DNA from: a virus
Taxonomy: Duplodnaviria > Heunggongvirae > Uroviricota > Caudoviricetes
Length of the DNA stretch: 64,000 bases
IMG/VR virus record: IMGVR_UViG_2718218135_000001
Coordinates: 32,001 to 96,000 of that record
Direction: 5' to 3' (one strand)
The translations under genes were made by a program, and so were the position numbers. A model generated the notes under the pieces. The model had not been told where the DNA came from. It did no database searches and saw only the letters and a program-made list of their open reading frames with translations. This document shows, one piece after another, positions 1-64,000 of the stretch. How positions within the stretch are numbered: position 1 is the stretch's first letter; each line of letters starts with the position of its first letter.

Positions 1-72
1 AAAAACGACTCGTGATACCACCCAAAAACAGACACGCTCAGAAGCGCTCCCGTTGCGTTATATTGGACATCT

Positions 73-86
73 AAACAAGTTGTTTT
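73..86. promoter_or_regulatory. AAACAA-N2-TTGTTT operator-like palindrome (copy 1)
   Basis: aaacaagttgtttt; same palindrome recurs at least 10 times in the window; here it precedes the A+C-rich non-coding tract. Confidence 0.45.
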
Positions 87-799
87 CAGACACAAGAAAA
101 CAAGCTAACCACACCCACAGGAAACCCAGAGACGCCATTACCCACATTCCCAAAAACAACCAACCTCTTTATGGCAGGCTACTGAAAAGACCCACCTCTT
201 CTTCCCAGGCTACCGGACAACCAACCTAACTTTCACAGGCAACTCGAAACATTCATACATGCGATACCCACTACACGCCATTCCCCAAACAGCGAATAAA
301 CACCAGAACCACTGAAACTCTAACGAAGCCTGTTACCGCAAGGACTCCCTCAATCCCCAAAGACACGAAACAGAACATTCGCGGGGAAACGCCATTACTC
401 AATACACAAATAACCACAAAAGCCTTTCACGCTCTCAAGACAAACAACTCAAATACAATAACGAAAGGAATCGCCCACCTGCCATTACTCCATACACAGA
501 GAAGAACAATCACCAAAACAACGAGAACAACCCTGACGAAAACACAGAGAAGAACCACCTCAAGAAGAACGAAACCACATATGCCGGTAGAAAGAACAAA
601 CCACCCATTTCACCCACAGGAATAGTCGCCGTATTGAGCGTTATCAGAGAGAAGGTTTATGCCCACATAAGAGAGAAAATTCGTGGGAGGTATAAGTGGG
701 AAGGGAAGGAGGGGTATCGCCACTTTCTTCGTATAAATTCAAGCCATAGTTTTCATCCCCCGTAACGTCCCTATCCACCCCTTCGGTCAGCCTTCGGGC

Positions 800-1000
800 C
801 ATCCAGGGAAAAGGCCATGTCCCTTTTCAGAAACGGGAGCGTCGCCGCAGGGAAAAGGCTGGAGGTTTTCAGGGAAACGGTGGGAATCCCGCTATACGAA
901 CCGGGAAAAGGCTGGCTGCCGGTCGGGAAACGGGTACATCCCGGTACAGAGCGAGGGACGACTGCGGGAGCGGTGCGGGAAATCTTCGGGAATGCGCCTT
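800..1000. repeat. iteron-like direct repeats
   Basis: repeated units AGGGAAAAGGC...TTTTCAG(A/G)GAAACGG at about 806, 850, 871, 903, 924, 977; the three overlapping ORFs here translate to low-complexity sequence. Confidence 0.5.
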
Positions 1001-1273
1001 GCTCTTCGCTCGCCTGAAAATCGCGAGGGAGTGTCGTTCCCTCTCGTGCAGCTGCTGAACTCCATTCTGCCAGACCATCCTCGGGTCTCAAGCGATTTCA
1101 GTAGGTTTTCGGGGAGAAGAAAATTCTGCCCACCAGCCCTGCGGCGCGCGTAGAGCAGAATATCGTAAATACTGGTTCCCGTGTCGTTCCCGGATATTCA
1201 CTGCCCAGCCTGGCTTTCACGACATAAAATCCTTTTTCGCCTTTGTCTTATTGCGACAATAACACCAACAAGT

Positions 1274-1287
1274 AAACAACATGTTTA
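1274..1287. promoter_or_regulatory. AAACAA-N2-TTGTTT operator-like palindrome
   Basis: aaacaacatgttta, 32 bp upstream of ATG 1319. Confidence 0.5.
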
Positions 1288-1318
1288 GACGTTATATAAA
1301 CGAAGTGAGGATGAAGAG

Positions 1319-1537
1319 ATGATTAAGATGCCTGTGACGGTTGAGGTGTGGGGCGTGGATTCCCTGGCTGAGTGTCTGGATGCAGTGGGGCCGGAGTTGT
1401 ACCGCAAGTTGTGGTCGTTCGTCCCGGCAGAAGGGGAATCGCCCAAAGGGAAGGATATCTGGCACCTGCTTAGTGAAGATGAAAAGCGGGAGCTGGTGGA
1501 CGCGGTACACAGCGAGTTCCCGGACGACGAAGATTAA
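1319..1537 (+). CDS. hypothetical small acidic protein (72 aa)
   Basis: ORF with GAGGA RBS and upstream operator palindrome. Confidence 0.5.
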   Translation: MIKMPVTVEVWGVDSLAECLDAVGPELYRKLWSFVPAEGESPKGKDIWHLLSEDEKRELVDAVHSEFPDDED

Positions 1538-1650
1538 GAGTGAGACCACCAGCACGGTGGCTTTTGTCGCTATTAACCTCCGGGGCAGCGCAGCACCGTA
1601 ACGATATACTTTGTGGCCGTTTTCTTACTGGTATTGTTTACGCAATTCAG

Positions 1651-1666
1651 AAAACAACATGTTTAA
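1651..1666. promoter_or_regulatory. AAACAA-N2-TTGTTT operator-like palindrome
   Basis: aaaacaacatgtttaa inside a ~60-bp promoter cassette that is duplicated at 2100-2158. Confidence 0.5.
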
Positions 1667-1676
1667 GGATTGCTTT

Positions 1677-2006
1677 ATGTTTGCAAATATCGACATCAAC
1701 CAAATCAAGAAAATGACTCAAAAAGAGTTTGACCAGTTTTATGAGTTAGAAGGTTGGTCTTCCACGCTGATCAATTCGCGCTGGGTGCTTGAGCTGATGA
1801 CTCGTGATGATGCTCCTGCTTTGATTATTTGCGACATGGGTGAAGATGCTGACTTTATGGATATGAGCGAATTTTGTGTGGACACATACAACCGCAGCCA
1901 GAAGTACTACTTCACATGCGATAGCGAGAATGACGTGATTTCTAAGCTCTATCTTCACCTTGTCCAGCATTGGGACGTGCAGGAATTCCTTGAGTTATTC
2001 GCGTAA
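1677..2006 (+). CDS. hypothetical protein (109 aa)
   Basis: in-frame ATG with AAGGA RBS 8 nt upstream; the longer track ORF start at 1611 lies inside the operator. Confidence 0.5.
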   Translation: MFANIDINQIKKMTQKEFDQFYELEGWSSTLINSRWVLELMTRDDAPALIICDMGEDADFMDMSEFCVDTYNRSQKYYFTCDSENDVISKLYLHLVQHWDVQEFLELFA

Positions 2007-2016
2007 GCCCAACCAA

Positions 2017-2037
2017 AGCCAGCACCGCCTGCTGGCT
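2017..2037 (+). terminator. hairpin after CDS (weak terminator candidate)
   Basis: agccagc-N7-gctggct stem, no clear T tract. Confidence 0.35.
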
Positions 2038-2140
2038 TAACTTCTCTGTAGCCGCAGGGAAGAACCACCTTTAGATAATTCATGTGCCTGAGCAATATGC
2101 TTTGTAGCCGTTTTTACACTGGTATTATTTACGCCATTGA

Positions 2141-2157
2141 GAAAACAATTTGTTTAC
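2141..2157. promoter_or_regulatory. AAACAA-N2-TTGTTT operator-like palindrome
   Basis: gaaaacaatttgtttac, 10 bp upstream of ATG 2167. Confidence 0.5.
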
Positions 2158-2166
2158 GGAGTGGTG

Positions 2167-2478
2167 ATGAATACTTCATTGGTGCTGGGTCTTGCTGAAG
2201 GCCAGGAGAGAAAAGAAAAACCAACCTTAATGGGGCATCTCACATTGCTGGATATCGTAGCGAATGGGACTTCTATCCGTCTGTTTCGTGAAAAAGCCAT
2301 TACCTTCGACGCGGGCAATTTTACGCGCTATGTGATGGTAGTTCGTCGCCAGCGTGGAAGAGGGTGGATGTCGGTCCAGAAAATGTGGCCAGAGGACCAG
2401 CTTGAACTGGCGCTGATGGAAGCCAACCGTGTCGCCCAACAAGAGATCCAACGAGCGTCTGTTCAGGCGGTAGCTTAA
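2167..2478 (+). CDS. hypothetical protein (103 aa)
   Basis: ATG with GGAGTGG RBS; followed by intrinsic terminator. Confidence 0.5.
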   Translation: MNTSLVLGLAEGQERKEKPTLMGHLTLLDIVANGTSIRLFREKAITFDAGNFTRYVMVVRRQRGRGWMSVQKMWPEDQLELALMEANRVAQQEIQRASVQAVA

Positions 2479-2513
2479 ACATGTGCAAGCAGTAGTTAGT
2501 CGAATGTACGACA

Positions 2514-2540
2514 GCCCCGCCAATCCTTCGGGGCTTTTTT
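2514..2540 (+). terminator. rho-independent terminator
   Basis: gccccg-loop-cggggc stem followed by TTTTTT. Confidence 0.7.
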
Positions 2541-2544
2541 GTAT

Positions 2545-2560
2545 TGTAAGTACTTACTTA
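2545..2560. promoter_or_regulatory. TAAGTA-N-TACTTA palindromic box (second motif family)
   Basis: tgtaagtacttactta immediately after the terminator and 40 bp before gene 2600. Confidence 0.5.
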
Positions 2561-2599
2561 TGATAATAAAATTAAAAATTAAACACTAAGGAGAGTGAA

Positions 2600-2995
2600 A
2601 TGACCGTTAAACGCGAAAATCTGACCCTGGATATGTATTATGCATCAGAGACGGAAAATGGAGACAAAGTTGCAAAAATTACAATTGTGCTACGCGATAA
2701 TACCTCCGGCGAAGAAGTTCACACCAGTACCTTAACTCGCACCGGCGAGGCCACAAAGGGGAAATATTCGGTGCGTTACCAAAGCATCAGTAATGCTTCT
2801 GACCCTTTACTGATAAAACTGGAAACTCATTTCCGTGGCGCGGATCAGACGTTGTTTGAAAATTTGATGAAAAAGGTCGATACGGTTTATACATCGAGTT
2901 TAAATACCAATAGTACCTGGATGGGACAACACGGTCTGCGAATAATCTCCGGCGAAAAGATCGACACCATTGTCCCTGAAAGCGTATTCGCTTAA
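2600..2995 (+). CDS. hypothetical protein (131 aa)
   Basis: strong RBS AAGGAGAG; terminator downstream. Confidence 0.55.
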   Translation: MTVKRENLTLDMYYASETENGDKVAKITIVLRDNTSGEEVHTSTLTRTGEATKGKYSVRYQSISNASDPLLIKLETHFRGADQTLFENLMKKVDTVYTSSLNTNSTWMGQHGLRIISGEKIDTIVPESVFA

Positions 2996-3007
2996 TCCTC
3001 TTTGAAT

Positions 3008-3032
3008 GGCGCGTAAACCGCGCCATTTTCTT
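3008..3032 (+). terminator. rho-independent terminator
   Basis: ggcgcg-taaac-cgcgcc hairpin followed by ATTTTCTT. Confidence 0.6.
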
Positions 3033-3041
3033 ATGCCCGAT

Positions 3042-3054
3042 AACAATTTGTTTT
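3042..3054. promoter_or_regulatory. AAACAA-N2-TTGTTT operator-like palindrome (half-degenerate)
   Basis: aacaatttgtttt upstream of gene 3113. Confidence 0.4.
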
Positions 3055-3112
3055 CTGCCTTATCTGATTTGTGAAAATGATTTCACTGAAGCAACTTAAT
3101 AAGGAAACCATC

Positions 3113-3487
3113 ATGGGACTTGATATCTATATCGAGACGCAGCCTAAAAACGATCTGAATAACGAGGCATCCAGAAAGCAGGTTGCTTACTTCCGTAAGT
3201 TCAATGCGCTCGTTGGGTGGATGGAGCGCAACGTAGGTGAAGTCGAAAATTGTGAGCTTTTAGAATTAACGATGAATGACATTTGTTTTCTGAAGGCTCA
3301 TTTGATGCACATAAACGAAAGTAATTGCGAAGAGTACTTGCCTACCCAGGAAGGTTTTTTCTTCGGCAGTCAGGAGTACGATGAAGGTTACTGGCATGAC
3401 GTGGATAAGCTGAAAAAACTTGTGGAAGACCTGATCAGGAACCACGACTTTCACAATAACAGACTGACGTTCCGTGCCTGGTGGTAA
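3113..3487 (+). CDS. hypothetical protein (124 aa)
   Basis: in-frame ATG with AAGGA RBS; the track ORF begins at GTG 3071. Confidence 0.5.
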   Translation: MGLDIYIETQPKNDLNNEASRKQVAYFRKFNALVGWMERNVGEVENCELLELTMNDICFLKAHLMHINESNCEEYLPTQEGFFFGSQEYDEGYWHDVDKLKKLVEDLIRNHDFHNNRLTFRAWW

Positions 3488-3489
3488 AT

Positions 3490-3633
3490 ATGGGCGATTT
3501 CAAGAAACGCCTGAAGGAAAGAGCCGAGATGGTCAGAAATCAAAACGCATCTTCTGTCATCAGATACGCAAGGCAGTTTAGTCGCAACAACAAATCAGTT
3601 GAGGAAAAGATCCTTAGCGCAATCGGGCGATAA
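3490..3633 (+). CDS. possible small basic protein (47 aa)
   Basis: ATG overlaps the upstream stop (TAAATATG); below the ORF-track length cutoff; hand-translated. Confidence 0.25.
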   Translation: MGDFKKRLKERAEMVRNQNASSVIRYARQFSRNNKSVEEKILSAIGR

Positions 3634-3638
3634 TTATT

Positions 3639-3662
3639 AAGGCCACCAGCAGTGGTGGCCTT
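3639..3662. terminator. 10-bp stem hairpin (terminator-like)
   Basis: aaggccacca-gcag-tggtggcctt perfect stem; no T tract. Confidence 0.35.
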
Positions 3663-3803
3663 AAATGACCATCCTGTTTCCCGCAGGCTAAAAACACCAA
3701 CCTCTTACCTCCAGGCAACCGACAAACCCACCTGTTCCCGTCCGGCTACCGCAACTTTCCACTTTGACGCCTTATTCGTACAACGATAATTAACACCAAC
3801 AAG

Positions 3804-3816
3804 AAAACAATTTGTT
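3804..3816. promoter_or_regulatory. AAACAA-N2-TTGTTT operator-like palindrome
   Basis: aaaacaatttgtt, 22 bp upstream of ATG 3838; flanking acaccaacaag element is shared with the 1260 copy. Confidence 0.5.
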
Positions 3817-3837
3817 ATTTACGATAAGGAATTAATC

Positions 3838-4320
3838 ATGAATTTTATCGCTACTGTAAACGCACCCGCACATGGCAATATCGCTGTAACGTTCTCTGAC
3901 ATTGAAAAACGAGTACTTGGTGCATGGCGCGACAATGAGACGGTAGAACTGTCAGCACAAGAAAAATGCATTATTGCACGCGACATCATTGGCAATCGTC
4001 GTTACTCGCGGGTATTTGAGAAAGCATATGTGGTAAATTCTGGATTCGGAACGTTCGTCTTTCCGGTGCGCTCCGGGCGATTCTGCCAGTCCAAGCTGAT
4101 TGAGTTCGCTACGCAGATTTCTGTCTGGATTAAAACTCAATCGTCGTTCAAATTTTCCGACGATGAAGCAGTATCGCAGGGGATGCGGATCGCCAACAAT
4201 GCAATAAAATGCAAAAACATTACGTATGCCGCTGGCGTTGACACATGGAAACTGTTTTGCGCTAACTTTATGCTGAATGTATACGCAAGCAACCGCATCC
4301 ACATCCTTGATGGCGTGTAA
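3838..4320 (+). CDS. hypothetical protein (160 aa)
   Basis: ORF with AAGGA RBS. Confidence 0.55.
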   Translation: MNFIATVNAPAHGNIAVTFSDIEKRVLGAWRDNETVELSAQEKCIIARDIIGNRRYSRVFEKAYVVNSGFGTFVFPVRSGRFCQSKLIEFATQISVWIKTQSSFKFSDDEAVSQGMRIANNAIKCKNITYAAGVDTWKLFCANFMLNVYASNRIHILDGV

Positions 4321-4328
4321 CTGAGAAG

Positions 4329-4352
4329 AGGGCCAGAAACGGCCCTTTCTCT
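4329..4352 (+). terminator. terminator-like hairpin
   Basis: agggcc-agaaac-ggccct followed by TTCTCT. Confidence 0.5.
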
Positions 4353-4368
4353 ATAGCCACCAGCTGCC

Positions 4369-4450
4369 GCAGGGAAATTTTCAGAAACGGCGAGGAACGC
4401 ATTCATGAGCCGAAGGGAAACGACCATGAAATTTTCTGGAAACGGCGGGG
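4369..4450. repeat. second cluster of iteron-like repeats
   Basis: agggaaattttcagaaacggcg and agggaaacgaccatgaaattttctggaaacggcg; same unit as at 800-1000. Confidence 0.45.
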
Positions 4451-4913
4451 GTCGCCTTTATGTAGAAAACTGAGCGGGAGAAACCCGGAATCGCGCCAGA
4501 AATTGCATAGCGGCGCTGGGTAGTTGCTGGTGGGCTTTCAGCCCCTGGGCCATCCAGATAGCTTTCGCTATGTGATTATGTGAATCCGTGGGTAAATCAC
4601 TGTAAGCGCGTACACGTTGCCCAACGTGGCAATCATATGCGAGCGGATACAAAACAACACAAAGAGCCGATCCGCGCCGACAAATAAACGCGGATCACAT
4701 AGCAAGACTAAAAGCCAATGATTAACCATACTCTATAGCGCAATATAACGCGTTTTAAGCGCGTTAATGTGTTAAGTAATGGGTATGTACTGACAAGGAT
4801 ATAAAAGCGCGTCTATGGCGTTATTTTGGTGCTTATTTTTATGTTGTTGGAGTGAGTTAAAGACAATAAAAAACGCGCCATCATTGGCGCGTTATGGTGG
4901 GAGTATTGGAAAC

Positions 4914-4950
4914 GAAAAAAGCGCCCATAGTGGGCGCTCGATTTTATTTG
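4914..4950. terminator. bidirectional intrinsic terminator
   Basis: A-run, palindrome gcgcccatagtgggcgc, then T-rich tract; identical palindrome recurs at 5194-5212. Confidence 0.55.
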
Positions 4951-5174
4951 TGTAAACTGATTTCAAATCCTATTTCTACAAACGCTTTCAACATTAAAAA
5001 GATATCAGCGTCATTCACGTCTGCTTTTTTTCGCTCCTGGTCGTTCAATAAGTCAATTTTGCGCGTTGTTTCATTTATAAACTCGACTGCGCGCCCAGCG
5101 ATCCCAGCGATCCCAGCGATGCGATTAACATAATATTCATTATGGACGTTAACGCCAGCGATAAGAACAAACAT
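4944..5174 (-). CDS. small protein (76 aa) with IAG x3 repeat
   Basis: AAGGAG RBS; contains the 9-bp tandem repeat. Confidence 0.5.
   Translation of the reverse strand: MFVLIAGVNVHNEYYVNRIAGIAGIAGRAVEFINETTRKIDLLNDQERKKADVNDADIFLMLKAFVEIGFEISLHK
5094..5120. repeat. 9-bp tandem repeat x3 (cccagcgat)
   Basis: direct reading; encodes IAGIAGIAG on the minus strand. Confidence 0.8.
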
Positions 5175-5192
5175 GATTAAGCTCCTTAAAAC

Positions 5193-5213
5193 TAGCGCCC
5201 ATAGTGGGCGCTA
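5193..5213. terminator. palindrome identical to the 4921 copy (terminator-like)
   Basis: tagcgcccatagtgggcgcta, between two minus-strand genes. Confidence 0.4.
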
Positions 5214-5224
5214 TATCCATCTAA

Positions 5225-5875
5225 TTACGCTTTGAAAGCATCAGCCAGATAGTTATAAAAATCATTTTTAACGAAGCGATATTGCTGTGATCCGTTTTTC
5301 GCTGCACCCATTCCTTTGATTTTTTCGACCAGTCCCAGACGTTCGCAAAGATTGATAAGCTGGTTGGCTTGAGTGTATCCAGCGTCTAATTTTATTTCGT
5401 TGGCTTTTTTCGCTTCATTCATTAAATCGAAAACAGCGCCATTAGTGAACGTCTCGATCTCGTCGTTAATCATATCGATTAGAGCGAATACGCGAGATCC
5501 GGACATATCAGCGACGGAATAAACGCATTTACCAGACTTAATGGATTTAACCAGATAAACCAATTTTTCCAGTGAATAACTATTAGTCATTGCTTCGCGG
5601 AAAAATGCTTCAGGTGCTTGTTTGCTTGCTTTAATCGCGTAGTAAAACACGCCAGCTAATTTTTCATCATTAACAGCGTTTAAAACGTTGTTCGTGAAAT
5701 AAGCTAATTTAGTAGACGCTGCAAGCATGTTAGCTTTATCCGCTTTTGTGTGTGTACCATTTTTATAATGATTGTTATAAGTCTGGGTAGCGTTGTTGGC
5801 TGCAACTTGTAACTCATTAGCGATAACCACAGCAGCGTCGATGATAGCTTTTTTAGAAATGGTAACGTTAGACAT
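5225..5875 (-). CDS. hypothetical protein (216 aa), AT-rich island
   Basis: ORF with AAGGA RBS; no recognisable motif. Confidence 0.55.
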   Translation of the reverse strand: MSNVTISKKAIIDAAVVIANELQVAANNATQTYNNHYKNGTHTKADKANMLAASTKLAYFTNNVLNAVNDEKLAGVFYYAIKASKQAPEAFFREAMTNSYSLEKLVYLVKSIKSGKCVYSVADMSGSRVFALIDMINDEIETFTNGAVFDLMNEAKKANEIKLDAGYTQANQLINLCERLGLVEKIKGMGAAKNGSQQYRFVKNDFYNYLADAFKA

Positions 5876-6189
5876 GATGTTAATCCTTAATAAGAGTAAA
5901 AATAAAATTCTTGTATCGTTAGCGTGTTCGCTTTCGATGTGAGTAATTATCGATATGCAGAAATTAAAATCAAGAGTTTTTTACGCGGGAGCGAAAAAAT
6001 TTTTATTCAATAAAAATCAAAGTCTTAGAAATAAAACGCGTTTTCTCGAAGGTGTTGCCTAAATAAATTCCCTATTCGGTCAATCACCCTTATATATTTA
6101 AAGTGAAATCGGGATTAGGGAAAATAAATATAACGGGAAGTGACACATAAAATAATAACCGGACTTAGCCGGTTATCACCCTTATAGAT

Positions 6190-6714
6190 TTAAAACGGTA
6201 AAATCCGTTCGACCCAATCGAAGAGAACTATCGTTCGTCCGCGCTCGCCAACTCTCATTGCGACCTGACAGGCATCAACGCCTAACGAACACCCCTCAAT
6301 TTCACGGCCATCCGCCATGTAGACCCTTATAGACTTTTGCGCCTCATGAGCTTGACGACAAATTTTGAAGAAATCGCGGCGAGATGGCCGATTGTCCACA
6401 TAGTCAGGGTGTACAGTGAGCCTACCTGTAAACATCTTGTCCACTTCGACAGGTGTAATTGTTTCTATGGTGCTAACTCGCTCCAATGGAAGACGAACAC
6501 GATGTTCTTTACTTCCTATAACGGGAGAAAGATCTAGCTTATTGCGTGCGGTAAGCAGACCAATAACGTAAAGACAAAACGTCTGACCATCATCGATCGT
6601 GACCCTTACAGGTATATTCCTTGCCCGTAGGAACTGCAAACTAAACTCCACGTTAGAGTAGTCGCGGGGCCAGACCTCTGCTGGGATGCCGTATGTAATG
6701 TCTGTGATCGTCAT
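6190..6714 (-). CDS. hypothetical protein (174 aa), translationally coupled to upstream gene
   Basis: start overlaps upstream stop (TAATG). Confidence 0.55.
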   Translation of the reverse strand: MTITDITYGIPAEVWPRDYSNVEFSLQFLRARNIPVRVTIDDGQTFCLYVIGLLTARNKLDLSPVIGSKEHRVRLPLERVSTIETITPVEVDKMFTGRLTVHPDYVDNRPSRRDFFKICRQAHEAQKSIRVYMADGREIEGCSLGVDACQVAMRVGERGRTIVLFDWVERILPF

Positions 6715-7304
6715 TAGTCTACCTTAAGTGGCGTGTCGAGAAGCCCAAACTTAAACTGCTTGCTACCTGCCACGAGGAAGGGGGCTTCGATGTAAATGGT
6801 TTTGTTGTCGATATCTGATTTTGCGGTCTTTTTGATGTCTTTTAGAAGCCTAATTGTTGCTGCGTTGTCCAGAACAAGTACTTTGCCGGTCGCATCATTG
6901 CCGATTTTGCCGTATGTCGTGAACGATTCATTACTGCCAACGCGGATATTAATCGGGCAACCGCTCTTGGCGATCTCATCACAGTACATAGTTCCATCAA
7001 TCACATTTAGTAGACCGTAGGTTGGAACAAGAGCCTTGCCAGAGTTGGTGCTTGTTCCTTCTTTGACAGCTGTACCCATGATTTGAAGGCGCATATGTTC
7101 TGATTCACCGGAAATCAGTGTTTCTTCCGCGTTATCGGAATACCTGAACCATACAGGTTGAACTGTTCCTCTGGCCTCGTATTTTACATTGTCTAGGGTA
7201 GTGAACTTGCTGTACGTTTTTTGCATGTCAGCAACCATATCTGACACTGCATTGGCAGAGAATGATAGAATATAGGTGGTTACTAAGATGGCTAAACGAG
7301 TCAT
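6714..7304 (-). CDS. hypothetical secreted protein (196 aa)
   Basis: N-terminal signal peptide MTRLAILVTTYILSFSANA; GAGGT RBS. Confidence 0.55.
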   Translation of the reverse strand: MTRLAILVTTYILSFSANAVSDMVADMQKTYSKFTTLDNVKYEARGTVQPVWFRYSDNAEETLISGESEHMRLQIMGTAVKEGTSTNSGKALVPTYGLLNVIDGTMYCDEIAKSGCPINIRVGSNESFTTYGKIGNDATGKVLVLDNAATIRLLKDIKKTAKSDIDNKTIYIEAPFLVAGSKQFKFGLLDTPLKVD

Positions 7305-7602
7305 TCTGACCTCAAATTAACGATATGCTATTTCCAACAGAAGATGCTGCTTATAAACGCCTCAAGATGAAATCTGAATAATTTGTCTTTGAAAAAATTT
7401 CTCGCCATGAGTGATTTTACGCTCTAGCGAATTAAGAATTTCGTTAATGAAAATATTCATCCACCACCTCTGGCTCAAATTCCTCGGTTGTGAAGCCTAC
7501 AAATATTCGTCAACCGATCAAGAACTTTTTTTTCAGCCGGAGGTGTGCGAAATTGTGATATAAATCACATGCTGACATCTACAGACGCCAGCATATTGAT
7601 GA

Positions 7603-8142
7603 TTATTTGTCCAGCACTTTGTACTTGTTCGTAATCAAACGCTCACCCTTTCTGGTAACTGTAAAACCAAACGGCGCTTTGCTGTTTTTACGTAACACGC
7701 TTTCAGCGAGCGCTTCATCGGTAGGTTGTATAGTTGAATTGTCTATCCAGTCGATGAGGGTAAGAAAGTTTAAAAGTTTCATGCTCGTGACGCCCATCTT
7801 ACAGGCTATGTCACGGACGGTACGAATCTGCCTGCATTTTGTTTCATGTGCTGCGATAGGTGTCTTTGAATTGTTTGGTGTCAGTAACGTATCCAGTGTA
7901 TTAAAGAACCCCCTTGCGGATTCAGACTTAATAAGACCTGAGTCGCTCATATCACACGCGATACGGTACAGAATATTGCTGTTGTTCATGAAGGGATAGT
8001 TCTCAACGAATCTGACGAATGCTTGTGCATTTTTCTCTCCGCATTTGTAATCCAGCGGATTATCTACGCGCCAGAAAAATGCACTGTTGTTTTTTGCGTC
8101 AAAGATATCAACAAATGGTAGTTCAGCTAAATAGTTCATCAT
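7603..8142 (-). CDS. hypothetical protein (179 aa)
   Basis: ORF; start codon lies inside a 12-bp inverted repeat (8137-8175). Confidence 0.5.
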   Translation of the reverse strand: MMNYLAELPFVDIFDAKNNSAFFWRVDNPLDYKCGEKNAQAFVRFVENYPFMNNSNILYRIACDMSDSGLIKSESARGFFNTLDTLLTPNNSKTPIAAHETKCRQIRTVRDIACKMGVTSMKLLNFLTLIDWIDNSTIQPTDEALAESVLRKNSKAPFGFTVTRKGERLITNKYKVLDK

Positions 8143-8204
8143 GTGCTCCTTTGTAACTTGACGAGCACATGATGAACTACGAAATAAGGGGAAAAAGTGG
8201 AAGA

Positions 8205-8483
8205 TTACGGCAGCCGTTTGAGAATATCGGCCAGATCTTCTTTGGTCATACCCGAGTTTTCGTAAATCTTCATGACCTTTTCACGAGCCTTTGCAGTAGT
8301 CTCTAATGACGTAGCTATCTTATCAAAATCACCCATCGTCATATTGGACAGCACCAGATTGATGATGTCTGCCTTTGACAGTTTTATGCTGCGTTCACGC
8401 AGTCGATTCTGAAAGGTCTCTAGTTTATCGTTTGCTTTTTCGGTTAACTTAACCTGGCAGTTAATAGCGCGTTTCTCGCTCAT
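8205..8483 (-). CDS. hypothetical protein (92 aa) coupled to helicase
   Basis: starts 3 nt after the helicase stop. Confidence 0.5.
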   Translation of the reverse strand: MSEKRAINCQVKLTEKANDKLETFQNRLRERSIKLSKADIINLVLSNMTMGDFDKIATSLETTAKAREKVMKIYENSGMTKEDLADILKRLP

Positions 8484-8485
8484 GC

Positions 8486-10045
8486 TTACTCTCTATCCAA
8501 AACAGTGAAATCGAATGTGCTGCCAACCGGCAAGACCCCCTCGGCAAACCCAGGCGTCGTGTCGATAATGTGTTTCCGCTCATATGAATGCGACATGAGG
8601 TATTTGTTGCTCACGTCGATGAAGTCGGTAATAAAGCACACGTTAGCCTGATTTTTCTTGGCTCGTAAGCCACGACCGACACGCTGTCTCATTTCAACTT
8701 CTGCTTTCCCGCCACCACCCAGAATCACCGCGCCTACGCTTGGAACGTCGACACCAACATCCAGAATGGTTGAACCAATGAGAACATCTATCTTGCCTGC
8801 CGCCAGACTATTAAGTTTTGCTTGTCGGGTAGTCTGGTTTGATTCTCCGTAGATGAAATCGACCTTGAGGCCACTCTCTTTCATCATTTCCATCAAGATC
8901 TGACCATGACGCTTCAGACGAACCAATGTCATACAGTTCAGACCGTGACTCTTGTACATTAGCGCTTCACGCACAATAGCTTCGTTGCGGCCCAGATTAT
9001 AGACGATGCCTAACTGATAGGCTTTCTGGTAAGCCGTGCTCATTCCAACCCTAAAATTCAGGTGTTTTGAAGCAAGTTCGGCTCTAATCCGCGTCTCATC
9101 TGGAGTGTACGCGATTTTATGATATAAAAAGTATGGTTTCGCTAAAATACCTCTGTCGATCAAATATTTCTCCGTTACTTTTATCTCGATGCGACCCGCA
9201 ACGGCCATGAGACGCATATTTGCTTCAGTCGAGTCCTTCATGAACGGCGTAGCTGTCAGCGCCAGACGGTAGTCGGCATTGGTACACAACCGGGCTATAT
9301 CGTAGAAGTTTGAGCCGGATGATTCGTGCGCTTCTTCCAGAATCAGCAGAGAAACGCTGGACAGGAAGCGCTTAACCAATTCCCGGCGTTTCAGGTGATA
9401 CTGTTTTTTCTCTGGAGATGCGTCGCGCGACGGCTCTTCGAGAAAACTAGCAAGGGTCTGAACCGTGGCAACGTTGATATGGCGCGATACCTGAAACTCA
9501 CCAGATCCAATCACCCCAACTTTCTGACCTTTCAGCCACGGCTCGCCATTCTTCGCGCGGTAGTCGATGGATTTCTGGAAGTTCTCTGCCATCTGGAACA
9601 TCAGAACCGAGCGCGTGGTTAAAAACAGCGTCATACGACCAATGCGAGCTGCTGCCTTACACGCTACGTTCGATTTACCGCCACCCGTCGCAATCTGGGC
9701 AATCATCATCCCTTCGCGCACCAGTGTTTCCACTGTCTGATCCTGATACGCGTAGTCCGGGTTATACGGGAATGGATTAACCACCGGATTCGGCTTACCC
9801 AGCGCGGGAGCTTTTTCCTTGCGAACATGCACGCATTTGATGCCAGCTTTCAGAAGATTGGTCGCAACTGGCTTCGCAAACCCAGCCGGGAACGCGTTTT
9901 TACTCCAGTTGAACATCGTGCTGGTCCCTTTCCAGTCACCAGCCTCCACTTCATAGCTCAACATCTCCTGAACAAGCCGTTTCACGTTGTCATCAGCGCC
10001 AGAAATCAGCGCATTGACTGCATTTGATACAATCCGAACAGTCAT
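8486..10045 (-). CDS. superfamily-2 DEAD/DEAH-box helicase
   Basis: Walker A IATGGGKS, DEAH-type box LILEEAHE, SF2 motif order; AAGGAAAGAGG RBS. Confidence 0.8.
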   Translation of the reverse strand: MTVRIVSNAVNALISGADDNVKRLVQEMLSYEVEAGDWKGTSTMFNWSKNAFPAGFAKPVATNLLKAGIKCVHVRKEKAPALGKPNPVVNPFPYNPDYAYQDQTVETLVREGMMIAQIATGGGKSNVACKAAARIGRMTLFLTTRSVLMFQMAENFQKSIDYRAKNGEPWLKGQKVGVIGSGEFQVSRHINVATVQTLASFLEEPSRDASPEKKQYHLKRRELVKRFLSSVSLLILEEAHESSGSNFYDIARLCTNADYRLALTATPFMKDSTEANMRLMAVAGRIEIKVTEKYLIDRGILAKPYFLYHKIAYTPDETRIRAELASKHLNFRVGMSTAYQKAYQLGIVYNLGRNEAIVREALMYKSHGLNCMTLVRLKRHGQILMEMMKESGLKVDFIYGESNQTTRQAKLNSLAAGKIDVLIGSTILDVGVDVPSVGAVILGGGGKAEVEMRQRVGRGLRAKKNQANVCFITDFIDVSNKYLMSHSYERKHIIDTTPGFAEGVLPVGSTFDFTVLDRE

Positions 10046-10090
10046 AAACCTCTTTCCTTCGTGCCTTTTGTATGGTAATTGGCTATTATG

Positions 10091-10106
10091 TTAAGTAAGT
10101 ACTTAC
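10091..10106. promoter_or_regulatory. TAAGTA-N-TACTTA palindromic box
   Basis: ttaagtaagtacttac in the divergent region between helicase and ParB-like operon. Confidence 0.5.
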
Positions 10107-10109
10107 ACA

Positions 10110-10808
10110 ATGGATTGTATCAAAAATATGGATGTGAAAATTACGATTCTACAGGTGGAAGTCGCGAACCTGCGTCCGAACCCCTGGAATACCAACTCCG
10201 TTGGGGCGCAAAACTTCGAAAAACTGAAAGGTTCCATCGAAAAGTTGGGCTTTTTTAAGCCAATTCTGGCGCGAGAGCTGGACGGCGGCATTTTTGAGAT
10301 TCTCGGTGGCGAACATCGCTGGCGTGCCGCGATGGAGCAGGGCATTTCAACGGTTCCCGTAATGTCGGTGGGAAAAATTAACGACCTGGTGGCCAAACAG
10401 ATGTCTCTCGTCGATAACGAGCGCTACGGCGAAGACGATCAGATCGCTTTGCAACGCTTAATCGAAGAAATTCAGTCTGAAATTGACTACCGGTTGTCTG
10501 ATATCGCCCCGTATGACGACGAAATGGCGGCAACGCTCGCCAAAGCATCCGTTATCGATCTTGAAGCGCTGGAAGCGCTCTCCCGCGGCGATGACGAGCC
10601 GGTCGGTGAGGACAAACGCGAGAAAATCGAGCGAGTCGGTGCTGAACACCAGACGATGCGCTTCAAGGTGACGTTCGATGCGTCAGATCGCGTCGCCGAT
10701 ACCATCAAAACCATCATCAAAGAGCAGGGAATCAATACCGGTAACGAAATGGAGAACGCCGGGGAAGCCTTGGTGTGGCTGGTCGACTACTACAAGGAGC
10801 GTATGTAA
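10110..10808 (+). CDS. ParB-like nuclease-domain protein 1
   Basis: ParB/Srx N-domain signature LRPNPWN ... GGEHRWRAA; start choice uncertain. Confidence 0.7.
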   Translation: MDCIKNMDVKITILQVEVANLRPNPWNTNSVGAQNFEKLKGSIEKLGFFKPILARELDGGIFEILGGEHRWRAAMEQGISTVPVMSVGKINDLVAKQMSLVDNERYGEDDQIALQRLIEEIQSEIDYRLSDIAPYDDEMAATLAKASVIDLEALEALSRGDDEPVGEDKREKIERVGAEHQTMRFKVTFDASDRVADTIKTIIKEQGINTGNEMENAGEALVWLVDYYKERM

Positions 10809-11476
10809 TGACCAAGAACTTTGAAATCGTATATCGAAACCCGGCAGAACTTATCCCGTATGAGATGAACGCCAAAAAACATGACGAACAGCAGATCCAC
10901 GACCTGGCGGCTGCCATCAAAAAGCGCGGTTTTGACCAGCCGATCACGGTCGACAAGCACGACGTCATCATTACTGGTCACGGTCGTCGCGAGGCGGCAC
11001 TTCTGGCTGGTCTGGAGCGTGTGCCTGTCATCGTTCGCGACGATCTGAGCGAAGAAGAAGTGAAGGCGAAGCGTCTTGAAGACAACCGCCTGGCCAGTAT
11101 TGACTACGACGCCATCAAATTGCAGCAGGAACTGGAGTCCCTGGTGCTGGGTGACGTTGAGGTCTTTGGTTTTGAAGAGCGAGAGCTGAACGTGCTTGTT
11201 GGCAGCATGACCGAAGAGATGGAAACAGGCTCTCTGGTGCTCGATCTGGGTGAAGAGACGGAACGCCAGAAAGAAGAGCACACCGAGATCAGTCGCGAAG
11301 TGGCCTCTGAAGAAGTCCGAGTCATCGACGTATTGGGCTTTAAAACGCTCCCTGCTGGCTCTGCCATTGTGGTTGGGGATTTGCTTGCCCACATGGAAGA
11401 AATTACGGGAGAAAGCGGGGTAGACGCTTTCGTGGCGTATGCGGAGAAAGTTTCCTCTGGGGAGCTGGCTGCATGA
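10808..11476 (+). CDS. ParB-like nuclease-domain protein 2
   Basis: HGRREAA arginine motif; start overlaps upstream stop (TAATG). Confidence 0.7.
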   Translation: MTKNFEIVYRNPAELIPYEMNAKKHDEQQIHDLAAAIKKRGFDQPITVDKHDVIITGHGRREAALLAGLERVPVIVRDDLSEEEVKAKRLEDNRLASIDYDAIKLQQELESLVLGDVEVFGFEERELNVLVGSMTEEMETGSLVLDLGEETERQKEEHTEISREVASEEVRVIDVLGFKTLPAGSAIVVGDLLAHMEEITGESGVDAFVAYAEKVSSGELAA

Positions 11477-12111
11477 GCAAATACACCATCAACGTATCGT
11501 TTCAGACCCGCGTGAACAAAACCACGCGCACGCTGGAGATTGCCGAATCGTTCGGTCTTGGCCTGGACGAAAAAGAGTGGACGCTTTACGACAATCTGGA
11601 GCTGGAAGTGAAGCAGGGCGATGTGGTGTACATCACCGGCCAATCCGGTTCCGGTAAATCCGTTGTGCTGCGCGAGCTGCAACGCCAGATGAAGGATGAA
11701 GGGCTTTCTGTAGCCTCCATCGATGACTTTGCCTTCGACAATGAGGTTAACGTCATTGACCAGCTGGGCAAAACCACCAGCGAAGCGCTGGGGCTGCTGT
11801 CTATGGCCGGATTGAATGACGCCTATCTCTTTGTGCGTAAGCCATTCGAGATGTCTGACGGCCAGAAATACCGTCTCAAGATCGCCAAGCTGATCGAGTC
11901 CGGCGCGAAAGTCTGGGCTGCCGACGAATTTGGCGCTGTTCTCGACCGTGTAACCGCCCAGGTTGTGGCGTCGAACCTCCAGCGTGCCGCCCGTAAGGTT
12001 GGTGCGACGGTAATGGTGGCGACGACCCACGAAGACCTGAAGAACGCGCTGCGCCCGGATATGCAGATCACCAAGCACTACAAAGAACGCGTGAAGGTGG
12101 AATATGCCTGA
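11473..12111 (+). CDS. compact ABC-type ATPase (212 aa)
   Basis: Walker A GQSGSGKS, signature-like SDGQKYRL, Walker B VWAADEF, H-loop TTHE; ATGA overlap with upstream gene. Confidence 0.7.
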   Translation: MSKYTINVSFQTRVNKTTRTLEIAESFGLGLDEKEWTLYDNLELEVKQGDVVYITGQSGSGKSVVLRELQRQMKDEGLSVASIDDFAFDNEVNVIDQLGKTTSEALGLLSMAGLNDAYLFVRKPFEMSDGQKYRLKIAKLIESGAKVWAADEFGAVLDRVTAQVVASNLQRAARKVGATVMVATTHEDLKNALRPDMQITKHYKERVKVEYA

Positions 12112-12358
12112 TTTGAAGATCGTAGAGCTGAAGCCATCGAAAGAGGCTGACAACAACAACGTTGAAGTCATCCGCCTGCTGGAAGAAGCACTCCAGTACG
12201 CCAGAGAAGGCAAAAGCCAGAGCCTGGCACTGCTGATGATCAACAACGACGGCAGTGTGCTGGATTGCTGGCATAACGGTGGGCGTCCATACGTCATGGT
12301 TGGGGCGATAGAATCGCTTCGCCTGGACTTCATCAATGCCAATATCGAGCGTAGGTGA
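12104..12358 (+). CDS. hypothetical protein (84 aa)
   Basis: overlaps neighbours on both sides. Confidence 0.45.
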   Translation: MPDLKIVELKPSKEADNNNVEVIRLLEEALQYAREGKSQSLALLMINNDGSVLDCWHNGGRPYVMVGAIESLRLDFINANIERR

Positions 12359-13254
12359 TCGACATGACAGGCATCATCATCAAACGCTACCGCCCGGAAG
12401 AGTTCCCGCGTCATCTGGACTTTCTGGAGCGTATGACCGTTACCAAAGGCACGGTTGAAGACTGGCACGCGCTGAAGTCGCTGCACTACAAGACGGATGG
12501 TAAGCCGTTTGCGCCAACGTATTATCGCTGCGAACTGGACGACCGGCTGGTGGGCGTCGTGGTTATGGCTTACCCGAAACTGCTGCTGGCGCCTCGCCAT
12601 CGCATGTTTCCTAAGCTGAAGCCAACCACCAATACCACCGTGGCCAACCAGTATTGGGGGCGGTACGTGAACAACAACTTTGCGGTGATCAGCCGTTCCG
12701 TTGTGGACACTCAGTACCGCGGTGTCGGCGTCTCCTATCGAATGATTAACCTGGTTAGCAGGATGCATAACCGGCCAATCATCGAGATTCAGTCGTCCAT
12801 GAGCAAATACAACCCGTTCGCCATGAAAGCAGGGTTCCAGTTCATACGTCCGGAGCGTCCGAAGAGCTATGAGAGTGCGTTGCGTGTTTTCCAGCGCCAT
12901 TTTCGCTCCGACCCTGGAGACAACGAAGCGATCGTCAAAGAGCTGTTCGCCATGAGTGAGTCTCGCCGTCGTCGTGCGCTGCGCGATCTGGTCGCGGACT
13001 ACCACAAGAACAGTTCCCTGGCCAAAGCCGGGCGTAATCGTGGCACGACGATTCAGGATATTGCCGACAGTCTGGTGGACGAGGCCAGCATCGTGAAGTT
13101 GCTCAAGGATATTCACAACCTGAGCTTCACGTCTCCGCTGTATGGCGTGTATCGAAACCCGGACTTCGGTCGTCAGTTGCCTGACACGCTGCCACTGCTG
13201 GCATTCGATAAGCAGCCTTTGAATAAACCTCTTGAAATTGCATTACCGGCATAA
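12355..13254 (+). CDS. hypothetical protein with GNAT-like Q/R-x-x-G-x-G motif (299 aa)
   Basis: QYRGVGVS resembles acetyl-CoA-binding motif A; start GTG 12355 or ATG 12364. Confidence 0.5.
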   Translation: MIDMTGIIIKRYRPEEFPRHLDFLERMTVTKGTVEDWHALKSLHYKTDGKPFAPTYYRCELDDRLVGVVVMAYPKLLLAPRHRMFPKLKPTTNTTVANQYWGRYVNNNFAVISRSVVDTQYRGVGVSYRMINLVSRMHNRPIIEIQSSMSKYNPFAMKAGFQFIRPERPKSYESALRVFQRHFRSDPGDNEAIVKELFAMSESRRRRALRDLVADYHKNSSLAKAGRNRGTTIQDIADSLVDEASIVKLLKDIHNLSFTSPLYGVYRNPDFGRQLPDTLPLLAFDKQPLNKPLEIALPA

Positions 13255-13263
13255 GGATTTGCC

Positions 13264-13530
13264 ATGACGTTGACCGATAAACAAAAAGACATCATCAAAA
13301 CCATCAATTTAGGCCATGAGCGTGGGTATCTGCTCGATCTGGACGAGCTGCTTGAGGTTCTGCCGTACAAAACGACCAAACAGAGTATGCAGTTCTCTAT
13401 CCGCGCACTGGTGAAAAAGGGGCTGGTGGAGAAGGGAATGTGCCGCCAGCGCGGCGATTCAGGTTATCACCGTCGCACGCTGGGACTGACCACGTTAGGT
13501 CGTGCAAGAGCCAAATTACTGGTGATGTAA
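13264..13530 (+). CDS. small basic protein, possible winged-helix DNA binder (88 aa)
   Basis: ORF; basic C-terminus; sits directly upstream of the perfect inverted repeat. Confidence 0.45.
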   Translation: MTLTDKQKDIIKTINLGHERGYLLDLDELLEVLPYKTTKQSMQFSIRALVKKGLVEKGMCRQRGDSGYHRRTLGLTTLGRARAKLLVM

Positions 13531-13551
13531 ACCGGTCTGGGAGCCAGATTA

Positions 13552-13615
13552 AGAACCTGCTTCCGTATATATAATTAACTAAGTGATTAATTAAATATAT
13601 ACGGAAGCAGGTTCT
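13552..13615. repeat. perfect 21-bp inverted repeat with 22-bp AT-rich spacer
   Basis: agaacctgcttccgtatatat ... atatatacggaagcaggttct; one arm repeated exactly at 43887-43908. Confidence 0.85.
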
Positions 13616-13647
13616 GAAGGCTCCCCAGCCCGATTTTAAACACCCAG

Positions 13648-13662
13648 AAAACAAATTGGTTA
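13648..13662. promoter_or_regulatory. degenerate AAACAA box
   Basis: aaaacaaattggtta. Confidence 0.35.
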
Positions 13663-13673
13663 GGCACAGAATT

Positions 13674-13687
13674 AAACAAGTTGTTTA
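13674..13687. promoter_or_regulatory. AAACAA-N2-TTGTTT operator-like palindrome
   Basis: aaacaagttgttta, 40 bp upstream of the TerS start, followed by hairpin gagcgca-agga-tgcgctc. Confidence 0.5.
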
Positions 13688-13726
13688 GGAGCGCAAGGAT
13701 GCGCTCTGAGTGTTTTAGAGGGACCT

Positions 13727-14368
13727 ATGACTGTAGAAAAAGACGAGAGCAAAACTCGCCTGACACCAGCTGAGTGGGCAGAAGCCGAAGCGAAATGGAC
13801 TTCTGGCGAATACACACTCTCCAGGCTGGAGGAAGAGTACGGCATTCGTCGTGAAACGCTCTCCAGACATTTCAAAAAGCGTGGATTAGAGAAAGGCGCG
13901 GACTCCGTTGGGAAGATGGTGCGCGAGTCGCTCAAATCCGACGCAGAGCTGCGTGCGAAGGCGCGTGCAGAGAAAATCGAAGAGCGCCGGACTCGTTACG
14001 ACGATTGGGCGTTCGCACTCGGTCGTATGGTGATGCATGAGGTGGCCATAGCCAAGAAGGACGGCAGGCCACTGGCAGCCATCGAAGATGACCTGAAGAG
14101 TCTCCAGCGTGCCAGCGGCACACTTGCTAAGTGCTTCGAAATATCGTCGAAAGCGCTCGGTATGGATCGCGTGGAGAACGAGGACGACGAAATCCCGAAC
14201 CTGGTATTTGGCGAACTTACGCCTTCCCAGGTGGCGCAGCTGCGTAAGGAAGATGATGAGCCGGATCTGATTGATGACGATCTGCTTGAGTCACTCGAAG
14301 AGGAAGCACTGAGCGAAGCTGAGGGCGATTCTGAAGCGTCTGGTGATGAAAGTGATGGGAGCGTCTGA
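13727..14368 (+). CDS. terminase small subunit (putative)
   Basis: 213 aa immediately upstream of TerL; acidic C-terminal tail. Confidence 0.55.
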   Translation: MTVEKDESKTRLTPAEWAEAEAKWTSGEYTLSRLEEEYGIRRETLSRHFKKRGLEKGADSVGKMVRESLKSDAELRAKARAEKIEERRTRYDDWAFALGRMVMHEVAIAKKDGRPLAAIEDDLKSLQRASGTLAKCFEISSKALGMDRVENEDDEIPNLVFGELTPSQVAQLRKEDDEPDLIDDDLLESLEEEALSEAEGDSEASGDESDGSV

Positions 14369-14370
14369 CT

Positions 14371-15627
14371 ATGGCCATCCCGTCGTCTCTGAGTCTCGTA
14401 CAGCTGCATTCTGGGCAGATGCAAGTCTTCCAGTCGCCACATCGTTTCAAAGTGGTGTGTGCGGGTCGACGCTGGGGTAAATCCCGGTTGTCGATCTCCA
14501 CCATCATCCGCGCGGCAGCCAAAGAGAAGAAGCAACGTGTCTGGTATGTCGCACCGACTTACCAGATGGCTCGCCAGATCTTGTGGGATGACCTGCAGGA
14601 AGTTCTGCCGCGCAAATGGGTTCGTAAGAAAAACGACACCACGATGACCATCGTGCTGAAGAACGGCTCTGAAATCGCGCTGAAAGGTGCGGATAAGCCC
14701 GATACGCTTCGTGGTGTGGCACTGCACTTTGTGGTGCTCGATGAATTTCAGGATATGAAGCCTGACACCTGGTACAAGGTACTGCGTCCGACACTGTCCT
14801 CCACCCGTGGCGGTGCGCTGATCATCGGTACGCCAAAAGGCTTCTCCGAGTTCCACAAGCTGTGGACTATCGGTCAGAACAAAGATTTGCAACGCAAGGG
14901 GCAGTGGAAGAGCTGGCAGTTCGTTACGGCCGATTCTCCGTTCGTACCGAGCGCGGAAATCGAAGCAGCGAAGAACGATATGGACCCTAAATCGTTCGCA
15001 CAGGAATACCTGGCCAGCTTCGAAAACATGTCCGGACGCGTTTACTACCCGTTCGACCGCAATGTGCATGTGAAGCCACTCCAGTTCAATCCGAAACTGC
15101 CGATCTGGGTTGGTCAGGACTTCAACATCGACCCTATGTCATCGGTCATCCTGCAACCGCAGCCAAATGGTGAACTGTGGGCTGTGGACGAATTGGTGTT
15201 GTTCTCTTCTAACACGGCTGAAGTGTGTGACGAGCTGGAGCGTCGATACTGGCGCTGGAAATCTCAGGTCACTATCTTTCCTGACCCGGCAGGTGCGTAT
15301 CGCCAGCACGCACGCGGCGAATCTGACGTCGACATCTTCAAAGAGAAAGGTTTCCTTCGAGTCGATTATCCGAAGAAGCACCCGCCGATCGCAGACCGTG
15401 TTAACGCAGTGAACCGCATGTTGATGAGTGCCTCGGGCGAAACCCGGTTGTACATCGATCCGAAGTGCAAACACCTCATCGACTCGCTGGAGAAGGTGAT
15501 CTACAAGCCAGGCTCACGCGATATGGATAAGACTGGCGGCATCGAACACAGTGCGGATGCGTTGGGTTATCCGGTTCATCGTAGGTATCCGGTGAAAAAT
15601 CGTGTTATTCTTGGTGGATCTAGATAG
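14371..15627 (+). CDS. terminase large subunit
   Basis: Walker A CAGRRWGKS, Walker B VVLDEF, C-terminal nuclease-type acidic residues. Confidence 0.85.
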   Translation: MAIPSSLSLVQLHSGQMQVFQSPHRFKVVCAGRRWGKSRLSISTIIRAAAKEKKQRVWYVAPTYQMARQILWDDLQEVLPRKWVRKKNDTTMTIVLKNGSEIALKGADKPDTLRGVALHFVVLDEFQDMKPDTWYKVLRPTLSSTRGGALIIGTPKGFSEFHKLWTIGQNKDLQRKGQWKSWQFVTADSPFVPSAEIEAAKNDMDPKSFAQEYLASFENMSGRVYYPFDRNVHVKPLQFNPKLPIWVGQDFNIDPMSSVILQPQPNGELWAVDELVLFSSNTAEVCDELERRYWRWKSQVTIFPDPAGAYRQHARGESDVDIFKEKGFLRVDYPKKHPPIADRVNAVNRMLMSASGETRLYIDPKCKHLIDSLEKVIYKPGSRDMDKTGGIEHSADALGYPVHRRYPVKNRVILGGSR

Positions 15628-15642
15628 GTAAGTACTTACCTA
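15625..15642. promoter_or_regulatory. perfect 18-bp palindrome taggtaagtacttaccta
   Basis: overlaps the TerL stop codon, 19 bp before the portal start. Confidence 0.55.
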
Positions 15643-15660
15643 AGCGGAAAGGAAAATCAA

Positions 15661-17235
15661 ATGGAATTGACTGACAAGCAAATCAAAGACCTTGTGGCAC
15701 GACGCCACCCTGAATATGAGAAGAAAAAAGAACATTGGGACTTCCTCGCCAGCACCTACGCTGGCGGGCGTGCCTGGTTCAACGACAATATCTTCCGTTA
15801 CTTCAAAGAGGGCGATCAGGAGTTCAAAGAGCGCCTGGAACGCGCTTATCGCTTCAACCATACGCGCGAAGTGGTAAACCTCATCAACAAATACCTCTTC
15901 AAAGAGGTCATTCACCGCAACACTGATGAAGCACCGGAGCAGATCCGCAATTTCTGGAAGCGAGCCACGCGCCAGAACGCCTCCATCGATGCGTTTATGG
16001 CGGCTATCGATCTGCAATCATCCATTTATGGCCGTATCTGGGTTGTCGTGGATAGCACGATGAACGTCGATGTTGAGTCTGTTGCAGACGAGAAGAAAAA
16101 TGATGCGCGTGCCTACGCTTACTGGATTTCGCCGCAGCAGCTGCTTGATGTTGCCTGGGATGAAGACGGCAATATGTTGTGGGCGCTGATTGTTGAAATC
16201 GCGCGCGACGACGAAGATCCGTTCACTTCAACCGGGCAGGAATACCAGCGTTACCGTCTGTGGACGCAAAACGAGTGGTATCTGTTCCGTGAAGAAGTGA
16301 AGAAGGGTTCCGGAAATAGCGGTCGCCGTCAGGCCAAAGTCGTTCTGGAGGATAGCGGCCAGCATAATCTGGGCGTGGTGCCGGTGTTCCCGGTGGATTG
16401 CATTGGTGAAAGCGAGTCTCCGTATTTTAGCCCGTCGTTGATTGACGATATTGCCTATCTTGATCGCGCCGTGGCCAACTACCTGTCGAACCTTGACGCG
16501 ATTATTCAGGATCAGACATTCAGCCAGTTAGCGATTCCGGTTCAGTCCCTGCTGCCGGGCGATGAAAACCACACCAAAGTGCTCGAAATGGGGACAAAAC
16601 GTGTCTTCACCTTCGATTCTGAGAGCGGTAATCAGCCATTCTATCTGTCTCCAGACCCGAAACAGGCTCAGATGATCATCACCACGATTAAGACGGTGAT
16701 TAATGAGATCTACCATTCCGTTGGTGTGGCTGGTGAGCGAACCAAGCAGGATAACGCGCAGGGTATCGACAACTCTTCGGGGGCAGCGAAGATGTACGAC
16801 TTCCAACGTATTAACAGTCTGCTGGTGACAAAAGCAGAGCGCCTCGAAAGGGCAGAACGCCAAATGATGGAGTTGGCTGCGAAATGGATGGGCATCGAAT
16901 TGGATGAAGACCACTCTCTGATCGCTTACCCGGAGAGTTTCGATATTCGTGGTCTGACTGACGAATTTGCCGTCGCTGAGAAATTGTCGCTGTTACAGGC
17001 GCCTGATTCTGTACGTCGTCATCAGATGGAAATGCTCATAGAAAAGATCTTCCCGAATATTTCCGAAGCGATGCAAAAGGAATTTAAAAAAGATCTCTTG
17101 AAATTTCCTCTAAAAAATGCTCCTGATGCCCTTGAAAATAAGTTAGTACTTACTTATGATCGCGATACAGTCCAAGGAAGCGGACAAGATCAACCCCGAG
17201 GGAATGGGGACTCATCTACTCAAGAGACCGAGTGA
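15661..17235 (+). CDS. portal protein
   Basis: 524 aa directly after TerL in canonical order. Confidence 0.75.
   Translation: MELTDKQIKDLVARRHPEYEKKKEHWDFLASTYAGGRAWFNDNIFRYFKEGDQEFKERLERAYRFNHTREVVNLINKYLFKEVIHRNTDEAPEQIRNFWKRATRQNASIDAFMAAIDLQSSIYGRIWVVVDSTMNVDVESVADEKKNDARAYAYWISPQQLLDVAWDEDGNMLWALIVEIARDDEDPFTSTGQEYQRYRLWTQNEWYLFREEVKKGSGNSGRRQAKVVLEDSGQHNLGVVPVFPVDCIGESESPYFSPSLIDDIAYLDRAVANYLSNLDAIIQDQTFSQLAIPVQSLLPGDENHTKVLEMGTKRVFTFDSESGNQPFYLSPDPKQAQMIITTIKTVINEIYHSVGVAGERTKQDNAQGIDNSSGAAKMYDFQRINSLLVTKAERLERAERQMMELAAKWMGIELDEDHSLIAYPESFDIRGLTDEFAVAEKLSLLQAPDSVRRHQMEMLIEKIFPNISEAMQKEFKKDLLKFPLKNAPDALENKLVLTYDRDTVQGSGQDQPRGNGDSSTQETE
17138..17157. promoter_or_regulatory. TAAGTA-N-TACTTA-like box inside portal coding sequence
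   Basis: ataagttagtacttacttat within the 3' end of the portal ORF. Confidence 0.35.
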
Positions 17236-17257
17236 TAAGTAACGAAAAGGTATTTCT

Positions 17258-18154
17258 ATGAATCTGTGGCAAATGCTTATGGCCCGTCGTGGCCTGATGG
17301 ATGTAGCCGAAGCGCATGAGCGCGGCGGCGCTGGTGGCGGTGCTCCTGCTGGAGACAATGAGCAGAGCATTCAAGACCCAGGCAAACAGGGCGAGCAAAA
17401 AGAGCAACCGAAGGGTGACGACGACGAGTATGCCGGTATGACTCAGGAAGAGTTGCTGGCAGAACTGCGTAAGTCTAAGAAAGCCGGTGCTGATCTGTTG
17501 AAAGAGAATATGAAGCGCAAGGAGAAAGAGCGCACATTGGCCGATCAGCTGGCTCAGTACGGTGATATTGACCCGACGCGTGCTCGTCAGCTTCTCGAAG
17601 CTGAACAAGCCGCAGAAACCGCACGTCGGGAGGCGGAGCAGGCTGAACTGGAACGTCGTGGTGAGTTCGATGCTGTGAAAAAGCAGATGATCGAAGCACA
17701 CCAGACTGAACTGGCACAGCGCGACGAACGCTACGCCGCTCTGGAGAGCGAGAACGCCGCACTGAAGGCTCAACTGGTCGAAATGACTGTTGGTGTTTCC
17801 TTCAGCAGTTCTGCTTTCCTGCGTGACAAAGTTCTGATGACTCCGGCTAAGGCACGCGTTATCTACGGCTCTCATTTCGAAGTGGGTGAAGACGGTAGTG
17901 TTGTGGGCTTTGATAAGCCAGCCGGTCAGAAAGAACGTGCAGTTCTGGTTGACGGTGAAGGCAAGCCGTTACCGTTCGAATCCGCGATTGAGCGCATTCT
18001 GCGTGCAGATCCGGAAGCTGACGCACTGTTGCGTAGCGAAGCCAAGCAGGGTGCTGGTTCCAATAGCAAACCGCCCCACAAAGTAAGCCAGCCGAAGAGC
18101 AAGTCGACTATGGATAAGTTGACCTCCGGTCTGGGAAAAATCGGACTCAAGTAA
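17258..18154 (+). CDS. capsid scaffolding protein (putative)
   Basis: E/A/Q/R-rich coiled-coil-type sequence between portal and capsid genes. Confidence 0.6.
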   Translation: MNLWQMLMARRGLMDVAEAHERGGAGGGAPAGDNEQSIQDPGKQGEQKEQPKGDDDEYAGMTQEELLAELRKSKKAGADLLKENMKRKEKERTLADQLAQYGDIDPTRARQLLEAEQAAETARREAEQAELERRGEFDAVKKQMIEAHQTELAQRDERYAALESENAALKAQLVEMTVGVSFSSSAFLRDKVLMTPAKARVIYGSHFEVGEDGSVVGFDKPAGQKERAVLVDGEGKPLPFESAIERILRADPEADALLRSEAKQGAGSNSKPPHKVSQPKSKSTMDKLTSGLGKIGLK

Positions 18155-18180
18155 CATCTTAAATCATAGGGAAATGAAAG

Positions 18181-19056
18181 ATGCCATTACTGCGTGATGA
18201 AGCTGAAAAGCTGTCTAATAACGAACTTGAGCAGGGTGTGATCGAGACCATCATCGATCGCGATGATCTGTTCGCTATTCTGCCTTTCATGAAGATTAAT
18301 TCTAAGGCATACCTTTACAACCGCGAAGCTACCCTGAGCGAAGCTACCTTCATTGATGTGAACGACACCATCACTGAAGGCGCAGCAACCTTCAGCGAAC
18401 ACGTTGCGAAGCTACGTATCCTGGCAGGCGACGTAGACGTCGACAAATTCCTGGCGACCACTATGTCCGACACCAACAACCAGCTGGCAATCCAGGTTCG
18501 TCAGAAGGTGAAAGGTCTGGCTCGCGCATTCCGCCGCAACCTGATTCTGGGCGACTCCAGCACCAACACCAAAGCGTTCGACGGTATTCCGAAACTGATG
18601 CACGACGATCAGAAGATCGACATCGAAGGCGCTTCCATGACCTTCTCCATGTTCGACGAACTGGTCGACGCGGTGAAAGATCTGGGTGCGGACTGCATCA
18701 TGATGCGCTCCGAGCATCTGCGTGCTTATCGCGCTCTGCTGCGTACCGTTAATATCGGCCCGTCCGAAATTATGATGGAAAACTTCGGTCGACCGATGTT
18801 GTGCCACAACGGTGTACCTTTCATCGTGAACGACTTCATCCCGACTGACGCGGGCAAAGCAAGCATCTATTGTCTGCACCTGTCCGAAGAGAACGGTGTG
18901 ACCGGTCTGTATGGCGGTGAAAACGCTGGTATCGTTGTTGAGAACATCGGTACTGTTCAGAACAAAGACGCAACCCGTACCCGCGTTAAGTGGTACTGCT
19001 CTCTGGCGAACAAGCACGACAAAGCTATCGCCGCGCTGACCAATGTAAAAATTTGA
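18181..19056 (+). CDS. major capsid protein
   Basis: 291 aa, position after scaffold; terminator immediately downstream. Confidence 0.7.
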   Translation: MPLLRDEAEKLSNNELEQGVIETIIDRDDLFAILPFMKINSKAYLYNREATLSEATFIDVNDTITEGAATFSEHVAKLRILAGDVDVDKFLATTMSDTNNQLAIQVRQKVKGLARAFRRNLILGDSSTNTKAFDGIPKLMHDDQKIDIEGASMTFSMFDELVDAVKDLGADCIMMRSEHLRAYRALLRTVNIGPSEIMMENFGRPMLCHNGVPFIVNDFIPTDAGKASIYCLHLSEENGVTGLYGGENAGIVVENIGTVQNKDATRTRVKWYCSLANKHDKAIAALTNVKI

Positions 19057-19065
19057 TCAGAATAC

Positions 19066-19090
19066 TAGGTAAGTAGTTATCTACTTAATA
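19066..19090. promoter_or_regulatory. TAAGTA-N-TACTTA palindromic box
   Basis: taggtaagtagttatctacttaata after the capsid stop. Confidence 0.45.
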
Positions 19091-19092
19091 TG

Positions 19093-19117
19093 GGTGGGCT
19101 ATACGCCCACCTTTTTT
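19093..19117 (+). terminator. rho-independent terminator after capsid gene
   Basis: ggtgggc-tatac-gcccacc followed by TTTTTT. Confidence 0.7.
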
Positions 19118-19130
19118 GTAGGAGCGATAA

Positions 19131-19559
19131 ATGCCAGAACAAAAGATGAAAATCATGGAGGAGACGTTTGCGGATTTCACAGGGCATATGTGCCGTGCCG
19201 GATTCACCAACTCCGTCTCCAACGAGCCTCTGAGCGAGCGCCAGCAGAACCATCTTGCGGCTTGCTTCCGGACAGTTCCGTTCACGCAGTCTGTCAGCGT
19301 GGAGTCTGTTGCTCTGACTCCTGATTCTGTCTCTGTTGAGAAGGGGAAGTCAGTCAAATTGCGAGTTGATGTGCAACCGTCAAACGCAACCAATCAAAAA
19401 GTCACCTGGACTTCTCAAAATAGCGACAAAGCGACCGTGGATCAGAACGGTAACGTAGTTGGCGTAGCCGTTGGTACGGCAACCATTGAAGTGGCTTCAC
19501 ATGATGGCAGTCACAAAGCGACTGCGACCGTTGAAGTGACCGCAGCACCGGCTGCGTAA
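19131..19559 (+). CDS. Ig-like (Big_2-type) domain protein, possible capsid decoration
   Basis: Big_2-like segment VSVEKGKSVKLRVDVQPSNATNQKVTWTSQNSDKATVDQNGNVVGVAVGTATIEV. Confidence 0.6.
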   Translation: MPEQKMKIMEETFADFTGHMCRAGFTNSVSNEPLSERQQNHLAACFRTVPFTQSVSVESVALTPDSVSVEKGKSVKLRVDVQPSNATNQKVTWTSQNSDKATVDQNGNVVGVAVGTATIEVASHDGSHKATATVEVTAAPAA

Positions 19560-19602
19560 CCAACATATGGGCAGCATAGCTGTCCATTAAGTGAGAAGAA
19601 AA

Positions 19603-20037
19603 ATGAAACCAGCAAAAATTCGTTTATTGGAGCCTCAATTTTTGGGGTACACGGGGATTCTCTGCGGTATCAAGTTTGTAGACGGTATCTCAGTTGCTGA
19701 ACTGCCATTCGTCGATCAGCAGCGGATTTGTGCTTCCATGCGTGCGACTACCGTTGAAGGTAAAAATGTATCTCCTTCTGCCGCGTACAGTAGCCGCAAT
19801 AACTTGACTGCGGAAGACATTGTCGAGACGCCAGCCCCGGATATTGTGCCAATGAAACGTGGTGCGGCTGAAACAAAGCCCAAACCGGTACAGCGCTTTA
19901 CTCGTGAAGAACTGGAGTCGATTGCGGACTGTGAAGGTATTGCGGGTCTTCGTCAGATCGGCAACCAAATTGGCGTGAAAGCCAAAGGCATCGTTGAAAT
20001 GATCGAGGGTATCCTGAAAGCACAGGGCGGTGAGTAA
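19603..20037 (+). CDS. hypothetical virion protein
   Basis: ATG with GAGAAG RBS; track ORF begins at GTG 19591. Confidence 0.45.
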   Translation: MKPAKIRLLEPQFLGYTGILCGIKFVDGISVAELPFVDQQRICASMRATTVEGKNVSPSAAYSSRNNLTAEDIVETPAPDIVPMKRGAAETKPKPVQRFTREELESIADCEGIAGLRQIGNQIGVKAKGIVEMIEGILKAQGGE

Positions 20038-20870
20038 TGGCACAGATCGACACGTACCGTAGCGGGGAAGCCGTTTCCCTGTCGTTTGCATTTAACGTTC
20101 TGGATATTGAGTCGGCAACGTATACCGTCAGAGATGGCGCGGGTTCGATCATCGTTGATAACGAACCTCTCGATATTACTGAGGGGCAGATGTCCATTCC
20201 GGTTGTCGTGTCGGCCGAACACAACCTGCTTGCCGACAAAGAGCGCGATCTGCGTTACGTCCTCGTCAAAGCGGTGGCATCCGGTCTGACGCATGAAGAG
20301 CGCAAGATGTACGTTCTGCTAAATAGCTTCGAGCTGTCTATCCCAGGCCAGTCATTCGCAACGGTCGCAGACGCCCAGATGCAAGCCATCGACATGCTGA
20401 ACGGCGACACTCTGTTGGCTGATGGTGACGGGCTGATGCGCAAACGTCTCATTGAGGCCACCAGACGCGTCAAAACGCTGCCGTTTTCAATCCGCAAAGT
20501 CCTTCGTATCGATTTCGATCGGTACGACCGTCCACAAAACATGCTGAACGTATATGACGTACCGTGGGGTGCTGACGGGGCATATCGTCACGATCTGATT
20601 GATTGGGAGAAGATGACGCAGGATAAATTCGACGAATTCCCTGACTACTTCAAACAGACATTAATGCTGGCCGTGGTTAATGAAGCCTGCGAAATCGCTA
20701 ACGGCAATGACGTAGCGGCAGCTCGCGAGGACGGCATCCTGTCTGAATCCATTGGTGAAACGACAAATATGTACCGCACCGGCAAAGCGGCAAATTTACA
20801 TGTGGCTCGCAGTACCTGGAGACTGCTGGTCAGCTACATCAACAACCGCATGATTGTTCGCCGTGCGTAA
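20037..20870 (+). CDS. hypothetical head-tail region protein (277 aa)
   Basis: ORF in structural block; ATGA-type overlap with upstream gene. Confidence 0.5.
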   Translation: MAQIDTYRSGEAVSLSFAFNVLDIESATYTVRDGAGSIIVDNEPLDITEGQMSIPVVVSAEHNLLADKERDLRYVLVKAVASGLTHEERKMYVLLNSFELSIPGQSFATVADAQMQAIDMLNGDTLLADGDGLMRKRLIEATRRVKTLPFSIRKVLRIDFDRYDRPQNMLNVYDVPWGADGAYRHDLIDWEKMTQDKFDEFPDYFKQTLMLAVVNEACEIANGNDVAAAREDGILSESIGETTNMYRTGKAANLHVARSTWRLLVSYINNRMIVRRA

Positions 20871-20967
20871 CGCCAGTCGCATTATTTACTTCTGGTCGAA
20901 AGGCTCAAGACGCACAATCGCGCCTTCGCCTGGTAATGCGTGCGGATGCCAACCACAGGGAGAGTGC

Positions 20968-21312
20968 ATGAACATTTCATGGCAAGCAGAGATGGCGATT
21001 TACCGTCTGGGTTCGAAGAATGTCTACGGTGAAGCGCAATTGCAGTTCGTCAGGAAGACGAACGTCGGTGTCGTTAAGTTTGAACAAAGTAATGAGAAGT
21101 CATCGGTACGTGCGGACAGCTCCGGCAGTCGCGGAAAAGCCAATATGGAATTGTTCGATGTCGTTCTGGTGGTCCCACTTGAGGCCGCAGTGCAACTTGA
21201 TGACGTTCTTATTCTGGAGGGGCTAAAGCTGAAGGTATCCAGTGTGCATCGTCGTTGGGGGTTACGTGGACGCCCTGGTCATCTGGAAGTAGGGGCAAAC
21301 ATATGGGCCTGA
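20968..21312 (+). CDS. hypothetical structural protein (114 aa)
   Basis: internal ATG with GGGAGAG RBS. Confidence 0.4.
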   Translation: MNISWQAEMAIYRLGSKNVYGEAQLQFVRKTNVGVVKFEQSNEKSSVRADSSGSRGKANMELFDVVLVVPLEAAVQLDDVLILEGLKLKVSSVHRRWGLRGRPGHLEVGANIWA

Positions 21313-21776
21313 AGTATGACTCGCATCAGTTTAAGCGTGCTGGCGACAGACTCAATAACAGCCAGAAAGCCTTTAAGCGTTATCTCATTCGTGACATGGA
21401 GAAGCTGGCGCGTCTGGTTGAGCGTCTGGCGCGGGCAATGGCTCCGCTGGAGACTGGCTCACTCGAAAGCGCGATTTTCGCGAGAGTTGTCAAAGAGGGC
21501 TATACGGGGCTGCGTATTGAGTTATCGGTGTCTGGGGCTAAACCGCGCGAAGGGAACCCTGGTGTTGAGGTTGGCGATTATGCGGAGTACATGGAGTTGG
21601 GCAAGTATCGTCTCGGCTATCTCTCCCGCATGAAGAGCGTCACCAACCCGCCAGTTGCTGGTGTGAAGCCACGCGTTGGGCCTTTGTTCCTTGAAAGAGC
21701 GGCACAGGTCAGTGAGAAACAGTTCGCTCAGACGATAGCTGAAGCAGCAAGGAAAGCAGGTTTTACGAGAGGTTGA
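21303..21776 (+). CDS. head-tail joining protein (putative)
   Basis: position between capsid and tail genes. Confidence 0.45.
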   Translation: MGLKYDSHQFKRAGDRLNNSQKAFKRYLIRDMEKLARLVERLARAMAPLETGSLESAIFARVVKEGYTGLRIELSVSGAKPREGNPGVEVGDYAEYMELGKYRLGYLSRMKSVTNPPVAGVKPRVGPLFLERAAQVSEKQFAQTIAEAARKAGFTRG

Positions 21777-21777
21777 T

Positions 21778-22161
21778 GTGTTTATTGAAGCATTTGCGAG
21801 CCTGATGCAGAAGGCGAAGATCGGCACACTCGGCACTGACATTTTCTGTCACTACATGCCAGCCAATGTGAAGTCCGGCATCCTGTTGGTTACTCCCAAT
21901 ACGGGGATCGCCATTGACCATGAGTTAAAAGGTTTTTATCACGACTCTTTTACCGTCATCGTGCGTAATGCGACGATCACAAAGGCGGTGGCGAAAGCCA
22001 ATAAGATCATGGACATGTTTCCGGTCGAGGAAACCGTGTCAGATGGCGTTTACTTCCGGTTGGTACGACCAATGTCGATGCCGATAACTTATCCAAAAAA
22101 CGAAGGCTCGTTGATTGAAGCGGGCATCCCGATTGAATTTGCGGGCTATTTGTTGAATTAA
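21778..22161 (+). CDS. tail completion protein (putative)
   Basis: GTG start right after upstream stop; upstream of major tail gene. Confidence 0.45.
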   Translation: MFIEAFASLMQKAKIGTLGTDIFCHYMPANVKSGILLVTPNTGIAIDHELKGFYHDSFTVIVRNATITKAVAKANKIMDMFPVEETVSDGVYFRLVRPMSMPITYPKNEGSLIEAGIPIEFAGYLLN

Positions 22162-22165
22162 CAAA

Positions 22166-22188
22166 ATAAGTAAATATATACTTACTAT
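22166..22188. promoter_or_regulatory. TAAGTA-N-TACTTA palindromic box
   Basis: ataagtaaatatatacttactat upstream of major tail gene. Confidence 0.5.
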
Positions 22189-22235
22189 TGGCGCCATGAA
22201 GGTGCTGATTTAACGGAAAAAGGAGTTTTCCAACA

Positions 22236-22982
22236 ATGTCCAATACCCATGTAAAAAACATCAAACTTGGCGCCTGCAAAGTGTCGTTTGGTGGTGTTGA
22301 TCTGGGTTACACCAAAGGCGGTGTTCAGGTTGAGGTTGCGACCGAAACTCTGAAAGTTACCGTAGACCAGCTAGGGCAAACCACCATCTCCGAGCTGGTA
22401 CAGGGCCGTAACATCACTATCACTGCGCCGCTGGCCGAGTCTGTGTTGCAGAATATGGTCGATCTGATGCCGGGTTCTACCCTGAGTGAAGAAGATAACT
22501 CTGTGACCATCACTTCCGCACAGGGCGTCAACCTGATCGACGTAGCTAAAGAGCTGGTTCTGACCCCGCAGGATACCACCGACTACGTTCTGACCATCCC
22601 GAAAGCTGCGACCGCAGGTAACTTCACCATGACCTACCAGTCTGATGATGTTCGCGTGTTCTCGGTTCAGTTCACCGCTTACCCGGATGACGACGGTATT
22701 CTGGGGAAAATGAGCGGCCCAAAGCCGGTTAAATCCGTCTCTATCTCTCCGGATTCTCCGGAAGTTAAAGCCGGTGAGAGCGTGCAGCTGGCAGCCCAGA
22801 TCACACCTGCAGATGCCGGCGACAAAACCGGTGTGTGGGAGTCCGACAATCAGGAGAAGGCTACCGTTGATCAGACTGGTCTGGTTCGCGGAGTAGCTGA
22901 AGGTTCGGCAAATATCTCCTTCACCAGCAATAGCGGCGGCAAGAAAGCGACCAAAGCTGTAACGGTTAATTCTGCCGAATAA
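22236..22982 (+). CDS. major tail protein (gpV-like) with C-terminal Ig-like domain
   Basis: C-terminal Big_2-like domain as in lambda gpV; terminator downstream. Confidence 0.75.
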   Translation: MSNTHVKNIKLGACKVSFGGVDLGYTKGGVQVEVATETLKVTVDQLGQTTISELVQGRNITITAPLAESVLQNMVDLMPGSTLSEEDNSVTITSAQGVNLIDVAKELVLTPQDTTDYVLTIPKAATAGNFTMTYQSDDVRVFSVQFTAYPDDDGILGKMSGPKPVKSVSISPDSPEVKAGESVQLAAQITPADAGDKTGVWESDNQEKATVDQTGLVRGVAEGSANISFTSNSGGKKATKAVTVNSAE

Positions 22983-23000
22983 TCGTGACGTGACTAAGCA

Positions 23001-23025
23001 GAGGCTCAGGAAGAGCCTCTCTTTT
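23001..23025 (+). terminator. terminator after major tail gene
   Basis: gaggctc-aggaa-gagcctc followed by TCTTTT. Confidence 0.6.
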
Positions 23026-23041
23026 AAAAGGATTTTAACCA

Positions 23042-23359
23042 ATGACCAAATTACTCGATCTCGACTCCATTCTACCTCCGAAGAAAAGTATCAAGTTCGG
23101 CGGTCAGGAATACCCCATCGTTGAAATGACAGTTGGTCTGTTCGTCTCCATCAAGCAGATGGAAGGCAAAGATCTTCAGAACATGTCTCCTGTAGAGCAG
23201 GTTACTGCTTACGCCGACCTGGTTCGCAAGGTCATCCCATCCGTGCCGGACGCTGTACTGGAAAAACTGACTGTTCCGCAGCTTCAGCAAATCTTCACCT
23301 TCGCTATGGAAGTGATTGATGAAGAGAACGAAAAAGCGGCTGGTGAAGGGGCAAAGTAA
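23042..23359 (+). CDS. tail assembly chaperone (gpG-like)
   Basis: 105 aa acidic protein between major tail and tape measure genes. Confidence 0.6.
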   Translation: MTKLLDLDSILPPKKSIKFGGQEYPIVEMTVGLFVSIKQMEGKDLQNMSPVEQVTAYADLVRKVIPSVPDAVLEKLTVPQLQQIFTFAMEVIDEENEKAAGEGAK

Positions 23360-23709
23360 TTTCCCGCGATGAATCCGGGGTAAAGACCGTATCGATAGAT
23401 CTCGGATTCTATTTCAGTCGTGTAGTTGCTCACTACGCCGTGTCGCCATTAGAGCTGCTGGGCGTCCCTCTAACGATGTTCTGGATGCTCAGTCGCAACA
23501 TCGACCGTCTACGTGCGGAAGAGGATGTCCGCAACCTGCAAGTCGCTCGCGCTGCCCAGGCAGATGGCGAGGGCGTGAAGGCGTTCATGGAGGGTTTGCA
23601 ACTCAGGATTGGAAGACCAGTCGTAACCGATAAAGTCTACGATCCGCGCAAGGATAAGGCAGACCCTGACGCCAAAGAGCAACTGATGCAAATTTTTGGC
23701 AGAGGATGA
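23347..23709 (+). CDS. gpT-like segment, probably expressed as G-T fusion by -1 frameshift
   Basis: -1 frame relative to G is open from 23347; GTG 23440 is the only independent start. Confidence 0.45.
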   Translation, partial: RGKVISRDESGVKTVSIDLGFYFSRVVAHYAVSPLELLGVPLTMFWMLSRNIDRLRAEEDVRNLQVARAAQADGEGVKAFMEGLQLRIGRPVVTDKVYDPRKDKADPDAKEQLMQIFGRG

Positions 23710-23716
23710 CAAGGGA

Positions 23717-26700
23717 ATGTCACAAAACGTAGAGTTTGTCCTGTCGCTGGAAGACAAGCAGTTTACAGCGTCAATCGACCGGGCGGGTAAGCTACTTACC
23801 AGATTCGGGGAGCAGGCCACAAAACCAGCTCAGAAAATTAACAATCTGGAACGCTCGTTGGGTTCGGTCTCCCGCATCATCGGCGTTCTGGAGTCCAAGC
23901 TCGATGCCACGGCAGACAAACTACAGGATGTAGCTGCCGGCTTCGAACTTGTGTCTGATGTTTCGCGCAAGACGCGAGGCAACATTACCAGCCTCAATTC
24001 AGGTCTCAAAACCCTGATTGAGCGCGTCGACACAACCACCTCTTCCGTTAATAAGCTCACCACATCGTTGCGCAAGGTTCAGTCTGAACTCAATGAGTTT
24101 TCCGATTGGGCAACGTTCGCTGGTAAGAGCGCCAGCCGCTTCGGTACGGAGGTAAAAGAAGCCTCTACATCTGTGAGTGGTATGAATACGCGCCTTAACA
24201 CCACGACGAAGCGTCTCAGTAATTGGGGTGTCACAACGAACCAGGCTGCCGAGGGGCTGAAGAAAGTCCGCGATCAGATGGATGCGGTGATTGGCCGCCA
24301 GCAGCTGATCAGCAAGCCGGTGCGTGTGCGCACCAGCGGCTACGGTGAGGGCGGTGGTAATGGCGGTGGCGGTCGACACAGCGGTTCCTATGGCCACGGC
24401 GGGCGCGGTGCTGAAAATGGCGTGTTCTCTGGTCTGCGCGGCAATATTTTCCTGCTGGGCGAGATTGGTGATGCGGCAAGAACGGTAACTGACATCCTGT
24501 TCGGCTGGCAGAAGCCAATCGTCGAAGCTGCCTCCAAAATGGAGCGTATGTGCGTCATGTTGCGCGGGCTGAACAAGGACAAGGCCAACCCTGGCAAAGC
24601 AGCCGCAGAGGATATGCAGTACATCGTGGATATGGCGCAAAACGCCCCGTTTGCGATGCAGGCGCTGACCGATTCCTTCGTTAAATTCCGCTCGGCAGGT
24701 CTCGATCCTACTGACGGATCGCTGAAAGCATTGGTGGACTCTGTTGCACGCTTCGGCGGCGATAGTGAACTGCTAAAACGCGCAGCAGTGGCCGTCCAGC
24801 AGATGTCCGGTAAGGGCGTCGTTTCGATGGAAGAACTGCGTCAGCAATTAGGTGAAGCCGTTCCTAACGCGATGAAAGCGATGGCAGACGCTGCCGGCAT
24901 TACTATGGGGGAACTGACCAAAGCAGTCTCCAGCGGTACTGTGGAAGCGAAACAGGCGTTATCGCTGATGTTCGTTGGTCTGCGTGCAGAGAACGAAAAC
25001 GCCGCCAAAGACATGATGCAAACCTACACCGGTGCGCTGGCGCAACTACAAACCTCCTTTACGTTGTTCGCCGATCGTGTCGGTCAGACGGGCTATCTGG
25101 ATTCTCTCTCTAAGGGAATGAAAGAACTAGCCTCCATCATGAATAGCGCAGAAGGGATTTCGTTTGCTAATTCTTTAGGTTCGGGGTTAACGACGGCAAT
25201 CGATGGGTTGCGTCAGCTTGCTCAATGGTTAGCAAAGAACCAAGAGCTGGTAATTAATCTTGGTAAGGTCGTGGCCGCGATGGTTGCGTTCAAACTGATG
25301 CGAGCAGGGATCATGGGGGTAGTTGGCGCTGGGAGCCAGATGGTTAGCACCTTTGCCACGATGGCGACCGCCATACAGACTCCATTTAACCTCGGCGCTA
25401 CAGCAGTAACTCGATTCAATCGTGCGGCACGTATGGGGCTGGCTCCGATCCCCTCTCTTATTTTCGCCATCCGTGGGGCGATTACGGGGCTTAAAGGCGC
25501 TTTTGCTGGATTAACGGCGTTCATTGCAGCAAATCCAATTGGCGCTGCGTTTACCGTGGCAACCGTGGCCGTGGCCGGGTTGATCACGTATATGACCATG
25601 CTTCGCAGCGAAACGTCAAAAGTCGTTGACGAGATTAGGAAAATACCAGAGGCGATGACGGCGGCCAAACGTGCACAAATGGCGGAGTATAAAGCGCGTC
25701 TTGAGCAACAAATCACGCAAAAGGAACAAGAGTTAAAATCTGGCGAAAAGGTGGTTTATGGGCCGGGTATGGCCGGAACTGCAGTAAAGATTAATCAGGA
25801 TGAACGTAAGCGTATAGAAAATGAGCTAAATGACCTTCGTGAGAAACGCGATAAAACTACTGGGGCAATTGAACGCGGAGACACTGCTGTAGCCAAACGT
25901 CTTGCAAAAGATGCGGCAGAATCACAGATAGAGAAAATACGGGAAGAGAATAGAGACTTTGCGGCAACATTCGCTAAAGCTCGTCAAGAGGCTCTGGAGA
26001 AGATCCAAAAAATCAATGATGACGATTCACTTTCTGATGACGAAAAGAACAAACTATTGGCACCGTTACGTGAAACGGTAAACAAAAGCTATCTGGAGCC
26101 TGCGCAAAAACTGGTTGATTCACTTTCTTCTCGTAAGAATGCGACCGAGAAGCAAATCGCGACTCTTAATGATCAGCTTGAAAAAGCCAAAAAAGATGGC
26201 AATACCGAGCAGATCCAGAAACTGCAAGGCAGTATTCGTGGTTATCAGGAGCATTTGGAAGCCGTTGCTCAGGAGCTGACTCAGGCAGAGTTCGAGAGAG
26301 ATAATGCGGCCAAAACTGGTAAGGGCGTAATGTCAAACCAGGGGACTGTTCTTGGGTTAGGTACAACTGATAAAGCTGCTCAGAAGGCGCTGGCGCAATA
26401 TATGCGAAACCAGATGGATTCTGCGACTTATCAGCGTACTTTGCCTGACGGCACTCCGATGATGGACTTCGAAGGTAAGCCGATTATTGGGCCTAAACAA
26501 CTCAAGACGCAGCTTAATTTGCAGAAAGCATCCAGTGCCAGCTCTCTGGAGAAAATGAGCGATGCGGAACGCGCCGCAGCCATTGCAGCGCTGACCAAAG
26601 CGCGCGAACAGGATGCCGCAGCAGCGGAAAAAGCCGGGCGACGTACAGCCAATGCTTCTCAGCGTGCGGCCAAGAAAGAACAGGCAGCGCAACAGAAACT

Positions 26701-28288
26701 GGCGGCCGGATATCAGAAGGCTCTGGATAAAGCCGATCAGCTTATGGGGCAAATGGGTGAAAGCTCTAAGGCTACGGTATCGTTTGATCAGTCTCTTCGC
26801 GATACAACGAAATCGCTGACTGATTTGGCTAATGCGGTTCCTAACGAGTTCATCACTCAAGAGATGATCGACAAGGCGAAAAAACGTCTTGAAGACCTTA
26901 AAAATGCGACACCTGAATATCGCGAGATGTTTAATCGCCGCAATGTTGAGCAGATGATCTCCACTTGGGCACCGGAGGCGGATTCCATTATTAGTGCTGG
27001 CTATACGCCGTCTCGCGAAGAGAAAGTTGCTGATTTCGAAGACACCTACAACCGCAATCTCAAAGCGTTGATAGAACTTCGTGATAAGGCGTCTGATCCT
27101 AAAGTTGTGGCGCTTTATACAAAGAAAATCAATCAACTGATTGCTGCTGGCAATACCGCGCTTATTAAAGAGACGGGGACTGCGACGCAGAAGTTGGCAC
27201 TGGAATACGAAAACCTGGCAGAGCAGATCGAAAGCACCTGGACTGATTTGTTTAGTGGCTTAACTGATGTTCTGACTGATTTCGTTATTAACGGGAAGAT
27301 GAGCTTCTCCAGCCTGTCCCAGTCCATTTTGAAAGATATCACCAATATGGTCGTGAAGTCGCAGATCACGCTGCCTCTAATGAACATGTTGGGGATGGGA
27401 ACCACCGCAGTTGGTAGTTCACAGAGTGGTAATTTGCTCACCGGGGTTGCTTCCGCAGTTGCCAATCAAGGTGTGCGCATAAGCAACACTGTTAATGGCG
27501 ACAAGTCGGTAGGAGAAGCCACGAAGGAGACGTCCAGTTCGGTAACTGGATTGGGGCAAACGACACAGCAGACCACCAGCGCAATTGGCACAGCAACAAA
27601 TGCGATTGGTAGCTGGGTATCAGGGCTATTTGATAGCACCGAAGCCAAAGATGCTGAGACAAAAGCAGTGAAGGATTCCATCTTCTCGATGCAGAACCTC
27701 AGCTCTGTTACCGGTGCTCTGTCTGCCGCGTTCGCAATGCTTGGAGCTAATGCTTCCGGCTCTGGTAATAAGTGGTTGAATTTCGGCGCGACAGTTGCAT
27801 CTGGGTTGGTTTCAGTATGGGCAGGTGGTGGTTTCGACAGCGCGACATCAAACTCTGCTAAAACCGCAACCAGCAGTGTGGCTGACGGAACTAAAGGCAT
27901 TCCTGCAATCCCGAAGTTTGCAAATGGAGGAATATTCGGAAAAGACGGCGTGATCCCGCTCCGGGCATACCAGAAAGGCGGTATTGCTAACTCGCCTCAA
28001 TTAGCGTTGTTTGGGGAAGGTTCTATGAATGAGGCGTATGTTCCATTGCCTGATGGTCGAACAATCCCTGTAACGCTCAGTACCGATGGTATGAGTGGAG
28101 GAGGAAATGTTCTTTCTCCGGTATCAATTGAGATCAACGTCCATAGTGACGGTAGCACAACTGAATCCGGCGATACAGAAAGCATATGGAACAATGCCGC
28201 TCAACGGATGAAAGCAATCGCGCTTGAGACTATCGCTCAAGAGAAACGCCCTGGCGGATCACTCAACCCAAACACTCAACGTAACTAA
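23717..28288 (+). CDS. tail tape measure protein
   Basis: 1523 aa, coiled-coil and Gly-rich segments, canonical position; ATG with AAGGGA RBS. Confidence 0.85.
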   Translation: MSQNVEFVLSLEDKQFTASIDRAGKLLTRFGEQATKPAQKINNLERSLGSVSRIIGVLESKLDATADKLQDVAAGFELVSDVSRKTRGNITSLNSGLKTLIERVDTTTSSVNKLTTSLRKVQSELNEFSDWATFAGKSASRFGTEVKEASTSVSGMNTRLNTTTKRLSNWGVTTNQAAEGLKKVRDQMDAVIGRQQLISKPVRVRTSGYGEGGGNGGGGRHSGSYGHGGRGAENGVFSGLRGNIFLLGEIGDAARTVTDILFGWQKPIVEAASKMERMCVMLRGLNKDKANPGKAAAEDMQYIVDMAQNAPFAMQALTDSFVKFRSAGLDPTDGSLKALVDSVARFGGDSELLKRAAVAVQQMSGKGVVSMEELRQQLGEAVPNAMKAMADAAGITMGELTKAVSSGTVEAKQALSLMFVGLRAENENAAKDMMQTYTGALAQLQTSFTLFADRVGQTGYLDSLSKGMKELASIMNSAEGISFANSLGSGLTTAIDGLRQLAQWLAKNQELVINLGKVVAAMVAFKLMRAGIMGVVGAGSQMVSTFATMATAIQTPFNLGATAVTRFNRAARMGLAPIPSLIFAIRGAITGLKGAFAGLTAFIAANPIGAAFTVATVAVAGLITYMTMLRSETSKVVDEIRKIPEAMTAAKRAQMAEYKARLEQQITQKEQELKSGEKVVYGPGMAGTAVKINQDERKRIENELNDLREKRDKTTGAIERGDTAVAKRLAKDAAESQIEKIREENRDFAATFAKARQEALEKIQKINDDDSLSDDEKNKLLAPLRETVNKSYLEPAQKLVDSLSSRKNATEKQIATLNDQLEKAKKDGNTEQIQKLQGSIRGYQEHLEAVAQELTQAEFERDNAAKTGKGVMSNQGTVLGLGTTDKAAQKALAQYMRNQMDSATYQRTLPDGTPMMDFEGKPIIGPKQLKTQLNLQKASSASSLEKMSDAERAAAIAALTKAREQDAAAAEKAGRRTANASQRAAKKEQAAQQKLAAGYQKALDKADQLMGQMGESSKATVSFDQSLRDTTKSLTDLANAVPNEFITQEMIDKAKKRLEDLKNATPEYREMFNRRNVEQMISTWAPEADSIISAGYTPSREEKVADFEDTYNRNLKALIELRDKASDPKVVALYTKKINQLIAAGNTALIKETGTATQKLALEYENLAEQIESTWTDLFSGLTDVLTDFVINGKMSFSSLSQSILKDITNMVVKSQITLPLMNMLGMGTTAVGSSQSGNLLTGVASAVANQGVRISNTVNGDKSVGEATKETSSSVTGLGQTTQQTTSAIGTATNAIGSWVSGLFDSTEAKDAETKAVKDSIFSMQNLSSVTGALSAAFAMLGANASGSGNKWLNFGATVASGLVSVWAGGGFDSATSNSAKTATSSVADGTKGIPAIPKFANGGIFGKDGVIPLRAYQKGGIANSPQLALFGEGSMNEAYVPLPDGRTIPVTLSTDGMSGGGNVLSPVSIEINVHSDGSTTESGDTESIWNNAAQRMKAIALETIAQEKRPGGSLNPNTQRN

Positions 28289-28330
28289 CTATCGACTGCC
28301 CCGACCGGGGCAGTCTCACAAGGATGTGAG

Positions 28331-28666
28331 ATGGAAAGACAAACGTTTAATTGGTATCCAGATTACGAATCTGAAAAAAGCGTAAAACCGAATGTAACGG
28401 TACTTAATTTTGGTGATGACTACGAGCAGCGACAGGCTCAAGGTCTTAATCGTATTAAAGAAGAATGGTCGTTAACCTTTACCAGATCATACAACGAAAT
28501 TAATGCAATCGATGACTTCCTGACTGAGCGATCAGGCGTTGAATCGTTCTATTGGGTTAATCCAAGAGGCAAGCAGATTGTAGTTGTATGTGACAGTCAT
28601 ACGGTCAAGCGATATCAGGGGTACTGTGTCTTAACTGCTACATTCAGACAAGTATTTGAGGCTTAA
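28331..28666 (+). CDS. minor tail protein (lambda gpM-like)
   Basis: 111 aa; recalled lambda M shares the FGDGY...QR...GLN pattern. Confidence 0.75.
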   Translation: MERQTFNWYPDYESEKSVKPNVTVLNFGDDYEQRQAQGLNRIKEEWSLTFTRSYNEINAIDDFLTERSGVESFYWVNPRGKQIVVVCDSHTVKRYQGYCVLTATFRQVFEA

Positions 28667-28672
28667 GTATCT

Positions 28673-28697
28673 GGATAAGTAAGTACTAATTTACTAT
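28673..28697. promoter_or_regulatory. TAAGTA-N-TACTTA palindromic box
   Basis: ggataagtaagtactaatttactat between gpM-like and gpL-like genes. Confidence 0.45.
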
Positions 28698-28748
28698 CAT
28701 TGTGGCGCTGACAGGATGTTGGCGCCTTTTTATTTCAAGGAAGAAACA

Positions 28749-29450
28749 ATGGGTATTAAAGCTGATATTCAGAGCTTGTCGCCCTCCGCGCTCATTGAAC
28801 TGTTCGAACTTGATATGTCGAACACCACCTCTGGAGGCAAGCTATATTTCCACGCTGGTACAAACGAGCTGATGGAGCCGGTTGTTTGGCAAGGCGTGTC
28901 CTACGAACCGTGGCCAATCAAAGCGTCAGGCTTTGATAAGACTGGTCAGGGTACTTTGCCTCGTCCAAAAATCCAGGTCTCCAACTTTGCCGGAACTGTC
29001 TCCGCTGAAGTTCAGGCAAACGACGATCTGGTAGGTTGCCGCATCATCCGCAAGATGACACTGGCGCGTTTTCTCGACGAGGCCAACTTCAAAGACGGTA
29101 ATCCAACCGCAGATCCAAATCAGCACTTCCCGGATGAGATGTGGTTCATCGAACAGAAGACTCTCGAAACCCATGAGGTCGTCGAGTTTGAGCTGTCGAG
29201 TGTGTTCGATCTGATGGGCGTGCAGCTGCCGTACCGCCAGATCATCAAAAACACCTGCCCGTGGAAATACCGCGGCCCAGAGTGCGGCTACACCGGCCCA
29301 TATTTCGACAAAAACAACCAGCAAACCACCATGTCTGGCGCGGATTACTGCACGAAACGCTACGACTCATGCAACGCACGGCGCAACTACTTTGCCAATG
29401 GCGTAATCCACTTTGGCGGGTTCATTGGGGCAACGCGTTATGGGCAATAG
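28749..29450 (+). CDS. minor tail protein (lambda gpL-like)
   Basis: conserved Cys cluster CPWKYRGPECGYTG as in lambda L. Confidence 0.8.
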   Translation: MGIKADIQSLSPSALIELFELDMSNTTSGGKLYFHAGTNELMEPVVWQGVSYEPWPIKASGFDKTGQGTLPRPKIQVSNFAGTVSAEVQANDDLVGCRIIRKMTLARFLDEANFKDGNPTADPNQHFPDEMWFIEQKTLETHEVVEFELSSVFDLMGVQLPYRQIIKNTCPWKYRGPECGYTGPYFDKNNQQTTMSGADYCTKRYDSCNARRNYFANGVIHFGGFIGATRYGQ

Positions 29451-29478
29451 AGTATTCCCGGAGCTTGGTTCGGACGTT

Positions 29479-30237
29479 ATGCAGGAAATCTATCTGACAG
29501 CCATTAAACGTTACCCGAACGAAGCGTGTGGCTTTCTGGTGCGTACCACTGGCGAGAAATATCGCTTCATTGAAGCCCGGAACGTGTCGGAGCACCCGGA
29601 AAACACGTTTGTTATGCACGCTGACGACATTATCACTGCGGAAGATGCGGGAGACGTGGTTGCCATCTGGCACTCCCATACTGACGAATCTGCTGATGCG
29701 TCAGACGCCGACCGCGCCGGATGTGAGGCAACGGAAGTTCCGTGGCTGATTCTGGCTGTTCGCAAGAACATCGAGGGCGATGCGCCATTTCACTTCAGTG
29801 AAATGAATGTGATCACCCCAGACGGCTTTGAGATGCCTTATCTGGGCCGACCCTATGTGTTCGGCGTCTTCGACTGCTGGATGCTTTGTCGCGACTATCT
29901 GAAACGAGAGTTTGGTGTCGAGCTGAACCCGAATGCGCATCTGCATATTCCGTTATGGTACACGGGTGATGATGACATTCTCGACCATAACTATCGAAAT
30001 GAAGGGCTTGTGCGTCTTGCGCCAGGGACGGAGCCGCAGCGCGGCGATGTCTTCTTCATCCAGTACGGGAAAATGCCTGATCACTGCGCGGTGTATATCG
30101 GAGACGGCATGATCCTGCATCACCAAATCGACCGCCTGAGTTGTCGCGCTTATTACGGCGGCATGTACCAGAAACATACGACGCACCATCTGCGTCACAG
30201 AGACTTACTCAAGGGTGATGAAAAGTGTCTGAGTTAG
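29479..30237 (+). CDS. tail assembly protein (lambda gpK-like; JAB/MPN plus NlpC/P60-type)
   Basis: HSHTDES metal motif and DCWMLCRDY Cys motif; alternative start 29440. Confidence 0.75.
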   Translation: MQEIYLTAIKRYPNEACGFLVRTTGEKYRFIEARNVSEHPENTFVMHADDIITAEDAGDVVAIWHSHTDESADASDADRAGCEATEVPWLILAVRKNIEGDAPFHFSEMNVITPDGFEMPYLGRPYVFGVFDCWMLCRDYLKREFGVELNPNAHLHIPLWYTGDDDILDHNYRNEGLVRLAPGTEPQRGDVFFIQYGKMPDHCAVYIGDGMILHHQIDRLSCRAYYGGMYQKHTTHHLRHRDLLKGDEKCLS

Positions 30238-30818
30238 TTCATGTGCAACTTGGCGGCCCTATGGCCAAACATTTTGGTCGTCACTGGCATTTGAAAGTTC
30301 GCAACACCAAGCAGGCTCTGGATTTGATTGAGGCTAATCGCCCCGGATTCAAAGCCTGGATGAAGCGAAATCTCAAAACCTACGACAAATACCACATCCA
30401 GATCACCAATAAACAGGGCTACAAGTGGTCTGTGGACGAGAGTGAATATCAGATGATGGGGCAGTCTGACAACATAGCCAAAATCCGCATTACCCCTGTT
30501 CCGCGAGGAAGCGGCGGTTCTGCTTTTGGGTGGTTTCAGACGGTAGTAGGAGCCGCTTTGTTGGTTGTATCGGCGGTAATGATGCCTGCTTTAGCACCTC
30601 TCGGTTTGTCACTGATGATGGGCGGTATAGCGCAAATCATATCTCCGCAAGCCACTAACGAAAGTGTAAGACAGGCAGATAACTCCGACTCGTTCTATTT
30701 CGACGGCCCTCAAAATACAGAAAACCAGGGCAACCCAGTACAACTTATCTATGGCGAGGAAATTCTGGTTGGCTCACAGGTTGTGAGTTCTTCAATCACG
30801 ATTGACCAGCTAATGTAA
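30225..30818 (+). CDS. tail assembly protein (lambda gpI-like)
   Basis: hydrophobic core segment; position between K-like and J-like genes. Confidence 0.7.
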   Translation: MSELVHVQLGGPMAKHFGRHWHLKVRNTKQALDLIEANRPGFKAWMKRNLKTYDKYHIQITNKQGYKWSVDESEYQMMGQSDNIAKIRITPVPRGSGGSAFGWFQTVVGAALLVVSAVMMPALAPLGLSLMMGGIAQIISPQATNESVRQADNSDSFYFDGPQNTENQGNPVQLIYGEEILVGSQVVSSSITIDQLM

Positions 30819-30835
30819 ACAAGGATTTTTTGAAC

Positions 30836-33800
30836 ATGGAACAGTTCAAGAAGAAAAAGTTACCGCTGTTTATTGCCGGTGCGGGTGGTAAAAAAAGTAG
30901 CAAAAGCTCCAGCCGTACACCGGTTGAAGCCGACGATACCGTAAATTCTCGTGCAATGGCCGCTATCCTCGATCTTCTTGGGGAAGGGGTAATTGGCGGC
31001 TTAGTAAATGGCGCAAGATCTATTTTTATCGACGATCTGCCGATTGTAAATGAAGACGGTTCCTCCAACTTCAGCGGAATCACATGGGATTTTCGCGACG
31101 GTTCACAAGACCAGACTCCAATGTCTGGCTTTGATTTCGTTGAAACGCCTAAATCCGTCAATATCCAGTTAAAAAAAACGCATTATGTAACGGTTTCAAT
31201 CGATAACGATGAAGCTGATCGGGTTCGTGTCATCATGAAGTTTCCTTCTTTGCGAAGCATAGATAAAAAAACTGGTGACACGAACGGTACGACTGTTGAG
31301 TACAAGTTCCAGATAGCAAATGGCGACTCAACATTTGTAGATGTGGTCGCGGAAGGTGAAAAAAGCGTTGGCATTAAGCTAACAGCAAAGAAGACCGGCG
31401 TTTATTACCGTAGCTATGAGCTGAAGCTGCCTAAGCCTGGACGAGCATACAAGGTTCGTGTAGTCCGTATTACCGATGATAACAGTAGCCAGTATCTCTA
31501 TAACGATACATGGGTGGATTCAATCGGGGAAATTGTCGATACACCGATGAACTATCCAAACTCTGTTTTGGTTGGATTGAAGGTAAACTCTGAGCAATTC
31601 GGCAGCACCATGCCATCTCGCTCTTATCTGGTGCGTGGCCTAAAAATTCGAGTACCTTCAAACTATAACGAGTCCAGTAACACTTACGCTGGGGTATGGG
31701 ATGGCACTTTTAAGCTGTTGTCTTCTTCGAACCCCGCGTGGATTCTCTTTGATTTGCTGACCAATGCTCGATATGGCCTTGGTCAGTATGTGTCGGAATC
31801 TATGATTGACCTTGGCCAGTTGTACCAGATTGGTCGATATTGTGACGAAGAGGTCGATGATGGCTTTGGTGGCAAAGAGAAACGCTTTGCAATCAATACG
31901 CAGATCACCAGTCGACAGGACGCATACCGGCTAATTCAGGATATTGCTGGAGCATTCCGCGGCATGGTGTTTTGGGCTGGTGGGATGGTTAACATCATGC
32001 AGGATAGCCCATCAGATCCGGTAATGATGTTTACCAACTCTAACGTCAAAGATGGATTGTTTACCTATAAAGGTTCTGCGCGTAAAGATCGCCCATCCGT
32101 TGCGCTCGTAACCTACAACAACAAGGAGGACGGTTATAAGCAAAACATCGAGTACGTTGAAGATCAGGACGCAATGCGCCGTTATGGTGAGCGTAAGACA
32201 GAAGTCGTAGCATTTGGCTGTACAAGCCGAGGGCAGGCTCACCGAGTTGGTTTGTGGCTTTTGTATACCGCCAGAATGGAGTCGGATGTAATTACATTTA
32301 CTGCCGGCTTAGACGCGTCATTTTTGATGCCTGGTGAAACCGTTCTGATTCAGAACAAATATCGCGCAGGCAAACGTAACTCAGGTCGAATTGTGGCGTT
32401 TACCAAAAACAGCGTCACACTCGATGCGCCTGTGTCGTTAGCCAAAGGCGGCTGCTTTATTCGAATACTGAATCAGGAAGGCAAAATCGTTGAACGCGAT
32501 GCTCTTGAAACTGGCGAAAATATAACAAAAGTTACGTTTTCAAAAGCCCTGTCGTCAGCGGAAACGCCTGTTTTGAACGGTGTCTGGACAATTACAGAAC
32601 CAGATCTCGAACCTATGCGCGTTCGCATCGTTAACATCGCTCAGGGGGAAACGTCGGGTAGCTTTGACATCACCGCTGTTGAAAACAATCCGTCTAAATA
32701 TGAGGCGATCGACAATGGTGCAACGCTTATCCCGCAGAATACGACGGTATTGGACCCGACTTACTCCAAGCCGTCTAATTTGCAAATCACTGAAGGGACT
32801 TATCTCTCAAGCCCGGGCAACCTGTCAGTAAAACTGACTGCAACATGGGAAGGGAAATCTCCAGAGTATTGGATCAGTTGGCGACGTTCTGATGCAAACA
32901 ATGTATCGAACTGGCAATCGACGCGTGTAACCGAAGAGCAATACGAAATCGTTAATGTCGCGGAGAATGGACGCTACGACTTCCAACTGTATGCGGTTTC
33001 ATTCAACGGTAAAAAAACAGAAATTATCAGCACCGTCTACAAAGTTCAGGGGACGATGACGCCGCCGGATGCACCGACTGCACTGACGGCCGTGGGCGAC
33101 TACCGCAACGTGATTCTGAATTGGGTTAACCCGGACTCAATCGACCTCGATCACATCAACGTGTATGCATCCCGGACCAACAACCTGGACACTGCAAAAC
33201 TAATTGCCGAAGCAGCCAGTACCACCTTTACGCACGCAGGTCTTGGAGATAGCGAAACTTGGTTCTATTGGGTTCGTGCAGCAAACAAACGCGGAATGTT
33301 GAGCCAGCCGAACTCCAATTTGGGCACTGAGGCGATGACGAAAGATGTTCTGTCTTTCCTGACCGGGAAGATCACTTCTTCGGAATTGGGGCAGGAACTG
33401 CTTGAGGAAATCGACACCAAAGCCTCGCAGGAAGCCGTCGACGCAATCAACAAGCAGATGGAAGAAAGCCTGAAAAGCCTTGATGACAAATTTACTGAGA
33501 CCGATCAACGGATTGAAGAAGCCCAAAACGTTCTTAGAACGGAAGTTTCTAATACTGCCAGCAAGGTGGAAGAGGCTCTTAAGGAGGTTGAAAACTCAAA
33601 TGCCGCATTAATTCAGTTGAAGGAAACTGTTTCAGAGCAGGACAAGGTCGTTGCTGGAGCGGTTGAGGCCGCGAATGCAGCACTGGACAATTCATCGGCT
33701 TTAGTTGCGGAGGAACGTGAGGCACGAGTCGAAGGCGACTTGGCGAACGCGAAAGAAATCGAGGCAATGAAGTCAACTGTAGATAGCAGTTTGGCCACCA

Positions 33801-35413
33801 TTGAAGAGATGAAAAAAACCGTGGCTGAAGTCGAGCACTCCAGTGCCGAAGTGACGACAAACATTGAGGCATTGGCTAAAACAAACATCGATTTAGCTTT
33901 GCGTCAGGATGAAGACCAGCACAAACAGATGGTGAGCAATTCCAGGATCGCCACAACTCAGAAGGCTTTTGCAGATGATATGTCCGCAATGGCTACGAAA
34001 ATGGAAGAGATTAGAGCTGAAATAAATGAGGATATCAGAGCTTCAATCACTGAAGAGACTACGGCTCGTGTAGATGCGGATAATGCTATTGGAAGCAGAA
34101 TCACCAAACTTGAATCAAAGATTAACGATGACATTTCTGCCGCAATTGTGAGTGAACAAGAGGCGCGAGCCAGTGCCGATGAAGCACTTTCAAAAGAAGT
34201 CCTATCGTTACAAGCCAAAGTTGAAGGCGATATTAGTGCCGCTATATCTGAAGAAAAAAACGCCCGAGCAACTGCCGACGAATCTTTGGCACAACAGATA
34301 ACTACATTGAAGAGTCAAACGGGCAAGGATATTAAGGCGGCTGTAGCTGAAGAGACGAAAGCCAGAACTGATGCTGATTCCGCTTTGGCTTCTAATATCA
34401 CTAATCTACAGGCTCAAACGAGCAAAGATATTCATGCTGCGATTACATCTGAAGCGACTGCGCGTACAAGCTCCGACAATGCACTAAGTGGGAGAGTTGA
34501 CACCTTAAAAGCATCAGTAGATGGAAATACAGCAACAATTCAACAACAGGCCACAGCTATTGCTGATACGAACAAGAAGGTATCAACAGCCTGGACGCTG
34601 AAAATGGAAACCTCCACCAGCGGAGGCCAAAAATATGTTGCCGGCATAGCGTTGGGCATCGACACAACAGGTCTATCGCAGTTTTTGGTGCAGGCAGATC
34701 GCTTTGGTTTGGTGAACTCCGTTAATGGGAAAATTACAACGCCATTCGTTATTGATGCCGGTGTGGCTTATATGAACGGAGCTTATATCAAGAACGGCAC
34801 CATTGATAACGCCAAAATAGGCAACTTTATTCAGTCCAACGATTACTCAAGCGGGATGACGGGGTGGCATATTAATAAAAACGGGAACTCAGAGTTTAAC
34901 AATGTAACTGTTAGAGGCACCGTTTACGCAACGAATGGCAAATTCACAGGAGAAATACAGGCTACCAGCGGAACATTCAGAGGCACGGTACAAGCAGATC
35001 ACTTCGTAGGCGATGTCGCTAACATGTATGTGGGCAATGACTTCTCAGTTCGTTACAGCGGCACATATACAATGACATATACAGACTCTTCTTCGTCTGC
35101 ATTGCCCAAAAATATTTATGTGGCAATAAATGTATATACGGGGGGCGTCGGCCCTGTTGCAGCCCAATTTACCTGCAATGGAGTGACGAAGACCGCAACC
35201 ACTGGTAAGGGGGCAACATACAGAGACCCTGATCTTAATTCAACAAGATCTACAGGCGTCGGTGGCACTCTTTACGCTGCTTTTAACAATGTTACCTCAA
35301 GAACTGTTGCTGTTACGGTAAAAGTGACCAGTTCATCACAGACACATATTTATTCGCCCGTGATGCTAATCAGCCGTGGAAGTGGCGCATTTTCCATGTC
35401 GGGCATCAGTTAA
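30836..35413 (+). CDS. tail tip / host-specificity protein (lambda gpJ-like) with inserted coiled-coil repeats
   Basis: 1525 aa at the J position; internal ~33-aa tandem repeats. Confidence 0.85.
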   Translation: MEQFKKKKLPLFIAGAGGKKSSKSSSRTPVEADDTVNSRAMAAILDLLGEGVIGGLVNGARSIFIDDLPIVNEDGSSNFSGITWDFRDGSQDQTPMSGFDFVETPKSVNIQLKKTHYVTVSIDNDEADRVRVIMKFPSLRSIDKKTGDTNGTTVEYKFQIANGDSTFVDVVAEGEKSVGIKLTAKKTGVYYRSYELKLPKPGRAYKVRVVRITDDNSSQYLYNDTWVDSIGEIVDTPMNYPNSVLVGLKVNSEQFGSTMPSRSYLVRGLKIRVPSNYNESSNTYAGVWDGTFKLLSSSNPAWILFDLLTNARYGLGQYVSESMIDLGQLYQIGRYCDEEVDDGFGGKEKRFAINTQITSRQDAYRLIQDIAGAFRGMVFWAGGMVNIMQDSPSDPVMMFTNSNVKDGLFTYKGSARKDRPSVALVTYNNKEDGYKQNIEYVEDQDAMRRYGERKTEVVAFGCTSRGQAHRVGLWLLYTARMESDVITFTAGLDASFLMPGETVLIQNKYRAGKRNSGRIVAFTKNSVTLDAPVSLAKGGCFIRILNQEGKIVERDALETGENITKVTFSKALSSAETPVLNGVWTITEPDLEPMRVRIVNIAQGETSGSFDITAVENNPSKYEAIDNGATLIPQNTTVLDPTYSKPSNLQITEGTYLSSPGNLSVKLTATWEGKSPEYWISWRRSDANNVSNWQSTRVTEEQYEIVNVAENGRYDFQLYAVSFNGKKTEIISTVYKVQGTMTPPDAPTALTAVGDYRNVILNWVNPDSIDLDHINVYASRTNNLDTAKLIAEAASTTFTHAGLGDSETWFYWVRAANKRGMLSQPNSNLGTEAMTKDVLSFLTGKITSSELGQELLEEIDTKASQEAVDAINKQMEESLKSLDDKFTETDQRIEEAQNVLRTEVSNTASKVEEALKEVENSNAALIQLKETVSEQDKVVAGAVEAANAALDNSSALVAEEREARVEGDLANAKEIEAMKSTVDSSLATIEEMKKTVAEVEHSSAEVTTNIEALAKTNIDLALRQDEDQHKQMVSNSRIATTQKAFADDMSAMATKMEEIRAEINEDIRASITEETTARVDADNAIGSRITKLESKINDDISAAIVSEQEARASADEALSKEVLSLQAKVEGDISAAISEEKNARATADESLAQQITTLKSQTGKDIKAAVAEETKARTDADSALASNITNLQAQTSKDIHAAITSEATARTSSDNALSGRVDTLKASVDGNTATIQQQATAIADTNKKVSTAWTLKMETSTSGGQKYVAGIALGIDTTGLSQFLVQADRFGLVNSVNGKITTPFVIDAGVAYMNGAYIKNGTIDNAKIGNFIQSNDYSSGMTGWHINKNGNSEFNNVTVRGTVYATNGKFTGEIQATSGTFRGTVQADHFVGDVANMYVGNDFSVRYSGTYTMTYTDSSSSALPKNIYVAINVYTGGVGPVAAQFTCNGVTKTATTGKGATYRDPDLNSTRSTGVGGTLYAAFNNVTSRTVAVTVKVTSSSQTHIYSPVMLISRGSGAFSMSGIS

Positions 35414-35481
35414 TTGATAGGAATAATGAGCAGCAATGTATATAGCGTGTTTTCTTAGTGCAAAAGGATTTTGTATCATGG

Positions 35482-35504
35482 ATAATAAGTAAGTATATAC
35501 CTAT
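35482..35504. promoter_or_regulatory. TAAGTA-N-TACTTA palindromic box
   Basis: ataataagtaagtatatacctat upstream of the tail fibre gene. Confidence 0.45.
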
Positions 35505-35548
35505 TTGTGTGGGCAGGGACGCCCACACTTCAAGGAGTGAAAAAGAAC

Positions 35549-38500
35549 ATGTGGTACAGGGAAGGCACTGTTACATTTACAAAAGGAAGCGACACAATAT
35601 CAGGCATCGGAACACGTTGGAATTTGACCGAAAACGGCGTGTTACCGGGCATGATTGTCATTGGTCCTGACAATAAGTTGTATGAGGTCAAGCGCGTAAC
35701 CAGTGATAAGGTCATTGTTCTCTCAGAACCTTATACCGGCGAAACTCAATCTAAAGTTCCGTGCCGAATCATTACGACCTATGAAGGCGACTTAACTCAG
35801 TTTAGTGCGCGCTTTACTGCACTAATGTCGCGTATGTCGGCTGATTCCAAGTCCATGCGCAGTTGGTTGACCGCTCTGGATGATGTGACAATCGAGCGTG
35901 AAGACGGTACAGAAGTGACCGTTAAGCCGCTAATGCAGATCGTCAACGAGCATAACGAAAACGTTGAGTGGTATAAAAATAACACCGATGCGATTGAGGC
36001 CGCTGGAGACAAAGCTCGGGAGGCGGCGGCCAGTGCTGTCGCTGCGGCAGAAAGTGCCAACACTGCTGTAGAAAAAGCCTCTCAGGCATCTCAAAGTGCA
36101 TCCGCTGCGGTATCTTCACAAAGTGCGGCGAGTGAGAGTGCAGCTGCTGCGGAAAAATCTGAAACAAACGCAGAAGCGGCAAAAGAAGCGGCAGCAGAAT
36201 CAGCATCTGTGGCGTCGACTAAAGCATCGGAGGCAGCCACATCAGCGTCCAGTGCCTCTGCATCTAAGGATGCGGCTAAATTATCAGAGACTAACGCTTC
36301 ATCGAGTGCAAACGCGGCAGCATCATCAGCTACAGAAGCTGCAAATTCATGTAAGGCAGCAAAAGCATCAGAGACAAACGCAAAAGCGTCTGAAGCTGCT
36401 GCCGAACAGAGTGCATTGTCTGCAAACAGTTCGAAATCTGCGGCAGAAACGTCAGCGAGCGCGGCCTCAGTAAGCGCGGATAGTGCTTCATCAAGTGCAA
36501 CGTCGGCAGAAAAGTCTGCGGAAAGCGCTTCGTTATCTGCGGCAAATGCCACCGCTAAAGCGACAGAGGCGACGAAACAGGCAACAGCTGCGGAAAAGTC
36601 AGCAGAGGCGGCAAAATCTTCTGAAACCAATGCAAAGACTTCAGAAGACAATGCCGCTGCTTCTAAGGAGACAGCAGCCGAATCTGCAAGCTCTGCCTCT
36701 GTTTCAGCTTCCTCGGCGTCATCTTCAAAAGATGAGGCCGCTCGCCAGGCGTCAGCGGCAGCAGAGAGTGCGACAACGGCATCAACGAAGGCGACGGAAG
36801 CGGCAGACAGTGCGACGGAGGCTGCGCAGAGCAAAAATGCGGCAGAATCCGCGGCAACACGCTCTGAGACAGCGGCAAAACGAGCTGAGGATATTGCATC
36901 CGCCGTGGCGCTTGAGGATGCGAGCACGACGAAAAAGGGGGTAGTACAGCTCAGCAGTGCGACCAACAGCACGTCTGAAACGCTGGCGGCAACGCCAAAA
37001 GCCGTTAAGGCCGCGTATGACCTGGCTAACGGGAAATACACCGCACAGGATGCAACGACAGCACAGAAAGGGATAATCCAGCTAAGCAGCGCGACCAACA
37101 GCACGTCTGAAACGCTTGCCGCGACACCAAAGGCAGTAAAAGCAGCCAATGACAATGCTGAGAAACGTCTGCAGAAAGATCAGAACGGTGCGGATATCCC
37201 TGGCAAAGATACCTTTACGAAAAATATTGGTGCCTGCCGTGCCTTCGGTGGGTCAGTAAGCACAACAACAGGAAACTGGACGACTGCACAGTTTATCGAG
37301 TGGCTGGATTCTCAGGGAGCATTTAACCATCCATACTGGATGTGCAAGGGTTCCTGGTCTTATGGCAATAATAAAATCATTACTGATACTGACTGCGGTA
37401 ATATTCATCTCGCCGGAGCTGTCATTGAAGTAATGGGGATAAAGTCAGCGATGACGATCCGCATTACCACACCGACCACCTCCACTGGTGGTGGAACAAC
37501 TAACGCCCAGTTTACCTATATTAATCACGGAACAGATTATTCACCTGGCTGGCGAAGGGACTATAACTCCAGAAATAAGCCAACGGCATCAGAGATCGGG
37601 GCGTTACCGTCAGGTGGAACAGCAGTATCATCAGTTAATCTGGCTTCAAAAGGTCGGGTAACCGCGCTGACAGACAATACGCAGGGGGCAGCAGGTCTTG
37701 AGTTATACGAGGTGTATAACAACGGATATCCAACAGCGTATGGAAATATCATTCACCTGAAAGGGATGACAGCCGTTGGCGAAGGTGAGTTACTCATCGG
37801 CTGGAGTGGTACAAGCGGTGCTCATGCTCCGGCATTTATTCGTTCACGACGGGATACGACCGACGCAAACTGGTCGCCGTGGGCGCAGCTTTACACCTCG
37901 GCTCATCCTCCTGCAGAGTTTTATCCAGTCGGTGCACCAATCCCGTGGCCATCAGATACCGTTCCGTCTGGCTATGCCCTGATGCAGGGGCAGACTTTTG
38001 ACAAATCTGCATACCCGAAACTTGCAGTTGCTTATCCGTCAGGCGTGATCCCTGATATGCGTGGCTGGACGATTAAGGGCAAGCCCGCCAGTGGTCGGGC
38101 CGTATTATCTCAGGAACAGGACGGCATTAAATCGCACACCCACAGCGCCAGCGCATCCAGTACGGATTTGGGGACGAAAACCACATCGTCGTTTGATTAC
38201 GGAACCAAATCCACGAATAACACCGGGGCGCATACCCATAGTATTAGCGGGACCGCAAATAGTGCCGGTGCGCACCAACACAAGAGTTCCGGTGCATTTG
38301 GTGGCACGAACACGAGCATTTTCCCTAATGGTTATACCGCGATTTCAAATCTAAGCGCGGGGATTATGAGCACAACAAGCGGTAGTGGCCAGACTCGTAA
38401 TGCAGGGAAGACATCATCAGATGGTGCTCATACCCACTCGCTGTCCGGCACAGCTGCATCTGCAGGTGCACACGCACATACTGTCGGTATTGGTGCTCAT

Positions 38501-38614
38501 ACGCACTCGGTTGCGATTGGCTCACATGGACACACCATCACCGTTAACGCTGCTGGTAACGCGGAAAACACCGTCAAAAACATCGCATTTAACTATATTG
38601 TGAGGCTTGCATAA
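35549..38614 (+). CDS. side tail fibre protein
   Basis: two copies of tail-fibre repeat [21 protein letters not shown]; long A/S/E-rich shaft; C-terminal HxH motifs. Confidence 0.8.
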
Positions 38615-39195
38615 TGGCATTCAGAATGAGTGAACAACCACGGACCATAAAAATTTATAATCTGCTGTCCGGAACTAATGAATTTATTGGTGAAGGTGAT
38701 GCATATATTCCGCCTCATACAGGTCTGCCAGCAAACAGTACCGATATTGCACCGCCAGATATTCCGGCAGGCTTCGTGGCTGTTTTCAACAGTGATGAGG
38801 CATCGTGGCATCTCGTTGAAGATCATCGGGGAAAAACCGTCTATGACGTGGCTTCCGGCGACGCGTTATTTATTTCTGAACTCGGTCCGTTACCGGAAAA
38901 TGTTACCTGGTTATCACCGGATGGGGAATATCAGAAGTGGGACGGCACATCCTGGGAGAAGGATGAGGAAACAGAAAAATTGTTTCAGGTACGGGAAGCG
39001 GAAGAAACAAAAAAAAGTCTGATGCAGGTAGCCAGCGAGCACATTGCGCCACTTCAGGATGCTGTAGATTTGGAGATTGCAACGGAGGAAGAAGCATCGT
39101 TGCTGACTGCATGGAAGAAGTATAGAGTTTTATTGAACCGCATTGACACATCAACGGCACCGGATATTGACTGGCCAACAATACCAGCAGAGTAA
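38614..39195 (+). CDS. tail fibre assembly protein (Tfa-like)
   Basis: 193 aa directly after fibre gene, TAATG overlap. Confidence 0.75.
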
Positions 39196-39244
39196 GGGGC
39201 AGATTATATCTGCATTATTAACAACGATTAGTTTGCAAGATATA

Positions 39245-39267
39245 TAGTAGGTAAGTACATACCTACT
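39245..39267. promoter_or_regulatory. TAAGTA-N-TACTTA palindromic box
   Basis: tagtaggtaagtacatacctact after Tfa, before lysis cassette. Confidence 0.5.
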
Positions 39268-39328
39268 GCAAATGGTTAAAATATGATATAAACACGCCAT
39301 CCCGATTTGACTTTTCATGGAGGAAAAC

Positions 39329-39652
39329 ATGTCGAACGAGATGGCGGGAGTCACAACTGAACAGGTTGAGCGCATCGTCTCAATCGTTGCTCGGGAAGTC
39401 GTAGGCAAATTAGGTAAAGAAATACGCGAGGAAATTGGTCAGGAGGTCAATGACCAGCTCAAAACCTACTTTGGCGATATGACGCCCGCACAACACAGCA
39501 TTCAGCACTCCAATCTGGACAAACTTCTTAACCGGCTCGACACCATCTCCAGTGGGTTCTTTGGCGGCATTGTTTCGAAACTAACGTCGTTCATTATTAC
39601 CGTACTGCTTTTAGGATTGGCCGCGTATGGCGTAAAAAATGGATTGCAATAA
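39329..39652 (+). CDS. small membrane protein, possible holin
   Basis: single C-terminal hydrophobic segment; GGAGGA RBS; alternative start 39317. Confidence 0.4.
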   Translation: MSNEMAGVTTEQVERIVSIVAREVVGKLGKEIREEIGQEVNDQLKTYFGDMTPAQHSIQHSNLDKLLNRLDTISSGFFGGIVSKLTSFIITVLLLGLAAYGVKNGLQ

Positions 39653-39665
39653 CAGGAGATCAAGG

Positions 39666-40358
39666 ATGAAAACTCCGAGAGGCATTCGTAATAACAACCC
39701 CGGTAATCTTGATAAAGGAGCGCCGTGGCAGGGCTTAGTCAACAACTCTTCAGAACCGCGCTTCTGCACGTTTAAAGACCCCGTGTGGGGGATTCGGGCA
39801 TTGGCAGTGACACTCATTACTTACCACGACAAGCGCCGCGCAAAAGATGGCTCCAGCATTGATACGATCCGCGAAGTCATCGAACGCTGGGCGCCTCCAC
39901 ATGAGAACAACACTTTGGCTTATGTGAACGAGGTATCCAAAGCCGTTGGAGTAGCACCAGATATGATTATCGATCTGCATGACTACGAGACCTTAAGACC
40001 GCTGGTAGAGGCGATCATTAGACATGAAAATGGCCGAGGTCCGCTGAAAACCCCCAATAGCTGGTATACACCAGAACTTATCGAAGAAGGGCTGCGACGT
40101 GCCGGCATTGTCAAACCGGTAAAGGCTGTAAAAGCCGTTCCTGTAACAAAAGAAACCACAGGTGCTACAGTCACTGCAGGTATTGGCCTTGCACAAATTG
40201 CTGACGTTATGCCTCAAGTTTCTGCCGCAATGGATAAAGCGCAAGGCAATATCTCCAGTGGAGATACGGTACGCATCATCTTTGGCGTAGCTACCATTCT
40301 TGTGGCAGCATTCATTGCCTGGTCCCAGGTTCGCAAGCACCAGAAAGGATTAGTATAA
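39666..40358 (+). CDS. lysis-cassette protein with C-terminal membrane anchor (possible cell-wall hydrolase)
   Basis: GIRNNNPGNL motif, C-terminal TM helix; function not resolved. Confidence 0.4.
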   Translation: MKTPRGIRNNNPGNLDKGAPWQGLVNNSSEPRFCTFKDPVWGIRALAVTLITYHDKRRAKDGSSIDTIREVIERWAPPHENNTLAYVNEVSKAVGVAPDMIIDLHDYETLRPLVEAIIRHENGRGPLKTPNSWYTPELIEEGLRRAGIVKPVKAVKAVPVTKETTGATVTAGIGLAQIADVMPQVSAAMDKAQGNISSGDTVRIIFGVATILVAAFIAWSQVRKHQKGLV

Positions 40359-40360
40359 GT

Positions 40361-40612
40361 ATGTTCGACGGCCTGTTGTTCAAAATGAAATCCGCTTTGT
40401 TCACTCTGGCCGCCGTCATTCTAGTCCTTGTCGGCGCATACTCCTATGGCGGGTATATGGCCAGACGCAGTATGGAAGAGAAAGAACGGCGGGAAGATAA
40501 CAAGCGTCTTCAAAGCACAGTGGAAGTGGTGAATGAGACGAACAGTGAAATACGTCAGAAAGATGCTTCTGCCATTCATCGTGAGCTGCATGATAAGTGG
40601 GTGCGTAATTAA
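40361..40612 (+). CDS. i-spanin (Rz-like)
   Basis: N-terminal TM helix plus charged coiled-coil region; embedded lipoprotein ORF. Confidence 0.5.
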   Translation: MFDGLLFKMKSALFTLAAVILVLVGAYSYGGYMARRSMEEKERREDNKRLQSTVEVVNETNSEIRQKDASAIHRELHDKWVRN

Positions 40613-40748
40613 GCCACAGACCACCAGCGTGTTGTTCTGCGATGGCGCTGAACCTATTTATATCAGCAATGACGATGTAATGACCGAAGAAACCGAACGC
40701 CAAATCCTTTTTCACAATACGATGGGAGAGAGAGTTTGCGGTTGGTGA
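40563..40748 (+). CDS. o-spanin lipoprotein (Rz1-like)
   Basis: signal peptide with lipobox ISGC; overlaps Rz-like 3' end in another frame. Confidence 0.5.
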   Translation: MLLPFIVSCMISGCVIKPQTTSVLFCDGAEPIYISNDDVMTEETERQILFHNTMGERVCGW

Positions 40749-40780
40749 TGTCGAAGTTCCCCTCAAATGAGGGGGACACA

Positions 40781-41302
40781 TTATTCTTCGAACAATTTTT
40801 CGATAGATTTTGTTGGATAGAACAAAGAACGATCGTTGTTACCAACCAGCTGGATAAAGCCCAAACTTTTATAAAACGCCCTAGCTTTATCGTTCAACGC
40901 CTCAACGAAAAGCCCATGAATGCCTACCGCAAGAGATGCATTGTACACAACACGCATTGCGTGAGTTACAAGCATTGAGCCAAACCCCTGACCTTGAAGA
41001 GATTTGTCCAAAGCCAGTCTGCCTAAAGTGATACTTGGGACATTCCGATAAGGCACTTTCTTTTGCTGACTCTTTGAAGGTAAGGTTTCTTTCTCAAAGC
41101 AGCTGCCTGACAAAGTGTAATAACCTAATACCTTTGGTATTTCTTCTTTAGTGCAAAGCACATAAGCGCGAAGAATTTTTCCTTCATGCTGTCTTTTTAA
41201 GTGGTTGGTCAAAAATGCGTTTAGTGACTCTTCGCCGCAATCAAAACCGTTTAGATCATAATCTTTCTCTCCAGAGAAAATCTCGATCGTCGTATTGCTC
41301 AC
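40781..41302 (-). CDS. GNAT-family acetyltransferase toxin (TacT-like)
   Basis: GNAT motifs; paired with upstream small antitoxin. Confidence 0.7.
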   Translation of the reverse strand: MSNTTIEIFSGEKDYDLNGFDCGEESLNAFLTNHLKRQHEGKILRAYVLCTKEEIPKVLGYYTLSGSCFEKETLPSKSQQKKVPYRNVPSITLGRLALDKSLQGQGFGSMLVTHAMRVVYNASLAVGIHGLFVEALNDKARAFYKSLGFIQLVGNNDRSLFYPTKSIEKLFEE

Positions 41303-41309
41303 GAGTAAA

Positions 41310-41579
41310 TTACTCCATGCTTTTCAGACGATTGGCAGCTCGTTTCAGCTTGTCGTTCGGTGCCGGAGGATTGCTTATAGCATCCATAACCAGATTCCAG
41401 GACTCTTCACTTAGAACCAGTCTACGGTGTTGCTCTATCACCTTCACGGCACGTTCGGATGCACTGCTAACCATGAACTGGGTAATGCTCTGGTTAGACA
41501 TTGCGGCAGCTTCCTCGATGATGCTTTTATCGTCATCGGTTAATCTCAAATCGATGCGCTGCTTTTTCAGTGCGGACAT
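41310..41579 (-). CDS. RHH antitoxin (TacA/DUF1778-like)
   Basis: 89 aa upstream partner of the GNAT toxin. Confidence 0.7.
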   Translation of the reverse strand: MSALKKQRIDLRLTDDDKSIIEEAAAMSNQSITQFMVSSASERAVKVIEQHRRLVLSEESWNLVMDAISNPPAPNDKLKRAANRLKSME

Positions 41580-41849
41580 GTGTACCCCCTGATGGCCGGT
41601 GATGTAGGAAGGCCATCATTGCTCTCTATTTAAACTGAGTTTTCGACTCAAAGGTTATTTAACTGGGCTATAGCCCATTGCGTATGTGTCATCAAATTGT
41701 GTACGGCAATTTACCGTACTCGTAATATAGAGGTGATTGTCACTTTTTTCAACAGACAAATGAAAACAGTTACTAGCAATAGGCAATAACAACCTACTAA
41801 ATAACCTTTACACCGCAGCCGTAGGCATTTAGGCTATATCGCATATAAG

Positions 41850-41863
41850 AAAACAAGTTGTTT
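41850..41863. promoter_or_regulatory. AAACAA-N2-TTGTTT operator-like palindrome
   Basis: aaaacaagttgttt, 36 bp upstream of parA-like ATG. Confidence 0.5.
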
Positions 41864-41898
41864 CATACGACAATAATTCACGCAAAGGAAACTCACCA

Positions 41899-42564
41899 AT
41901 GACCAAGATCATTGTGGTTGGCGGCACAAAAGGCGGCCCAGGCAAATCTACCGTTGCCCAGCAAATTGCGGTATGTCTCAAAGTTAAAAAGAAAAAGAAG
42001 GTTCACGTCACCGATATCGATATCCAGCGCACCACGACCAGCTGGTGTGAAGACCGTCGCCAGAACGAAGATCTTGAACTGATCCCGTTCGCTTATGTGC
42101 AGGACGACATCGTCAAACATCTTAAATCGCTTCAGGGGCGAACTGATTATGTAGTGGTAGATGCTGGTGGCTTTGACTCCGAAATTCAGCGTCTGGCGAT
42201 GCTTATGGCTGATGTAATCATCATCCCGCTGCGCCCTAAACGTCGTGATTTGAAATCTCTGCGTGATATCGACCCGATTATCGACAACGTTCGCAATGTG
42301 AACGAGAAAGTTAAGATCCGCGCGGTAATAAACCAGTGTCCGTCATTGCCTTCCCAGGTATCACGTATTCTGGCCGCGAAGGAAATTGTCGAAACTTTCG
42401 GCATCGAGGCTGCGCCGGTCAATCTGTACAACCGTAACGTTTATGACGATGCGGAAGAGGCAGGTCGTTCTATCTTTGAAATGACTGGCGCTGAACGCGA
42501 TAAGAAGGCAGAAGCCGAGTTCGAAGAGTTTGTAGATTACATCTTGAGTCTGGAGGAAGAATAA
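41899..42564 (+). CDS. parA: ParA-family partition ATPase (small, type Ib-like)
   Basis: deviant Walker A GGTKGGPGKST; 221 aa. Confidence 0.85.
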   Translation: MTKIIVVGGTKGGPGKSTVAQQIAVCLKVKKKKKVHVTDIDIQRTTTSWCEDRRQNEDLELIPFAYVQDDIVKHLKSLQGRTDYVVVDAGGFDSEIQRLAMLMADVIIIPLRPKRRDLKSLRDIDPIIDNVRNVNEKVKIRAVINQCPSLPSQVSRILAAKEIVETFGIEAAPVNLYNRNVYDDAEEAGRSIFEMTGAERDKKAEAEFEEFVDYILSLEEE

Positions 42565-42923
42565 TGTCCATGAGAATGGGAGACCTTGCAAAGCGCAATG
42601 AGCCTAAAGAACCGGCCAAAAGCAGCACTCCACTGCGCCAGCCAGTCAGACCGCAGGGGCGTCCGACTCGTGGCAAAGAGAAAATTAAAAGTCGCACAAT
42701 GTCACTGGAGGACGAATACTTCGAACTGCTGGAAATGATGAAGTTCATCCCTCGTTTCGAGAAGTTCACCCGTTCTGACGTGATTCGCGCCGCCATTTTC
42801 CATCTGGCAGAGAAGTCACCGCAGGAAATCGAGGACATCGTGAAACTTAACGAGGCGATCACAGCTGCCGATGTCACGATGCGTACCGATGAAATCAAAC
42901 GAGAGTTGATGAAGAAAGGTTAA
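42564..42923 (+). CDS. small partition/centromere-binding protein (ParG-like)
   Basis: 119 aa, basic N-terminus, ATGA overlap with parA-like gene. Confidence 0.55.
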   Translation: MSMRMGDLAKRNEPKEPAKSSTPLRQPVRPQGRPTRGKEKIKSRTMSLEDEYFELLEMMKFIPRFEKFTRSDVIRAAIFHLAEKSPQEIEDIVKLNEAITAADVTMRTDEIKRELMKKG

Positions 42924-42975
42924 AAATTATGCATTGGCGCAATGTACGCGCCAATGCATAAGTACAGTGTCAGCT

Positions 42976-43743
42976 TTATGCCGCGCTAACACTATGTTCA
43001 TTCCTAACCACCCCAACCTTCACAAAAGGGCTGCCGTAGCTTGGTGGCTTCTTGATTAATTTGCCTACATACAGTTTTCTAATATGCTCATCGGCTATTC
43101 TGCCAACAAATTCATAACGTTTTGTGTCGGGGCCAAGAGCTATATCCCTTGTAAAGTACTGCTGAGAACCGGCTTTGACCCAGCATTCAATCTGATAAAC
43201 TTCCATTATCAGGCCCCCATATGTAGCGTAGGCATATTTGAGATTCTCGTCTCTTGGAACCTTTGCCCATACGCCACGCGTAGCTTCATATAATGCCAGA
43301 GCGGACATTCCTGACTTGTAGGTGCTGTTTAGCAGGAAGGCAAGACCGGCGTGCTCAGGAGCAATTTCAGTTTCCTCTTGCAGCACTAAGTGATGGTAGG
43401 CGTCCAGTGATATTCTGCCCATCATGGAACCACTTCCTCGTACCTTATTCGTAAGCTCTCCGACACCCATAAGGTCGATGCATGTCGCCTCAACAAGTTT
43501 GGCTGTGGTTTCATCCATACCATGACGAAGAATATCTATGCCTAATTTTTTATTAGCCAAAAGTTCTTTGATCCGCATGGATTTGGGAGAGTCATCGGGA
43601 TACTTGATGTGATCGAGACAACGAGTCGATTTGCCTTTTCCTATGTAAAACGGTCTTTTCATCTTGTCTTCTGTATCATAGAGACAGTAAACATAGTATT
43701 TAGCCTTATCCAATGATCTCGCGTATACCGATAAATCGTCCAT
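42976..43743 (-). CDS. GIY-YIG nuclease-domain protein
   Basis: N-terminal YYVYCLYD ... RPFYIGKGKSTRCLDH. Confidence 0.6.
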   Translation of the reverse strand: MDDLSVYARSLDKAKYYVYCLYDTEDKMKRPFYIGKGKSTRCLDHIKYPDDSPKSMRIKELLANKKLGIDILRHGMDETTAKLVEATCIDLMGVGELTNKVRGSGSMMGRISLDAYHHLVLQEETEIAPEHAGLAFLLNSTYKSGMSALALYEATRGVWAKVPRDENLKYAYATYGGLIMEVYQIECWVKAGSQQYFTRDIALGPDTKRYEFVGRIADEHIRKLYVGKLIKKPPSYGSPFVKVGVVRNEHSVSAA

Positions 43744-43886
43744 TATTGCATCTCTTAGCTACTGACTAATGCGTTCTATTTTACACATAAGTTTTTAATC
43801 AATTTTACAGGCTCAAAGTGTAGAGCTTCTGGGTGTCTAAGACGACAAGTTATGCCTGTTTCTGTATATAAATAATAAGTAACTTA

Positions 43887-43908
43887 TTAAATATATACGG
43901 AAGCAGGT
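43887..43908. repeat. third copy of the 22-bp element ttaaatatatacggaagcaggt
   Basis: exact match to one arm of the 13.55-kb inverted repeat. Confidence 0.85.
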
Positions 43909-43990
43909 CTTTTAAAAGACACCCACCAGAACAACTCCCTTCCGTTTCCACTTCCCAAAAATATCTCCAGTCGCTATGATTCGCTCACTT

Positions 43991-44012
43991 AGATAAGTAA
44001 GTACATACCTAT
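43991..44012. promoter_or_regulatory. TAAGTA-N-TACTTA palindromic box
   Basis: agataagtaagtacatacctat upstream of gene 44026. Confidence 0.45.
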
Positions 44013-44025
44013 TAAAGGGAATCAT

Positions 44026-44751
44026 GTGAGCCAGATCTTCTTCAACACTATCGACAATGACCAGTACGATTTCATGACAGAGTGGAATACCGCTGTTATG
44101 GACAAGTGGGTCGCTGAAAACATTGGTTTGTCGCGCTGTAAAGACGAGGCTGAACTCTTCGAGACGAAGTGGTTTGATTACCGCGACATGCACCCACTTA
44201 TGGCCACATGCCTTTTCACTGAGGCATACAAGCGCCAGTACTCATACATCATGCTGTCGCATGGTCGTGAACACTATGAGACGGCTCCATTCACAACCGG
44301 TCTGAAGCGTGTGCCATATCAGGAGTTGTCGACGGTCAACAAAACGTCGCTCTGGAAAGCACGCCAGTTTGCTGACCGCTATTGCTGCTCATACGACTAC
44401 TTTATCTCCACCGTTCTTTCCGCAGCTGCACGACGGCTGTGGGACAAATTACCGCGCCCCCAGCATCTCTGGCAGCCCGAGTTGATCGAGATATTCGAAG
44501 AGAAGTTAGCCAAACGCGCTGTAACCCGTCTGGATGACTCTCTGGTGAGTTTTAAGCATCTTGGAGACATGCAGCGTGACCCGATTCAGGAACGCTATTT
44601 TGAGTGGATTCTGGAGCGTCTGCGTGGCATTACCCGAGATAAACGCATCCGTATCATCTTCTCCGCTGTCTGGTTGATGGAAATCGTGCCTGAGCGTGTG
44701 ATTTACGCGCACTTCCCGGAAGAACTGGAAGAAGCACGGCGATTCTGTTGA
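44026..44751 (+). CDS. hypothetical protein (241 aa), possible replication accessory
   Basis: GTG start; directly upstream of helicase. Confidence 0.45.
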   Translation: MSQIFFNTIDNDQYDFMTEWNTAVMDKWVAENIGLSRCKDEAELFETKWFDYRDMHPLMATCLFTEAYKRQYSYIMLSHGREHYETAPFTTGLKRVPYQELSTVNKTSLWKARQFADRYCCSYDYFISTVLSAAARRLWDKLPRPQHLWQPELIEIFEEKLAKRAVTRLDDSLVSFKHLGDMQRDPIQERYFEWILERLRGITRDKRIRIIFSAVWLMEIVPERVIYAHFPEELEEARRFC

Positions 44752-44777
44752 TCCCCTATCTGGCTTTTTTAGTATTA

Positions 44778-44793
44778 GAAAACAAATTGTTTA
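44778..44793. promoter_or_regulatory. AAACAA-N2-TTGTTT operator-like palindrome
   Basis: gaaaacaaattgttta, 19 bp upstream of helicase ATG. Confidence 0.5.
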
Positions 44794-44811
44794 AGCACCA
44801 AAGGAAAGCAC

Positions 44812-46152
44812 ATGACCGAACTTTGCCACACAGGACGAGGGTTGTCTGAAGAGTTCGACGACGACTTCCAGAATCGACTCGCAGCCTACTTCTGTCGCGA
44901 CCATGAATTTCTGACTCGCGCCGGTGATCTGGTTGCGCCAAACCAGTTCTCCAATGCGGCCAACGCCATTCTGGTGAACATGGTGTCGGGCTACTATAGA
45001 ATGTATAAGAGCGCACCATCATCATCAGCCATCCTCGACATGCTCAAACGCGCCAAACGCGATAAGACGATCCGCGAAGAGCTGTTCCCTGACGTTGTTG
45101 AGGCGTTTAAGCGCATTCTCGCTGAGAAGCTGTCAGATACGGCGTACATGGTCGACCAGGTCGCGACATTTGCTAAAAGCGTAGCGTTCGACGATGCGCT
45201 AATTAAAGCGGCTGAGATGAAAGAGAAGGGCGATTTCCAGGGCGCGATGGCAATCATGGCTAAGGTCCAGCAAATTGGCTCTAACGAAGCGACCGGCATT
45301 TACGATTACTTCGCAGAATCAGCGGAGCGTTACAAGGCCCGTGAGTACGAAGCGTCCGACGATTACGTGCCAAACAGCATCACTACCGGCCTCCCGCTGC
45401 TCGACAAACTGCTTTACCAGAAAGGCTGGGCAAAGCGTGAAATGGTGCTGTTTATGGGCTTCGCTAAGTCTGGTAAATCGACGGCGATGGGGGAGTTTTC
45501 CATCAACGCCACGCTTGCCGGTTACAACGTCCTGTATCTGTCGCTGGAAGTTCACACCTCCATTCTGTCAGATCGCTTTGACGCCCGTCTGTCTGAGACC
45601 GAAATGTCCAGGCTGGTGGAACGTCGCGATGACGTCCATCGCAAACTGGCGGAGCTGGGTGCGACGAAAGGCGTGGGAAGTTTGTGGATTGTTGAACGAC
45701 CGTCCGGAAGCATGTCGCCCGCAGATCTGGACCGTATGTTGGGCAGCATGAAAGCCAACGGTATGGTCCCCGATATGGTTGTGGTCGACTACGCTGACCT
45801 GATGCGTGCCAGCTACGACCTCCGCGACGACCGCGCTAACATTCGCAGCATCTACACTGACCTGCGTGCGCTGTACGACAAACACAACGTTGCCGGCATC
45901 ACGGCATCGCAGACTAACAGAGAAGGTGGCGCTTCTGAGGTGGCTACAATGATGCACGCAGCGGACAACATCGAGAAGGTGCGTATCGCTGATCTCGTTA
46001 TCACTATCAACAAAACGGAAGAAGAAGAAGCGAAAGGCGAAGCGCGTCTTTACTTCGCTGGTTCACGTAACCAGAAAGGCGGCGTAAGCATCCGCGTTAA
46101 GCAGAACCTCGAACAAATGCGATTCATCGAACGCATTATGGACGTCATCTAA
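44812..46152 (+). CDS. DnaB-like replicative helicase
   Basis: Walker A GFAKSGKST in a RecA-like C-terminal domain. Confidence 0.7.
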   Translation: MTELCHTGRGLSEEFDDDFQNRLAAYFCRDHEFLTRAGDLVAPNQFSNAANAILVNMVSGYYRMYKSAPSSSAILDMLKRAKRDKTIREELFPDVVEAFKRILAEKLSDTAYMVDQVATFAKSVAFDDALIKAAEMKEKGDFQGAMAIMAKVQQIGSNEATGIYDYFAESAERYKAREYEASDDYVPNSITTGLPLLDKLLYQKGWAKREMVLFMGFAKSGKSTAMGEFSINATLAGYNVLYLSLEVHTSILSDRFDARLSETEMSRLVERRDDVHRKLAELGATKGVGSLWIVERPSGSMSPADLDRMLGSMKANGMVPDMVVVDYADLMRASYDLRDDRANIRSIYTDLRALYDKHNVAGITASQTNREGGASEVATMMHAADNIEKVRIADLVITINKTEEEEAKGEARLYFAGSRNQKGGVSIRVKQNLEQMRFIERIMDVI

Positions 46153-46239
46153 AAAAGAAGGCGTGGGGAAACACTCTCCACGCCTGTCTCCAGAAGAGAA
46201 CAAATTTCTCTTTTGCCAAAACCACAAAAGAAAAAACAC

Positions 46240-47424
46240 ATGAGCCTTTATGGTATTCAAATACCGAGGCTTATCAAGATATTACCTGCAAAAAACAGGG
46301 GTAAGAACGTGAGCGACTTGAAAGAATTACTGACCGAGCTGGATTTTGAGCAATGGCTCGATATGGAAGGGATCATCTACCGTCGTGGTGGAGTCAGTAC
46401 TCGCGGACGAGAGGTCAACATTAAAGAGTGTCCGGTATGCGGCAGCTCAAACTGGAAGGTTTATTTCAACCTGACCAGTGGTGTCGGCAAATGCTTTGCA
46501 GGTGATCATCCCGAAGAGATTCAGTTCAACAAGCTGGTCTTCCTAAAGCATTACAGCGGCAAATCTCGTCGCGATTTTGAAGAGTACGTCCAGAACGCGC
46601 TGATCTCACAAGGATGGGCACCGAAGAAGGAAGAGATCGTACTGGCCAGCAAGGTTGAACTGGAAGGACCGGTAGCTCTCCCGCGCCATTACGAACTCCC
46701 CATTGACGGTCGTCTTCCTGATTATCTGGTGGAGCGCCAGATTTCCCCGGAGCTGGCCAAATACTTTGATCTGCGTTACTGCGTCGAAGGCAAGCACGCA
46801 TACGTCGATCCGTACACAGACCAGGTCAAAGGACAGGTATTCGATATGCGAATACTGATACCGGTTTACGATCTGGATGGCGTGATGAAGACCTTCCAGG
46901 GTCGTGACATTACCGGTGCAGCAGAACGCCGGTATCTGTTCCCCATGCAGCTGCCAGCATCGGGTAAATTTCTCTACAACGGCCACAATGCAGTCGGCAA
47001 ACAGACTGTAGTTGTCTGTGAGGGGGCGTTCGATGTTATGGGGGTTAAACGAGCTATTTTTGATGAAGAAACATTACGCGATTACGTGGAACCGATAGGA
47101 ACGTTCGGGATGCATCTATCTGGTAACACCACTCAGGATGCAGAAGATCAGTTGGGCGCGTTCCTGACGCTCAAGGCGCGTGGATTACGTAATGTGATTA
47201 TGATGTGGGATAGTGAAAAGCAAGCTATACGCAACACGATGGCCGCAGCCAGGCGACTGACCAGTATCGGTCTTAATGTCAAAGTAGCGTGTTTGGGCGA
47301 GGAAGGACTCGATCCCGGCGATGCGACACCGGGGCAGATTATCAAAGCCTACTATTGCGCAAAACCTTATTCACGACAGCTTGAACTTTTAAGCAAGGTA
47401 AAAGGCATAGCTGCATTAGTTTGA
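46240..47424 (+). CDS. DNA primase (zinc-binding plus TOPRIM)
   Basis: CPVCGSSNW...C zinc motif, TOPRIM-like VVVCEGAFDV; start uncertain. Confidence 0.7.
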   Translation: MSLYGIQIPRLIKILPAKNRGKNVSDLKELLTELDFEQWLDMEGIIYRRGGVSTRGREVNIKECPVCGSSNWKVYFNLTSGVGKCFAGDHPEEIQFNKLVFLKHYSGKSRRDFEEYVQNALISQGWAPKKEEIVLASKVELEGPVALPRHYELPIDGRLPDYLVERQISPELAKYFDLRYCVEGKHAYVDPYTDQVKGQVFDMRILIPVYDLDGVMKTFQGRDITGAAERRYLFPMQLPASGKFLYNGHNAVGKQTVVVCEGAFDVMGVKRAIFDEETLRDYVEPIGTFGMHLSGNTTQDAEDQLGAFLTLKARGLRNVIMMWDSEKQAIRNTMAAARRLTSIGLNVKVACLGEEGLDPGDATPGQIIKAYYCAKPYSRQLELLSKVKGIAALV

Positions 47425-47557
47425 ACCAGTATTATCAACGGCTCGGAAGTGTCTAAATTATCCGTGGCGATTCATAACCTTGCGGCTGCTCGCCCCATCA
47501 AGAAGCATCTTTAACGCGTCACGGGACAATTTGTTGTATTTGCGTACCATTAATTTA

Positions 47558-47935
47558 CTACGCCGTACCATACAATCTACGTAACGTGGCAACGACAGTA
47601 GATACGGATACCTCTCCGGTCGCAGCCCCCACAGTAAGCTCTGCCAGTTCTGGTGAATCATATACCTGCACACCGTTACGGCGCAGAAATAACAACGCAC
47701 TGTTTAGCGCGGTACGCTTATTGGCATCATTGAATATATGCCCTCTCGCAGTAGCCACCAGGTAAGTTGCGGAGACTTCGAAAAGGTCGGTAATCTCTTC
47801 ATATGCAACTCTGGCCTGGACTCTCCCGATAATAGCCTCAGCTCTTCCCGAATCTGACATGCCTGGCAGGCCGCCGTAGCGGCTTATATTCGCATCATGA
47901 ATTGCAGTAAGCTCTTCCGGTGATATATGCCTCAT
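47558..47935 (-). CDS. doc: Doc toxin (Fic family)
   Basis: near-identical to phage P1 Doc as recalled; Fic-type motif [11 protein letters not shown]. Confidence 0.9.
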
Positions 47936-48156
47936 TATCGGTTAACCAGTTTCTTATTGGTGGTGTCCAGAGTGTCAAACAGGGATGCGAATTCAGCATC
48001 CAGCGCCGCTTTTTTGTAGGCTTCGAAAGTGGCCTTGCTGACAATTACAGCTGGCTCACGGCCTCTACGGGTGATTTCAACCTCTTCTCCGGCTTCAACA
48101 TTGTTGAGCACTTCGGTAAGATTGCTGCGTGCGGTACGGAAGTTAATAGATTGCAT
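47935..48156 (-). CDS. phd: Phd antitoxin
   Basis: matches P1 Phd as recalled; stop overlaps doc start. Confidence 0.9.
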
Positions 48157-48340
48157 AAACATCTCGTGTACTCAATATGTGTACGCAATTATAGAGCTTA
48201 ATTGCCCACTACTCCATCATTTTATCCAGTGCGCCTTATACCTCCACTCTGAAGGACGGGGTTTTAGGGCGCTCTGGATAAAAACACACGTACTTTCTCT
48301 CCGAAAGTACGTGAAAAGTAGCGACTAACCACCATGCTCA

Positions 48341-49351
48341 TTAGTCGTAGGATACGGCAAATATCGCCTGGCCTTGAACTTCCCCAGGCTGTAAAGCTTC
48401 CTCTTTCACGCGAACGTATTTTGCGGTAATCGGGAAGATGTACTGTTCCTGAATAGCCGCCATTTTAGGTAATCTGTTCATCAGGGTATCGCCCAGCTTT
48501 AACGGTGTCGTTGCATTACCATTGTAAATCTGGAACCCTACACCCTTAGCACCATCGGACAATGTATTTTTCAATATTGTTCCACTATCATCCCACACAC
48601 CACGCTCAACTTTAAAAGTCACTGGATTAGTCGTGACGTTATAGACACTATCGCAATTTAGGACCAGATCTACAGAACCTGATTTTGAGTTATTGGCAGA
48701 TAGCATCTCACTTATCGTTGTTTCTGGTATTCTTATTTCGTAAGTCGGTTGCGAGAAACGACAGGTTGTGGGTTTGTGTTTAACAGTAATGGTTAGTTTT
48801 TGTTCGTAAGCATCGCCTTTATTTAACAACCCCAATAAATTGCACAATATCCATGAAAAAATATTTGAACTGCATTGATTATCAGATAAAAAGTTACCCG
48901 CTGGCTTTTTTAATTCGAATGAATCCCCCTCTACCGCTTCACCATGATCACTTCTATATGTAGTTGGTGGTATATATGAGGCCGTTAACTTCAGTTGTTT
49001 ATTATTAATGGTATCAGCAACAGAATAGGTTTTAGGCGACAGAAGCGAACCACTCGTTTCTACAGGAAATCCATCAGCCTCAAGCTTTAATTTAATAAAA
49101 ATAGACTTATTGCTGGAGCCATCTTTCATTTCAACAATATAGTCATCTAACGTTGTTGCAAAATACATCTTATCCCCCCTCGAGTTACATTCATAAGATC
49201 CTTGCAGGTTGGGATTAAAACTTACTATTGTTGAATCCCTTGTTAAGTCCAGTGTAATTGGTTGAGTTGCTGTCCAAGTTCCCTTAGGGGTACATTTCGC
49301 CTGCCCAAAAAATGGAATAATCAACAAAAACAAAAACCAATATTTCTTCAT
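48341..49351 (-). CDS. fimbrial adhesin / minor subunit
   Basis: signal peptide MKKYWFLFLLIIPFFGQA; last gene of chaperone-usher operon. Confidence 0.6.
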   Translation of the reverse strand: MKKYWFLFLLIIPFFGQAKCTPKGTWTATQPITLDLTRDSTIVSFNPNLQGSYECNSRGDKMYFATTLDDYIVEMKDGSSNKSIFIKLKLEADGFPVETSGSLLSPKTYSVADTINNKQLKLTASYIPPTTYRSDHGEAVEGDSFELKKPAGNFLSDNQCSSNIFSWILCNLLGLLNKGDAYEQKLTITVKHKPTTCRFSQPTYEIRIPETTISEMLSANNSKSGSVDLVLNCDSVYNVTTNPVTFKVERGVWDDSGTILKNTLSDGAKGVGFQIYNGNATTPLKLGDTLMNRLPKMAAIQEQYIFPITAKYVRVKEEALQPGEVQGQAIFAVSYD

Positions 49352-49361
49352 AAAAAATCCT

Positions 49362-64000: not shown

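Follow-up and report, generated by a model that had tools for sequence, protein, structure and literature searches.

An intact, mosaic side tail-fibre gene with a T4 gp37-like tip in an SSU5-like E. coli phage-plasmid

Described fibre systems and the locus

Phages T4 and lambda use OmpC and/or the LPS core as receptor. The tip of the T4 long tail fibre protein gp37 (crystal structure 2XGF) is made up of a collar and a six-stranded needle, and gp37 depends on dedicated chaperones, for which T4 uses gp38/gp57A. The histidines of HxH motifs bind seven iron atoms along the T4 needle, with H929/H931 among the ligands; they lie on the trimer axis and are regarded as critical to folding. LPS and OmpC are bound by the tip subdomain 932-959, in which the receptor contacts map to residues 933-953 (PMC6957217). 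The side tail fibre of lambda, Stf (orf-401 and orf-314), has been modelled for Ur-lambda as a proximal coiled coil, a hinge and a gp37-like distal part (PMC12617516), and phage Mu gp52 (S') is represented by PDB 8JU3 (PMC11821841). The gp37/Stf tip, the HxH iron sites, Tfa and the coiled-coil shaft, as well as horizontal exchange of fibre modules, are already textbook or recently published knowledge, and public records list the stf gene described here itself as a tail fibre.

The gene lies within a stretch of 64,000 nucleotides of viral DNA, referred to as the window, and is directly followed by a second gene on the same strand.

35549..38614, + strand: side tail fibre gene (stf-like), 1021 aa and stop, ATG start with AAGGAG RBS
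38614..39195, + strand: tail fibre assembly chaperone gene (tfa), Pfam Caudo_TAP E 9e-44, 91% identical to lambda Tfa orf-194

The ORF listing of the window gives a single ORF at 35507..38614 (+). We take ATG 35549 as the real start because an AAGGAG sits 11 nt upstream, matches of PHROG tail-fibre families begin at ORF residue 15, and the start assigned by PGAP in a 99.9%-identical plasmid copy is the same. According to Pfam and PHROG the upstream neighbour encodes a gpJ-type central fibre (the J gene is intact in the window) and the downstream neighbour is the Tfa chaperone gene, and this position directly downstream of gpJ and upstream of Tfa identifies the product as a side fibre. The tail fibre call of the earlier note thus agrees with the gpJ-type neighbour, the downstream Caudo_TAP match and the tail-fibre PHROGs; its span of 36000-38560 covered the shaft and the tip but left out 150 residues at the N-terminus and 18 codons at the end. 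The ATG of tfa overlaps the stf stop codon (TAATG), and tfa is translationally coupled to stf. Downstream of tfa, on the same strand, are genes matching those annotated as holin and endolysin in phage Cyrano. NCBIfam gave no family for Stf or Tfa, and a promoter and terminator scan of the region returned no more signals than were found in shuffles, so no internal regulatory signal is claimed. We conclude, with a probability of about 0.9, that 35549..38614 is an intact, ordinary gene for the side tail fibre of an SSU5-like E. coli phage-plasmid, which encodes the assembly chaperone of the fibre alongside it.

Over its whole length the gene is 99.9% identical to a 'tail fiber protein' CDS on the E. 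coli plasmid NZ_CP100974.1 and 94-99.9% identical to genes on a few plasmids of the SSU5-like group; the chimera occurs at a coverage of at least 80% in only 4 of 20,395 E. coli replicon records. Among the closest plasmid matches most have a size of 106-113 kb and a few of 75-163 kb, and the three plasmids examined in detail are typed as non-mobilizable with an IncFIB replicon. In SSU5-like phage-plasmids (SSU5, Cyrano, CMS-2020a; NZ_CP100974.1, pLAO4) the fibre occupies the same slot between J and the lysis genes as it does here, with an anchor that is 78-90% identical and a shaft of about 76% DNA identity. The synteny extends to pLAO4 and the ET300 plasmid, and with its SSU5-type N-terminal domain the fibre falls among the side fibres of SSU5-like phage-plasmids of about 105-112 kb. 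The fibre of Cyrano differs in being 1341 aa long, annotated as a P1 S tail-fibre homologue, and without a downstream tfa.

Pieces of stf are extremely common, 4288 of the 5426 complete E. coli genomes containing them, PLSDB shows only a 325-aa 'stfQ' CDS in relatives, and the J gene of the ET300 plasmid carries a frameshift flag. These observations could be taken to mean that no fibre is made and that the gene is a remnant without function, comparable to the frameshifted stf of laboratory lambda or to the fragments found in cryptic prophages. We consider this very unlikely: the ORF is uninterrupted over 1021 codons and preceded by an RBS, the tfa coupled to it is intact, J is intact here (1527 aa), the copies in relatives are intact too, substitutions show a strong bias towards codon position 3, and the full CDS is annotated by PGAP. 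The pseudogene reading of the 325-aa 'stfQ' was rejected, as the full ORF is intact in those records; the PLSDB tables are incomplete. Some members of the lineage may be defective, given the frameshift-flagged J in the closest relative, the ET300 plasmid.

The shaft and the composite structure of the fibre

Upstream of the tip, the protein divides into the following parts.

35549..35983, + strand: N-terminal anchor domain of SSU5 type (residues 1-145), from tblastn
35984..36931, + strand: A/S/E/T-rich shaft (residues 146-461, about 316 aa), from composition, heptads, AF2 and lambda homology
36689..36730, + strand: Ser-rich break in the predicted helix (residues ~381-394, 14 residues), from a dip in AF2 confidence
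36923..37177, + strand: two Phage_fiber_2 repeats (beginning with a 22-residue stretch), Pfam PF03406 E 6e-37 in two stretches
37154..37624, + strand: middle domain (residues 536-692), homologue of phage Mu gp52 (S'), from phmmer against PDB 8JU3
37625..37918, + strand: connector region (residues 693-790), common to lambdoid Stf proteins
37931..38074, + strand: collar domain (residues 795-842), Pfam PF07484 Collar E 4e-11, inside the 2XGF alignment

The bounds of the shaft were set so that every 20-residue window contains at least 65% A+S+E+T. These four residues make up 79% of positions 151-460 as compared with 37% of the rest of the protein, which confirms the A/S/E/T-rich composition reported previously, although the length is about 316 rather than ~350 residues. 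Residue identity within the shaft reaches 0.35-0.41 at lags of 7, 14, 21 and 28, against ~0.18 at other lags. Tandem Repeats Finder detected only two tiny arrays within it, and the families of direct repeats are spaced at multiples of 42 nt; the shaft follows a degenerate heptad pattern and is not a DNA tandem repeat. By BLASTP, segments of it are 62-72% identical to lambda orf-401. In a single-sequence AF2 monomer model of 340 submitted residues, helices were predicted at 2-239 and 253-339 with a mean pLDDT of 73. The Ala/Ser-rich heptad region would therefore be expected to form a long alpha-helical trimeric coiled coil, of up to about 45 nm.

With its extremely low complexity the A/S/E/T region might instead be an intrinsically disordered linker and not a rigid shaft, and the AF2 confidence is moderate (the mean of 73 includes dips to 37-56), as obtained for a monomer without an alignment. 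The strong 7-residue periodicity would be unexpected for such a linker, however, the predicted helix is unbroken over more than 230 residues, and in lambda the model of the homologous region, fitted to cryo-ET density, is a proximal coiled coil (PMC12617516), which leaves a disordered linker with a very small probability.

Sequence comparison indicates that the fibre is a four-part mosaic, in which an SSU5-type anchor is followed by the shaft, a Mu gp52 (S')-like middle and a T4 gp37-like tip. The anchor is 90% identical to those of phages Cyrano and CMS-2020a and 78% identical to that of Salmonella phage SSU5 (tblastn), while BLASTP gave no alignment of query residues 1-185 with the N-terminus of lambda orf-401, the lambda-type StfN collar domain. 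Its matches in the PDB are weak, to an F2-pyocin side fibre (25ve, E 8.5e-4) and a 'distal tail protein gp20' (23gd, E 3.4e-4). The SSU5-type domain presumably attaches the fibre to the tail tip, beside the gpJ central fibre.

The AF2 pLDDT falls below 50 at model residues 241-254, and this Ser-rich break coincides with a mosaic junction at about window position 36704, where near-identity to lambdoid Stf genes sets in. BLASTN aligns PhiR42_1 from gene nt 1156 onwards at 96.5% identity, megablast matches to lambdoid Stf genes also begin at window position ~36704 (query position 1198), the 3' two-thirds of the gene are 94-96% identical to lambdoid Stf genes, and the DNA from the break onwards is 95-97% identical to lambdoid Stf-Tfa cassettes. 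These alignments indicate that stf is a recombinational mosaic, with an anchor and most of the shaft of phage-plasmid type and the remainder, from the Ser-rich break onwards, of lambdoid type. The lambdoid phages mEp332, ev099, PhiR42_1 and mEp460 share 94-96% DNA identity from the shaft end to the end of tfa, but carry a lambda-type N-terminal anchor and proximal shaft. The gene is a clear illustration of a cassette exchanged between lambdoid prophages and SSU5-like phage-plasmids; its junction lies within the shaft.

Lambda itself shares the Ala/Ser-rich coiled-coil shaft and the position of the gene after J, and its orf-314 has a gp37-like tip that is 70% identical. Unlike in lambda, the N-terminal anchor here is not StfN, lom is absent between J and stf, and the middle domain is Mu-S'-like; the lambda tip has extra repeat units and a different insert.

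The two Phage_fiber_2 repeats are visible in the DNA as a direct repeat (36915-37021 and 37047-37153, 77% identical), and this region also matches the Mu fibre 5YVQ. Against 8JU3, phmmer gave E 2e-84 for the whole sequence, with the stretch of residues 536-692 scoring 233.9 bits (E 3e-68) and aligning nearly end to end at high identity. Mu gp52 and the fibre described here have no more than this internal domain and the fibre repeat before it in common, and the Mu tip and the invertible G-segment are absent. The connector is identical to PhiR42_1 Stf in the alignment; searches with residues 693-790 found no PDB or Pfam match and no solved homologue. The collar domain directly precedes the needle, as in fibres of the T4 gp37 type.

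A shufflon was suggested by the Mu-S'-like domain and by the Pin gene of PhiR42_1. PhiR42_1 differs in having another tip allele and a downstream Pin-type invertase, whereas neither an invertase nor an inverted fibre fragment was found beside the fibre among the ORFs of the window and the downstream genes. An invertible-segment cassette of the shufflon, Mu G or P1 C type was rejected accordingly.

The tip, its histidines and the hypervariable insert

The distal part of the fibre consists of two needle-stem halves separated by an insert.

38135..38281, + strand: outgoing needle-stem half with HxH 1-3 (H863/865, H895/897, H909/911), aligning with T4 H883/885, H915/917, H929/931
38135-38143, 38231-38239 and 38273-38281, + strand: codons of HxH 1-3
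38282..38422, + strand: hypervariable tip insert (residues 912-958, 47 residues), from variation between HxH 3 and 4
38423..38611, + strand: returning needle-stem half with HxH 4-7 (H961, H975, H984, H993), aligning with T4 H966, H980, H989, H998
38429, 38471, 38498 and 38525, + strand: codons of HxH 4-7

A comparison with long-tail-fibre tip domains had been proposed, and the C-terminal 231 residues proved to match the T4 gp37 tip crystal structure 2XGF with a phmmer E of 1.2e-83, 153 of 215 aligned residues (71%) being identical. The repeated H-T-H-S and G-A-H-x-H motifs noted before are indeed present, as 4 HTHS, 5 GAHxH and 7 HxH, and 14 of the 21 histidines of the protein fall within its last 160 residues. 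Shuffling gives an expectation of 0.41 HxH for the whole protein and of 1.13 for its last 160 residues, and in neither case did any of 5000 shuffles reach seven. All seven (query positions 863, 895, 909, 961, 975, 984 and 993) align with the iron-binding HxH motifs of T4 gp37 (883, 915, 929, 966, 980, 989 and 998), in agreement with the suggestion that they are of the metal-coordinating type of long-tail-fibre tips. The two tips share the collar, the seven HxH motifs and the C-terminal 11 residues, which form the invariant C-terminus of the fibre, and would by homology also share the six-stranded needle and its iron sites. The remainder of T4 gp37 is unrelated, the fibre here is a side fibre on a siphovirus-type tail, and its chaperone is a lambda-type Tfa.

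An AF2 monomer prediction of the last 259 residues, based on a 25-sequence alignment, gave a mean pLDDT of 40 and no usable fold. The earlier note had held that a tip predicted as disordered would count against its reading, and judged in this way the result would mislead. It says nothing against the fold, because the fold is an obligate, chaperone-assembled, intertwined trimer. The 71%-identical crystal structure is the stronger evidence; more generally, monomer predictions make such tips look falsely disordered.

By homology to T4 and lambda, the fibre protein would trimerise. Beyond the repeats, the Mu-S'-like domain and the collar, the chains would run out and back as a six-stranded needle of T4 gp37 type, with the seven HxH pairs of three chains facing the axis and one iron held octahedrally by six histidines at each site, as the 71% identity and the 7/7 aligned motifs suggest. 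The insert at the hairpin turn would form a distal knob that contacts the receptor, and the coupled Tfa would chaperone trimerisation of the tip. Trimerisation, iron binding and receptor binding are in this way carried over from T4 and lambda by homology.

Among 25 relatives, the mean pairwise identity is 27% in the insert, compared with 92% in the outgoing and 95% in the returning flank; the insert varies from 30 to 51 aa, with 19 distinct sequences in 25 proteins, and the HxH motifs are kept in 23-25 of the 25. The C-terminal receptor-binding module that had been proposed is supported, but the alignments make it most likely that the histidines are structural elements of the stem and that the hypervariable insert between HxH 3 and 4 contacts the receptor. 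The histidines are hardly the specificity determinant, because they are near-invariant while the tips of different alleles differ completely. In practical terms, the 141-nt hypervariable insert at 38282-38422 is thereby marked as the putative host-range determinant of the phage-plasmid.

The His-rich repeats could alternatively form a receptor- or ligand-binding surface, either as exposed metal sites or as a 'Ferrojan horse' for siderophore receptors, and not buried staples. Their clustering lies far above chance, and iron-binding tail-fibre motifs have been discussed in relation to iron cycling (PMC11705849). Such a role is nevertheless highly improbable, since HxH is near-invariant across alleles with wholly different tips, and the T4 counterparts bind iron in the needle while receptor contacts lie at tip residues 933-953 (PMC6957217).

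The 47-residue insert aligns to the T4 tip subdomain 932-959. It is 15 residues longer than that of T4 and agrees with it at 8 of 31 aligned positions (about 26%), so the receptor is not transferable from T4. An identical tip allele is found in phage mEp332, with ev099 being 98.8% identical, and a search of the literature on the receptors of mEp332, ev099 and PhiR42_1 yielded nothing relevant. Tentatively, this allele may recognise a receptor other than the OmpC/LPS core of K-12, in which case the phage-plasmid lineage would retarget by cassette capture, a possibility we hold to be real yet doubtful. If true, host range would be retargeted by taking up Stf-Tfa cassettes of chromosomal prophages, with recombination occurring in the low-complexity shaft. 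Besides mEp332 and ev099, E. fergusonii plasmids also carry the 47-residue tip allele.

Additional reading frames over the shaft

Several further ORFs were listed over the shaft.

36091..37155, - strand: spurious antisense ORF, 354 aa, inside the shaft, a composition artefact
35797..36063, - strand: smaller spurious ORF
35943..36206, - strand: smaller spurious ORF
36096..36473, + strand: smaller spurious ORF, 125 aa
36483..36944, + strand: smaller spurious ORF, 153 aa

Three of these (36091-37155 on the minus strand, 36483-36944 and 36096-36473 on the plus strand) were tested against Pfam, and none had a match. A stop in the frame of 36091-37155 (-) requires a sense codon beginning with TA or CA, and such codons number 7 of 310 in the shaft as opposed to 56 of 561 downstream; the antisense frame is open because the shaft is nearly devoid of them. 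Compared with Cyrano, the shaft has 47, 35 and 168 substitutions at sense positions 1, 2 and 3, and the accumulation of 168 of 250 changes at position 3 fits selection on the sense frame. The earlier remark that the low-complexity shaft generates spurious antisense ORFs is borne out by the lack of Pfam matches, the scarcity of TA/CA codons and the substitutions in the sense frame. That 36091-37155 (-) is a real overlapping gene, as its length of 354 codons and the homologous antisense ORF orf206b annotated in the lambda reference genome might suggest, has practically no probability, given that it is without a family match, its open frame is accounted for by codon scarcity, its substitutions follow sense-frame selection, and its likeness to orf206b is the mirror image of a conserved sense strand. 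The alternative-frame and antisense ORFs arise from the narrow choice of codons in the shaft, and lambda orf206b is the same artefact; annotators should accordingly treat ORFs antisense to Ala/Ser-rich fibre shafts, orf206b included, as compositional artefacts.

The fibre gene and its neighbours

The side tail fibre gene, which RefSeq already annotates as a tail fibre, is held within one long ORF (35507..38614, +). No ribosome-binding site was found for the GTG at 35507, AAGGAG lies 11 nt 5' of the ATG at 35549, all PHROG alignments begin at residue 15 of the longer ORF, and PGAP chose the ATG corresponding to 35549 in a plasmid copy that is 99.9% identical. We therefore count the protein from ATG 35549, which gives 1021 amino acids. 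The earlier note had placed the fibre at 36000-38560, an interval that begins where the shaft begins, misses the N-terminal 150 residues and ends 54 nt short of the stop codon.

Genes flanking the fibre gene
30830..35413, upstream: gpJ-type central tail fibre, 1527 aa (Pfam Phage_Tail_Tip, Phage-tail_3, FNIII-A_GpJ; NCBIfam lambda_TipJ)
38614..39195 (+), directly downstream: Caudo_TAP tail-fibre assembly protein, 193 aa (Pfam E 9e-44)

The assembly protein is 91% identical to lambda Tfa, and its ATG shares bases with the TAA stop of the fibre gene in a TAATG overlap. Entirely within the 3' half of its coding sequence, on the sense strand, is a full-length match (38957-39155, +; 189.6 bits, gathering score 117) to RF02111 'IS009', an Rfam candidate E. 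coli sRNA family, which is probably conserved prophage tfa sequence and not a separate RNA gene. The gpJ-type fibre, longer at 1527 aa than the lambda J CDS (1132 aa), matches lambda_TipJ at residues 25-974 and Phage_Tail_Tip at residues 1236-1371. Within and between these matches (~33200-34400) is an A/S/E-rich repeat-like stretch (…DISAAI.EE.ARA.AD..L…) that also yields antisense ORFs (33200-34218).

The shaft and the reading frames over it

Across residues 146-461 (35984-36931), A+S+E+T content never falls below 65% in any 20-residue window, and it reaches 79% in residues 151-460, compared with 37% elsewhere in the fibre. The composition proposed in the earlier note therefore stands, with a length of ~316 residues in place of ~350. 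Self-identity of the shaft at lags of 7, 14, 21 and 28 residues is 0.35-0.41, compared with ~0.18 at other lags, and its Ala distribution has power at periods 3.5, 2.33 and 7, the periodicity of a heptad pattern. For residues 141-480, AF2 run on the single sequence predicted a pair of long helices at mean pLDDT 73 (model residues 2-239 and 253-339), separated by a Ser-rich break of 14 residues (~381-394). Shaft segments are 62-72% identical to lambda orf-401, and the Ur-lambda Stf has been modelled as an N-terminal collar domain, linker, proximal coiled coil, hinge and gp37-like distal part, in a study reporting OmpC as the receptor (PMC12617516). Given the heptad pattern, the predicted helices, the orf-401 identity and the Ur-lambda model, we take the shaft to be a trimeric coiled coil with an Ala/Ser core and an estimated length of up to ~45 nm if continuous, assuming 0.15 nm per residue.

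The ORFs over the shaft had been called spurious, and five alternative-frame or antisense ORFs are indeed present, explained by the shaft codon set.

Alternative-frame and antisense ORFs
36091..37155 (-): ORF of 354 aa over the shaft
36483..36944 (+): alternative-frame ORF
36096..36473 (+): alternative-frame ORF
35797..36063 (-): antisense ORF
35943..36206 (-): antisense ORF

No Pfam match was obtained for the first three of these. A stop in the 354-aa antisense frame needs a sense codon starting with TA or CA, and such codons number 7/310 in the shaft compared with 56/561 downstream. Shaft substitutions relative to phage Cyrano are distributed 47/35/168 over sense codon positions 1/2/3, with a similar excess at position 3 over the whole gene relative to three plasmids and to the lambdoid phage PhiR42_1. 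The 354-aa antisense ORF aligns with lambda 'orf206b', annotated antisense to orf-401. In lambda this 'orf206b, hypothetical protein' (4748-5368 (-) of our lambda record L002; NC_001416 20147-20767) lies on the strand opposite the Ala/Ser-rich stretch of stf; most likely it too is an artefact of composition, inherited by annotation.

The histidine-rich tip and its variable insert

The last 160 residues hold 14 of the 21 fibre histidines, and the H-T-H-S and G-A-H-x-H motifs seen in the earlier note were counted as four HTHS and five GAHxH, together with seven HxH. By shuffling, 0.41 HxH would be expected in the whole protein and 1.13 in its last 160 residues; none of 5000 trials reached seven. 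The proposed likeness to metal-coordinating tail-fibre tips was borne out by a phmmer comparison with PDB sequences, in which residues 791-1021 match the crystallised T4 gp37 receptor-binding tip (2XGF, E 1.2e-83) with 153/215 aligned residues identical (71%). All seven HxH are in register, pairing with T4 H883, H915, H929, H966, H980, H989 and H998. In the T4 needle seven iron atoms are coordinated, two of the ligands, H929 and H931, being critical for folding, and the needle's 'tip' subdomain (residues 932-959) is a stem insertion that forms the distal pole, where LPS and OmpC are bound (PMC6957217). By homology to that solved structure, we read the histidines of our fibre as probable structural iron staples.

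The tip segment diverges from T4, with just 8/31 aligned positions identical and 49 residues from the last His of the third HxH to the first His of the fourth, compared with 34 in T4. Among 25 proteins (the query and 24 database relatives 73-100% identical to it), mean pairwise identity is 92% for the collar and first stem half, 95% for the second stem half and C-terminus, and 27% for the insert, which is 30-51 residues long and has 19 distinct sequences; HxH is retained at each site in 23-25 of the 25. A hypervariable turn on an invariant scaffold is the hallmark of a conserved stem bearing a specificity loop. Together with T4 mutagenesis, this variability suggests that residues 912-958 (38282-38422) read the receptor. 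The earlier placement of receptor binding in the C-terminus is thus supported, as is the first reading otherwise, with one correction: the likely receptor contact lies in the hypervariable insert and not in the histidines. An AF2 monomer of the tip built with the 25-sequence alignment came out almost devoid of secondary structure, at mean pLDDT 40, which on its face is the disordered tip that the earlier note would have counted against its reading. The model does not inform on the fold, since a needle of the gp37 type is an intertwined trimer that contains metal and depends on chaperones even in vivo, T4 gp37 being co-expressed with chaperones gp38 and gp57A (PMC6957217).

Mosaic origin and plasmid relatives

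The N-terminal 155 residues share 90% identity with phages Cyrano and CMS-2020a, and 78% with Salmonella phage SSU5. Nothing in lambda Stf corresponds to them, and they show a weak likeness to the F2-pyocin side fibre at its N-terminus (25ve, E 8.5e-4). Gene nt 1-1460 match Cyrano at 76%, and from nt 1156 (~36704) onward, the tip insert excepted, the gene shares 96.5% identity with its Stf counterpart in PhiR42_1; this switch falls inside the Ser-rich shaft break. Residues 536-692 match Mu gp52 (S'; PDB 8JU3, PMC11821841) with 233.9 bits. The exact tip allele occurs in lambdoid phages mEp332 (100% over 83 aa) and ev099 (98.8%), and also on E. fergusonii plasmids.

The C-terminal module appears to belong, by function and membership, to the T4 gp37/lambda Stf tip family, which earlier work had described as a large receptor-binding protein family (PMC9659904); every defining feature testable from sequence was found. 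With its different N-terminal anchor, the whole fibre cannot be called a plain lambda Stf. It occupies the fibre slot of SSU5-like phage-plasmids, but with a lambdoid distal cassette. The corresponding Cyrano fibre has 1341 aa and no tfa, whereas tfa is present in the window; the lambda-type Stf-Tfa cassette is therefore an acquired module. No invertible-segment arrangement is present in the window. These findings are all known biology.

Pieces of the gene occur in 4288/5426 complete E. coli genomes, and only four replicon records carry 80% or more of this chimera, the best being a 111.7-kb plasmid of E. coli ET300 (99.9%). The closest plasmid matches are mostly 106-113 kb, three relatives looked at closely were typed as non-mobilizable with an IncFIB replicon, and the window gene order is common to E. 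coli plasmid pLAO4 and the ET300 plasmid, the two relatives viewed with flanks. The window thus belongs to a phage-plasmid of the SSU5-like kind.

PLSDB gene tables give just a 325-aa C-terminal CDS ('stfQ' or 'phage tail protein'; L001 14134-15108, L004 and L005 2340-3314). We rejected a truncated gene in favour of an annotation gap, since the full ORF of 1021-1023 codons is intact in both copies checked, L001 and L005. In several close relatives ~900 nt separate stf from tfa and break the TAATG coupling. This insert, absent from the window, is a RefSeq 'macro domain-containing protein' in five records (H97, H98, H105-H107) and a pair of successive ORFs (162 and 141 aa) in the E. fergusonii plasmid L005 (NZ_CP056969.1, 3311-4214); it may be a moron or counter-defence gene. 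J of the ET300 plasmid (NZ_CP100974.1, L007 1289-5865; stf 99.9% identical) carries the PGAP flag 'frameshifted', whereas the window J is an uninterrupted 1527-aa ORF. A TacT/TacA-type toxin-antitoxin pair (40781-41579, -) comprises a 173-aa GNAT acetyltransferase toxin and an upstream 89-aa TacA1-like DUF1778 antitoxin (E 3.5e-26), and adjoins a ParA-like ATPase (41899-42564). The phage-plasmid also carries, at 48341-54106 (-), a chaperone-usher fimbrial operon that is annotated as cargo in pLAO4 too. It encodes a fimbrial protein of 376 aa and an usher of 830 aa (Pfam Usher, E 6e-184), and its further ORFs measure 244, 182 and 271 aa.

Follow-up and report, generated by a model that had tools for sequence, protein, structure and literature searches.

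Does the lysis cassette at positions 39329–40748 lack an endolysin, as the initial annotation proposed, or is the enzyme present under another name? The window, i.e., the whole stretch of 64 kb analysed here, derives from an SSU5-like phage-plasmid of ca. 107 kb, and the region is 99.8 % identical to IncFIB plasmids of Escherichia coli and E. fergusonii and 80–83 % identical to phages SSU5 and Cyrano. It contains four tightly packed lysis genes on the plus strand, whose orthologues in SSU5 and Cyrano are annotated as holin, endolysin, Rz and Rz1; the cassette type is thus already known. We consider it very probable that these genes constitute the late lysis operon of the phage-plasmid and that the second one codes for an endolysin of the Enc34 ORF39/M4Lys family. 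The relevant features, all on the plus strand, are:

39319–39323, plus strand: Shine-Dalgarno sequence GGAGG, identified from the sequence, 5 nt 5′ of the ATG at 39329
39329–39652, plus strand: first cassette gene, 107 aa, with one C-terminal transmembrane (TM) segment; phrog_5093
39666–40358, plus strand: probable endolysin of the Enc34 ORF39/M4Lys type, 230 aa; PHROG 873 and PDB 7Q47
39666–40115, plus strand: predicted enzymatically active domain (EAD), residues 1–150, with GIRNNNPGNL, W75, Y86 and E121
40155–40244, plus strand: proximal helix of the putative two-helix transmembrane domain (TMD), residues 164–193, weakly hydrophobic and rich in Gly/Ala/Ser/Thr
40275–40331, plus strand: strong C-terminal TM helix, residues 204–222, KD19 2.15, followed by the basic tail RKHQKGLV
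40361–40612, plus strand: i-spanin (Rz-like), 83 aa, with an N-terminal TM segment; PHROG 1026
40533–40748, plus strand: o-spanin (Rz1-like) lipoprotein, 71 aa, with lipobox ISGC and Cys24; PHROG 1275
40756–40777, plus strand: terminator-like GC-rich hairpin directly 3′ of the o-spanin stop codon, from a consensus scan alone

The 230-aa protein had been described as carrying the motif GIRNNNPGNL and a C-terminal TM anchor, and both are present, at residues 6–15 and 204–222, respectively. The ATG at 39639, which would give a longer ORF, was rejected as an unlikely start because the AGGAG at 39654–39658 serves the ATG at 39666, and because the orthologues in SSU5 and Cyrano have the same length of 230 aa. 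The protein matches PHROG 873, “endolysin”, with an E value of 3e-86, and a phmmer search against PDB aligned its residues 3–152 with the Enc34 endolysin's catalytic domain (7Q47; E value 4.5e-56, 60 % identity). The similarity is not limited to this domain, since identity with full-length Enc34 ORF39 (59 %) and with the Redjac endolysin (56 %) includes the C-terminal module, and it reaches 90 % with SSU5_027. Residues E121, situated in the motif IIRHENG, W75 and Y86 align with E131, W79 and Y95 of Enc34, the catalytic Glu and the Trp and Tyr whose roles were described for that enzyme (PMC8943055), and are invariant in 36 homologues.

The AF2 model has pLDDT values of ca. 80–96 over residues 31–150 and of 55–78 over the first 30, and places helices in the EAD at residues 39–56, 68–75, 83–94, 107–122 and 136–145. 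Its best PDB match in Foldseek is again 7Q47 (E value 1e-15, TMt 0.82). The modelled fold of the EAD is all-helical and distantly resembles the α-lobe of lysozyme. The EAD of Enc34 ORF39 is muralytic, with the full-length protein being toxic and the EAD alone not (PMC8943055), and M4Lys is an N-acetylglucosaminidase that lyses E. coli on its own, without being blocked by azide, and no longer does so when its TMD is truncated (PMC7143992). Muralytic activity in the family is known for these two proteins only; by analogy with these homologues, at 54–59 % identity, the window protein would share their muralytic activity, bond specificity and TMD-dependent lysis.

The proposal of a cassette without an endolysin is therefore contradicted, because the 230-aa protein is itself the endolysin, and its orthologue is so annotated in SSU5 (RefSeq) and Cyrano. 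That none was obvious holds only for certain resources. Scans of all four cassette proteins against Pfam and NCBIfam gave nothing above threshold, and PGAP names the 230-aa protein “membrane protein”, which explains why an endolysin seemed absent; in PHROGs, PDB and the GenBank annotations of phages, on the contrary, it is readily found.

Close counterparts of the whole architecture are known. In Hafnia phage Enc34, ORF39 (PDB 7Q47; Cernooka et al., 2022, PMC8943055) has a similar EAD, linker and two-helix C-terminal module, although it contains two insertions, KKNGV and SPEDYD, that are absent from the window protein. Its gene is likewise flanked by one for a small membrane protein and by overlapping Rz/Rz1 genes, with both spanins homologous to those described here, even though Enc34 is a Chi-like siphovirus of ca. 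60 kb and not an SSU5-like phage-plasmid of ca. 107 kb. The same architecture occurs in M4Lys, from Salmonella phage BSPM4, and in the Chi-like “lysis protein A” of iEPS5, Chi and Siskin (Bai et al., 2020, PMC7143992; PMC6498227), and the window protein is ca. 54 % identical to the Chi-group proteins over 99 % of its length. The closest relatives are SSU5_027, “endolysin”, and Cyrano CYRAN_23, “Endolysin”, both of 230 aa, with 89–90 % amino acid identity and encoded in the same four-gene cassette. The SSU5 cassette differs in its flanks, where three additional membrane/Cor genes lie upstream and the downstream genes are hypothetical, whereas Cyrano resembles the window in having a GNAT toxin/antitoxin pair downstream of the cassette.

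The C-terminal 75 residues align with Enc34 and Redjac, and the module is nearly as conserved as the catalytic domain, with a mean column identity among the 36 homologues of 0.61–0.67 (0.67 for the TM helix at residues 204–222) versus 0.72 for the EAD. It is rich in small residues (G207, A214, A218). The proximal segment, residues 164–193, is conserved in Enc34 and Redjac and has a KD of ca. 1.0–1.07 and a Gly/Ala/Ser/Thr fraction of 0.54; AF2 predicts here a low-confidence helix at residues 176–193, the pLDDT of the C-terminal module being low overall (39–65). Being only weakly hydrophobic (KD ca. 1.0), this helix may or may not span the membrane. The C-terminal 75 residues match 166 phage records and, among the 40 listed, every annotated gene belongs to the endolysin family, under the names endolysin, lysis protein A, lysin A, virion or structural protein, or hypothetical. 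None of these 40 records shows the module fused to another catalytic domain, so that there is no sign of module shuffling. Together with the 60 % identity to 7Q47 and the retained catalytic residues, the homologous membrane module bears out the suggestion that the protein is a membrane-tethered cell-wall hydrolase, as far as this can be predicted from sequence.

Anchoring also bears on whether the enzyme might be a virion-associated peptidoglycan hydrolase acting in DNA entry, instead of a lysis endolysin. The catalytic domain does occur in virion proteins, namely at the N-terminus of K1F-type gp16 internal virion proteins, in the “tail injection transglycosylase” of D6, in the “structural protein P5” of PM2 and in the core protein Gp29 of phage E1004 (PDB 9VVP), and CDD names the domain PHA02564, “virion protein”. 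Nevertheless, a membrane anchor suits an inner-membrane protein better than a virion protein, the gene lies between that of the small membrane protein and those of the spanins, is tightly coupled to them and is not part of the structural module, and homologues with the same architecture cause lysis from within (PMC7143992). Since, in addition, the element has no alternative annotated endolysin, we regard a role in DNA entry as very unlikely.

That last argument depends on the search for another lysin in the element, of which the window covers only 64 kb of ca. 107 kb. We found no other annotation of an endolysin, lysozyme, transglycosylase or amidase in positions 1–100,000 of the 103,299 bp of SSU5, nor any other lysin annotation in the complete plasmid pRHB41-C15_2, which is 99.8 % identical; an endolysin encoded elsewhere, which the initial annotation had named as evidence against its proposal for the 230-aa protein, was thus not found in either. 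The window's tape measure, gpJ-like and cargo ORFs likewise yielded no second lysin. The gene at 29413–30237 codes for an NlpC/P60 plus JAB protein, which could in principle be the true endolysin, the 230-aa protein then being an accessory. Its neighbours, however, are annotated as minor tail protein L, tail assembly protein and phage tail protein, and we take it to be a tail-tip assembly protein of the lambda gpK type. Given that the 230-aa protein matches a proven endolysin in both sequence and structure, it is extremely improbable that the true endolysin is this protein or one encoded outside of the window.

The last two genes were described as overlapping Rz/Rz1-like spanins with a lipobox ISGC, and this description stands. 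The i-spanin, with a TM segment at residues 6–24, matches PHROG 1026, “Rz-like spanin” (E value 4e-22), and Enc34 ORF40 (25 % identity, E value 8e-5); the o-spanin matches PHROG 1275, “Rz-like spanin” (E value 3e-25), and Enc34 ORF41 (43 % identity, E value 1e-21). The o-spanin gene starts inside that of the i-spanin, in another frame, overlaps it by 80 nt and runs past its end; there is an alternative start at 40563. The two products can thus be classified, on their sequence features, as a predicted two-component spanin with overlapped architecture. The SSU5 spanins are already catalogued, the o-spanin being assigned to the Chi o-spanin family (PMC6139136).

The hairpin at 40756–40777 has a 9-bp stem with six GC pairs and a weak T tail, and separates the cassette from a convergent GNAT toxin gene. 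The same consensus scan for promoters and terminators revealed a weak hairpin at 39246–39267, upstream of the cassette, and no σ70-like promoter upstream of it.

The least clear component is the first gene, which codes for the one-TM small protein of the initial annotation (107 aa, TM segment at residues 81–99). The ATG at 39317 was rejected as its start on the position of the Shine-Dalgarno sequence and the length of the orthologues, and a dual-start motif (M1/M5 in MSNEM) was discarded since the phrog_5093 family does not conserve Met5. The product is 92–94 % identical to proteins of SSU5 and Cyrano annotated as “holin” or “putative holin”. It consists of a hydrophilic N-terminal domain of ca. 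80 aa and a sole hydrophobic segment (KD19 peak of 2.11) that lies at the extreme C-terminus, with ca. 6–8 residues beyond it; the AF2 model, with four helices and a pLDDT of 47, was uninformative. Its only PHROG match is phrog_5093, “unknown function” (E value 1e-66), a family of tail-anchored proteins of ca. 100–140 aa with an invariant FG..H...H..D motif (F48, G49, H56, H60 and D71) ahead of the C-terminal TM segment.

Size, the single TM segment and location beside the endolysin gene agree with a holin, whereas the C-terminal position of the TM segment and the long hydrophilic N-terminal domain fit less well. The product has no match in Pfam or NCBIfam, and showed no homology to the Enc34/Chi holin (BLAST E value 0.12; hhalign probability 0.2 %), whose TM segment is near the N-terminus, so that in Pfam, NCBIfam, PHROG and the Enc34/Chi comparison it was not homologous to any verified holin family. 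Neither is it homologous to the Chi-type partner ORF_37/“class IV holin” nor, by BLAST and hhalign, to the tail-anchored protein encoded upstream of an Alcaligenaceae endolysin homologue. A first scan of viral contigs returned only near-identical SSU5-like loci, but a profile of distant members identified others. In two of these (L096 and L097) the phrog_5093 gene is followed by a separate holin gene with 3–4 TM segments (phrog_8226), an endolysin gene (phrog_669) and spanin genes, and in another (L095) by genes for an endolysin of the M15 peptidase type and for a protein with one TM segment. As phrog_5093 also heads cassettes with other holins or endolysins, designating the product of this gene as “the holin” is weakly founded; it could be a holin or a regulator of lysis timing. 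A bolder and rather doubtful idea is that it represents a new class of component in lysis cassettes, be it a holin of new topology or a timing regulator/antiholin, which would pair with membrane-tethered endolysins in SSU5-like phage-plasmids and with ordinary multi-TM holins in other phages of ca. 100 kb. If the first gene does not code for a conventional holin, passage across the membrane in the SSU5 cassette would depend on the TMD of the endolysin itself.

A working model can be proposed for the cassette, in which the N-terminal ca. 150 residues of the endolysin would act as a peptidoglycan glycosidase. In homologues the EAD has N-acetylglucosaminidase activity and a GH73-like catalytic Glu, a role that here would fall to Glu121. 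A conserved PVTKE linker would connect the EAD to the C-terminal membrane module, in which the weakly hydrophobic helix, the strong TM helix and the basic, presumably cytoplasmic, tail would tether the enzyme to the inner membrane. The membrane-bound endolysin would build up harmlessly until, at a programmed time, the first-gene product, the endolysin's own TMD at a critical concentration or both permeabilise or depolarise the inner membrane. The murein would then become accessible to the catalytic domain and, finally, the outer membrane would be disrupted by the overlapping i-/o-spanin pair.

This model recalls SAR endolysins, such as P1 Lyz and phage 21 R, in which a weakly hydrophobic, Gly/Ala-rich helix anchors the muralytic domain for as long as the membrane stays energised. 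The two probably work in a similar way, but the anchor of SAR endolysins is N-terminal, lysis by M4Lys was not blocked by azide (PMC7143992), and the window protein has no Sec-engaging hydrophobic segment at its N-terminus: the first ca. 30 residues (MKTPRGIRNNNPGNLDKGAPWQG...) contain no hydrophobic segment that could be a SAR helix. The 230-aa protein is, therefore, outside the SAR endolysin class, which PMC8943055 discusses. How a catalytic domain at the N-terminus, with neither a signal nor a SAR sequence, gets across the inner membrane is a question for the whole family (PMC8943055), and the published topology predictions conflict, with N-in/C-in for Siskin and N-out/C-in for M4Lys (M4Lys: PMC7143992). 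Our search for newer mechanistic literature on C-terminally anchored endolysins found nothing beyond the papers of 2019–2022.

A less likely reading is that the C-terminal module makes the membrane lesion itself, the protein being in effect a self-exporting holin–endolysin fusion and the first gene a timing regulator or antiholin. The autonomous lysis by M4Lys, with its requirement for the TMD (PMC7143992), and the toxicity of Enc34 ORF39 only when full-length (PMC8943055) agree with this, as does the coexistence of phrog_5093 genes with other holins or endolysins in the viral contigs. The strong conservation of the C-terminal module points in the same direction, its small residues being as expected for helix–helix packing. 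Nevertheless, holin-independent lysis was seen only under overexpression from strong promoters and may be an artefact, as cautioned by the Enc34 authors (PMC8943055), and the TMD of M4Lys alone is bacteriostatic, not lytic (PMC7143992). The upstream gene of M4, ORF_37, is dispensable and its co-expression delays lysis slightly (PMC7143992), but these results are not transferable to the SSU5-type first gene because the proteins are unrelated. Furthermore, a small membrane protein gene directly upstream of that of the endolysin occupies the classical position of a holin. Were the endolysin to act without a holin, the 230-aa protein would keep its identity and only the mechanism would change. The initial suggestion of a non-canonical holin fails as the primary identity of this protein, although it echoes the need for the TMD of M4Lys in holin-independent lysis (PMC7143992).

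As a discovery this cassette carries little weight: the 230-aa protein belongs to an already characterised family of C-terminally anchored hydrolases, for which a crystal structure and biochemical data are available, and its orthologues in SSU5 and Cyrano were already annotated as endolysins, which makes the lysis cassette an ordinary one. The lesson is one of annotation, because the catalytic domain has no Pfam or NCBIfam model and PGAP consequently mislabels the endolysin, so that hundreds of clinically common SSU5-like phage-plasmids carry it as “membrane protein” or “hypothetical”; PGAP does not call the o-spanin either. For the family, the questions that matter are how a signal-less, C-terminally anchored enzyme arrives in the periplasm, and what the job of the SSU5-type first gene may be.

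The lysis cassette is a four-gene operon on the plus strand (39329–40748). The region containing it (39200–40800) shares 99.8 % identity with non-mobilisable IncFIB plasmids of ~107 kb from E. coli and E. fergusonii, and 80–83 % with phages SSU5, Cyrano and CMS-2020a, indicating that the window is part of an SSU5-like phage-plasmid. As the initial annotation described, the cassette comprises a small protein with one transmembrane segment (TM), a 230-aa protein with the motif GIRNNNPGNL and a C-terminal TM, and overlapping spanins with lipobox ISGC. The gene order around it is:

35507–38614, +, tail fibre, 1035 aa
38614–39195, tail-fibre assembly protein
39329–39652, +, gene 1, 107 aa; GGAGG 5 nt upstream of the start
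39666–40358, +, gene 2, 230 aa; ATG served by AGGAG at 39654–39658
40361–40612, +, gene 3 (i-spanin), 83 aa, N-terminal TM
40533–40748, +, gene 4 (o-spanin), 71 aa, lipobox I-S-G-C
40756–40777, terminator-like hairpin after the cassette, between the stop codons of the o-spanin and the GNAT toxin
40781–41579, −, convergent GNAT-toxin/DUF1778-antitoxin pair (GNAT-family toxin, 40781–41302, −; DUF1778/RHH antitoxin, 41310–41579, −)
41899–42564, ParA

Genes 1 and 2 are separated by 13 nt and genes 2 and 3 by 2 nt, and gene 4 begins within gene 3 in a different frame, extending 136 nt past it. The sole hydrophobic segment of the gene 1 product spans residues 81–99, with ~8 residues beyond. The 230-aa protein carries GIRNNNPGNL at residues 6–15, a weaker hydrophobic stretch rich in Gly, Ala, Ser and Thr at 164–189 (KD about 1.0) and a strong TM at 204–222 (KD 2.15), after which comes the basic tail RKHQKGLV. 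A longer ORF for gene 2, from position 39639, was not supported, because the AGGAG fits the ATG at 39666 and 230 aa is also the length of the orthologues in SSU5 and Cyrano. SSU5 differs from the window in the distal fibre, in three extra membrane/Cor genes ahead of its lysis cassette, and in having unrelated hypothetical genes in place of the toxin/antitoxin pair, whose toxin is named KacT in the Cyrano annotation. The tail fibre of the window has a long Ala/Ser-rich low-complexity centre and a C-terminal Gly/His-rich repeat (GAHTHS/GAHAHT/GSHGHT).

The 230-aa protein matched PHROG 873, 'endolysin' (E 3e-86), and its residues 3–152 matched the crystallised catalytic domain of the endolysin of Hafnia phage Enc34 (PDB 7Q47, E 4.5e-56). 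Full-length identity was 59 % to Enc34 ORF39, 56 % to the Redjac endolysin and 89–90 % to the Cyrano and SSU5 proteins, and similarity spanned the linker (PVTKE), the proximal helix, the SSGD turn and the distal TM. In the Enc34 enzyme, Glu131 is catalytic, together with Trp79 and Tyr95 (Cernooka et al., PMC8943055). These correspond to Glu121 (in IIRHENG), Trp75 (ERWAPP) and Tyr86, which do not vary among 36 homologues with identities as low as 54 %. The AF2 model derived from the homologue alignment was all-helical, with pLDDT of about 80–96 over residues 31–150, and 7Q47 was its only strong Foldseek match in the PDB (E 1e-15; TM 0.82, normalised to the target). Mean column identity was 0.61–0.67 in the C-terminal module versus 0.72 in the enzyme domain; used as a query, this module retrieved 166 deposited phage records, and each annotated gene among the 40 matches listed was of the endolysin family. 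The agreement of sequence, full-length alignment, catalytic residues, modelled fold and C-terminal module indicates that the 230-aa protein is an endolysin. The early suggestion of a membrane-tethered cell-wall hydrolase was thus right, given the homology to the Enc34-type enzymatically active domain, the conserved Glu/Trp/Tyr and the C-terminal membrane module.

The system is already known: annotations exist in SSU5 and Cyrano, and biochemical and structural work has covered Enc34 and BSPM4. Phage Siskin was the first in which the architecture was noticed, as a possible new endolysin class with a predicted N-in/C-in topology (PMC6498227). The Enc34 domain is muralytic on outer membrane-permeabilised E. 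coli, P. aeruginosa and H. alvei, the full-length endolysin is toxic, and its authors regard PHA02564 proteins as GH73-like glycosidases (PMC8943055). M4Lys, from phage BSPM4, removes GlcNAc from muropeptides, indicating N-acetylglucosaminidase activity; alone it lyses E. coli, and azide does not block this lysis, which is abolished by truncation of the C-terminal TM domain (TMD), the TMD by itself being only bacteriostatic (PMC7143992). Without a TMD, the catalytic domain is widespread (of 810 matching phage records, only 182 are matched across 80 % or more of the query) and is present in DMS3-like Pseudomonas phages, in gp16 internal virion proteins of the K1F type, in PM2 and in D6.

The 230-aa protein had no significant Pfam or NCBIfam match. 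PGAP names it 'membrane protein' in plasmid NZ_CP056969.1, with genes 1 and 3 'hypothetical' and gene 4 uncalled, and its close relatives in a large protein collection, also without a Pfam domain, are named 'hypothetical protein' or 'membrane protein'. Neither Pfam nor NCBIfam has a model for the Enc34-type catalytic domain, which is why RefSeq/PGAP gives such names to the endolysin of SSU5-like plasmids and omits the o-spanin; the initial view that the cassette lacks an obvious endolysin is an artefact of the same gap.

Nor did we find a second lysin in the annotations and window ORFs covered; the endolysin outside the window that the initial annotation had named as part of a refutation was thus not seen. 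SSU5_027 is the only endolysin listed in the RefSeq annotation of SSU5 (1–100,000 of 103,299 bp), and no lysozyme, transglycosylase or amidase is annotated in the complete plasmid pRHB41-C15_2 (106,982 bp; 99.8 % identical in this region). Pfam scans of ten window ORFs, including the tape measure, the gpJ-like tail protein and ORFs of the cargo, gave no muralytic domain, with the exception of a peptidoglycan-peptidase-like domain in one protein of the tail module:

29413–30237, +, tail protein with JAB (PF14464) and NlpC/P60 (PF00877) domains

We take this product to be a lambda gpK-type tail-tip assembly protein.

The cargo of the phage-plasmid includes a Yeh-like chaperone-usher fimbrial operon (48341–54106, −):

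48341–49471, −, fimbrial/adhesin-like protein, 376 aa
49362–51854, −, usher
51866–52600, −, PapD chaperone
52602–53150, −, YehD-like subunit
53291–54106, −, IS3-type transposase, adjoining the operon

It is not at this position in SSU5 or pRHB41-C15_2 and occurs at ≥99 % identity in 16 of 37 matching plasmid records, mostly non-mobilisable E. coli plasmids. Outside the window, SSU5-like elements carry an annotated 'lysozyme inhibitor LprI family protein' (SSU5_101; NZ_CP056969.1, 85290–85988).

The o-spanin shares 43 % identity with Enc34 ORF41 (E 1e-21) and the i-spanin 25 % with ORF40 (E 8e-5), consistent with a spanin census that assigns the SSU5 o-spanin to the Chi family (PMC6139136). Since the endolysin and both spanins are homologous, three of the four lysis genes are common to the Chi/Enc34 cassette. 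The first gene is not among these. In Enc34/Chi holins, a short N-terminus precedes a TM at about residues 22–42 and a 70-aa C-terminal coil; in the gene 1 product, the TM is C-terminal and preceded by a helical N-terminal domain of 80 aa. Neither BLAST nor hhalign detected similarity between them. What novelty remains lies only in this first gene.

The sole database match of the gene 1 product was phrog_5093, of 'unknown function', a family that among deposited phages is confined to the 12 SSU5-like records. When 1.84 billion representative proteins were searched exhaustively with a profile, just 62 relatives emerged (E ≤ 1e-3); sampled full-length relatives have about 100–140 aa and the same architecture, with F48, G49, H56, H60 and D71 invariant before the TM. 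Four distant members from ~100-kb phage contigs in IMG/VR (L094–L097) all head lysis cassettes, three of them with recognisable tail-fibre or tail-fibre-assembly-like genes just upstream. In L096 and L097, the genes after the family member encode a 3–4-TM holin (phrog_8226), a phrog_669 endolysin and spanins; those in L095 encode a phrog_894 endolysin of the M15 peptidase type (PF08291) and a 1-TM protein, and in L094 a small protein with 2–3 TM follows. These gene contexts indicate that the family is a recurrent component of lysis cassettes, as their first gene, partnered with unrelated endolysins and sometimes with a separate multi-TM holin; because of this coexistence, the 'holin' label in SSU5 and Cyrano reflects position only. 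A Providencia SSU5-like element (L011) has the gene 1/endolysin pair as in the window. Directly upstream of an Enc34-type endolysin, an Alcaligenaceae prophage (L013; GCA_013416345.1, 2205–2504) encodes a 99-aa protein whose layout is that of the gene 1 product, the N-terminal ~75 aa being hydrophilic and a TM lying at the C-terminus; homology between the two was not detectable, and it may represent a convergent partner architecture. In a Pasteurella prophage (L012), the protein upstream of the endolysin has 85 aa and no clear TM.

The products of the cassette include a GH73-like glycosidase, tethered to the membrane and with its active site intact, and an overlapped spanin pair. By analogy with its homologues, the enzyme would degrade murein and require its TMD for lysis from within. 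The TM lies in the last ~25 residues and would therefore emerge from the ribosome only at termination, so that insertion would be post-translational. Since a folded N-terminal domain of 17 kDa could hardly cross the membrane post-translationally, an N-in state is favoured. The N-in endolysin might form a hairpin, or combine an interfacial proximal helix with the distal TM, its basic tail being inside. The enzyme would then be held off the cell wall until either the gene 1 product or oligomerised endolysin TMDs breach the membrane.

Follow-up and report, generated by a model that had tools for sequence, protein, structure and literature searches.

A predicted AtaR–AtaT/KacA–KacT-type toxin–antitoxin operon forms a self-contained cassette on an SSU5-like phage-plasmid

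The window (the whole 64,000-nt stretch analysed here) carries two closely spaced genes on the minus strand. The upstream gene (41310..41579, ATG start) encodes an 89-aa protein that resembles the antitoxins AtaR and KacA (DUF1778/TacA family), and the downstream gene (40781..41302, GTG start) encodes a 173-aa predicted aminoacyl-tRNA N-acetyltransferase of the AtaT/KacT-like GNAT type. The intergenic gap is only 7 nt. The original prediction of a ribbon–helix–helix (RHH)-like antitoxin gene followed by a GNAT gene at 40781–41579 was exact in its coordinates, and the Pfam and Protein Data Bank (PDB) matches of both proteins lie far beyond chance.

Four Pfam GNAT models exceeded their gathering scores on the 173-aa toxin. 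In a sequence search against PDB chains, residues 1–172 aligned with residues 1–172 of AtaT (6gts_A; E 3.7e-79), and KacT was retrieved at a similar level (5zgn_C; E 2e-76). The next acetyltransferase chains (presumably ItaT and the TacT toxins of Salmonella among them) reached only E 1e-21 or weaker, and it is this difference that places the pair in the AtaRT/KacAT subgroup. The earlier label 'TacAT-type' therefore stands at the family level (DUF1778/GNAT) but does not extend to Salmonella TacAT proper (E of about 1e-21 to 1e-11), and is sharpened here to AtaRT/KacAT. Alignment to AtaT-family toxins had been suggested as a check, and a direct count gave 119 identical residues out of 172 (69%) without gaps. 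The acetyl-CoA P-loop (Q/R-x-x-G-x-G/A) reads LQGQGFG and contains Gly108, and the catalytic Tyr144 is kept; the active-site residues whose loss had been named as counter-evidence are thus present. Further residues shared with AtaT are Y85, R95, F30, L27, H34 and R37, together with S76, K77, S78, K81, K82, P84, L136 and K165. Of the AtaT residues that touch the tRNA acceptor stem (H34, R37, R40, R71, S76–K82, Y85 and R95), most are thus kept, whereas R40, R71 and K79 are replaced. In AtaT, the G108D and Y144F mutants have abolished or reduced toxicity, and mutation of Y85 or R95 abolishes or strongly lowers it (PMC7595197). Five positions differ from AtaT (R40E, N41G, K79Q, R71K and A26S), all of them in the tRNA path or the amino-acid pocket, so that the target preference of the toxin might be shifted relative to that of AtaT.

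The antitoxin scored 91 bits on PF08681 (TacA1/DUF1778), for which the cut-off is 21 bits (E 3.5e-26). Over its full length it matched KacA (5zgn_A; E 2.5e-41, the best PDB match) and AtaR (6ajm_C; E 5e-40), with identities by direct count of 69/87 (79%) and 66/88 (75%), respectively. In its layout, an RHH part at the N terminus for DNA binding is followed by a C-terminal part that would wrap the toxin. The N terminus (MSALKKQRIDLRL) keeps R8, D10 and R12, the residues through which KacA contacts operator DNA and of which R8 and R12 abolish binding when replaced by alanine; the KacA toxin-interface residues M65 and I68 are likewise kept (PMC6698736). The same antitoxin protein, identical in sequence, is encoded by plasmid pRHB41-C15_2 (WP_001711191.1).

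Upstream of the antitoxin gene lies a predicted operator palindrome, GTACGG-N7-CCGTAC (41701..41719; GTACGGTAAATTGCCGTAC on the gene strand), which has an AT-rich centre and spans the predicted transcription start. The motif has a single match in the 64-kb window, for which 0.05 would be expected even with one mismatch allowed, and it was found in all five of the fetched loci that bear the toxin–antitoxin genes and in none of the three relatives that lack them. It is also present upstream of a third plasmid variant (69% identical) and upstream of ataR in Escherichia coli EDL933 (GTACGGTGACATACCGTAC). The KacAT operator that was crystallized with KacA4KacT2 (5ZGN), AAATGTACGGTTATTAACCGTACATGA, has the same GTACGG-N7-CCGTAC arrangement with an AT-rich centre, and the palindrome of kacAT spans the transcription start of that operon (PMC6698736). 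The operator starts 4 nt past the −10 box of a sigma70-like promoter (41724..41752, minus strand; TTGAAA, 17-nt spacer, TATATT) that agrees with the consensus at 10 of 12 positions. A promoter scan alone gave two sites against 3.0 expected, and terminator counts were likewise not above shuffle expectation; the promoter is therefore assigned on the basis of its position beside the operator and its conservation in the related phage Cyrano, and not on its scan score. The window and Cyrano agree fully in both promoter hexamers and both operator half-sites, although the cassette as a whole has diverged by about 10%.

The start codon is separated from the operator by a leader of approximately 120–138 nt (41580..41700, minus strand) with three short hairpins or palindromes that are conserved with Cyrano (GGGCTATAGCCC; GAGTCGAAAACTC; and TGATGGCC-N13-GGCCATCA, the last of which directly precedes a GGGGG Shine–Dalgarno sequence). 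Folding of the leader (~148 nt) gave no evidence of a structured RNA element (z −1.58; 12 of 200 shuffles were as good), and an Rfam scan of 40300–42100 (E ≤ 1) returned no match in it. The only hit in that Rfam scan, to a plant miRNA model (19.9 bits against a 54-bit gathering score; E 0.54), was dismissed as chance.

The genes and their regulatory sequences fall within one interval of approximately 1.04 kb (40749..41791) that appears to be exchanged as a unit and contains, in order, a hairpin, the toxin gene, the antitoxin gene, the leader, the operator and the promoter. In blastn searches and alignments, homology with Salmonella phage SSU5, PhiR41_1 and the Klebsiella plasmid pJN2-26 ended at about 40730–40749 (the Rz1 stop is at about 40748) and restarted at about 41788–41803, upstream of parA. 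The interval has a GC content of approximately 42–44%, compared with 48–50% in its flanks. Given that it holds the genes together with their own regulation, we regard it as an autonomous cassette seated in a slot of variable content. The GC-rich hairpin (40756..40777, plus strand; nine pairs, six of them GC) lies between the stop codons of Rz1 (40748) and the toxin (40781); it is likely to act as the terminator of the lysis operon and as a buffer against convergent read-through. It is kept in Cyrano and missing in SSU5, PhiR41_1 and pJN2-26, which assigns it to the cassette. The same slot is occupied in SSU5 and PhiR41_1 by a diverged two-gene pair (phrog_2594 and phrog_3307; the larger proteins are 31% identical) and in pJN2-26 by one gene (phrog_28020). 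These alternative genes had no Pfam or PADLOC match, and in PHROGs they matched only families of unknown function. A 12-nt inverted repeat (41650–41661 and 41798–41809), the right arm of which coincides with the right boundary of the cassette, was for that reason considered as a recombination scar. It was judged to be a chance match, because this right arm lies in sequence common to all relatives and Cyrano has not conserved the left one.

By sequence comparison, the window is assigned to an SSU5-like phage-plasmid of E. coli. The toxin–antitoxin region is 99.8% identical to plasmids of approximately 106 kb typed as IncFIB from E. coli and E. fergusonii; its identity to phage CMS-2020a and to Escherichia phage Cyrano is 91%, and the flanks of the cassette match SSU5 at approximately 80–93%. 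The plasmid lifestyle that had been proposed for this DNA is thereby refined to that of a particular kind of replicon. The plus strand just upstream carries the lysis genes to which the pair had been said to adjoin: a 111-aa candidate holin (39317–39652; annotated as holin in Cyrano and SSU5, and placed in a family of unknown function by PHROGs), the endolysin (39639–40358) and the overlapping spanins Rz (40361–40612) and Rz1 (40533–40748), the endolysin and spanins being supported by PHROGs and by the annotation of Cyrano and SSU5. Downstream of the cassette, also on the plus strand, are the gene for the ParA ATPase and a small partner ORF. A GIY-YIG defence candidate resembling PD-T4-3 lies approximately 1.4 kb from the cassette. 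The phd–doc module, beside which the present pair had been described as a second toxin–antitoxin system, was located by Pfam at 47558–48162 on the minus strand (phd, 47935–48162, PhdYeFM, E 6.6e-13; doc, 47558–47935, Fic/Doc, E 8e-9), and the doc product carries the Doc motif HIFNDANKR.

The pair is ordinary and already known: it has been annotated and published for the sister phage Cyrano (OV696614), in which CYRAN_26 and CYRAN_27 form an orthologous cassette in the same Rz1–parA slot (91% identity in DNA; 94% in the toxin protein) that represents a second allele lineage (toxin dS of ~0.5). The toxin is labelled 'KacT acetyltransferase-type toxin' in the Cyrano record, and the pair is listed among the morons of that phage (PMC9928086). 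PGAP names the two proteins 'GNAT family N-acetyltransferase' and 'DUF1778' or 'TacA family antitoxin'. The Cyrano antitoxin is annotated 12 codons longer than that of the window because a 1-nt loop deletion puts an upstream ATG in frame; the homologues AtaR and KacA favour the shorter start. Comparison of the two lineages yielded dN/dS values of 0.047 for the toxin (41.5 synonymous and 9.5 non-synonymous differences) and 0.039 for the antitoxin (12 and 2), indicating strong purifying selection on both genes, and neither gene contains a frameshift in the window or in Cyrano. Transcripts of CYRAN_26 and CYRAN_27 are present in lysogens at 35 times (toxin) and 60 times (antitoxin) the local prophage background (PMC9928086), which fits a function during lysogeny.

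The cassette occurs in 144 PLSDB plasmids, 130 of which are typed as non-mobilizable and most of which measure approximately 100–230 kb, and at full length in 151 of 5,426 complete E. coli genomes. The same genome search returned 1,627 chromosomal places, with a DNA identity of approximately 65% among the matches listed; all of the chromosomal matches listed are annotated as ataT/ataR except for one partial N-acetyltransferase match. Chromosomal ataRT was found in roughly 30% of the 5,426 genomes. Taken as totals over all genomes, these counts suggest that the phage-plasmid cassette and chromosomal ataRT occur more or less independently of each other.

Among characterized systems, AtaR–AtaT of E. 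coli O157:H7 EDL933 (6GTS, 6AJM, 6AJN and 7CHD) has the same gene order and nearly the same protein lengths (88 and 175 aa, compared with 89 and 173 aa here), and its operator has the same GTACGG/CCGTAC half-sites and 7-bp spacer. The window antitoxin carries N70 and K77 as in AtaR, in contrast to Q70 and R77 in KacA. The ataRT locus of EDL933 is chromosomal (in the livJ–panM interval), whereas the window pair lies on a phage-plasmid and shares approximately 65% DNA identity with it; moreover, the ataRT operator precedes its start codon by only about 30 nt, without a leader, in contrast to the intervening leader of ~130 nt in the window. KacA–KacT of Klebsiella pneumoniae HS11286 (5ZGN and 5XUN) has a crystallized operator (GTACGGTTATTAACCGTAC) of the same architecture as the predicted operator of the window pair; the Klebsiella locus is chromosomal. 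TacA–TacT (TacAT1–3 of Salmonella Typhimurium), ItaRT and GmvAT also combine a DUF1778 RHH antitoxin with a GNAT aminoacyl-tRNA acetyltransferase of the same chemistry, but are only distant in sequence (PDB matches of E 1e-21 to 4e-4). GmvAT has a plasmid-stabilizing role on pINV of Shigella, and it provides a precedent for a plasmid-borne member of the family. PMC6698736 names this GNAT/RHH pair among plasmid systems, as that of Shigella pINV. TacAT, ItaRT and GmvAT belong to other clades, the tRNA specificity of which is narrower or different (PMC9177977).

On the basis of these sequence comparisons, we consider it very probable that the locus is a complete and functional type II toxin–antitoxin operon of the AtaR–AtaT/KacA–KacT group (GNAT clade A), carried as a self-contained cassette on an SSU5-like phage-plasmid. 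The gene order, both domains, the toxin active site, the DNA-reading residues of the antitoxin and the operator palindrome at the promoter all support the earlier reading. Its mechanism can be proposed by homology to the solved systems, given that the sequence determinants of all steps appear to be present. The operon would be driven by its own promoter, with the antitoxin made first. With acetyl-CoA as the donor, the dimeric GNAT toxin would acetylate charged tRNAs at their alpha-amino group, and the acetylated aminoacyl-tRNAs would be barred from peptide-bond formation, bringing translation to a stop. [quoted passage not shown] The antitoxin would dimerize through its RHH N terminus, and its C terminus would wrap around the toxin and block both acetyl-CoA binding and toxin dimerization. 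Together the two proteins would form a T–A2–A2–T heterohexamer, the two RHH dimers of which would bind the two GTACGG half-sites over the transcription start and repress the operon; toxin excess would lift the repression (conditional cooperativity). Both operator repression by the heterohexamer and de-repression under toxin excess have been described for KacAT (PMC6698736).

With regard to the role of the module, we infer that cells from which the low-copy plasmid-prophage is lost would be arrested after segregation, in addition to the action of phd–doc and ParA. Stabilization of the plasmid-prophage is likely the most economical reading, and the addiction role proposed earlier is a reasonable one. 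The relatives SSU5 and pJN2-26 lack the cassette, so that a plasmid lifestyle does not require it. It is very improbable that the genes encode something other than a toxin pair, such as an N-acetyltransferase that harmlessly modifies proteins or small molecules and has a small regulator beside it, or the remains of a decayed system. AtaT itself is reported also to acetylate a protein, EspB (PMC7957018); PGAP names the protein only as a GNAT family N-acetyltransferase; and NCBIfam yielded no match to a specific AtaT/AtaR model, only generic GNAT (RimI-like and others) and RHH models, all below their cut-offs. Against such readings stand the 69% identity to a proven toxin with all key residues kept, the cognate DUF1778 antitoxin and family operator alongside, and the low dN/dS (~0.04) of two genes that are free of frameshifts in both lineages.

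The same module could instead be kept for defence or competition, through abortive infection or exclusion and not addiction: an incoming phage or rival element would stop host transcription, and the labile antitoxin would decay. The cassette does occupy a variable accessory slot, the PD-T4-3-like candidate is close by, defence systems, PD-T4-3 among them, have been reported from SSU5-group phage-plasmids (bioRxiv 10.1101/2025.09.12.675607) and the module is expressed in lysogens. We nevertheless consider defence unlikely as the role, given that neither protein matched any PADLOC-DB v2 model at E ≤ 0.01, the cited literature contains no anti-phage activity for AtaRT or KacAT, and a low-copy plasmid element already needs stabilization. 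Somewhat less probable still is retention for a benefit to the stressed host, in which transient growth arrest would confer tolerance to antibiotics or macrophages. That proposal draws on analogy with TacT of Salmonella and KacT of Klebsiella, which have been linked to persistence and tolerance (PMC5959882, PMC6698736), and on the Cyrano host LF82, which survives macrophages and in which the genes are expressed, although the Cyrano paper presents the pair only as a moron (PMC9928086). The persistence phenotypes obtained by overexpression of toxin–antitoxin systems are generally debated.

Two further proposals are more tentative, and we hold it possible but doubtful that either applies: that the Rz1–parA interval is a hotspot of cassette exchange in SSU5-like phage-plasmids, or that the phage-plasmid copy cross-regulates with, or is 'anti-addicted' by, chromosomal ataRT, as the common operator half-sites could allow. 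If the slot is reserved for stabilization or defence cargo, phrog_2594 with phrog_3307, and phrog_28020, could represent new toxin–antitoxin or exclusion systems.

The identification of the pair matters little beyond correct annotation, and the boundary of the cassette, the assignment of the operator and the exchangeable spanin–parA slot are by-products of the analysis. Next to its partition system, this phage-plasmid has at least two type II toxin–antitoxin modules that are independent of each other (AtaRT-like and phd–doc), which may help to account for how stably such elements of ~106 kb are maintained in E. coli, E. fergusonii and Shigella. The exchangeable slot between the spanins and parA could help in finding new genes for stabilization or defence in related elements.

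The interval between the Rz1 spanin gene and the parA promoter is, judging from sequence comparison with relatives, apparently a cargo-exchange slot. In the window it holds the toxin–antitoxin (TA) cassette (40749–41791), and we compared it with the corresponding slots in Salmonella phage SSU5 (L005 2028–3420), PhiR41_1 (L006 2015–3430) and the Klebsiella element pJN2-26 (L007 2004–2830). In place of the TA pair, these relatives carry either a gene pair (phrog_2594 and phrog_3307) or a single phrog_28020 gene; Pfam and PADLOC searches with these cargo genes returned no match.

The leader of the TA operon (~130 nt; minus strand, 41580–41700) contains three short hairpins or palindromes common to the window and Escherichia phage Cyrano: GGGCTATAGCCC; GAGTCGAAAACTC; and TGATGGCC...GGCCATCA, the last lying directly 5′ of the Shine–Dalgarno sequence. 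Chromosomal ataRT, in contrast, lacks these elements. Folding of the leader yielded no statistically significant structure, and an Rfam search found no match. In Cyrano, a 1-nt deletion in a hairpin loop places an upstream ATG in frame, and the antitoxin (L001 6711–7016) is annotated as 101 amino acids, 12 codons longer than that of the window (41310–41579). Both AtaR and KacA align from residue 1 of the 89-amino-acid form, which favours this start over the annotated one. The antitoxin of pRHB41-C15_2 is identical to that of the window, and the toxin of this plasmid (L002 6182–6703) differs from the window toxin (40781–41302) at two residues. One change, F107L, falls in the GQGFG loop that binds acetyl-CoA; the other, S146R, is two positions past the catalytic Tyr144. 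This variation may attenuate the toxin.

Translationally coupled to parA is a 119-amino-acid open reading frame (ORF; plus strand, 42564–42923), whose Cyrano counterpart (L001 7967–8326) is annotated as a ‘RelE/ParE putative toxin’. Given that a Pfam search found no match and that the ORF occupies the place expected of a ParB/ParG-like centromere-binding partner, this label is doubtful and probably wrong. Just past parA and this ORF lies a candidate anti-phage defence gene (minus strand, 42976–43743) encoding a 255-amino-acid GIY-YIG protein (Pfam LEM-3_GIY-YIG, E = 5.5e-7) that matches the PADLOC model PD-T4-3 over nearly its full length (E = 1.3e-23). PD-T4-3 has been reported in SSU5-group phage-plasmids of E. 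coli and Shigella (2025 preprint, bioRxiv 10.1101/2025.09.12.675607). The gene is also present in PhiR41_1 and an E. fergusonii plasmid, and is replaced in Cyrano.

The phd-doc pair (minus strand, 47558–48162; Phd, 75 amino acids; Doc, 125 amino acids, motif HIFNDANKR) lies directly past a primase-like gene (46213–47424). At this position the E. fergusonii plasmid, elsewhere 99.8% identical, carries a TPR protein and IS1, marking a second variable accessory site. Adjoining phd-doc, a 376-amino-acid ORF (minus strand, 48341–49471) has an apparent signal peptide, MKKYWFLFLLIIPFFGQA, preceded by an N-terminal extension, and may encode a surface protein of adhesin or fimbrial type. On the plus strand, a long central stretch of the tail-fibre protein (35507–38614; 1,035 amino acids) is of low complexity and rich in Ala, Ser and Glu. 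The tail-fibre assembly gene (38614–39195) and the adjoining fibre end share ~90–92% DNA identity with the lambda stf/tfa region, which indicates a mosaic, exchanged host-range module.

A search of 5,426 complete E. coli genomes found 1,627 chromosomal places; among the matches listed, these are annotated ataT/ataR, at ~65% DNA identity. The EDL933 chromosomal ataRT has the same operator half-sites as the phage-plasmid TA. Summary counts (1,927 places in 1,854 genomes) suggest that plasmid and chromosomal copies co-occur about at random, and cross-regulation or anti-addiction between them is conceivable.

Follow-up and report, generated by a model that had tools for sequence, protein, structure and literature searches.

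The best solved relative of the ATPase described here comes from the ParF-ParG-parH/OF partition system of TP228, in which a small deviant-Walker-A ATPase is paired with ParG, a small protein encoded downstream that has a flexible N-terminal tail and a ribbon-helix-helix (RHH) core, and in which the cis-acting DNA lies directly upstream and overlaps the promoter. A dispersed arrangement is known from N15 SopAB, a partition system with centromere sites spread over the genome, and from RK2 KorB, with its 12 dispersed 13-bp OB palindromes. In the pSM19035 delta-omega-parS system, the adaptor, omega, is of the RHH type, has promoter operators at several loci, and doubles as a global repressor. The centromeres of the RHH systems studied consist of 8-20 boxes (PMC3130281) or of at least four contiguous heptads, omega binding 7-10 of them with at least four needed (PMC9499535), and the TP228 operator OF, which lies next to the promoter, itself has centromere activity (PMC3130281).

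The present analysis concerns a stretch of 64,000 nucleotides (the window) from a low-copy phage-plasmid of roughly 107 kb that carries a par cassette. The element is of the SSU5 type, and the 1.7 kb used as a query is 100% identical to E. fergusonii pRHB41-C15_2. A related phage-plasmid, Cyrano, is present at about 5.5 copies per chromosome (PMC9928086). As in TP228, a small deviant-Walker-A ATPase is followed by a small partner whose N-terminal tail is predicted to be flexible and whose core is probably RHH, and the cis-acting DNA lies directly upstream, overlapping the predicted promoter. The cassette itself is of the ordinary small-ParA (type Ib-like) kind; the adaptor role of its second gene is newly proposed here. 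We consider that positions 41793-42923 constitute the partition cassette of this SSU5-type phage-plasmid, most likely of the type Ib represented by TP228 ParF/ParG, a reading to which we assign a probability of about 0.6. In the literature and records searched, no experiments, centromere, or operator are described for an SSU5-type par locus.

The first gene of the cassette, parA (41899-42564, plus strand), encodes a ParF-like small deviant-Walker-A partition ATPase of 221 aa; the earlier note had read it as a small ParA. Its Walker A motif, KGGPGKST at residues 11-18 as read from the translation, is of the deviant type with the signature lysine and is invariant across six lineages. Matches to the P-loop domain begin at residue 1-4, and there is no N-terminal HTH or regulatory domain. 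Pfam matches are to AAA_31, MipZ, CbiA, and VirC1, and the nearest solved relatives are ParF (PDB 4dzz) and TP228 ParA (PDB 5u1g), with E about 5e-12 over residues 3-200. The protein also matches PHROG 164, "ParA-like partition protein" (E 9e-53), and, over its full length, NCBIfam NF041546 ParA_partition (E 3.7e-34) at 118 bits, a score under the curated cut-off of 180. Public records already label the orthologues ParA, namely SSU5_033 ("ParA-like partition protein") and CYRAN_28 in Cyrano.

Directly behind parA lies the gene for a protein of 119 aa (42564-42923, plus strand), a partner that the earlier note had also recognized and that we propose as a candidate centromere-binding adaptor. 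The two genes are a translationally coupled pair: they share the junction TAATG, in which the parA stop codon runs into the start codon of the partner, and a ribosome-binding site, GGAGGA, is found 8-13 nt before that start. In every context examined (nine lineages), the partner gene is immediately 3' of a ParA gene. Together with the small ParA, for which ParF/TP228 ParA is nearest, and the low-copy phage-plasmid host, this coupled small partner bears out the assignment to a type Ib-like partition locus made earlier. A type Ia ParABS system of the P1/F/N15 kind does not fit, as the ParA has 221 aa and the adjacent partner lacks a ParB_N domain. The orthologues of the partner, SSU5_034 ("hypothetical protein") and CYRAN_29, are 95-96% identical to it; in public records the protein is left without annotation, given a shortened start (in SSU5), or wrongly called a RelE/ParE toxin (in Cyrano). 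In the Cyrano lysogen, CYRAN_29 is transcribed 9-fold over the local background (PMC9928086).

The partner belongs to a narrow family, to which no more than 18 cluster representatives could be assigned out of 1.84 billion proteins. It corresponds to PHROG 5111, function unknown. A Pfam scan of the partner and of all members of its alignment returned no family, RelE/ParE included. Conserved in the alignment are an N-terminal peptide, MGDLAK(R/K), and a basic segment, RPQGRPTRGK, and the pattern SRTMSLEDE...TRSDVIRAAI is retained down to about 35% identity. In the AF2 monomer model, residues 1-25 have pLDDT below 50 and helices occupy 48-60 and 70-84; two AF2 monomer models show a strand-like SRTMSLE segment ahead of the two helices. 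The models thus suggest a probable layout of a disordered basic N-terminal tail, an RHH core at about residues 41-85, and a C-terminal helical extension. Matches to RHH families are weak (aCcr1, E 2.4e-4; pRN1 ORF56, E 1.1), two Foldseek searches of the partner models against the PDB gave no match, and a profile search against PDB sequences gave none that was significant. The RHH fold is therefore one that we infer. Unlike ParG, to which it has no detectable sequence or profile similarity, the partner is longer and has two extra C-terminal helices; hhalign against an approximate ParG sequence found no match. The N-terminal peptide of omega is one that we take to be similar to the G-D-L-A-K-R of the partner.

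Comparison of related modules delimits the cassette. Homology does not extend upstream of about 41793, whether 5, 7, or 45 unique upstream sequences are aligned, and nucleotide diversity among 69 unique modules climbs to 0.5-0.6 directly past the partner stop codon. By these comparisons, the module has its left recombination boundary near 41793 and its right boundary at the partner stop codon, and the cassette (about 41793 to 42923, plus strand) is exchanged as a unit. Its conserved cis block spans the 106 bp from 41793 to 41898 (plus strand) and would comprise the promoter, the leader, and a candidate operator/centromere. Conservation within the whole module peaks in non-coding DNA: across the 69 modules, diversity is 0.02 at 41817-41861 vs 0.05-0.23 in coding DNA. 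A centromere within coding DNA was rejected, since in the same sliding-window scan every coding stretch was less conserved than the promoter core, and the two lowest dips in coding DNA, at 42161-42190 and 42725-42769, overlap segments that are conserved in the proteins. A downstream centromere was likewise rejected. The hairpin at 42927-42961 (minus strand) is a perfect inverted repeat with a 14-bp stem; with its minus-strand T-run, it is like a terminator of the convergent GIY-YIG gene. It is variable cargo, shared only with PhiR41_1 and absent in SSU5, pJN2-26, and Cyrano.

The DNA farther upstream, in which the earlier note had placed a candidate centromere, belongs to a different module. 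The non-coding stretch is real, although its length is 319 bp (41580-41898, from the divergent tacA start to the parA start) instead of the 280 bp first given, and so is the short palindrome noticed in it, GGGCTATAGCCC, which lies at 41665-41676, 10 bp from the position of about 41655 originally stated. A perfect 12-bp palindrome has an expectation of about 0.08 in 320 bp, and 10 of the 12 bp of GGGCTATAGCCC are kept in Cyrano; on these two grounds we regard it as genuine. The neighbouring genes, which are not part of par, form a divergent minus-strand module (40781-41579) that encodes TacA (41310-41579; DUF1778; Pfam TacA1, E 3.5e-26) and the GNAT toxin TacT (40781-41302; matches to GNAT families) and is found only in a subset of SSU5-like elements. 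Cyrano carries TacAT; SSU5, pJN2-26, and PhiR41_1 do not, and all three lack GGGCTATAGCCC. More broadly, GGCTATAGCC occurs in 27 of 43 related loci with a TacA homologue vs 0 of 44 loci without one. The palindrome lies between a predicted minus-strand promoter (41752-41724) and the tacA start codon (41579). On this sequence evidence, GGGCTATAGCCC is assigned to the TacA/TacT module, outside par, as a putative leader or operator element.

That the centromere consists of these distal intergenic palindromes (GGGCTATAGCCC and its neighbours) is accordingly scarcely credible. The palindromes themselves are real, GGCTATAGCCCAT is similar to GGCTATATCGCAT of the par promoter (D9), and a perfect 12-nt inverted repeat (I12) joins 41650-41661 and 41798-41809. 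However, I12 is confined to the lineage of the window, GGCTATAGCC is missing from all 44 par loci without TacA, only 154 bp separate the preceding gene from parA in SSU5, and the distal palindromes sit in the predicted tacA leader, past the minus-strand promoter. The candidate centromere of the earlier note thus does not survive: the GGGCTATAGCCC DNA travels with TacAT, par homology begins only at about 41793, and the 106-bp block that remains has no iterated array and a single palindrome, which is shared with at least seven other promoters in the window.

Within the cis block, conservation points to a parA promoter composed of a -35 element TTTACA (41807-41812) and a -10 element TAGGCT (41830-41835), both on the plus strand. 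A generic promoter scan made no call at these hexamers, and the promoter is for that reason assigned from conservation. Nine lineages retain a -35-like hexamer separated by a 17-nt spacer from a TAnnnT hexamer, although the sequence of the spacer diverges, and TAGGCT itself occupies the same position in the window, SSU5, pJN2-26, and three further lineages (L009, L006, and L016). TAGGCT is retained although it makes a poor sigma-70 hexamer, whereas GATAAT is used at other phage promoters. The -10 element overlaps the second of two TAGGC boxes, TAGGCATTTAGGC (41822-41834, plus strand), whose starts are 8 bp apart and which form a candidate site, specific to par, for binding of the partner. The window and SSU5 each contain a single TAGGC-N3-TAGGC, which is invariant within the close group; elsewhere, the two boxes of L009 are shifted by 8 bp, a single box is present in L006 and L016, and L098, L101, and L010 have none.

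Unlike the TP228 cis DNA, this block of only 106 bp has no array of 8-20 tetramer boxes. A tandem repeat search of the block found no iterated array, periodic tetramer boxes were not enriched at periods 7-11 (p = 0.18 or higher), and across the window and SSU5 the only tandem repeats were the SSU5 repA iterons and trivial ones. A parH-like array was also rejected, because the TAGG/TAAG/CAAG pattern seen by eye at 8-bp spacing lacks statistical support. The block holds two TAGGC boxes and one palindrome in place of the iterated repeats of type Ib centromeres.

That palindrome, AAACAAGTTGTTT (41851-41863, plus strand), lies 15 nt past the -10 element, at roughly +7 to +20 of the predicted transcript, and is the only statistically supported palindrome adjoining parA; the operator box mentioned in the earlier note had been left unspecified. 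It is a member of a genome-wide family and is not par-specific. The motif AAACA-N3-TGTTT is present in 8 copies in the window vs 0.28 expected, in 14 copies in SSU5, and in 11 in Cyrano, each 13-15 nt past a -10 element. Upstream of parA it is invariant even in lineages between which partner identity is down to about 50%. A role of the par leader at the RNA level was rejected: the leader has no Rfam match and is no more structured than shuffled controls (z = 0.06), nor does the palindrome self-pair. The lack of significant structure makes a site at the DNA level more likely. A FljA-like protein (6190-6714) was rejected as the palindrome binder, having no link to the motif.

We propose the following mechanism for the TP228-like reading. 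A sigma-70 promoter (TTTACA, 17 nt, TAGGCT) would drive the two-gene, translationally coupled operon. By analogy with other ParA proteins, the ParF-like ATPase would bind the nucleoid as an ATP dimer. The core of the partner, probably an RHH dimer, would have as its target the invariant 45 bp of the promoter core (41819-41863), contacting the TAGGC boxes over the -10 element and perhaps also the adjacent 13-bp palindrome; such binding would both repress the operon and mark the plasmid. The disordered N-terminal tail of the partner, with its MGDLAKR peptide, may then stimulate ATP hydrolysis by ParA and so give rise to ratchet-type segregation.

Since the palindrome is common to many unrelated promoters, part of the conservation of the promoter core may serve another regulator. 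It is quite possible, if not our preference, that the palindrome is an operator or promoter-proximal element of a separate phage regulator such as a lysogeny repressor, and that the partner contacts only the par-specific DNA from -35 to +5, in the TAGGC region. Early, replication, and packaging operons are all fronted by the palindrome, as expected of a master regulator, and the phage encodes an XRE-type repressor (61477-61866) with a divergent small gene, as well as an Ant-type anti-repressor. In the close group, 41819-41840, including the -35/-10 spacer, is invariant independently of the palindrome, and L016 retains TTTACA, the 17-nt spacer, TAGGCT, and TATAAGAA without it. A master-repressor site would, however, be awkward on the one operon that has to be on in the plasmid state, and the intergenic DNA adjoining the XRE repressor gene contains no copy of the palindrome. 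Moreover, known RHH centromeres have more boxes than the two TAGGC copies present here, which several lineages lack. A slightly less likely alternative, for which the operators of pSM19035 provide the model, is that the partner binds AAACA-N3-TGTTT wherever it is present, as a global regulator acting on a dispersed centromere, with one copy serving to autoregulate parA; in the manner of omega, KorB, or SopB, it would bind the centromere and also repress many phage promoters. The palindrome is the only repeated element tied to the par module and is strongly over-represented, and its fixed position 13-15 nt past the -10 element is typical of a repressor site. It survives ahead of parA even where partner identity falls to about 35-50%, and in the lineages that keep it the predicted beta-strand of the partner is nearly invariant; in L101, the strand is changed (SRSLSI) and the palindromes at the parA and helicase promoters are degenerate. 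The 8 bp between half-site centres would suit an RHH protein better than an HTH dimer, and the par operon is expressed in the lysogen despite its palindrome, as autoregulation would predict. Against this stand three lineages (L016, L017, and L100) that have no palindrome past the -10 element although their partner beta-strands are similar, the presence of other regulators, the XRE-type repressor among them, and the weak expression in the lysogen of other palindrome-bearing operons, CYRAN_102 and CYRAN_109, as well. In addition, no RHH protein is known to spread from single sites, and dispersed single dimers would make weak partition complexes (PMC9499535). The window also departs from the models themselves: it has single 13-bp palindromes as candidate partner sites, and delta of pSM19035 is a larger ParA; N15 and RK2 likewise have palindromic sites scattered over the genome, some at promoters, but SopB and KorB are large HTH proteins of the ParB family that can spread or bridge and work with type Ia ParAs, whereas here a type Ib ATPase is paired with a small adaptor. 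Somewhat more doubtful again is the fuller proposal that the partner is both adaptor and global repressor, with putative binding at its own, early, replication (helicase, with a palindrome at 44780, and CobT-like), and packaging (TerS, with a palindrome at 13674) promoters.

A different candidate for the centromere-binding protein lies about 31 kb away, where two proteins with a ParB_N domain are encoded (10110-10808 and 10775-11476) that are labelled "ParB" in the SSU5 and Cyrano records and in typing schemes; the 119-aa protein would then have another role. We regard this as very improbable. The ParB_N genes belong to the packaging region, where they precede the terminase genes in company with genes for ABC-type ATPases, and they hold the same place in the syntenic Pseudomonas phage nickie, a lytic relative in which the 50 kb examined contains no parA, partner, or palindrome. 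Pfam shows only an N-terminal ParB domain in both proteins, and the small ParA is without the N-terminal domain usual in ParA partners of large ParBs. For its part, the 119-aa protein has no RelE/ParE Pfam match and follows parA in every context examined. Nickie does not tell the possible binders of the palindrome apart, because lysogeny genes are probably missing there too.

Phage-plasmids of the SSU5/pHCM2 type, some of which bear resistance genes, are common in Salmonella Typhi, E. coli, Shigella, and Klebsiella; no experimental study of their low-copy maintenance was found in the literature searched. The limits of the par cassette are now defined, and its second gene is a likely adaptor instead of a "hypothetical protein" or "RelE/ParE toxin." With the control DNA cut down to 106 bp, a small construct becomes available for work on stability, incompatibility, and curing. 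If the partner does act from the dispersed palindromes, the prophage-plasmid would be segregated via a dispersed centromere, silencing of the lytic programme would be tied to the dosage of the partition protein, and the system would correspond to KorB or N15 SopB on a type Ib, RHH basis. Whatever its binder, the recurring 13-bp palindrome provides a lead into the regulatory circuit of the SSU5 phage group.

The 221-aa protein encoded by parA (41899–42564, plus strand) is a type Ib-like ParA. As the earlier note had claimed, it is followed by a gene for a 119-aa partner (42564–42923, plus strand); the two genes overlap in the sequence TAATG, and a GGAGGA ribosome-binding site lies in front of the second. 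The ATPase is small, carries the deviant Walker A motif KGGPGKST, lacks an N-terminal extension, and matches AAA_31, MipZ, CbiA, and VirC1 in Pfam and PHROG 164, “ParA-like partition protein” (E 9e-53). It also aligns over its full length with the NCBIfam ParA_partition equivalog (E 3.7e-34), at 118 bits, below the curated 180-bit cut-off. Its closest solved structures are ParF of TP228 and the TP228 ParA of a ParA–ParB complex (E ~5e-12, residues 3–200), in agreement with the type Ib-like partition cassette that had been proposed. As far as its ParA goes, the annotation of the locus is already public. The 1.7 kb around the locus match the Escherichia fergusonii plasmid pRHB41-C15_2 at 100% identity, the phages SSU5, Cyrano, CMS-2020a, and PhiR41_1 at 88–94%, and Klebsiella phage-plasmids at ~82%; these relatives, together with the surrounding tail, lysis, helicase, ligase, and polymerase genes, identify the element as an SSU5/pHCM2-type phage-plasmid. 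Cyrano is present at ~5.5 copies per chromosome (PMC9928086). Cyrano also encodes, outside the window, a second MinD/ParA-like ATPase, CYRAN_99 (OV696614.1, 89738–90838; “Septum site-determining protein MinD”), which is expressed 9-fold over background in the lysogen (PMC9928086).

Non-coding DNA does lie upstream of parA, but it measures 319 bp (41580–41898) rather than the 280 bp first claimed, and it reaches leftward to where a divergent TacA antitoxin gene starts. When the regions upstream of parA were aligned for 5, then 7, then 45 distinct elements, homology began sharply at ~41793, with the DNA further left varying among elements, and on the right it ended at the stop codon of the partner. 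These sequence limits indicate that the cassette is exchanged as a ~1.13-kb unit with no more than 106 bp upstream of parA. In a comparison of 69 distinct modules, no part of the cassette had a lower nucleotide diversity than this non-coding DNA (0.02 at 41817–41861 vs 0.05–0.23 in the genes). A generic promoter scan did not call a parA promoter in the block, and conservation points to one on the plus strand at TTTACA (41807–41812), 17 nt, and TAGGCT (41830–41835), whose geometry is retained in nine lineages despite a diverging spacer sequence. Two TAGGC boxes whose starts are spaced by 8 bp (41822–41834), a pair found once in the window and once in SSU5, overlap it, and the palindrome AAACAAGTTGTTT (41851–41863) follows 15 nt past the −10. 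The true control DNA of par is this 106-bp promoter block. Beyond the other end of the cassette, a GIY-YIG (LEM-3-like) gene (42976–43743, minus strand) is inserted convergently; SSU5, pJN2-26, and Cyrano carry other genes in its place, which marks the site just past the partner stop as a hotspot of cargo exchange. Between the two convergent units lies a hairpin with a 14-bp stem (42927–42961), the 7-nt loop of which is reverse-complemented in PhiR41_1 (~4130–4165 of locus L005) while both flanks are collinear; in this palindrome, the loop appears to have been inverted.

The centromere proposed in the earlier note belongs elsewhere. Its palindrome, GGGCTATAGCCC, exists, at 41665–41676 instead of about 41655, and this palindrome (GGCTATAGCC) occurs in 27 of 43 related loci that have a TacA homologue but in 0 of the 44 that have none. 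It is conserved in Cyrano, a TacAT carrier, and lies downstream of a predicted minus-strand promoter (41752–41724) and upstream of tacA (41310–41579), which is divergent from parA and has a GNAT toxin gene (40781–41302) behind it; in SSU5, only 154 bp separate parA from the preceding gene. The palindrome is thus part of the toxin–antitoxin module and not of par. Two more inverted repeats in the DNA upstream of tacA (41591–41617 and 41701–41719) are likely TacA operators: GATGGCC...GGCCATC, directly ahead of the tacA ribosome-binding site, and GTACGG-N7-CCGTAC, where tacA transcription is predicted to start; the arms of the latter are conserved in Cyrano, and its center varies. A perfect 12-nt inverted repeat, AAAGGTTATTTA/TAAATAACCTTT (41650–41661 and 41798–41809), joins tacA leader DNA with the par block at its left edge; the repeat is confined to the window's own lineage, is absent from Cyrano, and looks like the product of a local conversion or template-switch event.

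TRF found no repeat array in the window, and a search of the par block for tetramer boxes with periods of 7–11 gave nothing above shuffles. In this, the block differs from TP228, with its 8 plus 12 ACTC boxes (PMC3130281), and from pSM19035, where at least four contiguous heptads are needed (PMC9499535). Elsewhere in the window, an 18-bp unit, TGTCTACACCAATCAGAC, is repeated in tandem at 55243–55281 (2.2 copies, 95% match). Two adjacent ParB_N-only proteins, labeled “ParB” in public records, are encoded upstream of the terminase genes (10110–10808 and 10775–11476, plus strand), followed by an ABC-type ATPase (11473–12111, plus strand). They are unlikely partition adaptors, and probably not plasmid-partition proteins, as the same arrangement occurs in phage nickie (3383–6849 of its locus) with no parA in the 50 kb examined.

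The probable adaptor of the cassette is the 119-aa protein. Its family lacks annotation and is narrow: clustering at 90% identity gives 25 clusters, and 1.84 billion proteins contain 18 representatives at 50% identity. Pfam gave no family, either for the single query or across 14 homologues, its PHROG (5111) carries no assigned function, and sequence and profile searches of the PDB returned no significant relative. All genomic contexts fetched come from SSU5-like phage genomes and show its gene directly behind a ParA gene of this kind, with the lysis cassette to one side and the replicative helicase to the other. The family shares an N-terminal MGDLAK(R/K) peptide followed by a variable linker, a conserved basic segment (P-x-R-x-P-x-R-P-Q-G-R-P-T-R-G-K), and a core, I-K-S-R-T-M-S-L-E-D-E-(Y/F)...F-T-R-S-D-V-I-R-A-A-I, retained to ~35% identity. 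In an AF2 model, residues 1–25 are disordered and helices span 48–60, 70–84, 86–98, and 101–118; a model of the core alone places the same two helices behind an extended segment. From this strand–helix–helix pattern and weak matches to aCcr1, a family of ribbon–helix–helix (RHH) proteins (E 2.4e-4), and the RHH protein ORF56 of pRN1 (E 1.1), we infer an RHH fold; the assignment stays provisional, since Foldseek with the models and hhalign against ParG gave no match and the models are of monomers only. The Cyrano orthologue is annotated as a “RelE/ParE putative toxin,” a label for which we found no support; its transcription in the lysogen is 9-fold over local background (PMC9928086).

The “operator box” of the earlier note, read as the 13-bp palindrome next to parA, is a genome-wide motif rather than one specific to par. 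AAACA-N3-TGTTT occurs eight times in the window (73–85, 1274–1286, 1652–1664, 2143–2155, 13674–13686, 41851–41863, 44780–44792, and 62416–62428), against 0.28 expected, never more than two in shuffles, and at most two for any other 5-N3-5 palindrome; SSU5 has 14 copies and Cyrano 11. For seven of the eight, the start codon of a plus-strand gene lies 11–40 nt downstream (no plus-strand ORF start was found within 90 nt of the copy at 73). The genes so fronted include three small early genes, parA, a small-terminase-like gene (13727), a DnaB-like helicase gene (44812), and a CobT-like gene (62448), such that the motif marks early, replication, packaging, and partition operons. Its extended consensus is GATAAT, ~13 nt, AGAAAACAAnnTGTTTA. 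Because the distance to the upstream −10 (often GATAAT) is a constant 13–15 nt while that to the start codon varies, the palindrome is tied to the promoter, at ~+7 to +20, and it places parA in a promoter regulon that extends over the phage genome. The leader RNA of parA shows no structure in excess of shuffled controls, its palindrome does not fold on itself, and the leader has no Rfam match; the reader is therefore likely a DNA-binding protein.

We favor a local ParF/ParG-like mechanism at the par locus, with a probability of roughly 0.6. A more tentative alternative, which we consider rather unlikely, is that the partner binds all of the palindromes, genome-wide. The palindrome is the sole repeated element attached to the par module and stays with it in lineages of 35–50% partner identity, although it is missing from that position in three others (L016, L017, and L100). 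The predicted β-strand of the partner is nearly invariant, the 8 bp between half-site centers fit an RHH protein better than a helix–turn–helix (HTH) dimer, the par operon is on in the lysogen, and one lineage (L101) combines an altered β-strand with palindromes that are degenerate both at parA and at the helicase gene. However, the phage has another potential reader in an XRE-type repressor (61477–61866) with a divergent small gene, and SSU5 also encodes an Ant-type anti-repressor. Moreover, further palindrome-bearing operons are weakly expressed in the lysogen as well. The syntenic Pseudomonas phage nickie lacks parA, partner, and palindrome in the 50 kb examined, a comparison that does not discriminate between readers since nickie is probably without lysogeny functions.

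The XRE-type HTH repressor gene (minus strand) has CYRAN_45 as its orthologue, a gene given as a “putative repressor” with expression in the lysogen. It adjoins an integrase gene in an immunity-like region (61477–62335) where 256 bp of intergenic DNA come next and then a divergent gene for 70 aa; an inverted repeat, TGTACGAACAG...CTGTTCGTACA (62361–62396), stands directly ahead of the CobT-like gene's palindrome-bearing promoter. Among the clustered minus-strand genes of the phage-plasmid there is also a full-length homologue (6190–6714; Pfam PF03614, E 6.4e-69) of FljA, which in Salmonella represses phase-1 flagellin; the homologue could act in lysogenic conversion by repressing host flagellin.

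Collectively, these analyses define the boundaries of the partition cassette, put forward the 119-aa protein as its probable adaptor, and move the proposed centromere to the TacAT module. Compared with the local mechanism, a partner that reads every palindrome of the phage genome, though less probable, would be the more interesting outcome.

Follow-up and report, generated by a model that had tools for sequence, protein, structure and literature searches.

Bacteriophage P1 provides the paradigm for addiction by Phd-Doc. In this system the Doc kinase inactivates EF-Tu, and the antitoxin Phd neutralises Doc, represses the operon together with it and is degraded by ClpXP, the outcome being post-segregational killing. 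In a survey of phage-plasmids, phd/doc was listed among the persistent genes of the P1-like group (Pfeifer et al. 2021; PMC7969092), and toxin-antitoxin systems and PapC/PapD pilus genes were found in the shell genome of the SSU5 supergroup (PMC7969092).

Here we describe a phd-doc operon in a 64,000-nt stretch of Caudoviricetes DNA, positions 32,001-96,000 of the IMG/VR record IMGVR_UViG_2718218135_000001. This whole stretch is referred to below as the window, and all positions are given in its coordinates. The locus shares with P1 Phd-Doc (PDB 3K33, 3HRY, 3DD7, 3KH2) the operon layout, the TAATG overlap of the two genes, the Doc motif HIFNDANKR, the operator, the -10 box and the start of the gene that follows doc, pdcA. 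Unlike the P1 operon, it shows 8-10% nucleotide divergence, with 10 substitutions in Doc and 4 in Phd; its -35 region and humD side are replaced and its pdcA is truncated; and it is set in a siphovirus phage-plasmid with a fimbrial operon adjoining. In the literature we found no account of this allele, of an origin in a chromosomal island or of an IS-bounded replacement in SSU5-like elements.

A P1-family phd-doc operon beside a fimbrial operon

The two genes fill exactly the interval assigned to the module in a preliminary description of this DNA, 47558-48156. On the minus strand, doc (47558-47935) encodes a Fic-fold toxin of 125 aa and phd (47935-48156) an antitoxin and repressor of 73 aa, counted from the canonical ATG. 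The mechanical ORF of phd is longer (47935-48162, 75 aa) because of a private SNP; the canonical start is the second ATG, at 48156. The phd stop codon overlaps the doc start codon at 47935, as it does in P1, in a bicistronic operon with the antitoxin first. Both genes are intact in the window.

When the PDB sequences were searched with phmmer, Doc matched P1 Doc (3k33_A) over residues 1-125 with E=8.7e-72, and Phd matched P1 Phd (3hry_A) over residues 1-73 with E=3.8e-40. Profile searches placed Doc in Pfam Fic (36.7 bits, cutoff 24) and TIGR01550 DOC_P1 (123.8 bits, cutoff 38.65), and Phd in Pfam PhdYeFM (PF02604; 48.7 bits, cutoff 29.8) and TIGR01552 (45.8 bits, cutoff 20.8). The kinase-type motif of Doc proteins, H-x-F-x-[DN]-[AG]-N-K-R, is intact at residues 66-74. 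Doc is one residue shorter than its P1 counterpart (125 vs 126 aa) and identical to it at 115/125 positions (92.0%, 10 differences), and Phd is identical to P1 Phd at 69/73 positions (94.5%, 4 differences). In the C-terminal Doc-binding segment of Phd (residues 52-73), 2 of 22 residues differ from P1, through the changes S65T and E69K. The Doc change I10T is private to the plasmid lineage; chromosomal copies of the gene have I10. A codon-by-codon comparison with P1 counted 38 nucleotide differences in doc and 15 in phd, giving a dN/dS of 0.098 for each gene and a dS of 0.37 for doc and 0.25 for phd. A dN/dS near 0.10 at such dS values indicates that purifying selection has been long-lasting. 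Aligned with P1 phd-doc by blastn, the DNA was 90.9% identical over 47477-48193. The kinship with P1 that the preliminary description had recognised therefore stands, low identity not having been seen, and the proteins are indeed close, but its wording "nearly identical" overstates a DNA identity of ~91%.

P1-like DNA is limited to these 717 bp (47477-48193), which reach from the -10 box of Pphd across the operator and both toxin-antitoxin genes into pdcA, of which 25 codons remain at the 5′ end. In a three-way alignment of the window, a chromosomal copy and P1, the pdcA remnant (pdcA′, 47475-47550, minus strand) is cut by an IS terminus. At the other end, the phd control region (48157-48193, minus strand) was delimited by alignments with P1, P7, D6 and JL22 and by the P1 annotation of Pphd. 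It comprises, all on the minus strand, the -10 box TATAAT (48193-48188), the operator half-sites TGCGTACACA (48187-48178) and GAGTACAC (48173-48166), and the Shine-Dalgarno sequence. The predicted palindromic operator overlaps the promoter and reads TATAAT-TGCGTACACA-TATT-GAGTACAC, compared with TATAAT-TGTGTACACA-TAAC-GAGTACAC in P1, so that the half-sites are those of P1 except at one base, which D6 shares. Alignment with P1 showed that the -35 region of the P1 promoter is not conserved here, and a consensus promoter scan called no promoter. Homology to P1 stops at the upstream edge of the -10 box, beyond which the sequence is unrelated to the humD end of P1; phage D6 departs from P1 at the same point. 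A G-to-A change in the phd Shine-Dalgarno sequence, which turns GAGG into GAGA and is present in this window alone, could shift the antitoxin:toxin ratio.

The fimbrial cargo, described earlier as lying downstream, does adjoin the module on the plus strand; by transcription it is upstream of phd, with a terminator-like hairpin between the adhesin gene and the phd promoter (48287-48313, minus strand; an 11-bp stem and then a run of T residues). A suspected res site or inverted repeat of the Tn3 family at 48250-48290 was ruled out, since the repeat found there is this fimbrial terminator hairpin and, among plasmids, the surrounding 48194-48345 occurs only in the 22 island-bearing ones described below. 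The operon itself (48341-53150, minus strand) is of the chaperone-usher type and has four genes, recognised by Pfam Fimbrial, Usher, PapC_N/C and PapD_N and by the PGAP annotation of a sister plasmid. These encode a YehD-type major subunit (52602-53150; NCBIfam YehD, 197 bits), a chaperone (51866-52600), an usher (49362-51854) and an adhesin (48341-49351), each on the minus strand. Identification as F17 fimbriae is disfavoured: the major subunit differs from F17e-A (PMC4267768), and NCBIfam places it with YehD. Beyond the operon lie a partial IS2-group element (53281-54270, minus strand), which is 95.6% identical to ISEc36 and carries Pfam rve and HTH_21 and NCBIfam IS2 TnpB matches, and a terminal fragment of IS1 (54375-54409) that abuts the IRL of an IS3-family piece and matches both the P1 IS1 terminal repeat and an IS1-adjacent stretch of the sequence L006.

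An SSU5-like phage-plasmid backbone

The genes for the large terminase, portal, major head protein, 1,530-aa tape measure and J-like central tail fibre gave siphovirus PHROG matches, and the window also encodes tail fibres, ParA and a GNAT-type toxin. Its primase is 93.2% identical in amino acid sequence to that of Salmonella phage SSU5 and 92.2% to that of E. coli phage Cyrano. Across 43855-47399 and 54874-59351 the backbone DNA is ~91% identical to SSU5, with gene order conserved. When the whole window was compared with P1 (1-48,000) and P7 (48,000-97,900) by blastn and tblastx, only three shared pieces were found: phd-doc, a tail-fibre mosaic at 36.9-37.9 kb (71-77% nt) and a tRNA-Asn. Apart from the tail-fibre mosaic, none of the P1-type structural, replication or immunity genes that characterise P1-like phage-plasmids (Punavirus) was detected against these P1 and P7 segments. 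The window does have the helicase-primase-ligase block, siphovirus morphogenesis genes and ParA of the SSU5/pHCM2 family. The non-P1 virion background seen in the preliminary description is borne out by these matches, by the primase and by how little is shared with P1 and P7.

SSU5, Cyrano and PhiR41_1 resemble the window in helicase-primase-ligase order, ParA, a GNAT/DUF1778 toxin-antitoxin pair, siphovirus structural genes and tRNA-Asn. They differ from it in the slot after the primase gene, which holds a sel1-repeat-type gene in SSU5 and is empty in Cyrano and PhiR41_1, where the next backbone gene comes straight after the primase.

Relationship of the allele to the P1 family

A megablast search of a phage collection matched 47477-48193 to members of the P1 group (P1, P7, D6, JL22, SJ46, RCS47 and others) at 89.8-91.6%. 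The only record from outside that group was a Klebsiella phage, matched over 54 bp of IS fragment, and at megablast level the SSU5-group members of the collection yielded no P1-type phd-doc. Among P1, P7, D6, JL22 and a P1-type plasmid, pairwise identity is 96-99%; the window allele matches each of them at 90-92%. With the 717-bp module as query, PLSDB returned 22 plasmids at 99% or above, none at 95-99%, 1,104 at 90-95% and 113 at 80-90%. Some 1,200 further plasmid matches from the first search were considered as closer phd-doc alleles and rejected, because they matched a 51-bp IS fragment instead. Judged by these identities, the window allele is a sister of the P1 alleles, not a recent export from P1.

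The 22 plasmids with at least 99% identity are from E. coli (one is labelled Enterobacter sp.) and are mostly 106-134 kb in size, the largest reaching 218 kb. Common to them are a primase on one side of the module and a fimbrial protein on the other. Both phd and doc are annotated in 21 of the 22; the remaining record has hypothetical proteins. Because the module comes with a 5′ fragment of pdcA, modular ancestry from a P1-like element is real. The exchange of addiction cassettes suggested earlier is correct to the extent that a P1-family module, with that fragment, is present in an SSU5-like element, but not in the sense of a recent or direct exchange with P1.

Copies in chromosomal tRNA-Phe islands

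The interval 47475-48345 was found on many complete E. coli chromosomes at 99.5%, with phd-doc copies at 99.5-99.7%. In NZ_CP016404 the order is dsbD, tRNA-Phe, a P4-type integrase, an IS911-like fragment, a pdcA pseudogene, doc, phd, adhesin, usher, chaperone and YehD-type subunit, with an IS3-family element beyond the last of these. The position of phd-doc beside an island integrase is consistent with a role in island stabilisation. The exact Phd sequence occurred in 3,285 index blocks, and contigs >1 Mb are present in 75 of these. We read ten chromosomal loci, which were situated next to pheV (on the yqgA/speC/mltC side), next to pheU (on the dsbD/cutA side) or in surroundings rearranged by IS elements. 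The Phd protein was identical in all ten and the fimbrial operon complete in eight. In three of the ten, doc had been cut to 8 codons by IS1 with phd surviving, so the toxin is dispensable at those loci.

Overall, 47475-53276 is 98.4-99.7% identical to tRNA-Phe islands. CP055181 matches this whole interval without a break at 98.4%, adhesin allele included. NZ_CP016404 is at least 99% identical to 47475-53100 outside two stretches, the N-terminal half of the adhesin (48675-49300, 60-73%) and the last 600 bp (96-97.5%). The pheV/pheU islands, of which these two are examples, are thus like the window in DNA, in Phd and in the order pdcA′-doc-phd-terminator-fimbrial genes. They are unlike it in that an IS911-like fragment and a P4-type integrase come next to their pdcA′, the IS3-family element past the fimbriae is another one, most have the other adhesin N-terminal allele, and Doc has I10. 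The chromosomal pdcA′ has 33 codons and continues past codon 25, the point at which the plasmid copy breaks off; being longer and uninterrupted, it marks the plasmid copy as the derived state.

The ISEc36-like element of the plasmid is only 76-81% identical to the IS at the same chromosomal position, a mismatch indicating that the immediate donor is unsampled. Outside the plasmid lineage, no candidate donor in which the IS interrupts pdcA′ was detected among 5,426 complete E. coli genomes, metagenome contigs and species-representative genomes. A metagenome scan for the donor junction gave one match, in the same SSU5-like context, and one other that has no similarity to the window and is apparently due to chance. 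In the plasmid, GGCGATTCATAACCTTGCGG is preceded by the primase; its donor counterpart would have a full IS copy before GGCGATTCATAACCTTGCGG.

IS fragments and junctions of the block

Two pieces of a single 1,229-bp IS3-family element, located by blastn to a full copy (positions 1323-2551 of L003), flank the cargo. The 3′ piece (47424-47474, plus strand), which comes after the stop codon of the primase gene, is the last 51 bp of the element, positions 1179-1229, including the IRR. The 5′ piece (54410-54845, plus strand) is the first 437 bp from the IRL, in direct orientation to the other. The PGAP product name of the element is only "IS3 family transposase", and full copies were found in 179 genomes of the complete E. 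coli set (5,426).

Junctions were defined by three-way alignment with a native sister plasmid (L025). At the left junction (47424-47434), 11 bp, AACCAGTATTA, are common to the native backbone and IS positions 1179-1189. At the right junction (54837-54845), 6 to 9 bp, GCCTGGCTT (GCCTGG(C/T)TT), are common to IS positions 429-437 and the native backbone. The 7.4 kb between them (47435-54836) have replaced ~1.8 kb of the native sequence that follows the primase gene directly. In the sister plasmid pJH51-3, whose primase is 99.9% identical, the native slot holds a small ORF and a sel1-repeat gene that is homologous in position to SSU5_041. The 22 bp at 54846-54867 had been taken for filler; pJH51-3 shows them to be native backbone. 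Recombination junctions had been predicted near 47.45 and 48.2 kb. The first is present, as a backbone/IS boundary at 47424-47434 and an IS terminus/pdcA′ boundary at 47474/47475. The second turned out to be an older edge of P1 homology inside the island, and the right end of the acquisition is at ~54.84 kb instead.

The arrangement resembles IS-bounded cargo capture of the composite-transposon kind in that pieces of one IS3-family element bracket the cargo in direct orientation and one IS terminus forms a clean insertion junction in pdcA′. It differs in that the IS copies are truncated to 51 bp and 437 bp and the crossovers with the backbone are at short identities. Only IS positions 1179-1229 and 1-437 are present, with the intact termini facing the cargo, and no target-site duplication was found, the flanks being TAA and TAT. 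Since the backbone-facing IS ends are truncated and a target duplication is lacking, the block is not a transposition product.

An SSU5-type primase is encoded by 548 PLSDB plasmids, in 41 of them at 99% identity or more, and 22 of these 41 have the fim/phd-doc block. Four other E. coli plasmids of the same sublineage carry DprA + RecQ/HAD-type cargo. In the one that we read, p1585m1_B, the DprA cargo lies between the same IS/backbone junctions, with IS positions 1179-1229 on the left and 315-437 on the right. Others among the 41 have the gene of the native slot, or a sulfatase cluster accompanied by ISVsa5 and a complete copy of the IS. An ancestor with the two cargoes in tandem (DprA + fim/phd-doc) is unsupported, as none of 11 DprA-cargo plasmids was among the 22 island-bearing ones. 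The same junctions around different cargo could have arisen in either of two ways: (i) a single founding event followed by exchange of cargo through the IS remnants or (ii) repeated use of the same short identities.

It is also conceivable, if rather unlikely, that the slot is a reusable cargo dock. IS-flanked DNA from chromosomes or other plasmids might be swapped in there time and again by short homology in the IS remnants, perhaps with the help of phage recombinases, or a transposase acting in trans might join IRR to IRL and capture circular DNA, for example excised genomic islands. The intact IRR and IRL face each other across the cargo, and the DprA + RecQ-like helicase cargo of the sister plasmids begins at the same IRR terminus.

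Discussion

We consider it probable that the window carries an intact P1-family Phd-Doc type II toxin-antitoxin system as cargo of an SSU5-like (pHCM2-family) E. coli phage-plasmid, acquired with fimbriae as a segment of a tRNA-Phe island. The sequence comparisons show the following order of events. A P1-like segment, which extends from the -10 box of Pphd through the operator and both genes into the 5′ end of pdcA, had stood for a long time beside the fimbrial operon in E. coli pheV/pheU islands. An island version bounded by copies of the 1,229-bp IS3-family element then entered one SSU5-like sublineage, where the sel1-repeat gene and small ORF after the primase gene were swapped out by two crossovers at the short identities of IS and backbone (11 bp on one side, 6 to 9 bp on the other). 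Because a single island segment was swapped in by way of two IS crossovers, phd-doc and the fimbriae arrived together as one block. This route of acquisition is ordinary mobile-element mosaicism.

By analogy with P1, the function of the pair is likely to be classical Phd-Doc addiction. Doc would be a Fic-fold kinase that phosphorylates EF-Tu and halts translation. The C-terminal segment of Phd would bind Doc, and Phd with Doc would repress the operon at the palindromic operator that overlaps the promoter. With Phd unstable, cells that have become free of the replicon would be poisoned. In the plasmid, phd-doc would be a second addiction system beside the GNAT/DUF1778 pair. Since that pair and ParA are already there, any added maintenance benefit of phd-doc is uncertain.

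These residents bear on a different reading, in which phd-doc is a passive passenger of the plasmid: the block would be kept for its fimbriae or by drift, and the real role of the pair would be to stabilise the chromosomal island. Arrival in one block with the fimbrial operon would suit such a passenger, as would the Shine-Dalgarno mutation in the window. The loss of doc to IS1 with retention of phd in three of the ten chromosomal contexts is the usual path of decay of a dispensable toxin-antitoxin system. Both genes are nevertheless intact here and are so annotated in 21 of the 22 PLSDB plasmids, and an intact Doc with a labile Phd would addict the cell whether selected for that or not. We regard the passenger role as unlikely, although it deserves to be taken seriously.

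We are more doubtful that the module serves mainly in competition between elements, with Phd acting as an anti-addiction factor against the Doc of a co-resident P1-type element or the pair aborting phage infection. P1-type phd-doc is present in >1,200 enterobacterial plasmids, so the two types must often meet, and the window Phd is 94.5% identical to P1 Phd, with 20 of 22 residues of the binding segment unchanged. The two that do differ, S65T and E69K, might instead alter specificity.

Transfer in the reverse direction, with a block assembled in the plasmid and passed on afterwards to chromosomal islands, seems very improbable. Strain YY76-1 has both a plasmid and a chromosomal copy, as such a transfer would allow, but the chromosomal pdcA′ continues uninterrupted through the exact point at which the IS cuts the plasmid copy, chromosomal settings are both more frequent and more diverse, with pheV as well as pheU and two alleles of the adhesin, and sister plasmids still have the native backbone DNA that the plasmid block displaced. 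A direct and recent cassette exchange between P1-like and SSU5-like phage-plasmids, both of which are low-copy plasmid prophages of E. coli, would account for a cassette-sized homology block of 717 bp and for the retained pdcA fragment that proves P1-like ancestry, but it is already largely refuted, and hardly credible, in view of the nucleotide divergence of ~9% that separates the allele from all P1-family copies (1,104 plasmids lie at 90-95%, whereas the 95-99% range is empty), the dS of 0.25-0.37, the 99.5-99.7% identity to chromosomal islands that already have the module joined to the fimbrial operon, and plasmid junctions that fall in the IS fragments at 47.43 and 54.84 kb and not at the edges of P1 homology.

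As a close and already automatically annotated relative of the best-studied Doc/Phd, the pair adds little to what is known of mechanism. Its interest lies in its history. A P1-derived addiction cassette established itself in E. coli pheV/pheU islands and from these, joined to an adhesin operon, reached a transmissible SSU5-like phage-plasmid, where it occupies a hot spot for cargo after the primase gene. The locus is a concrete case, at base-pair resolution, of traffic from a chromosomal island to a phage-plasmid. If the slot does act as a reusable dock, phage-plasmids would have a defined route by which to gain and package chromosomal island segments, including addiction modules. Virions of this lineage could spread a colonisation factor together with a stabilising toxin-antitoxin pair, and cross-talk between the Phd of the window allele and the Doc of the very common P1-type plasmids is a testable question.

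Contents of the slot after the primase

The intergenic slot after the primase gene differs in content among near-identical sister plasmids. This slot spans 47424-54868 in the window, 10212-17547 and 10227 onward in two sister-plasmid loci (L023 and L024, respectively) and 5227-7018 in the native sister plasmid pJH51-3 (L025). In the native state it holds a sel1-repeat gene; elsewhere it carries DprA together with a RecQ/HAD-type helicase, or a sulfatase cluster accompanied by ISVsa5 and a full copy of the IS3-family element, or the fim/phd-doc block. The IS/backbone junctions that bound the DprA cargo are the same as those that bound the fim/phd-doc block.

In the left fragment of the IS3-family element, we found a 1-bp deletion at window 54719/54720, directly after the A7G slippery run that serves as the programmed-frameshift site in full copies of the element. 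Thus, the reading frame is altered even in this fragment. Also, a partial IS2-group element with 95.6% identity to ISEc36 lies at window 53281-54270. At the corresponding position beside the fimbrial operon, the chromosomal islands carry another IS3-family element that is only 76-81% identical.

Changes in phd and doc

A one-base change at window 48162, private to the window, converts the phd Shine-Dalgarno from GAGG to GAGA, and the same change yields an extra ATG, in frame with phd and located 6 nt before its normal start. GAGG is kept in the sister plasmid pLAO59, in 10 chromosomal copies and in every P1-type copy read. Of the 10 chromosomal loci that were read, three (L012, L015 and L016, at about 8222-8260) have an intact phd but a doc that IS1 has cut to 8 codons.

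Other plasmid and phage features of the window

The second toxin-antitoxin pair of the window is KacAT/TacAT-like and consists of a GNAT acetyltransferase toxin (40781-41302, minus strand) and a DUF1778 antitoxin encoded by the small ORF just upstream. This pair, which adjoins the ParA partition gene (parA, 41899-42564), is conserved among the sister plasmids as well as in phage Cyrano. An 81-nt "tRNA-Lys" reported by ARAGORN on the minus strand at 41887-41967 overlaps the parA start and looks like a false call. The tRNA-Asn that ARAGORN placed at 59235-59309 matches that of SSU5 and has 91% identity to that of P7.

Within the tail-fibre gene (35507-38614), the segment at 36900-37900 has 71-77% nucleotide identity to the variable part of the P1 tail-fibre gene S/Sv'. 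It is a second P1-related mosaic piece in the window, unrelated to phd-doc. MOB-suite assigned pLAO59 (L001) to IncY, which is the replicon type of P1, and classed it as mobilizable; its near-identical sisters were typed as IncFIB or IncFIA and non-mobilizable. A 367-aa tyrosine recombinase (60379-61482) matching integrase PHROGs may provide a dimer-resolution or integration function for this plasmid-prophage.

Fimbrial adhesin alleles

The N-terminal half of the fimbrial adhesin (window 48675-49300), presumably the receptor-binding part, shares only 60-73% identity with its counterpart in most chromosomal islands, whereas the flanks of this divergent stretch are at least 99% identical to the islands. 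The window's allele is also present on chromosome CP055181 (L014). Therefore, the same fimbrial operon circulates with at least two different adhesin alleles.
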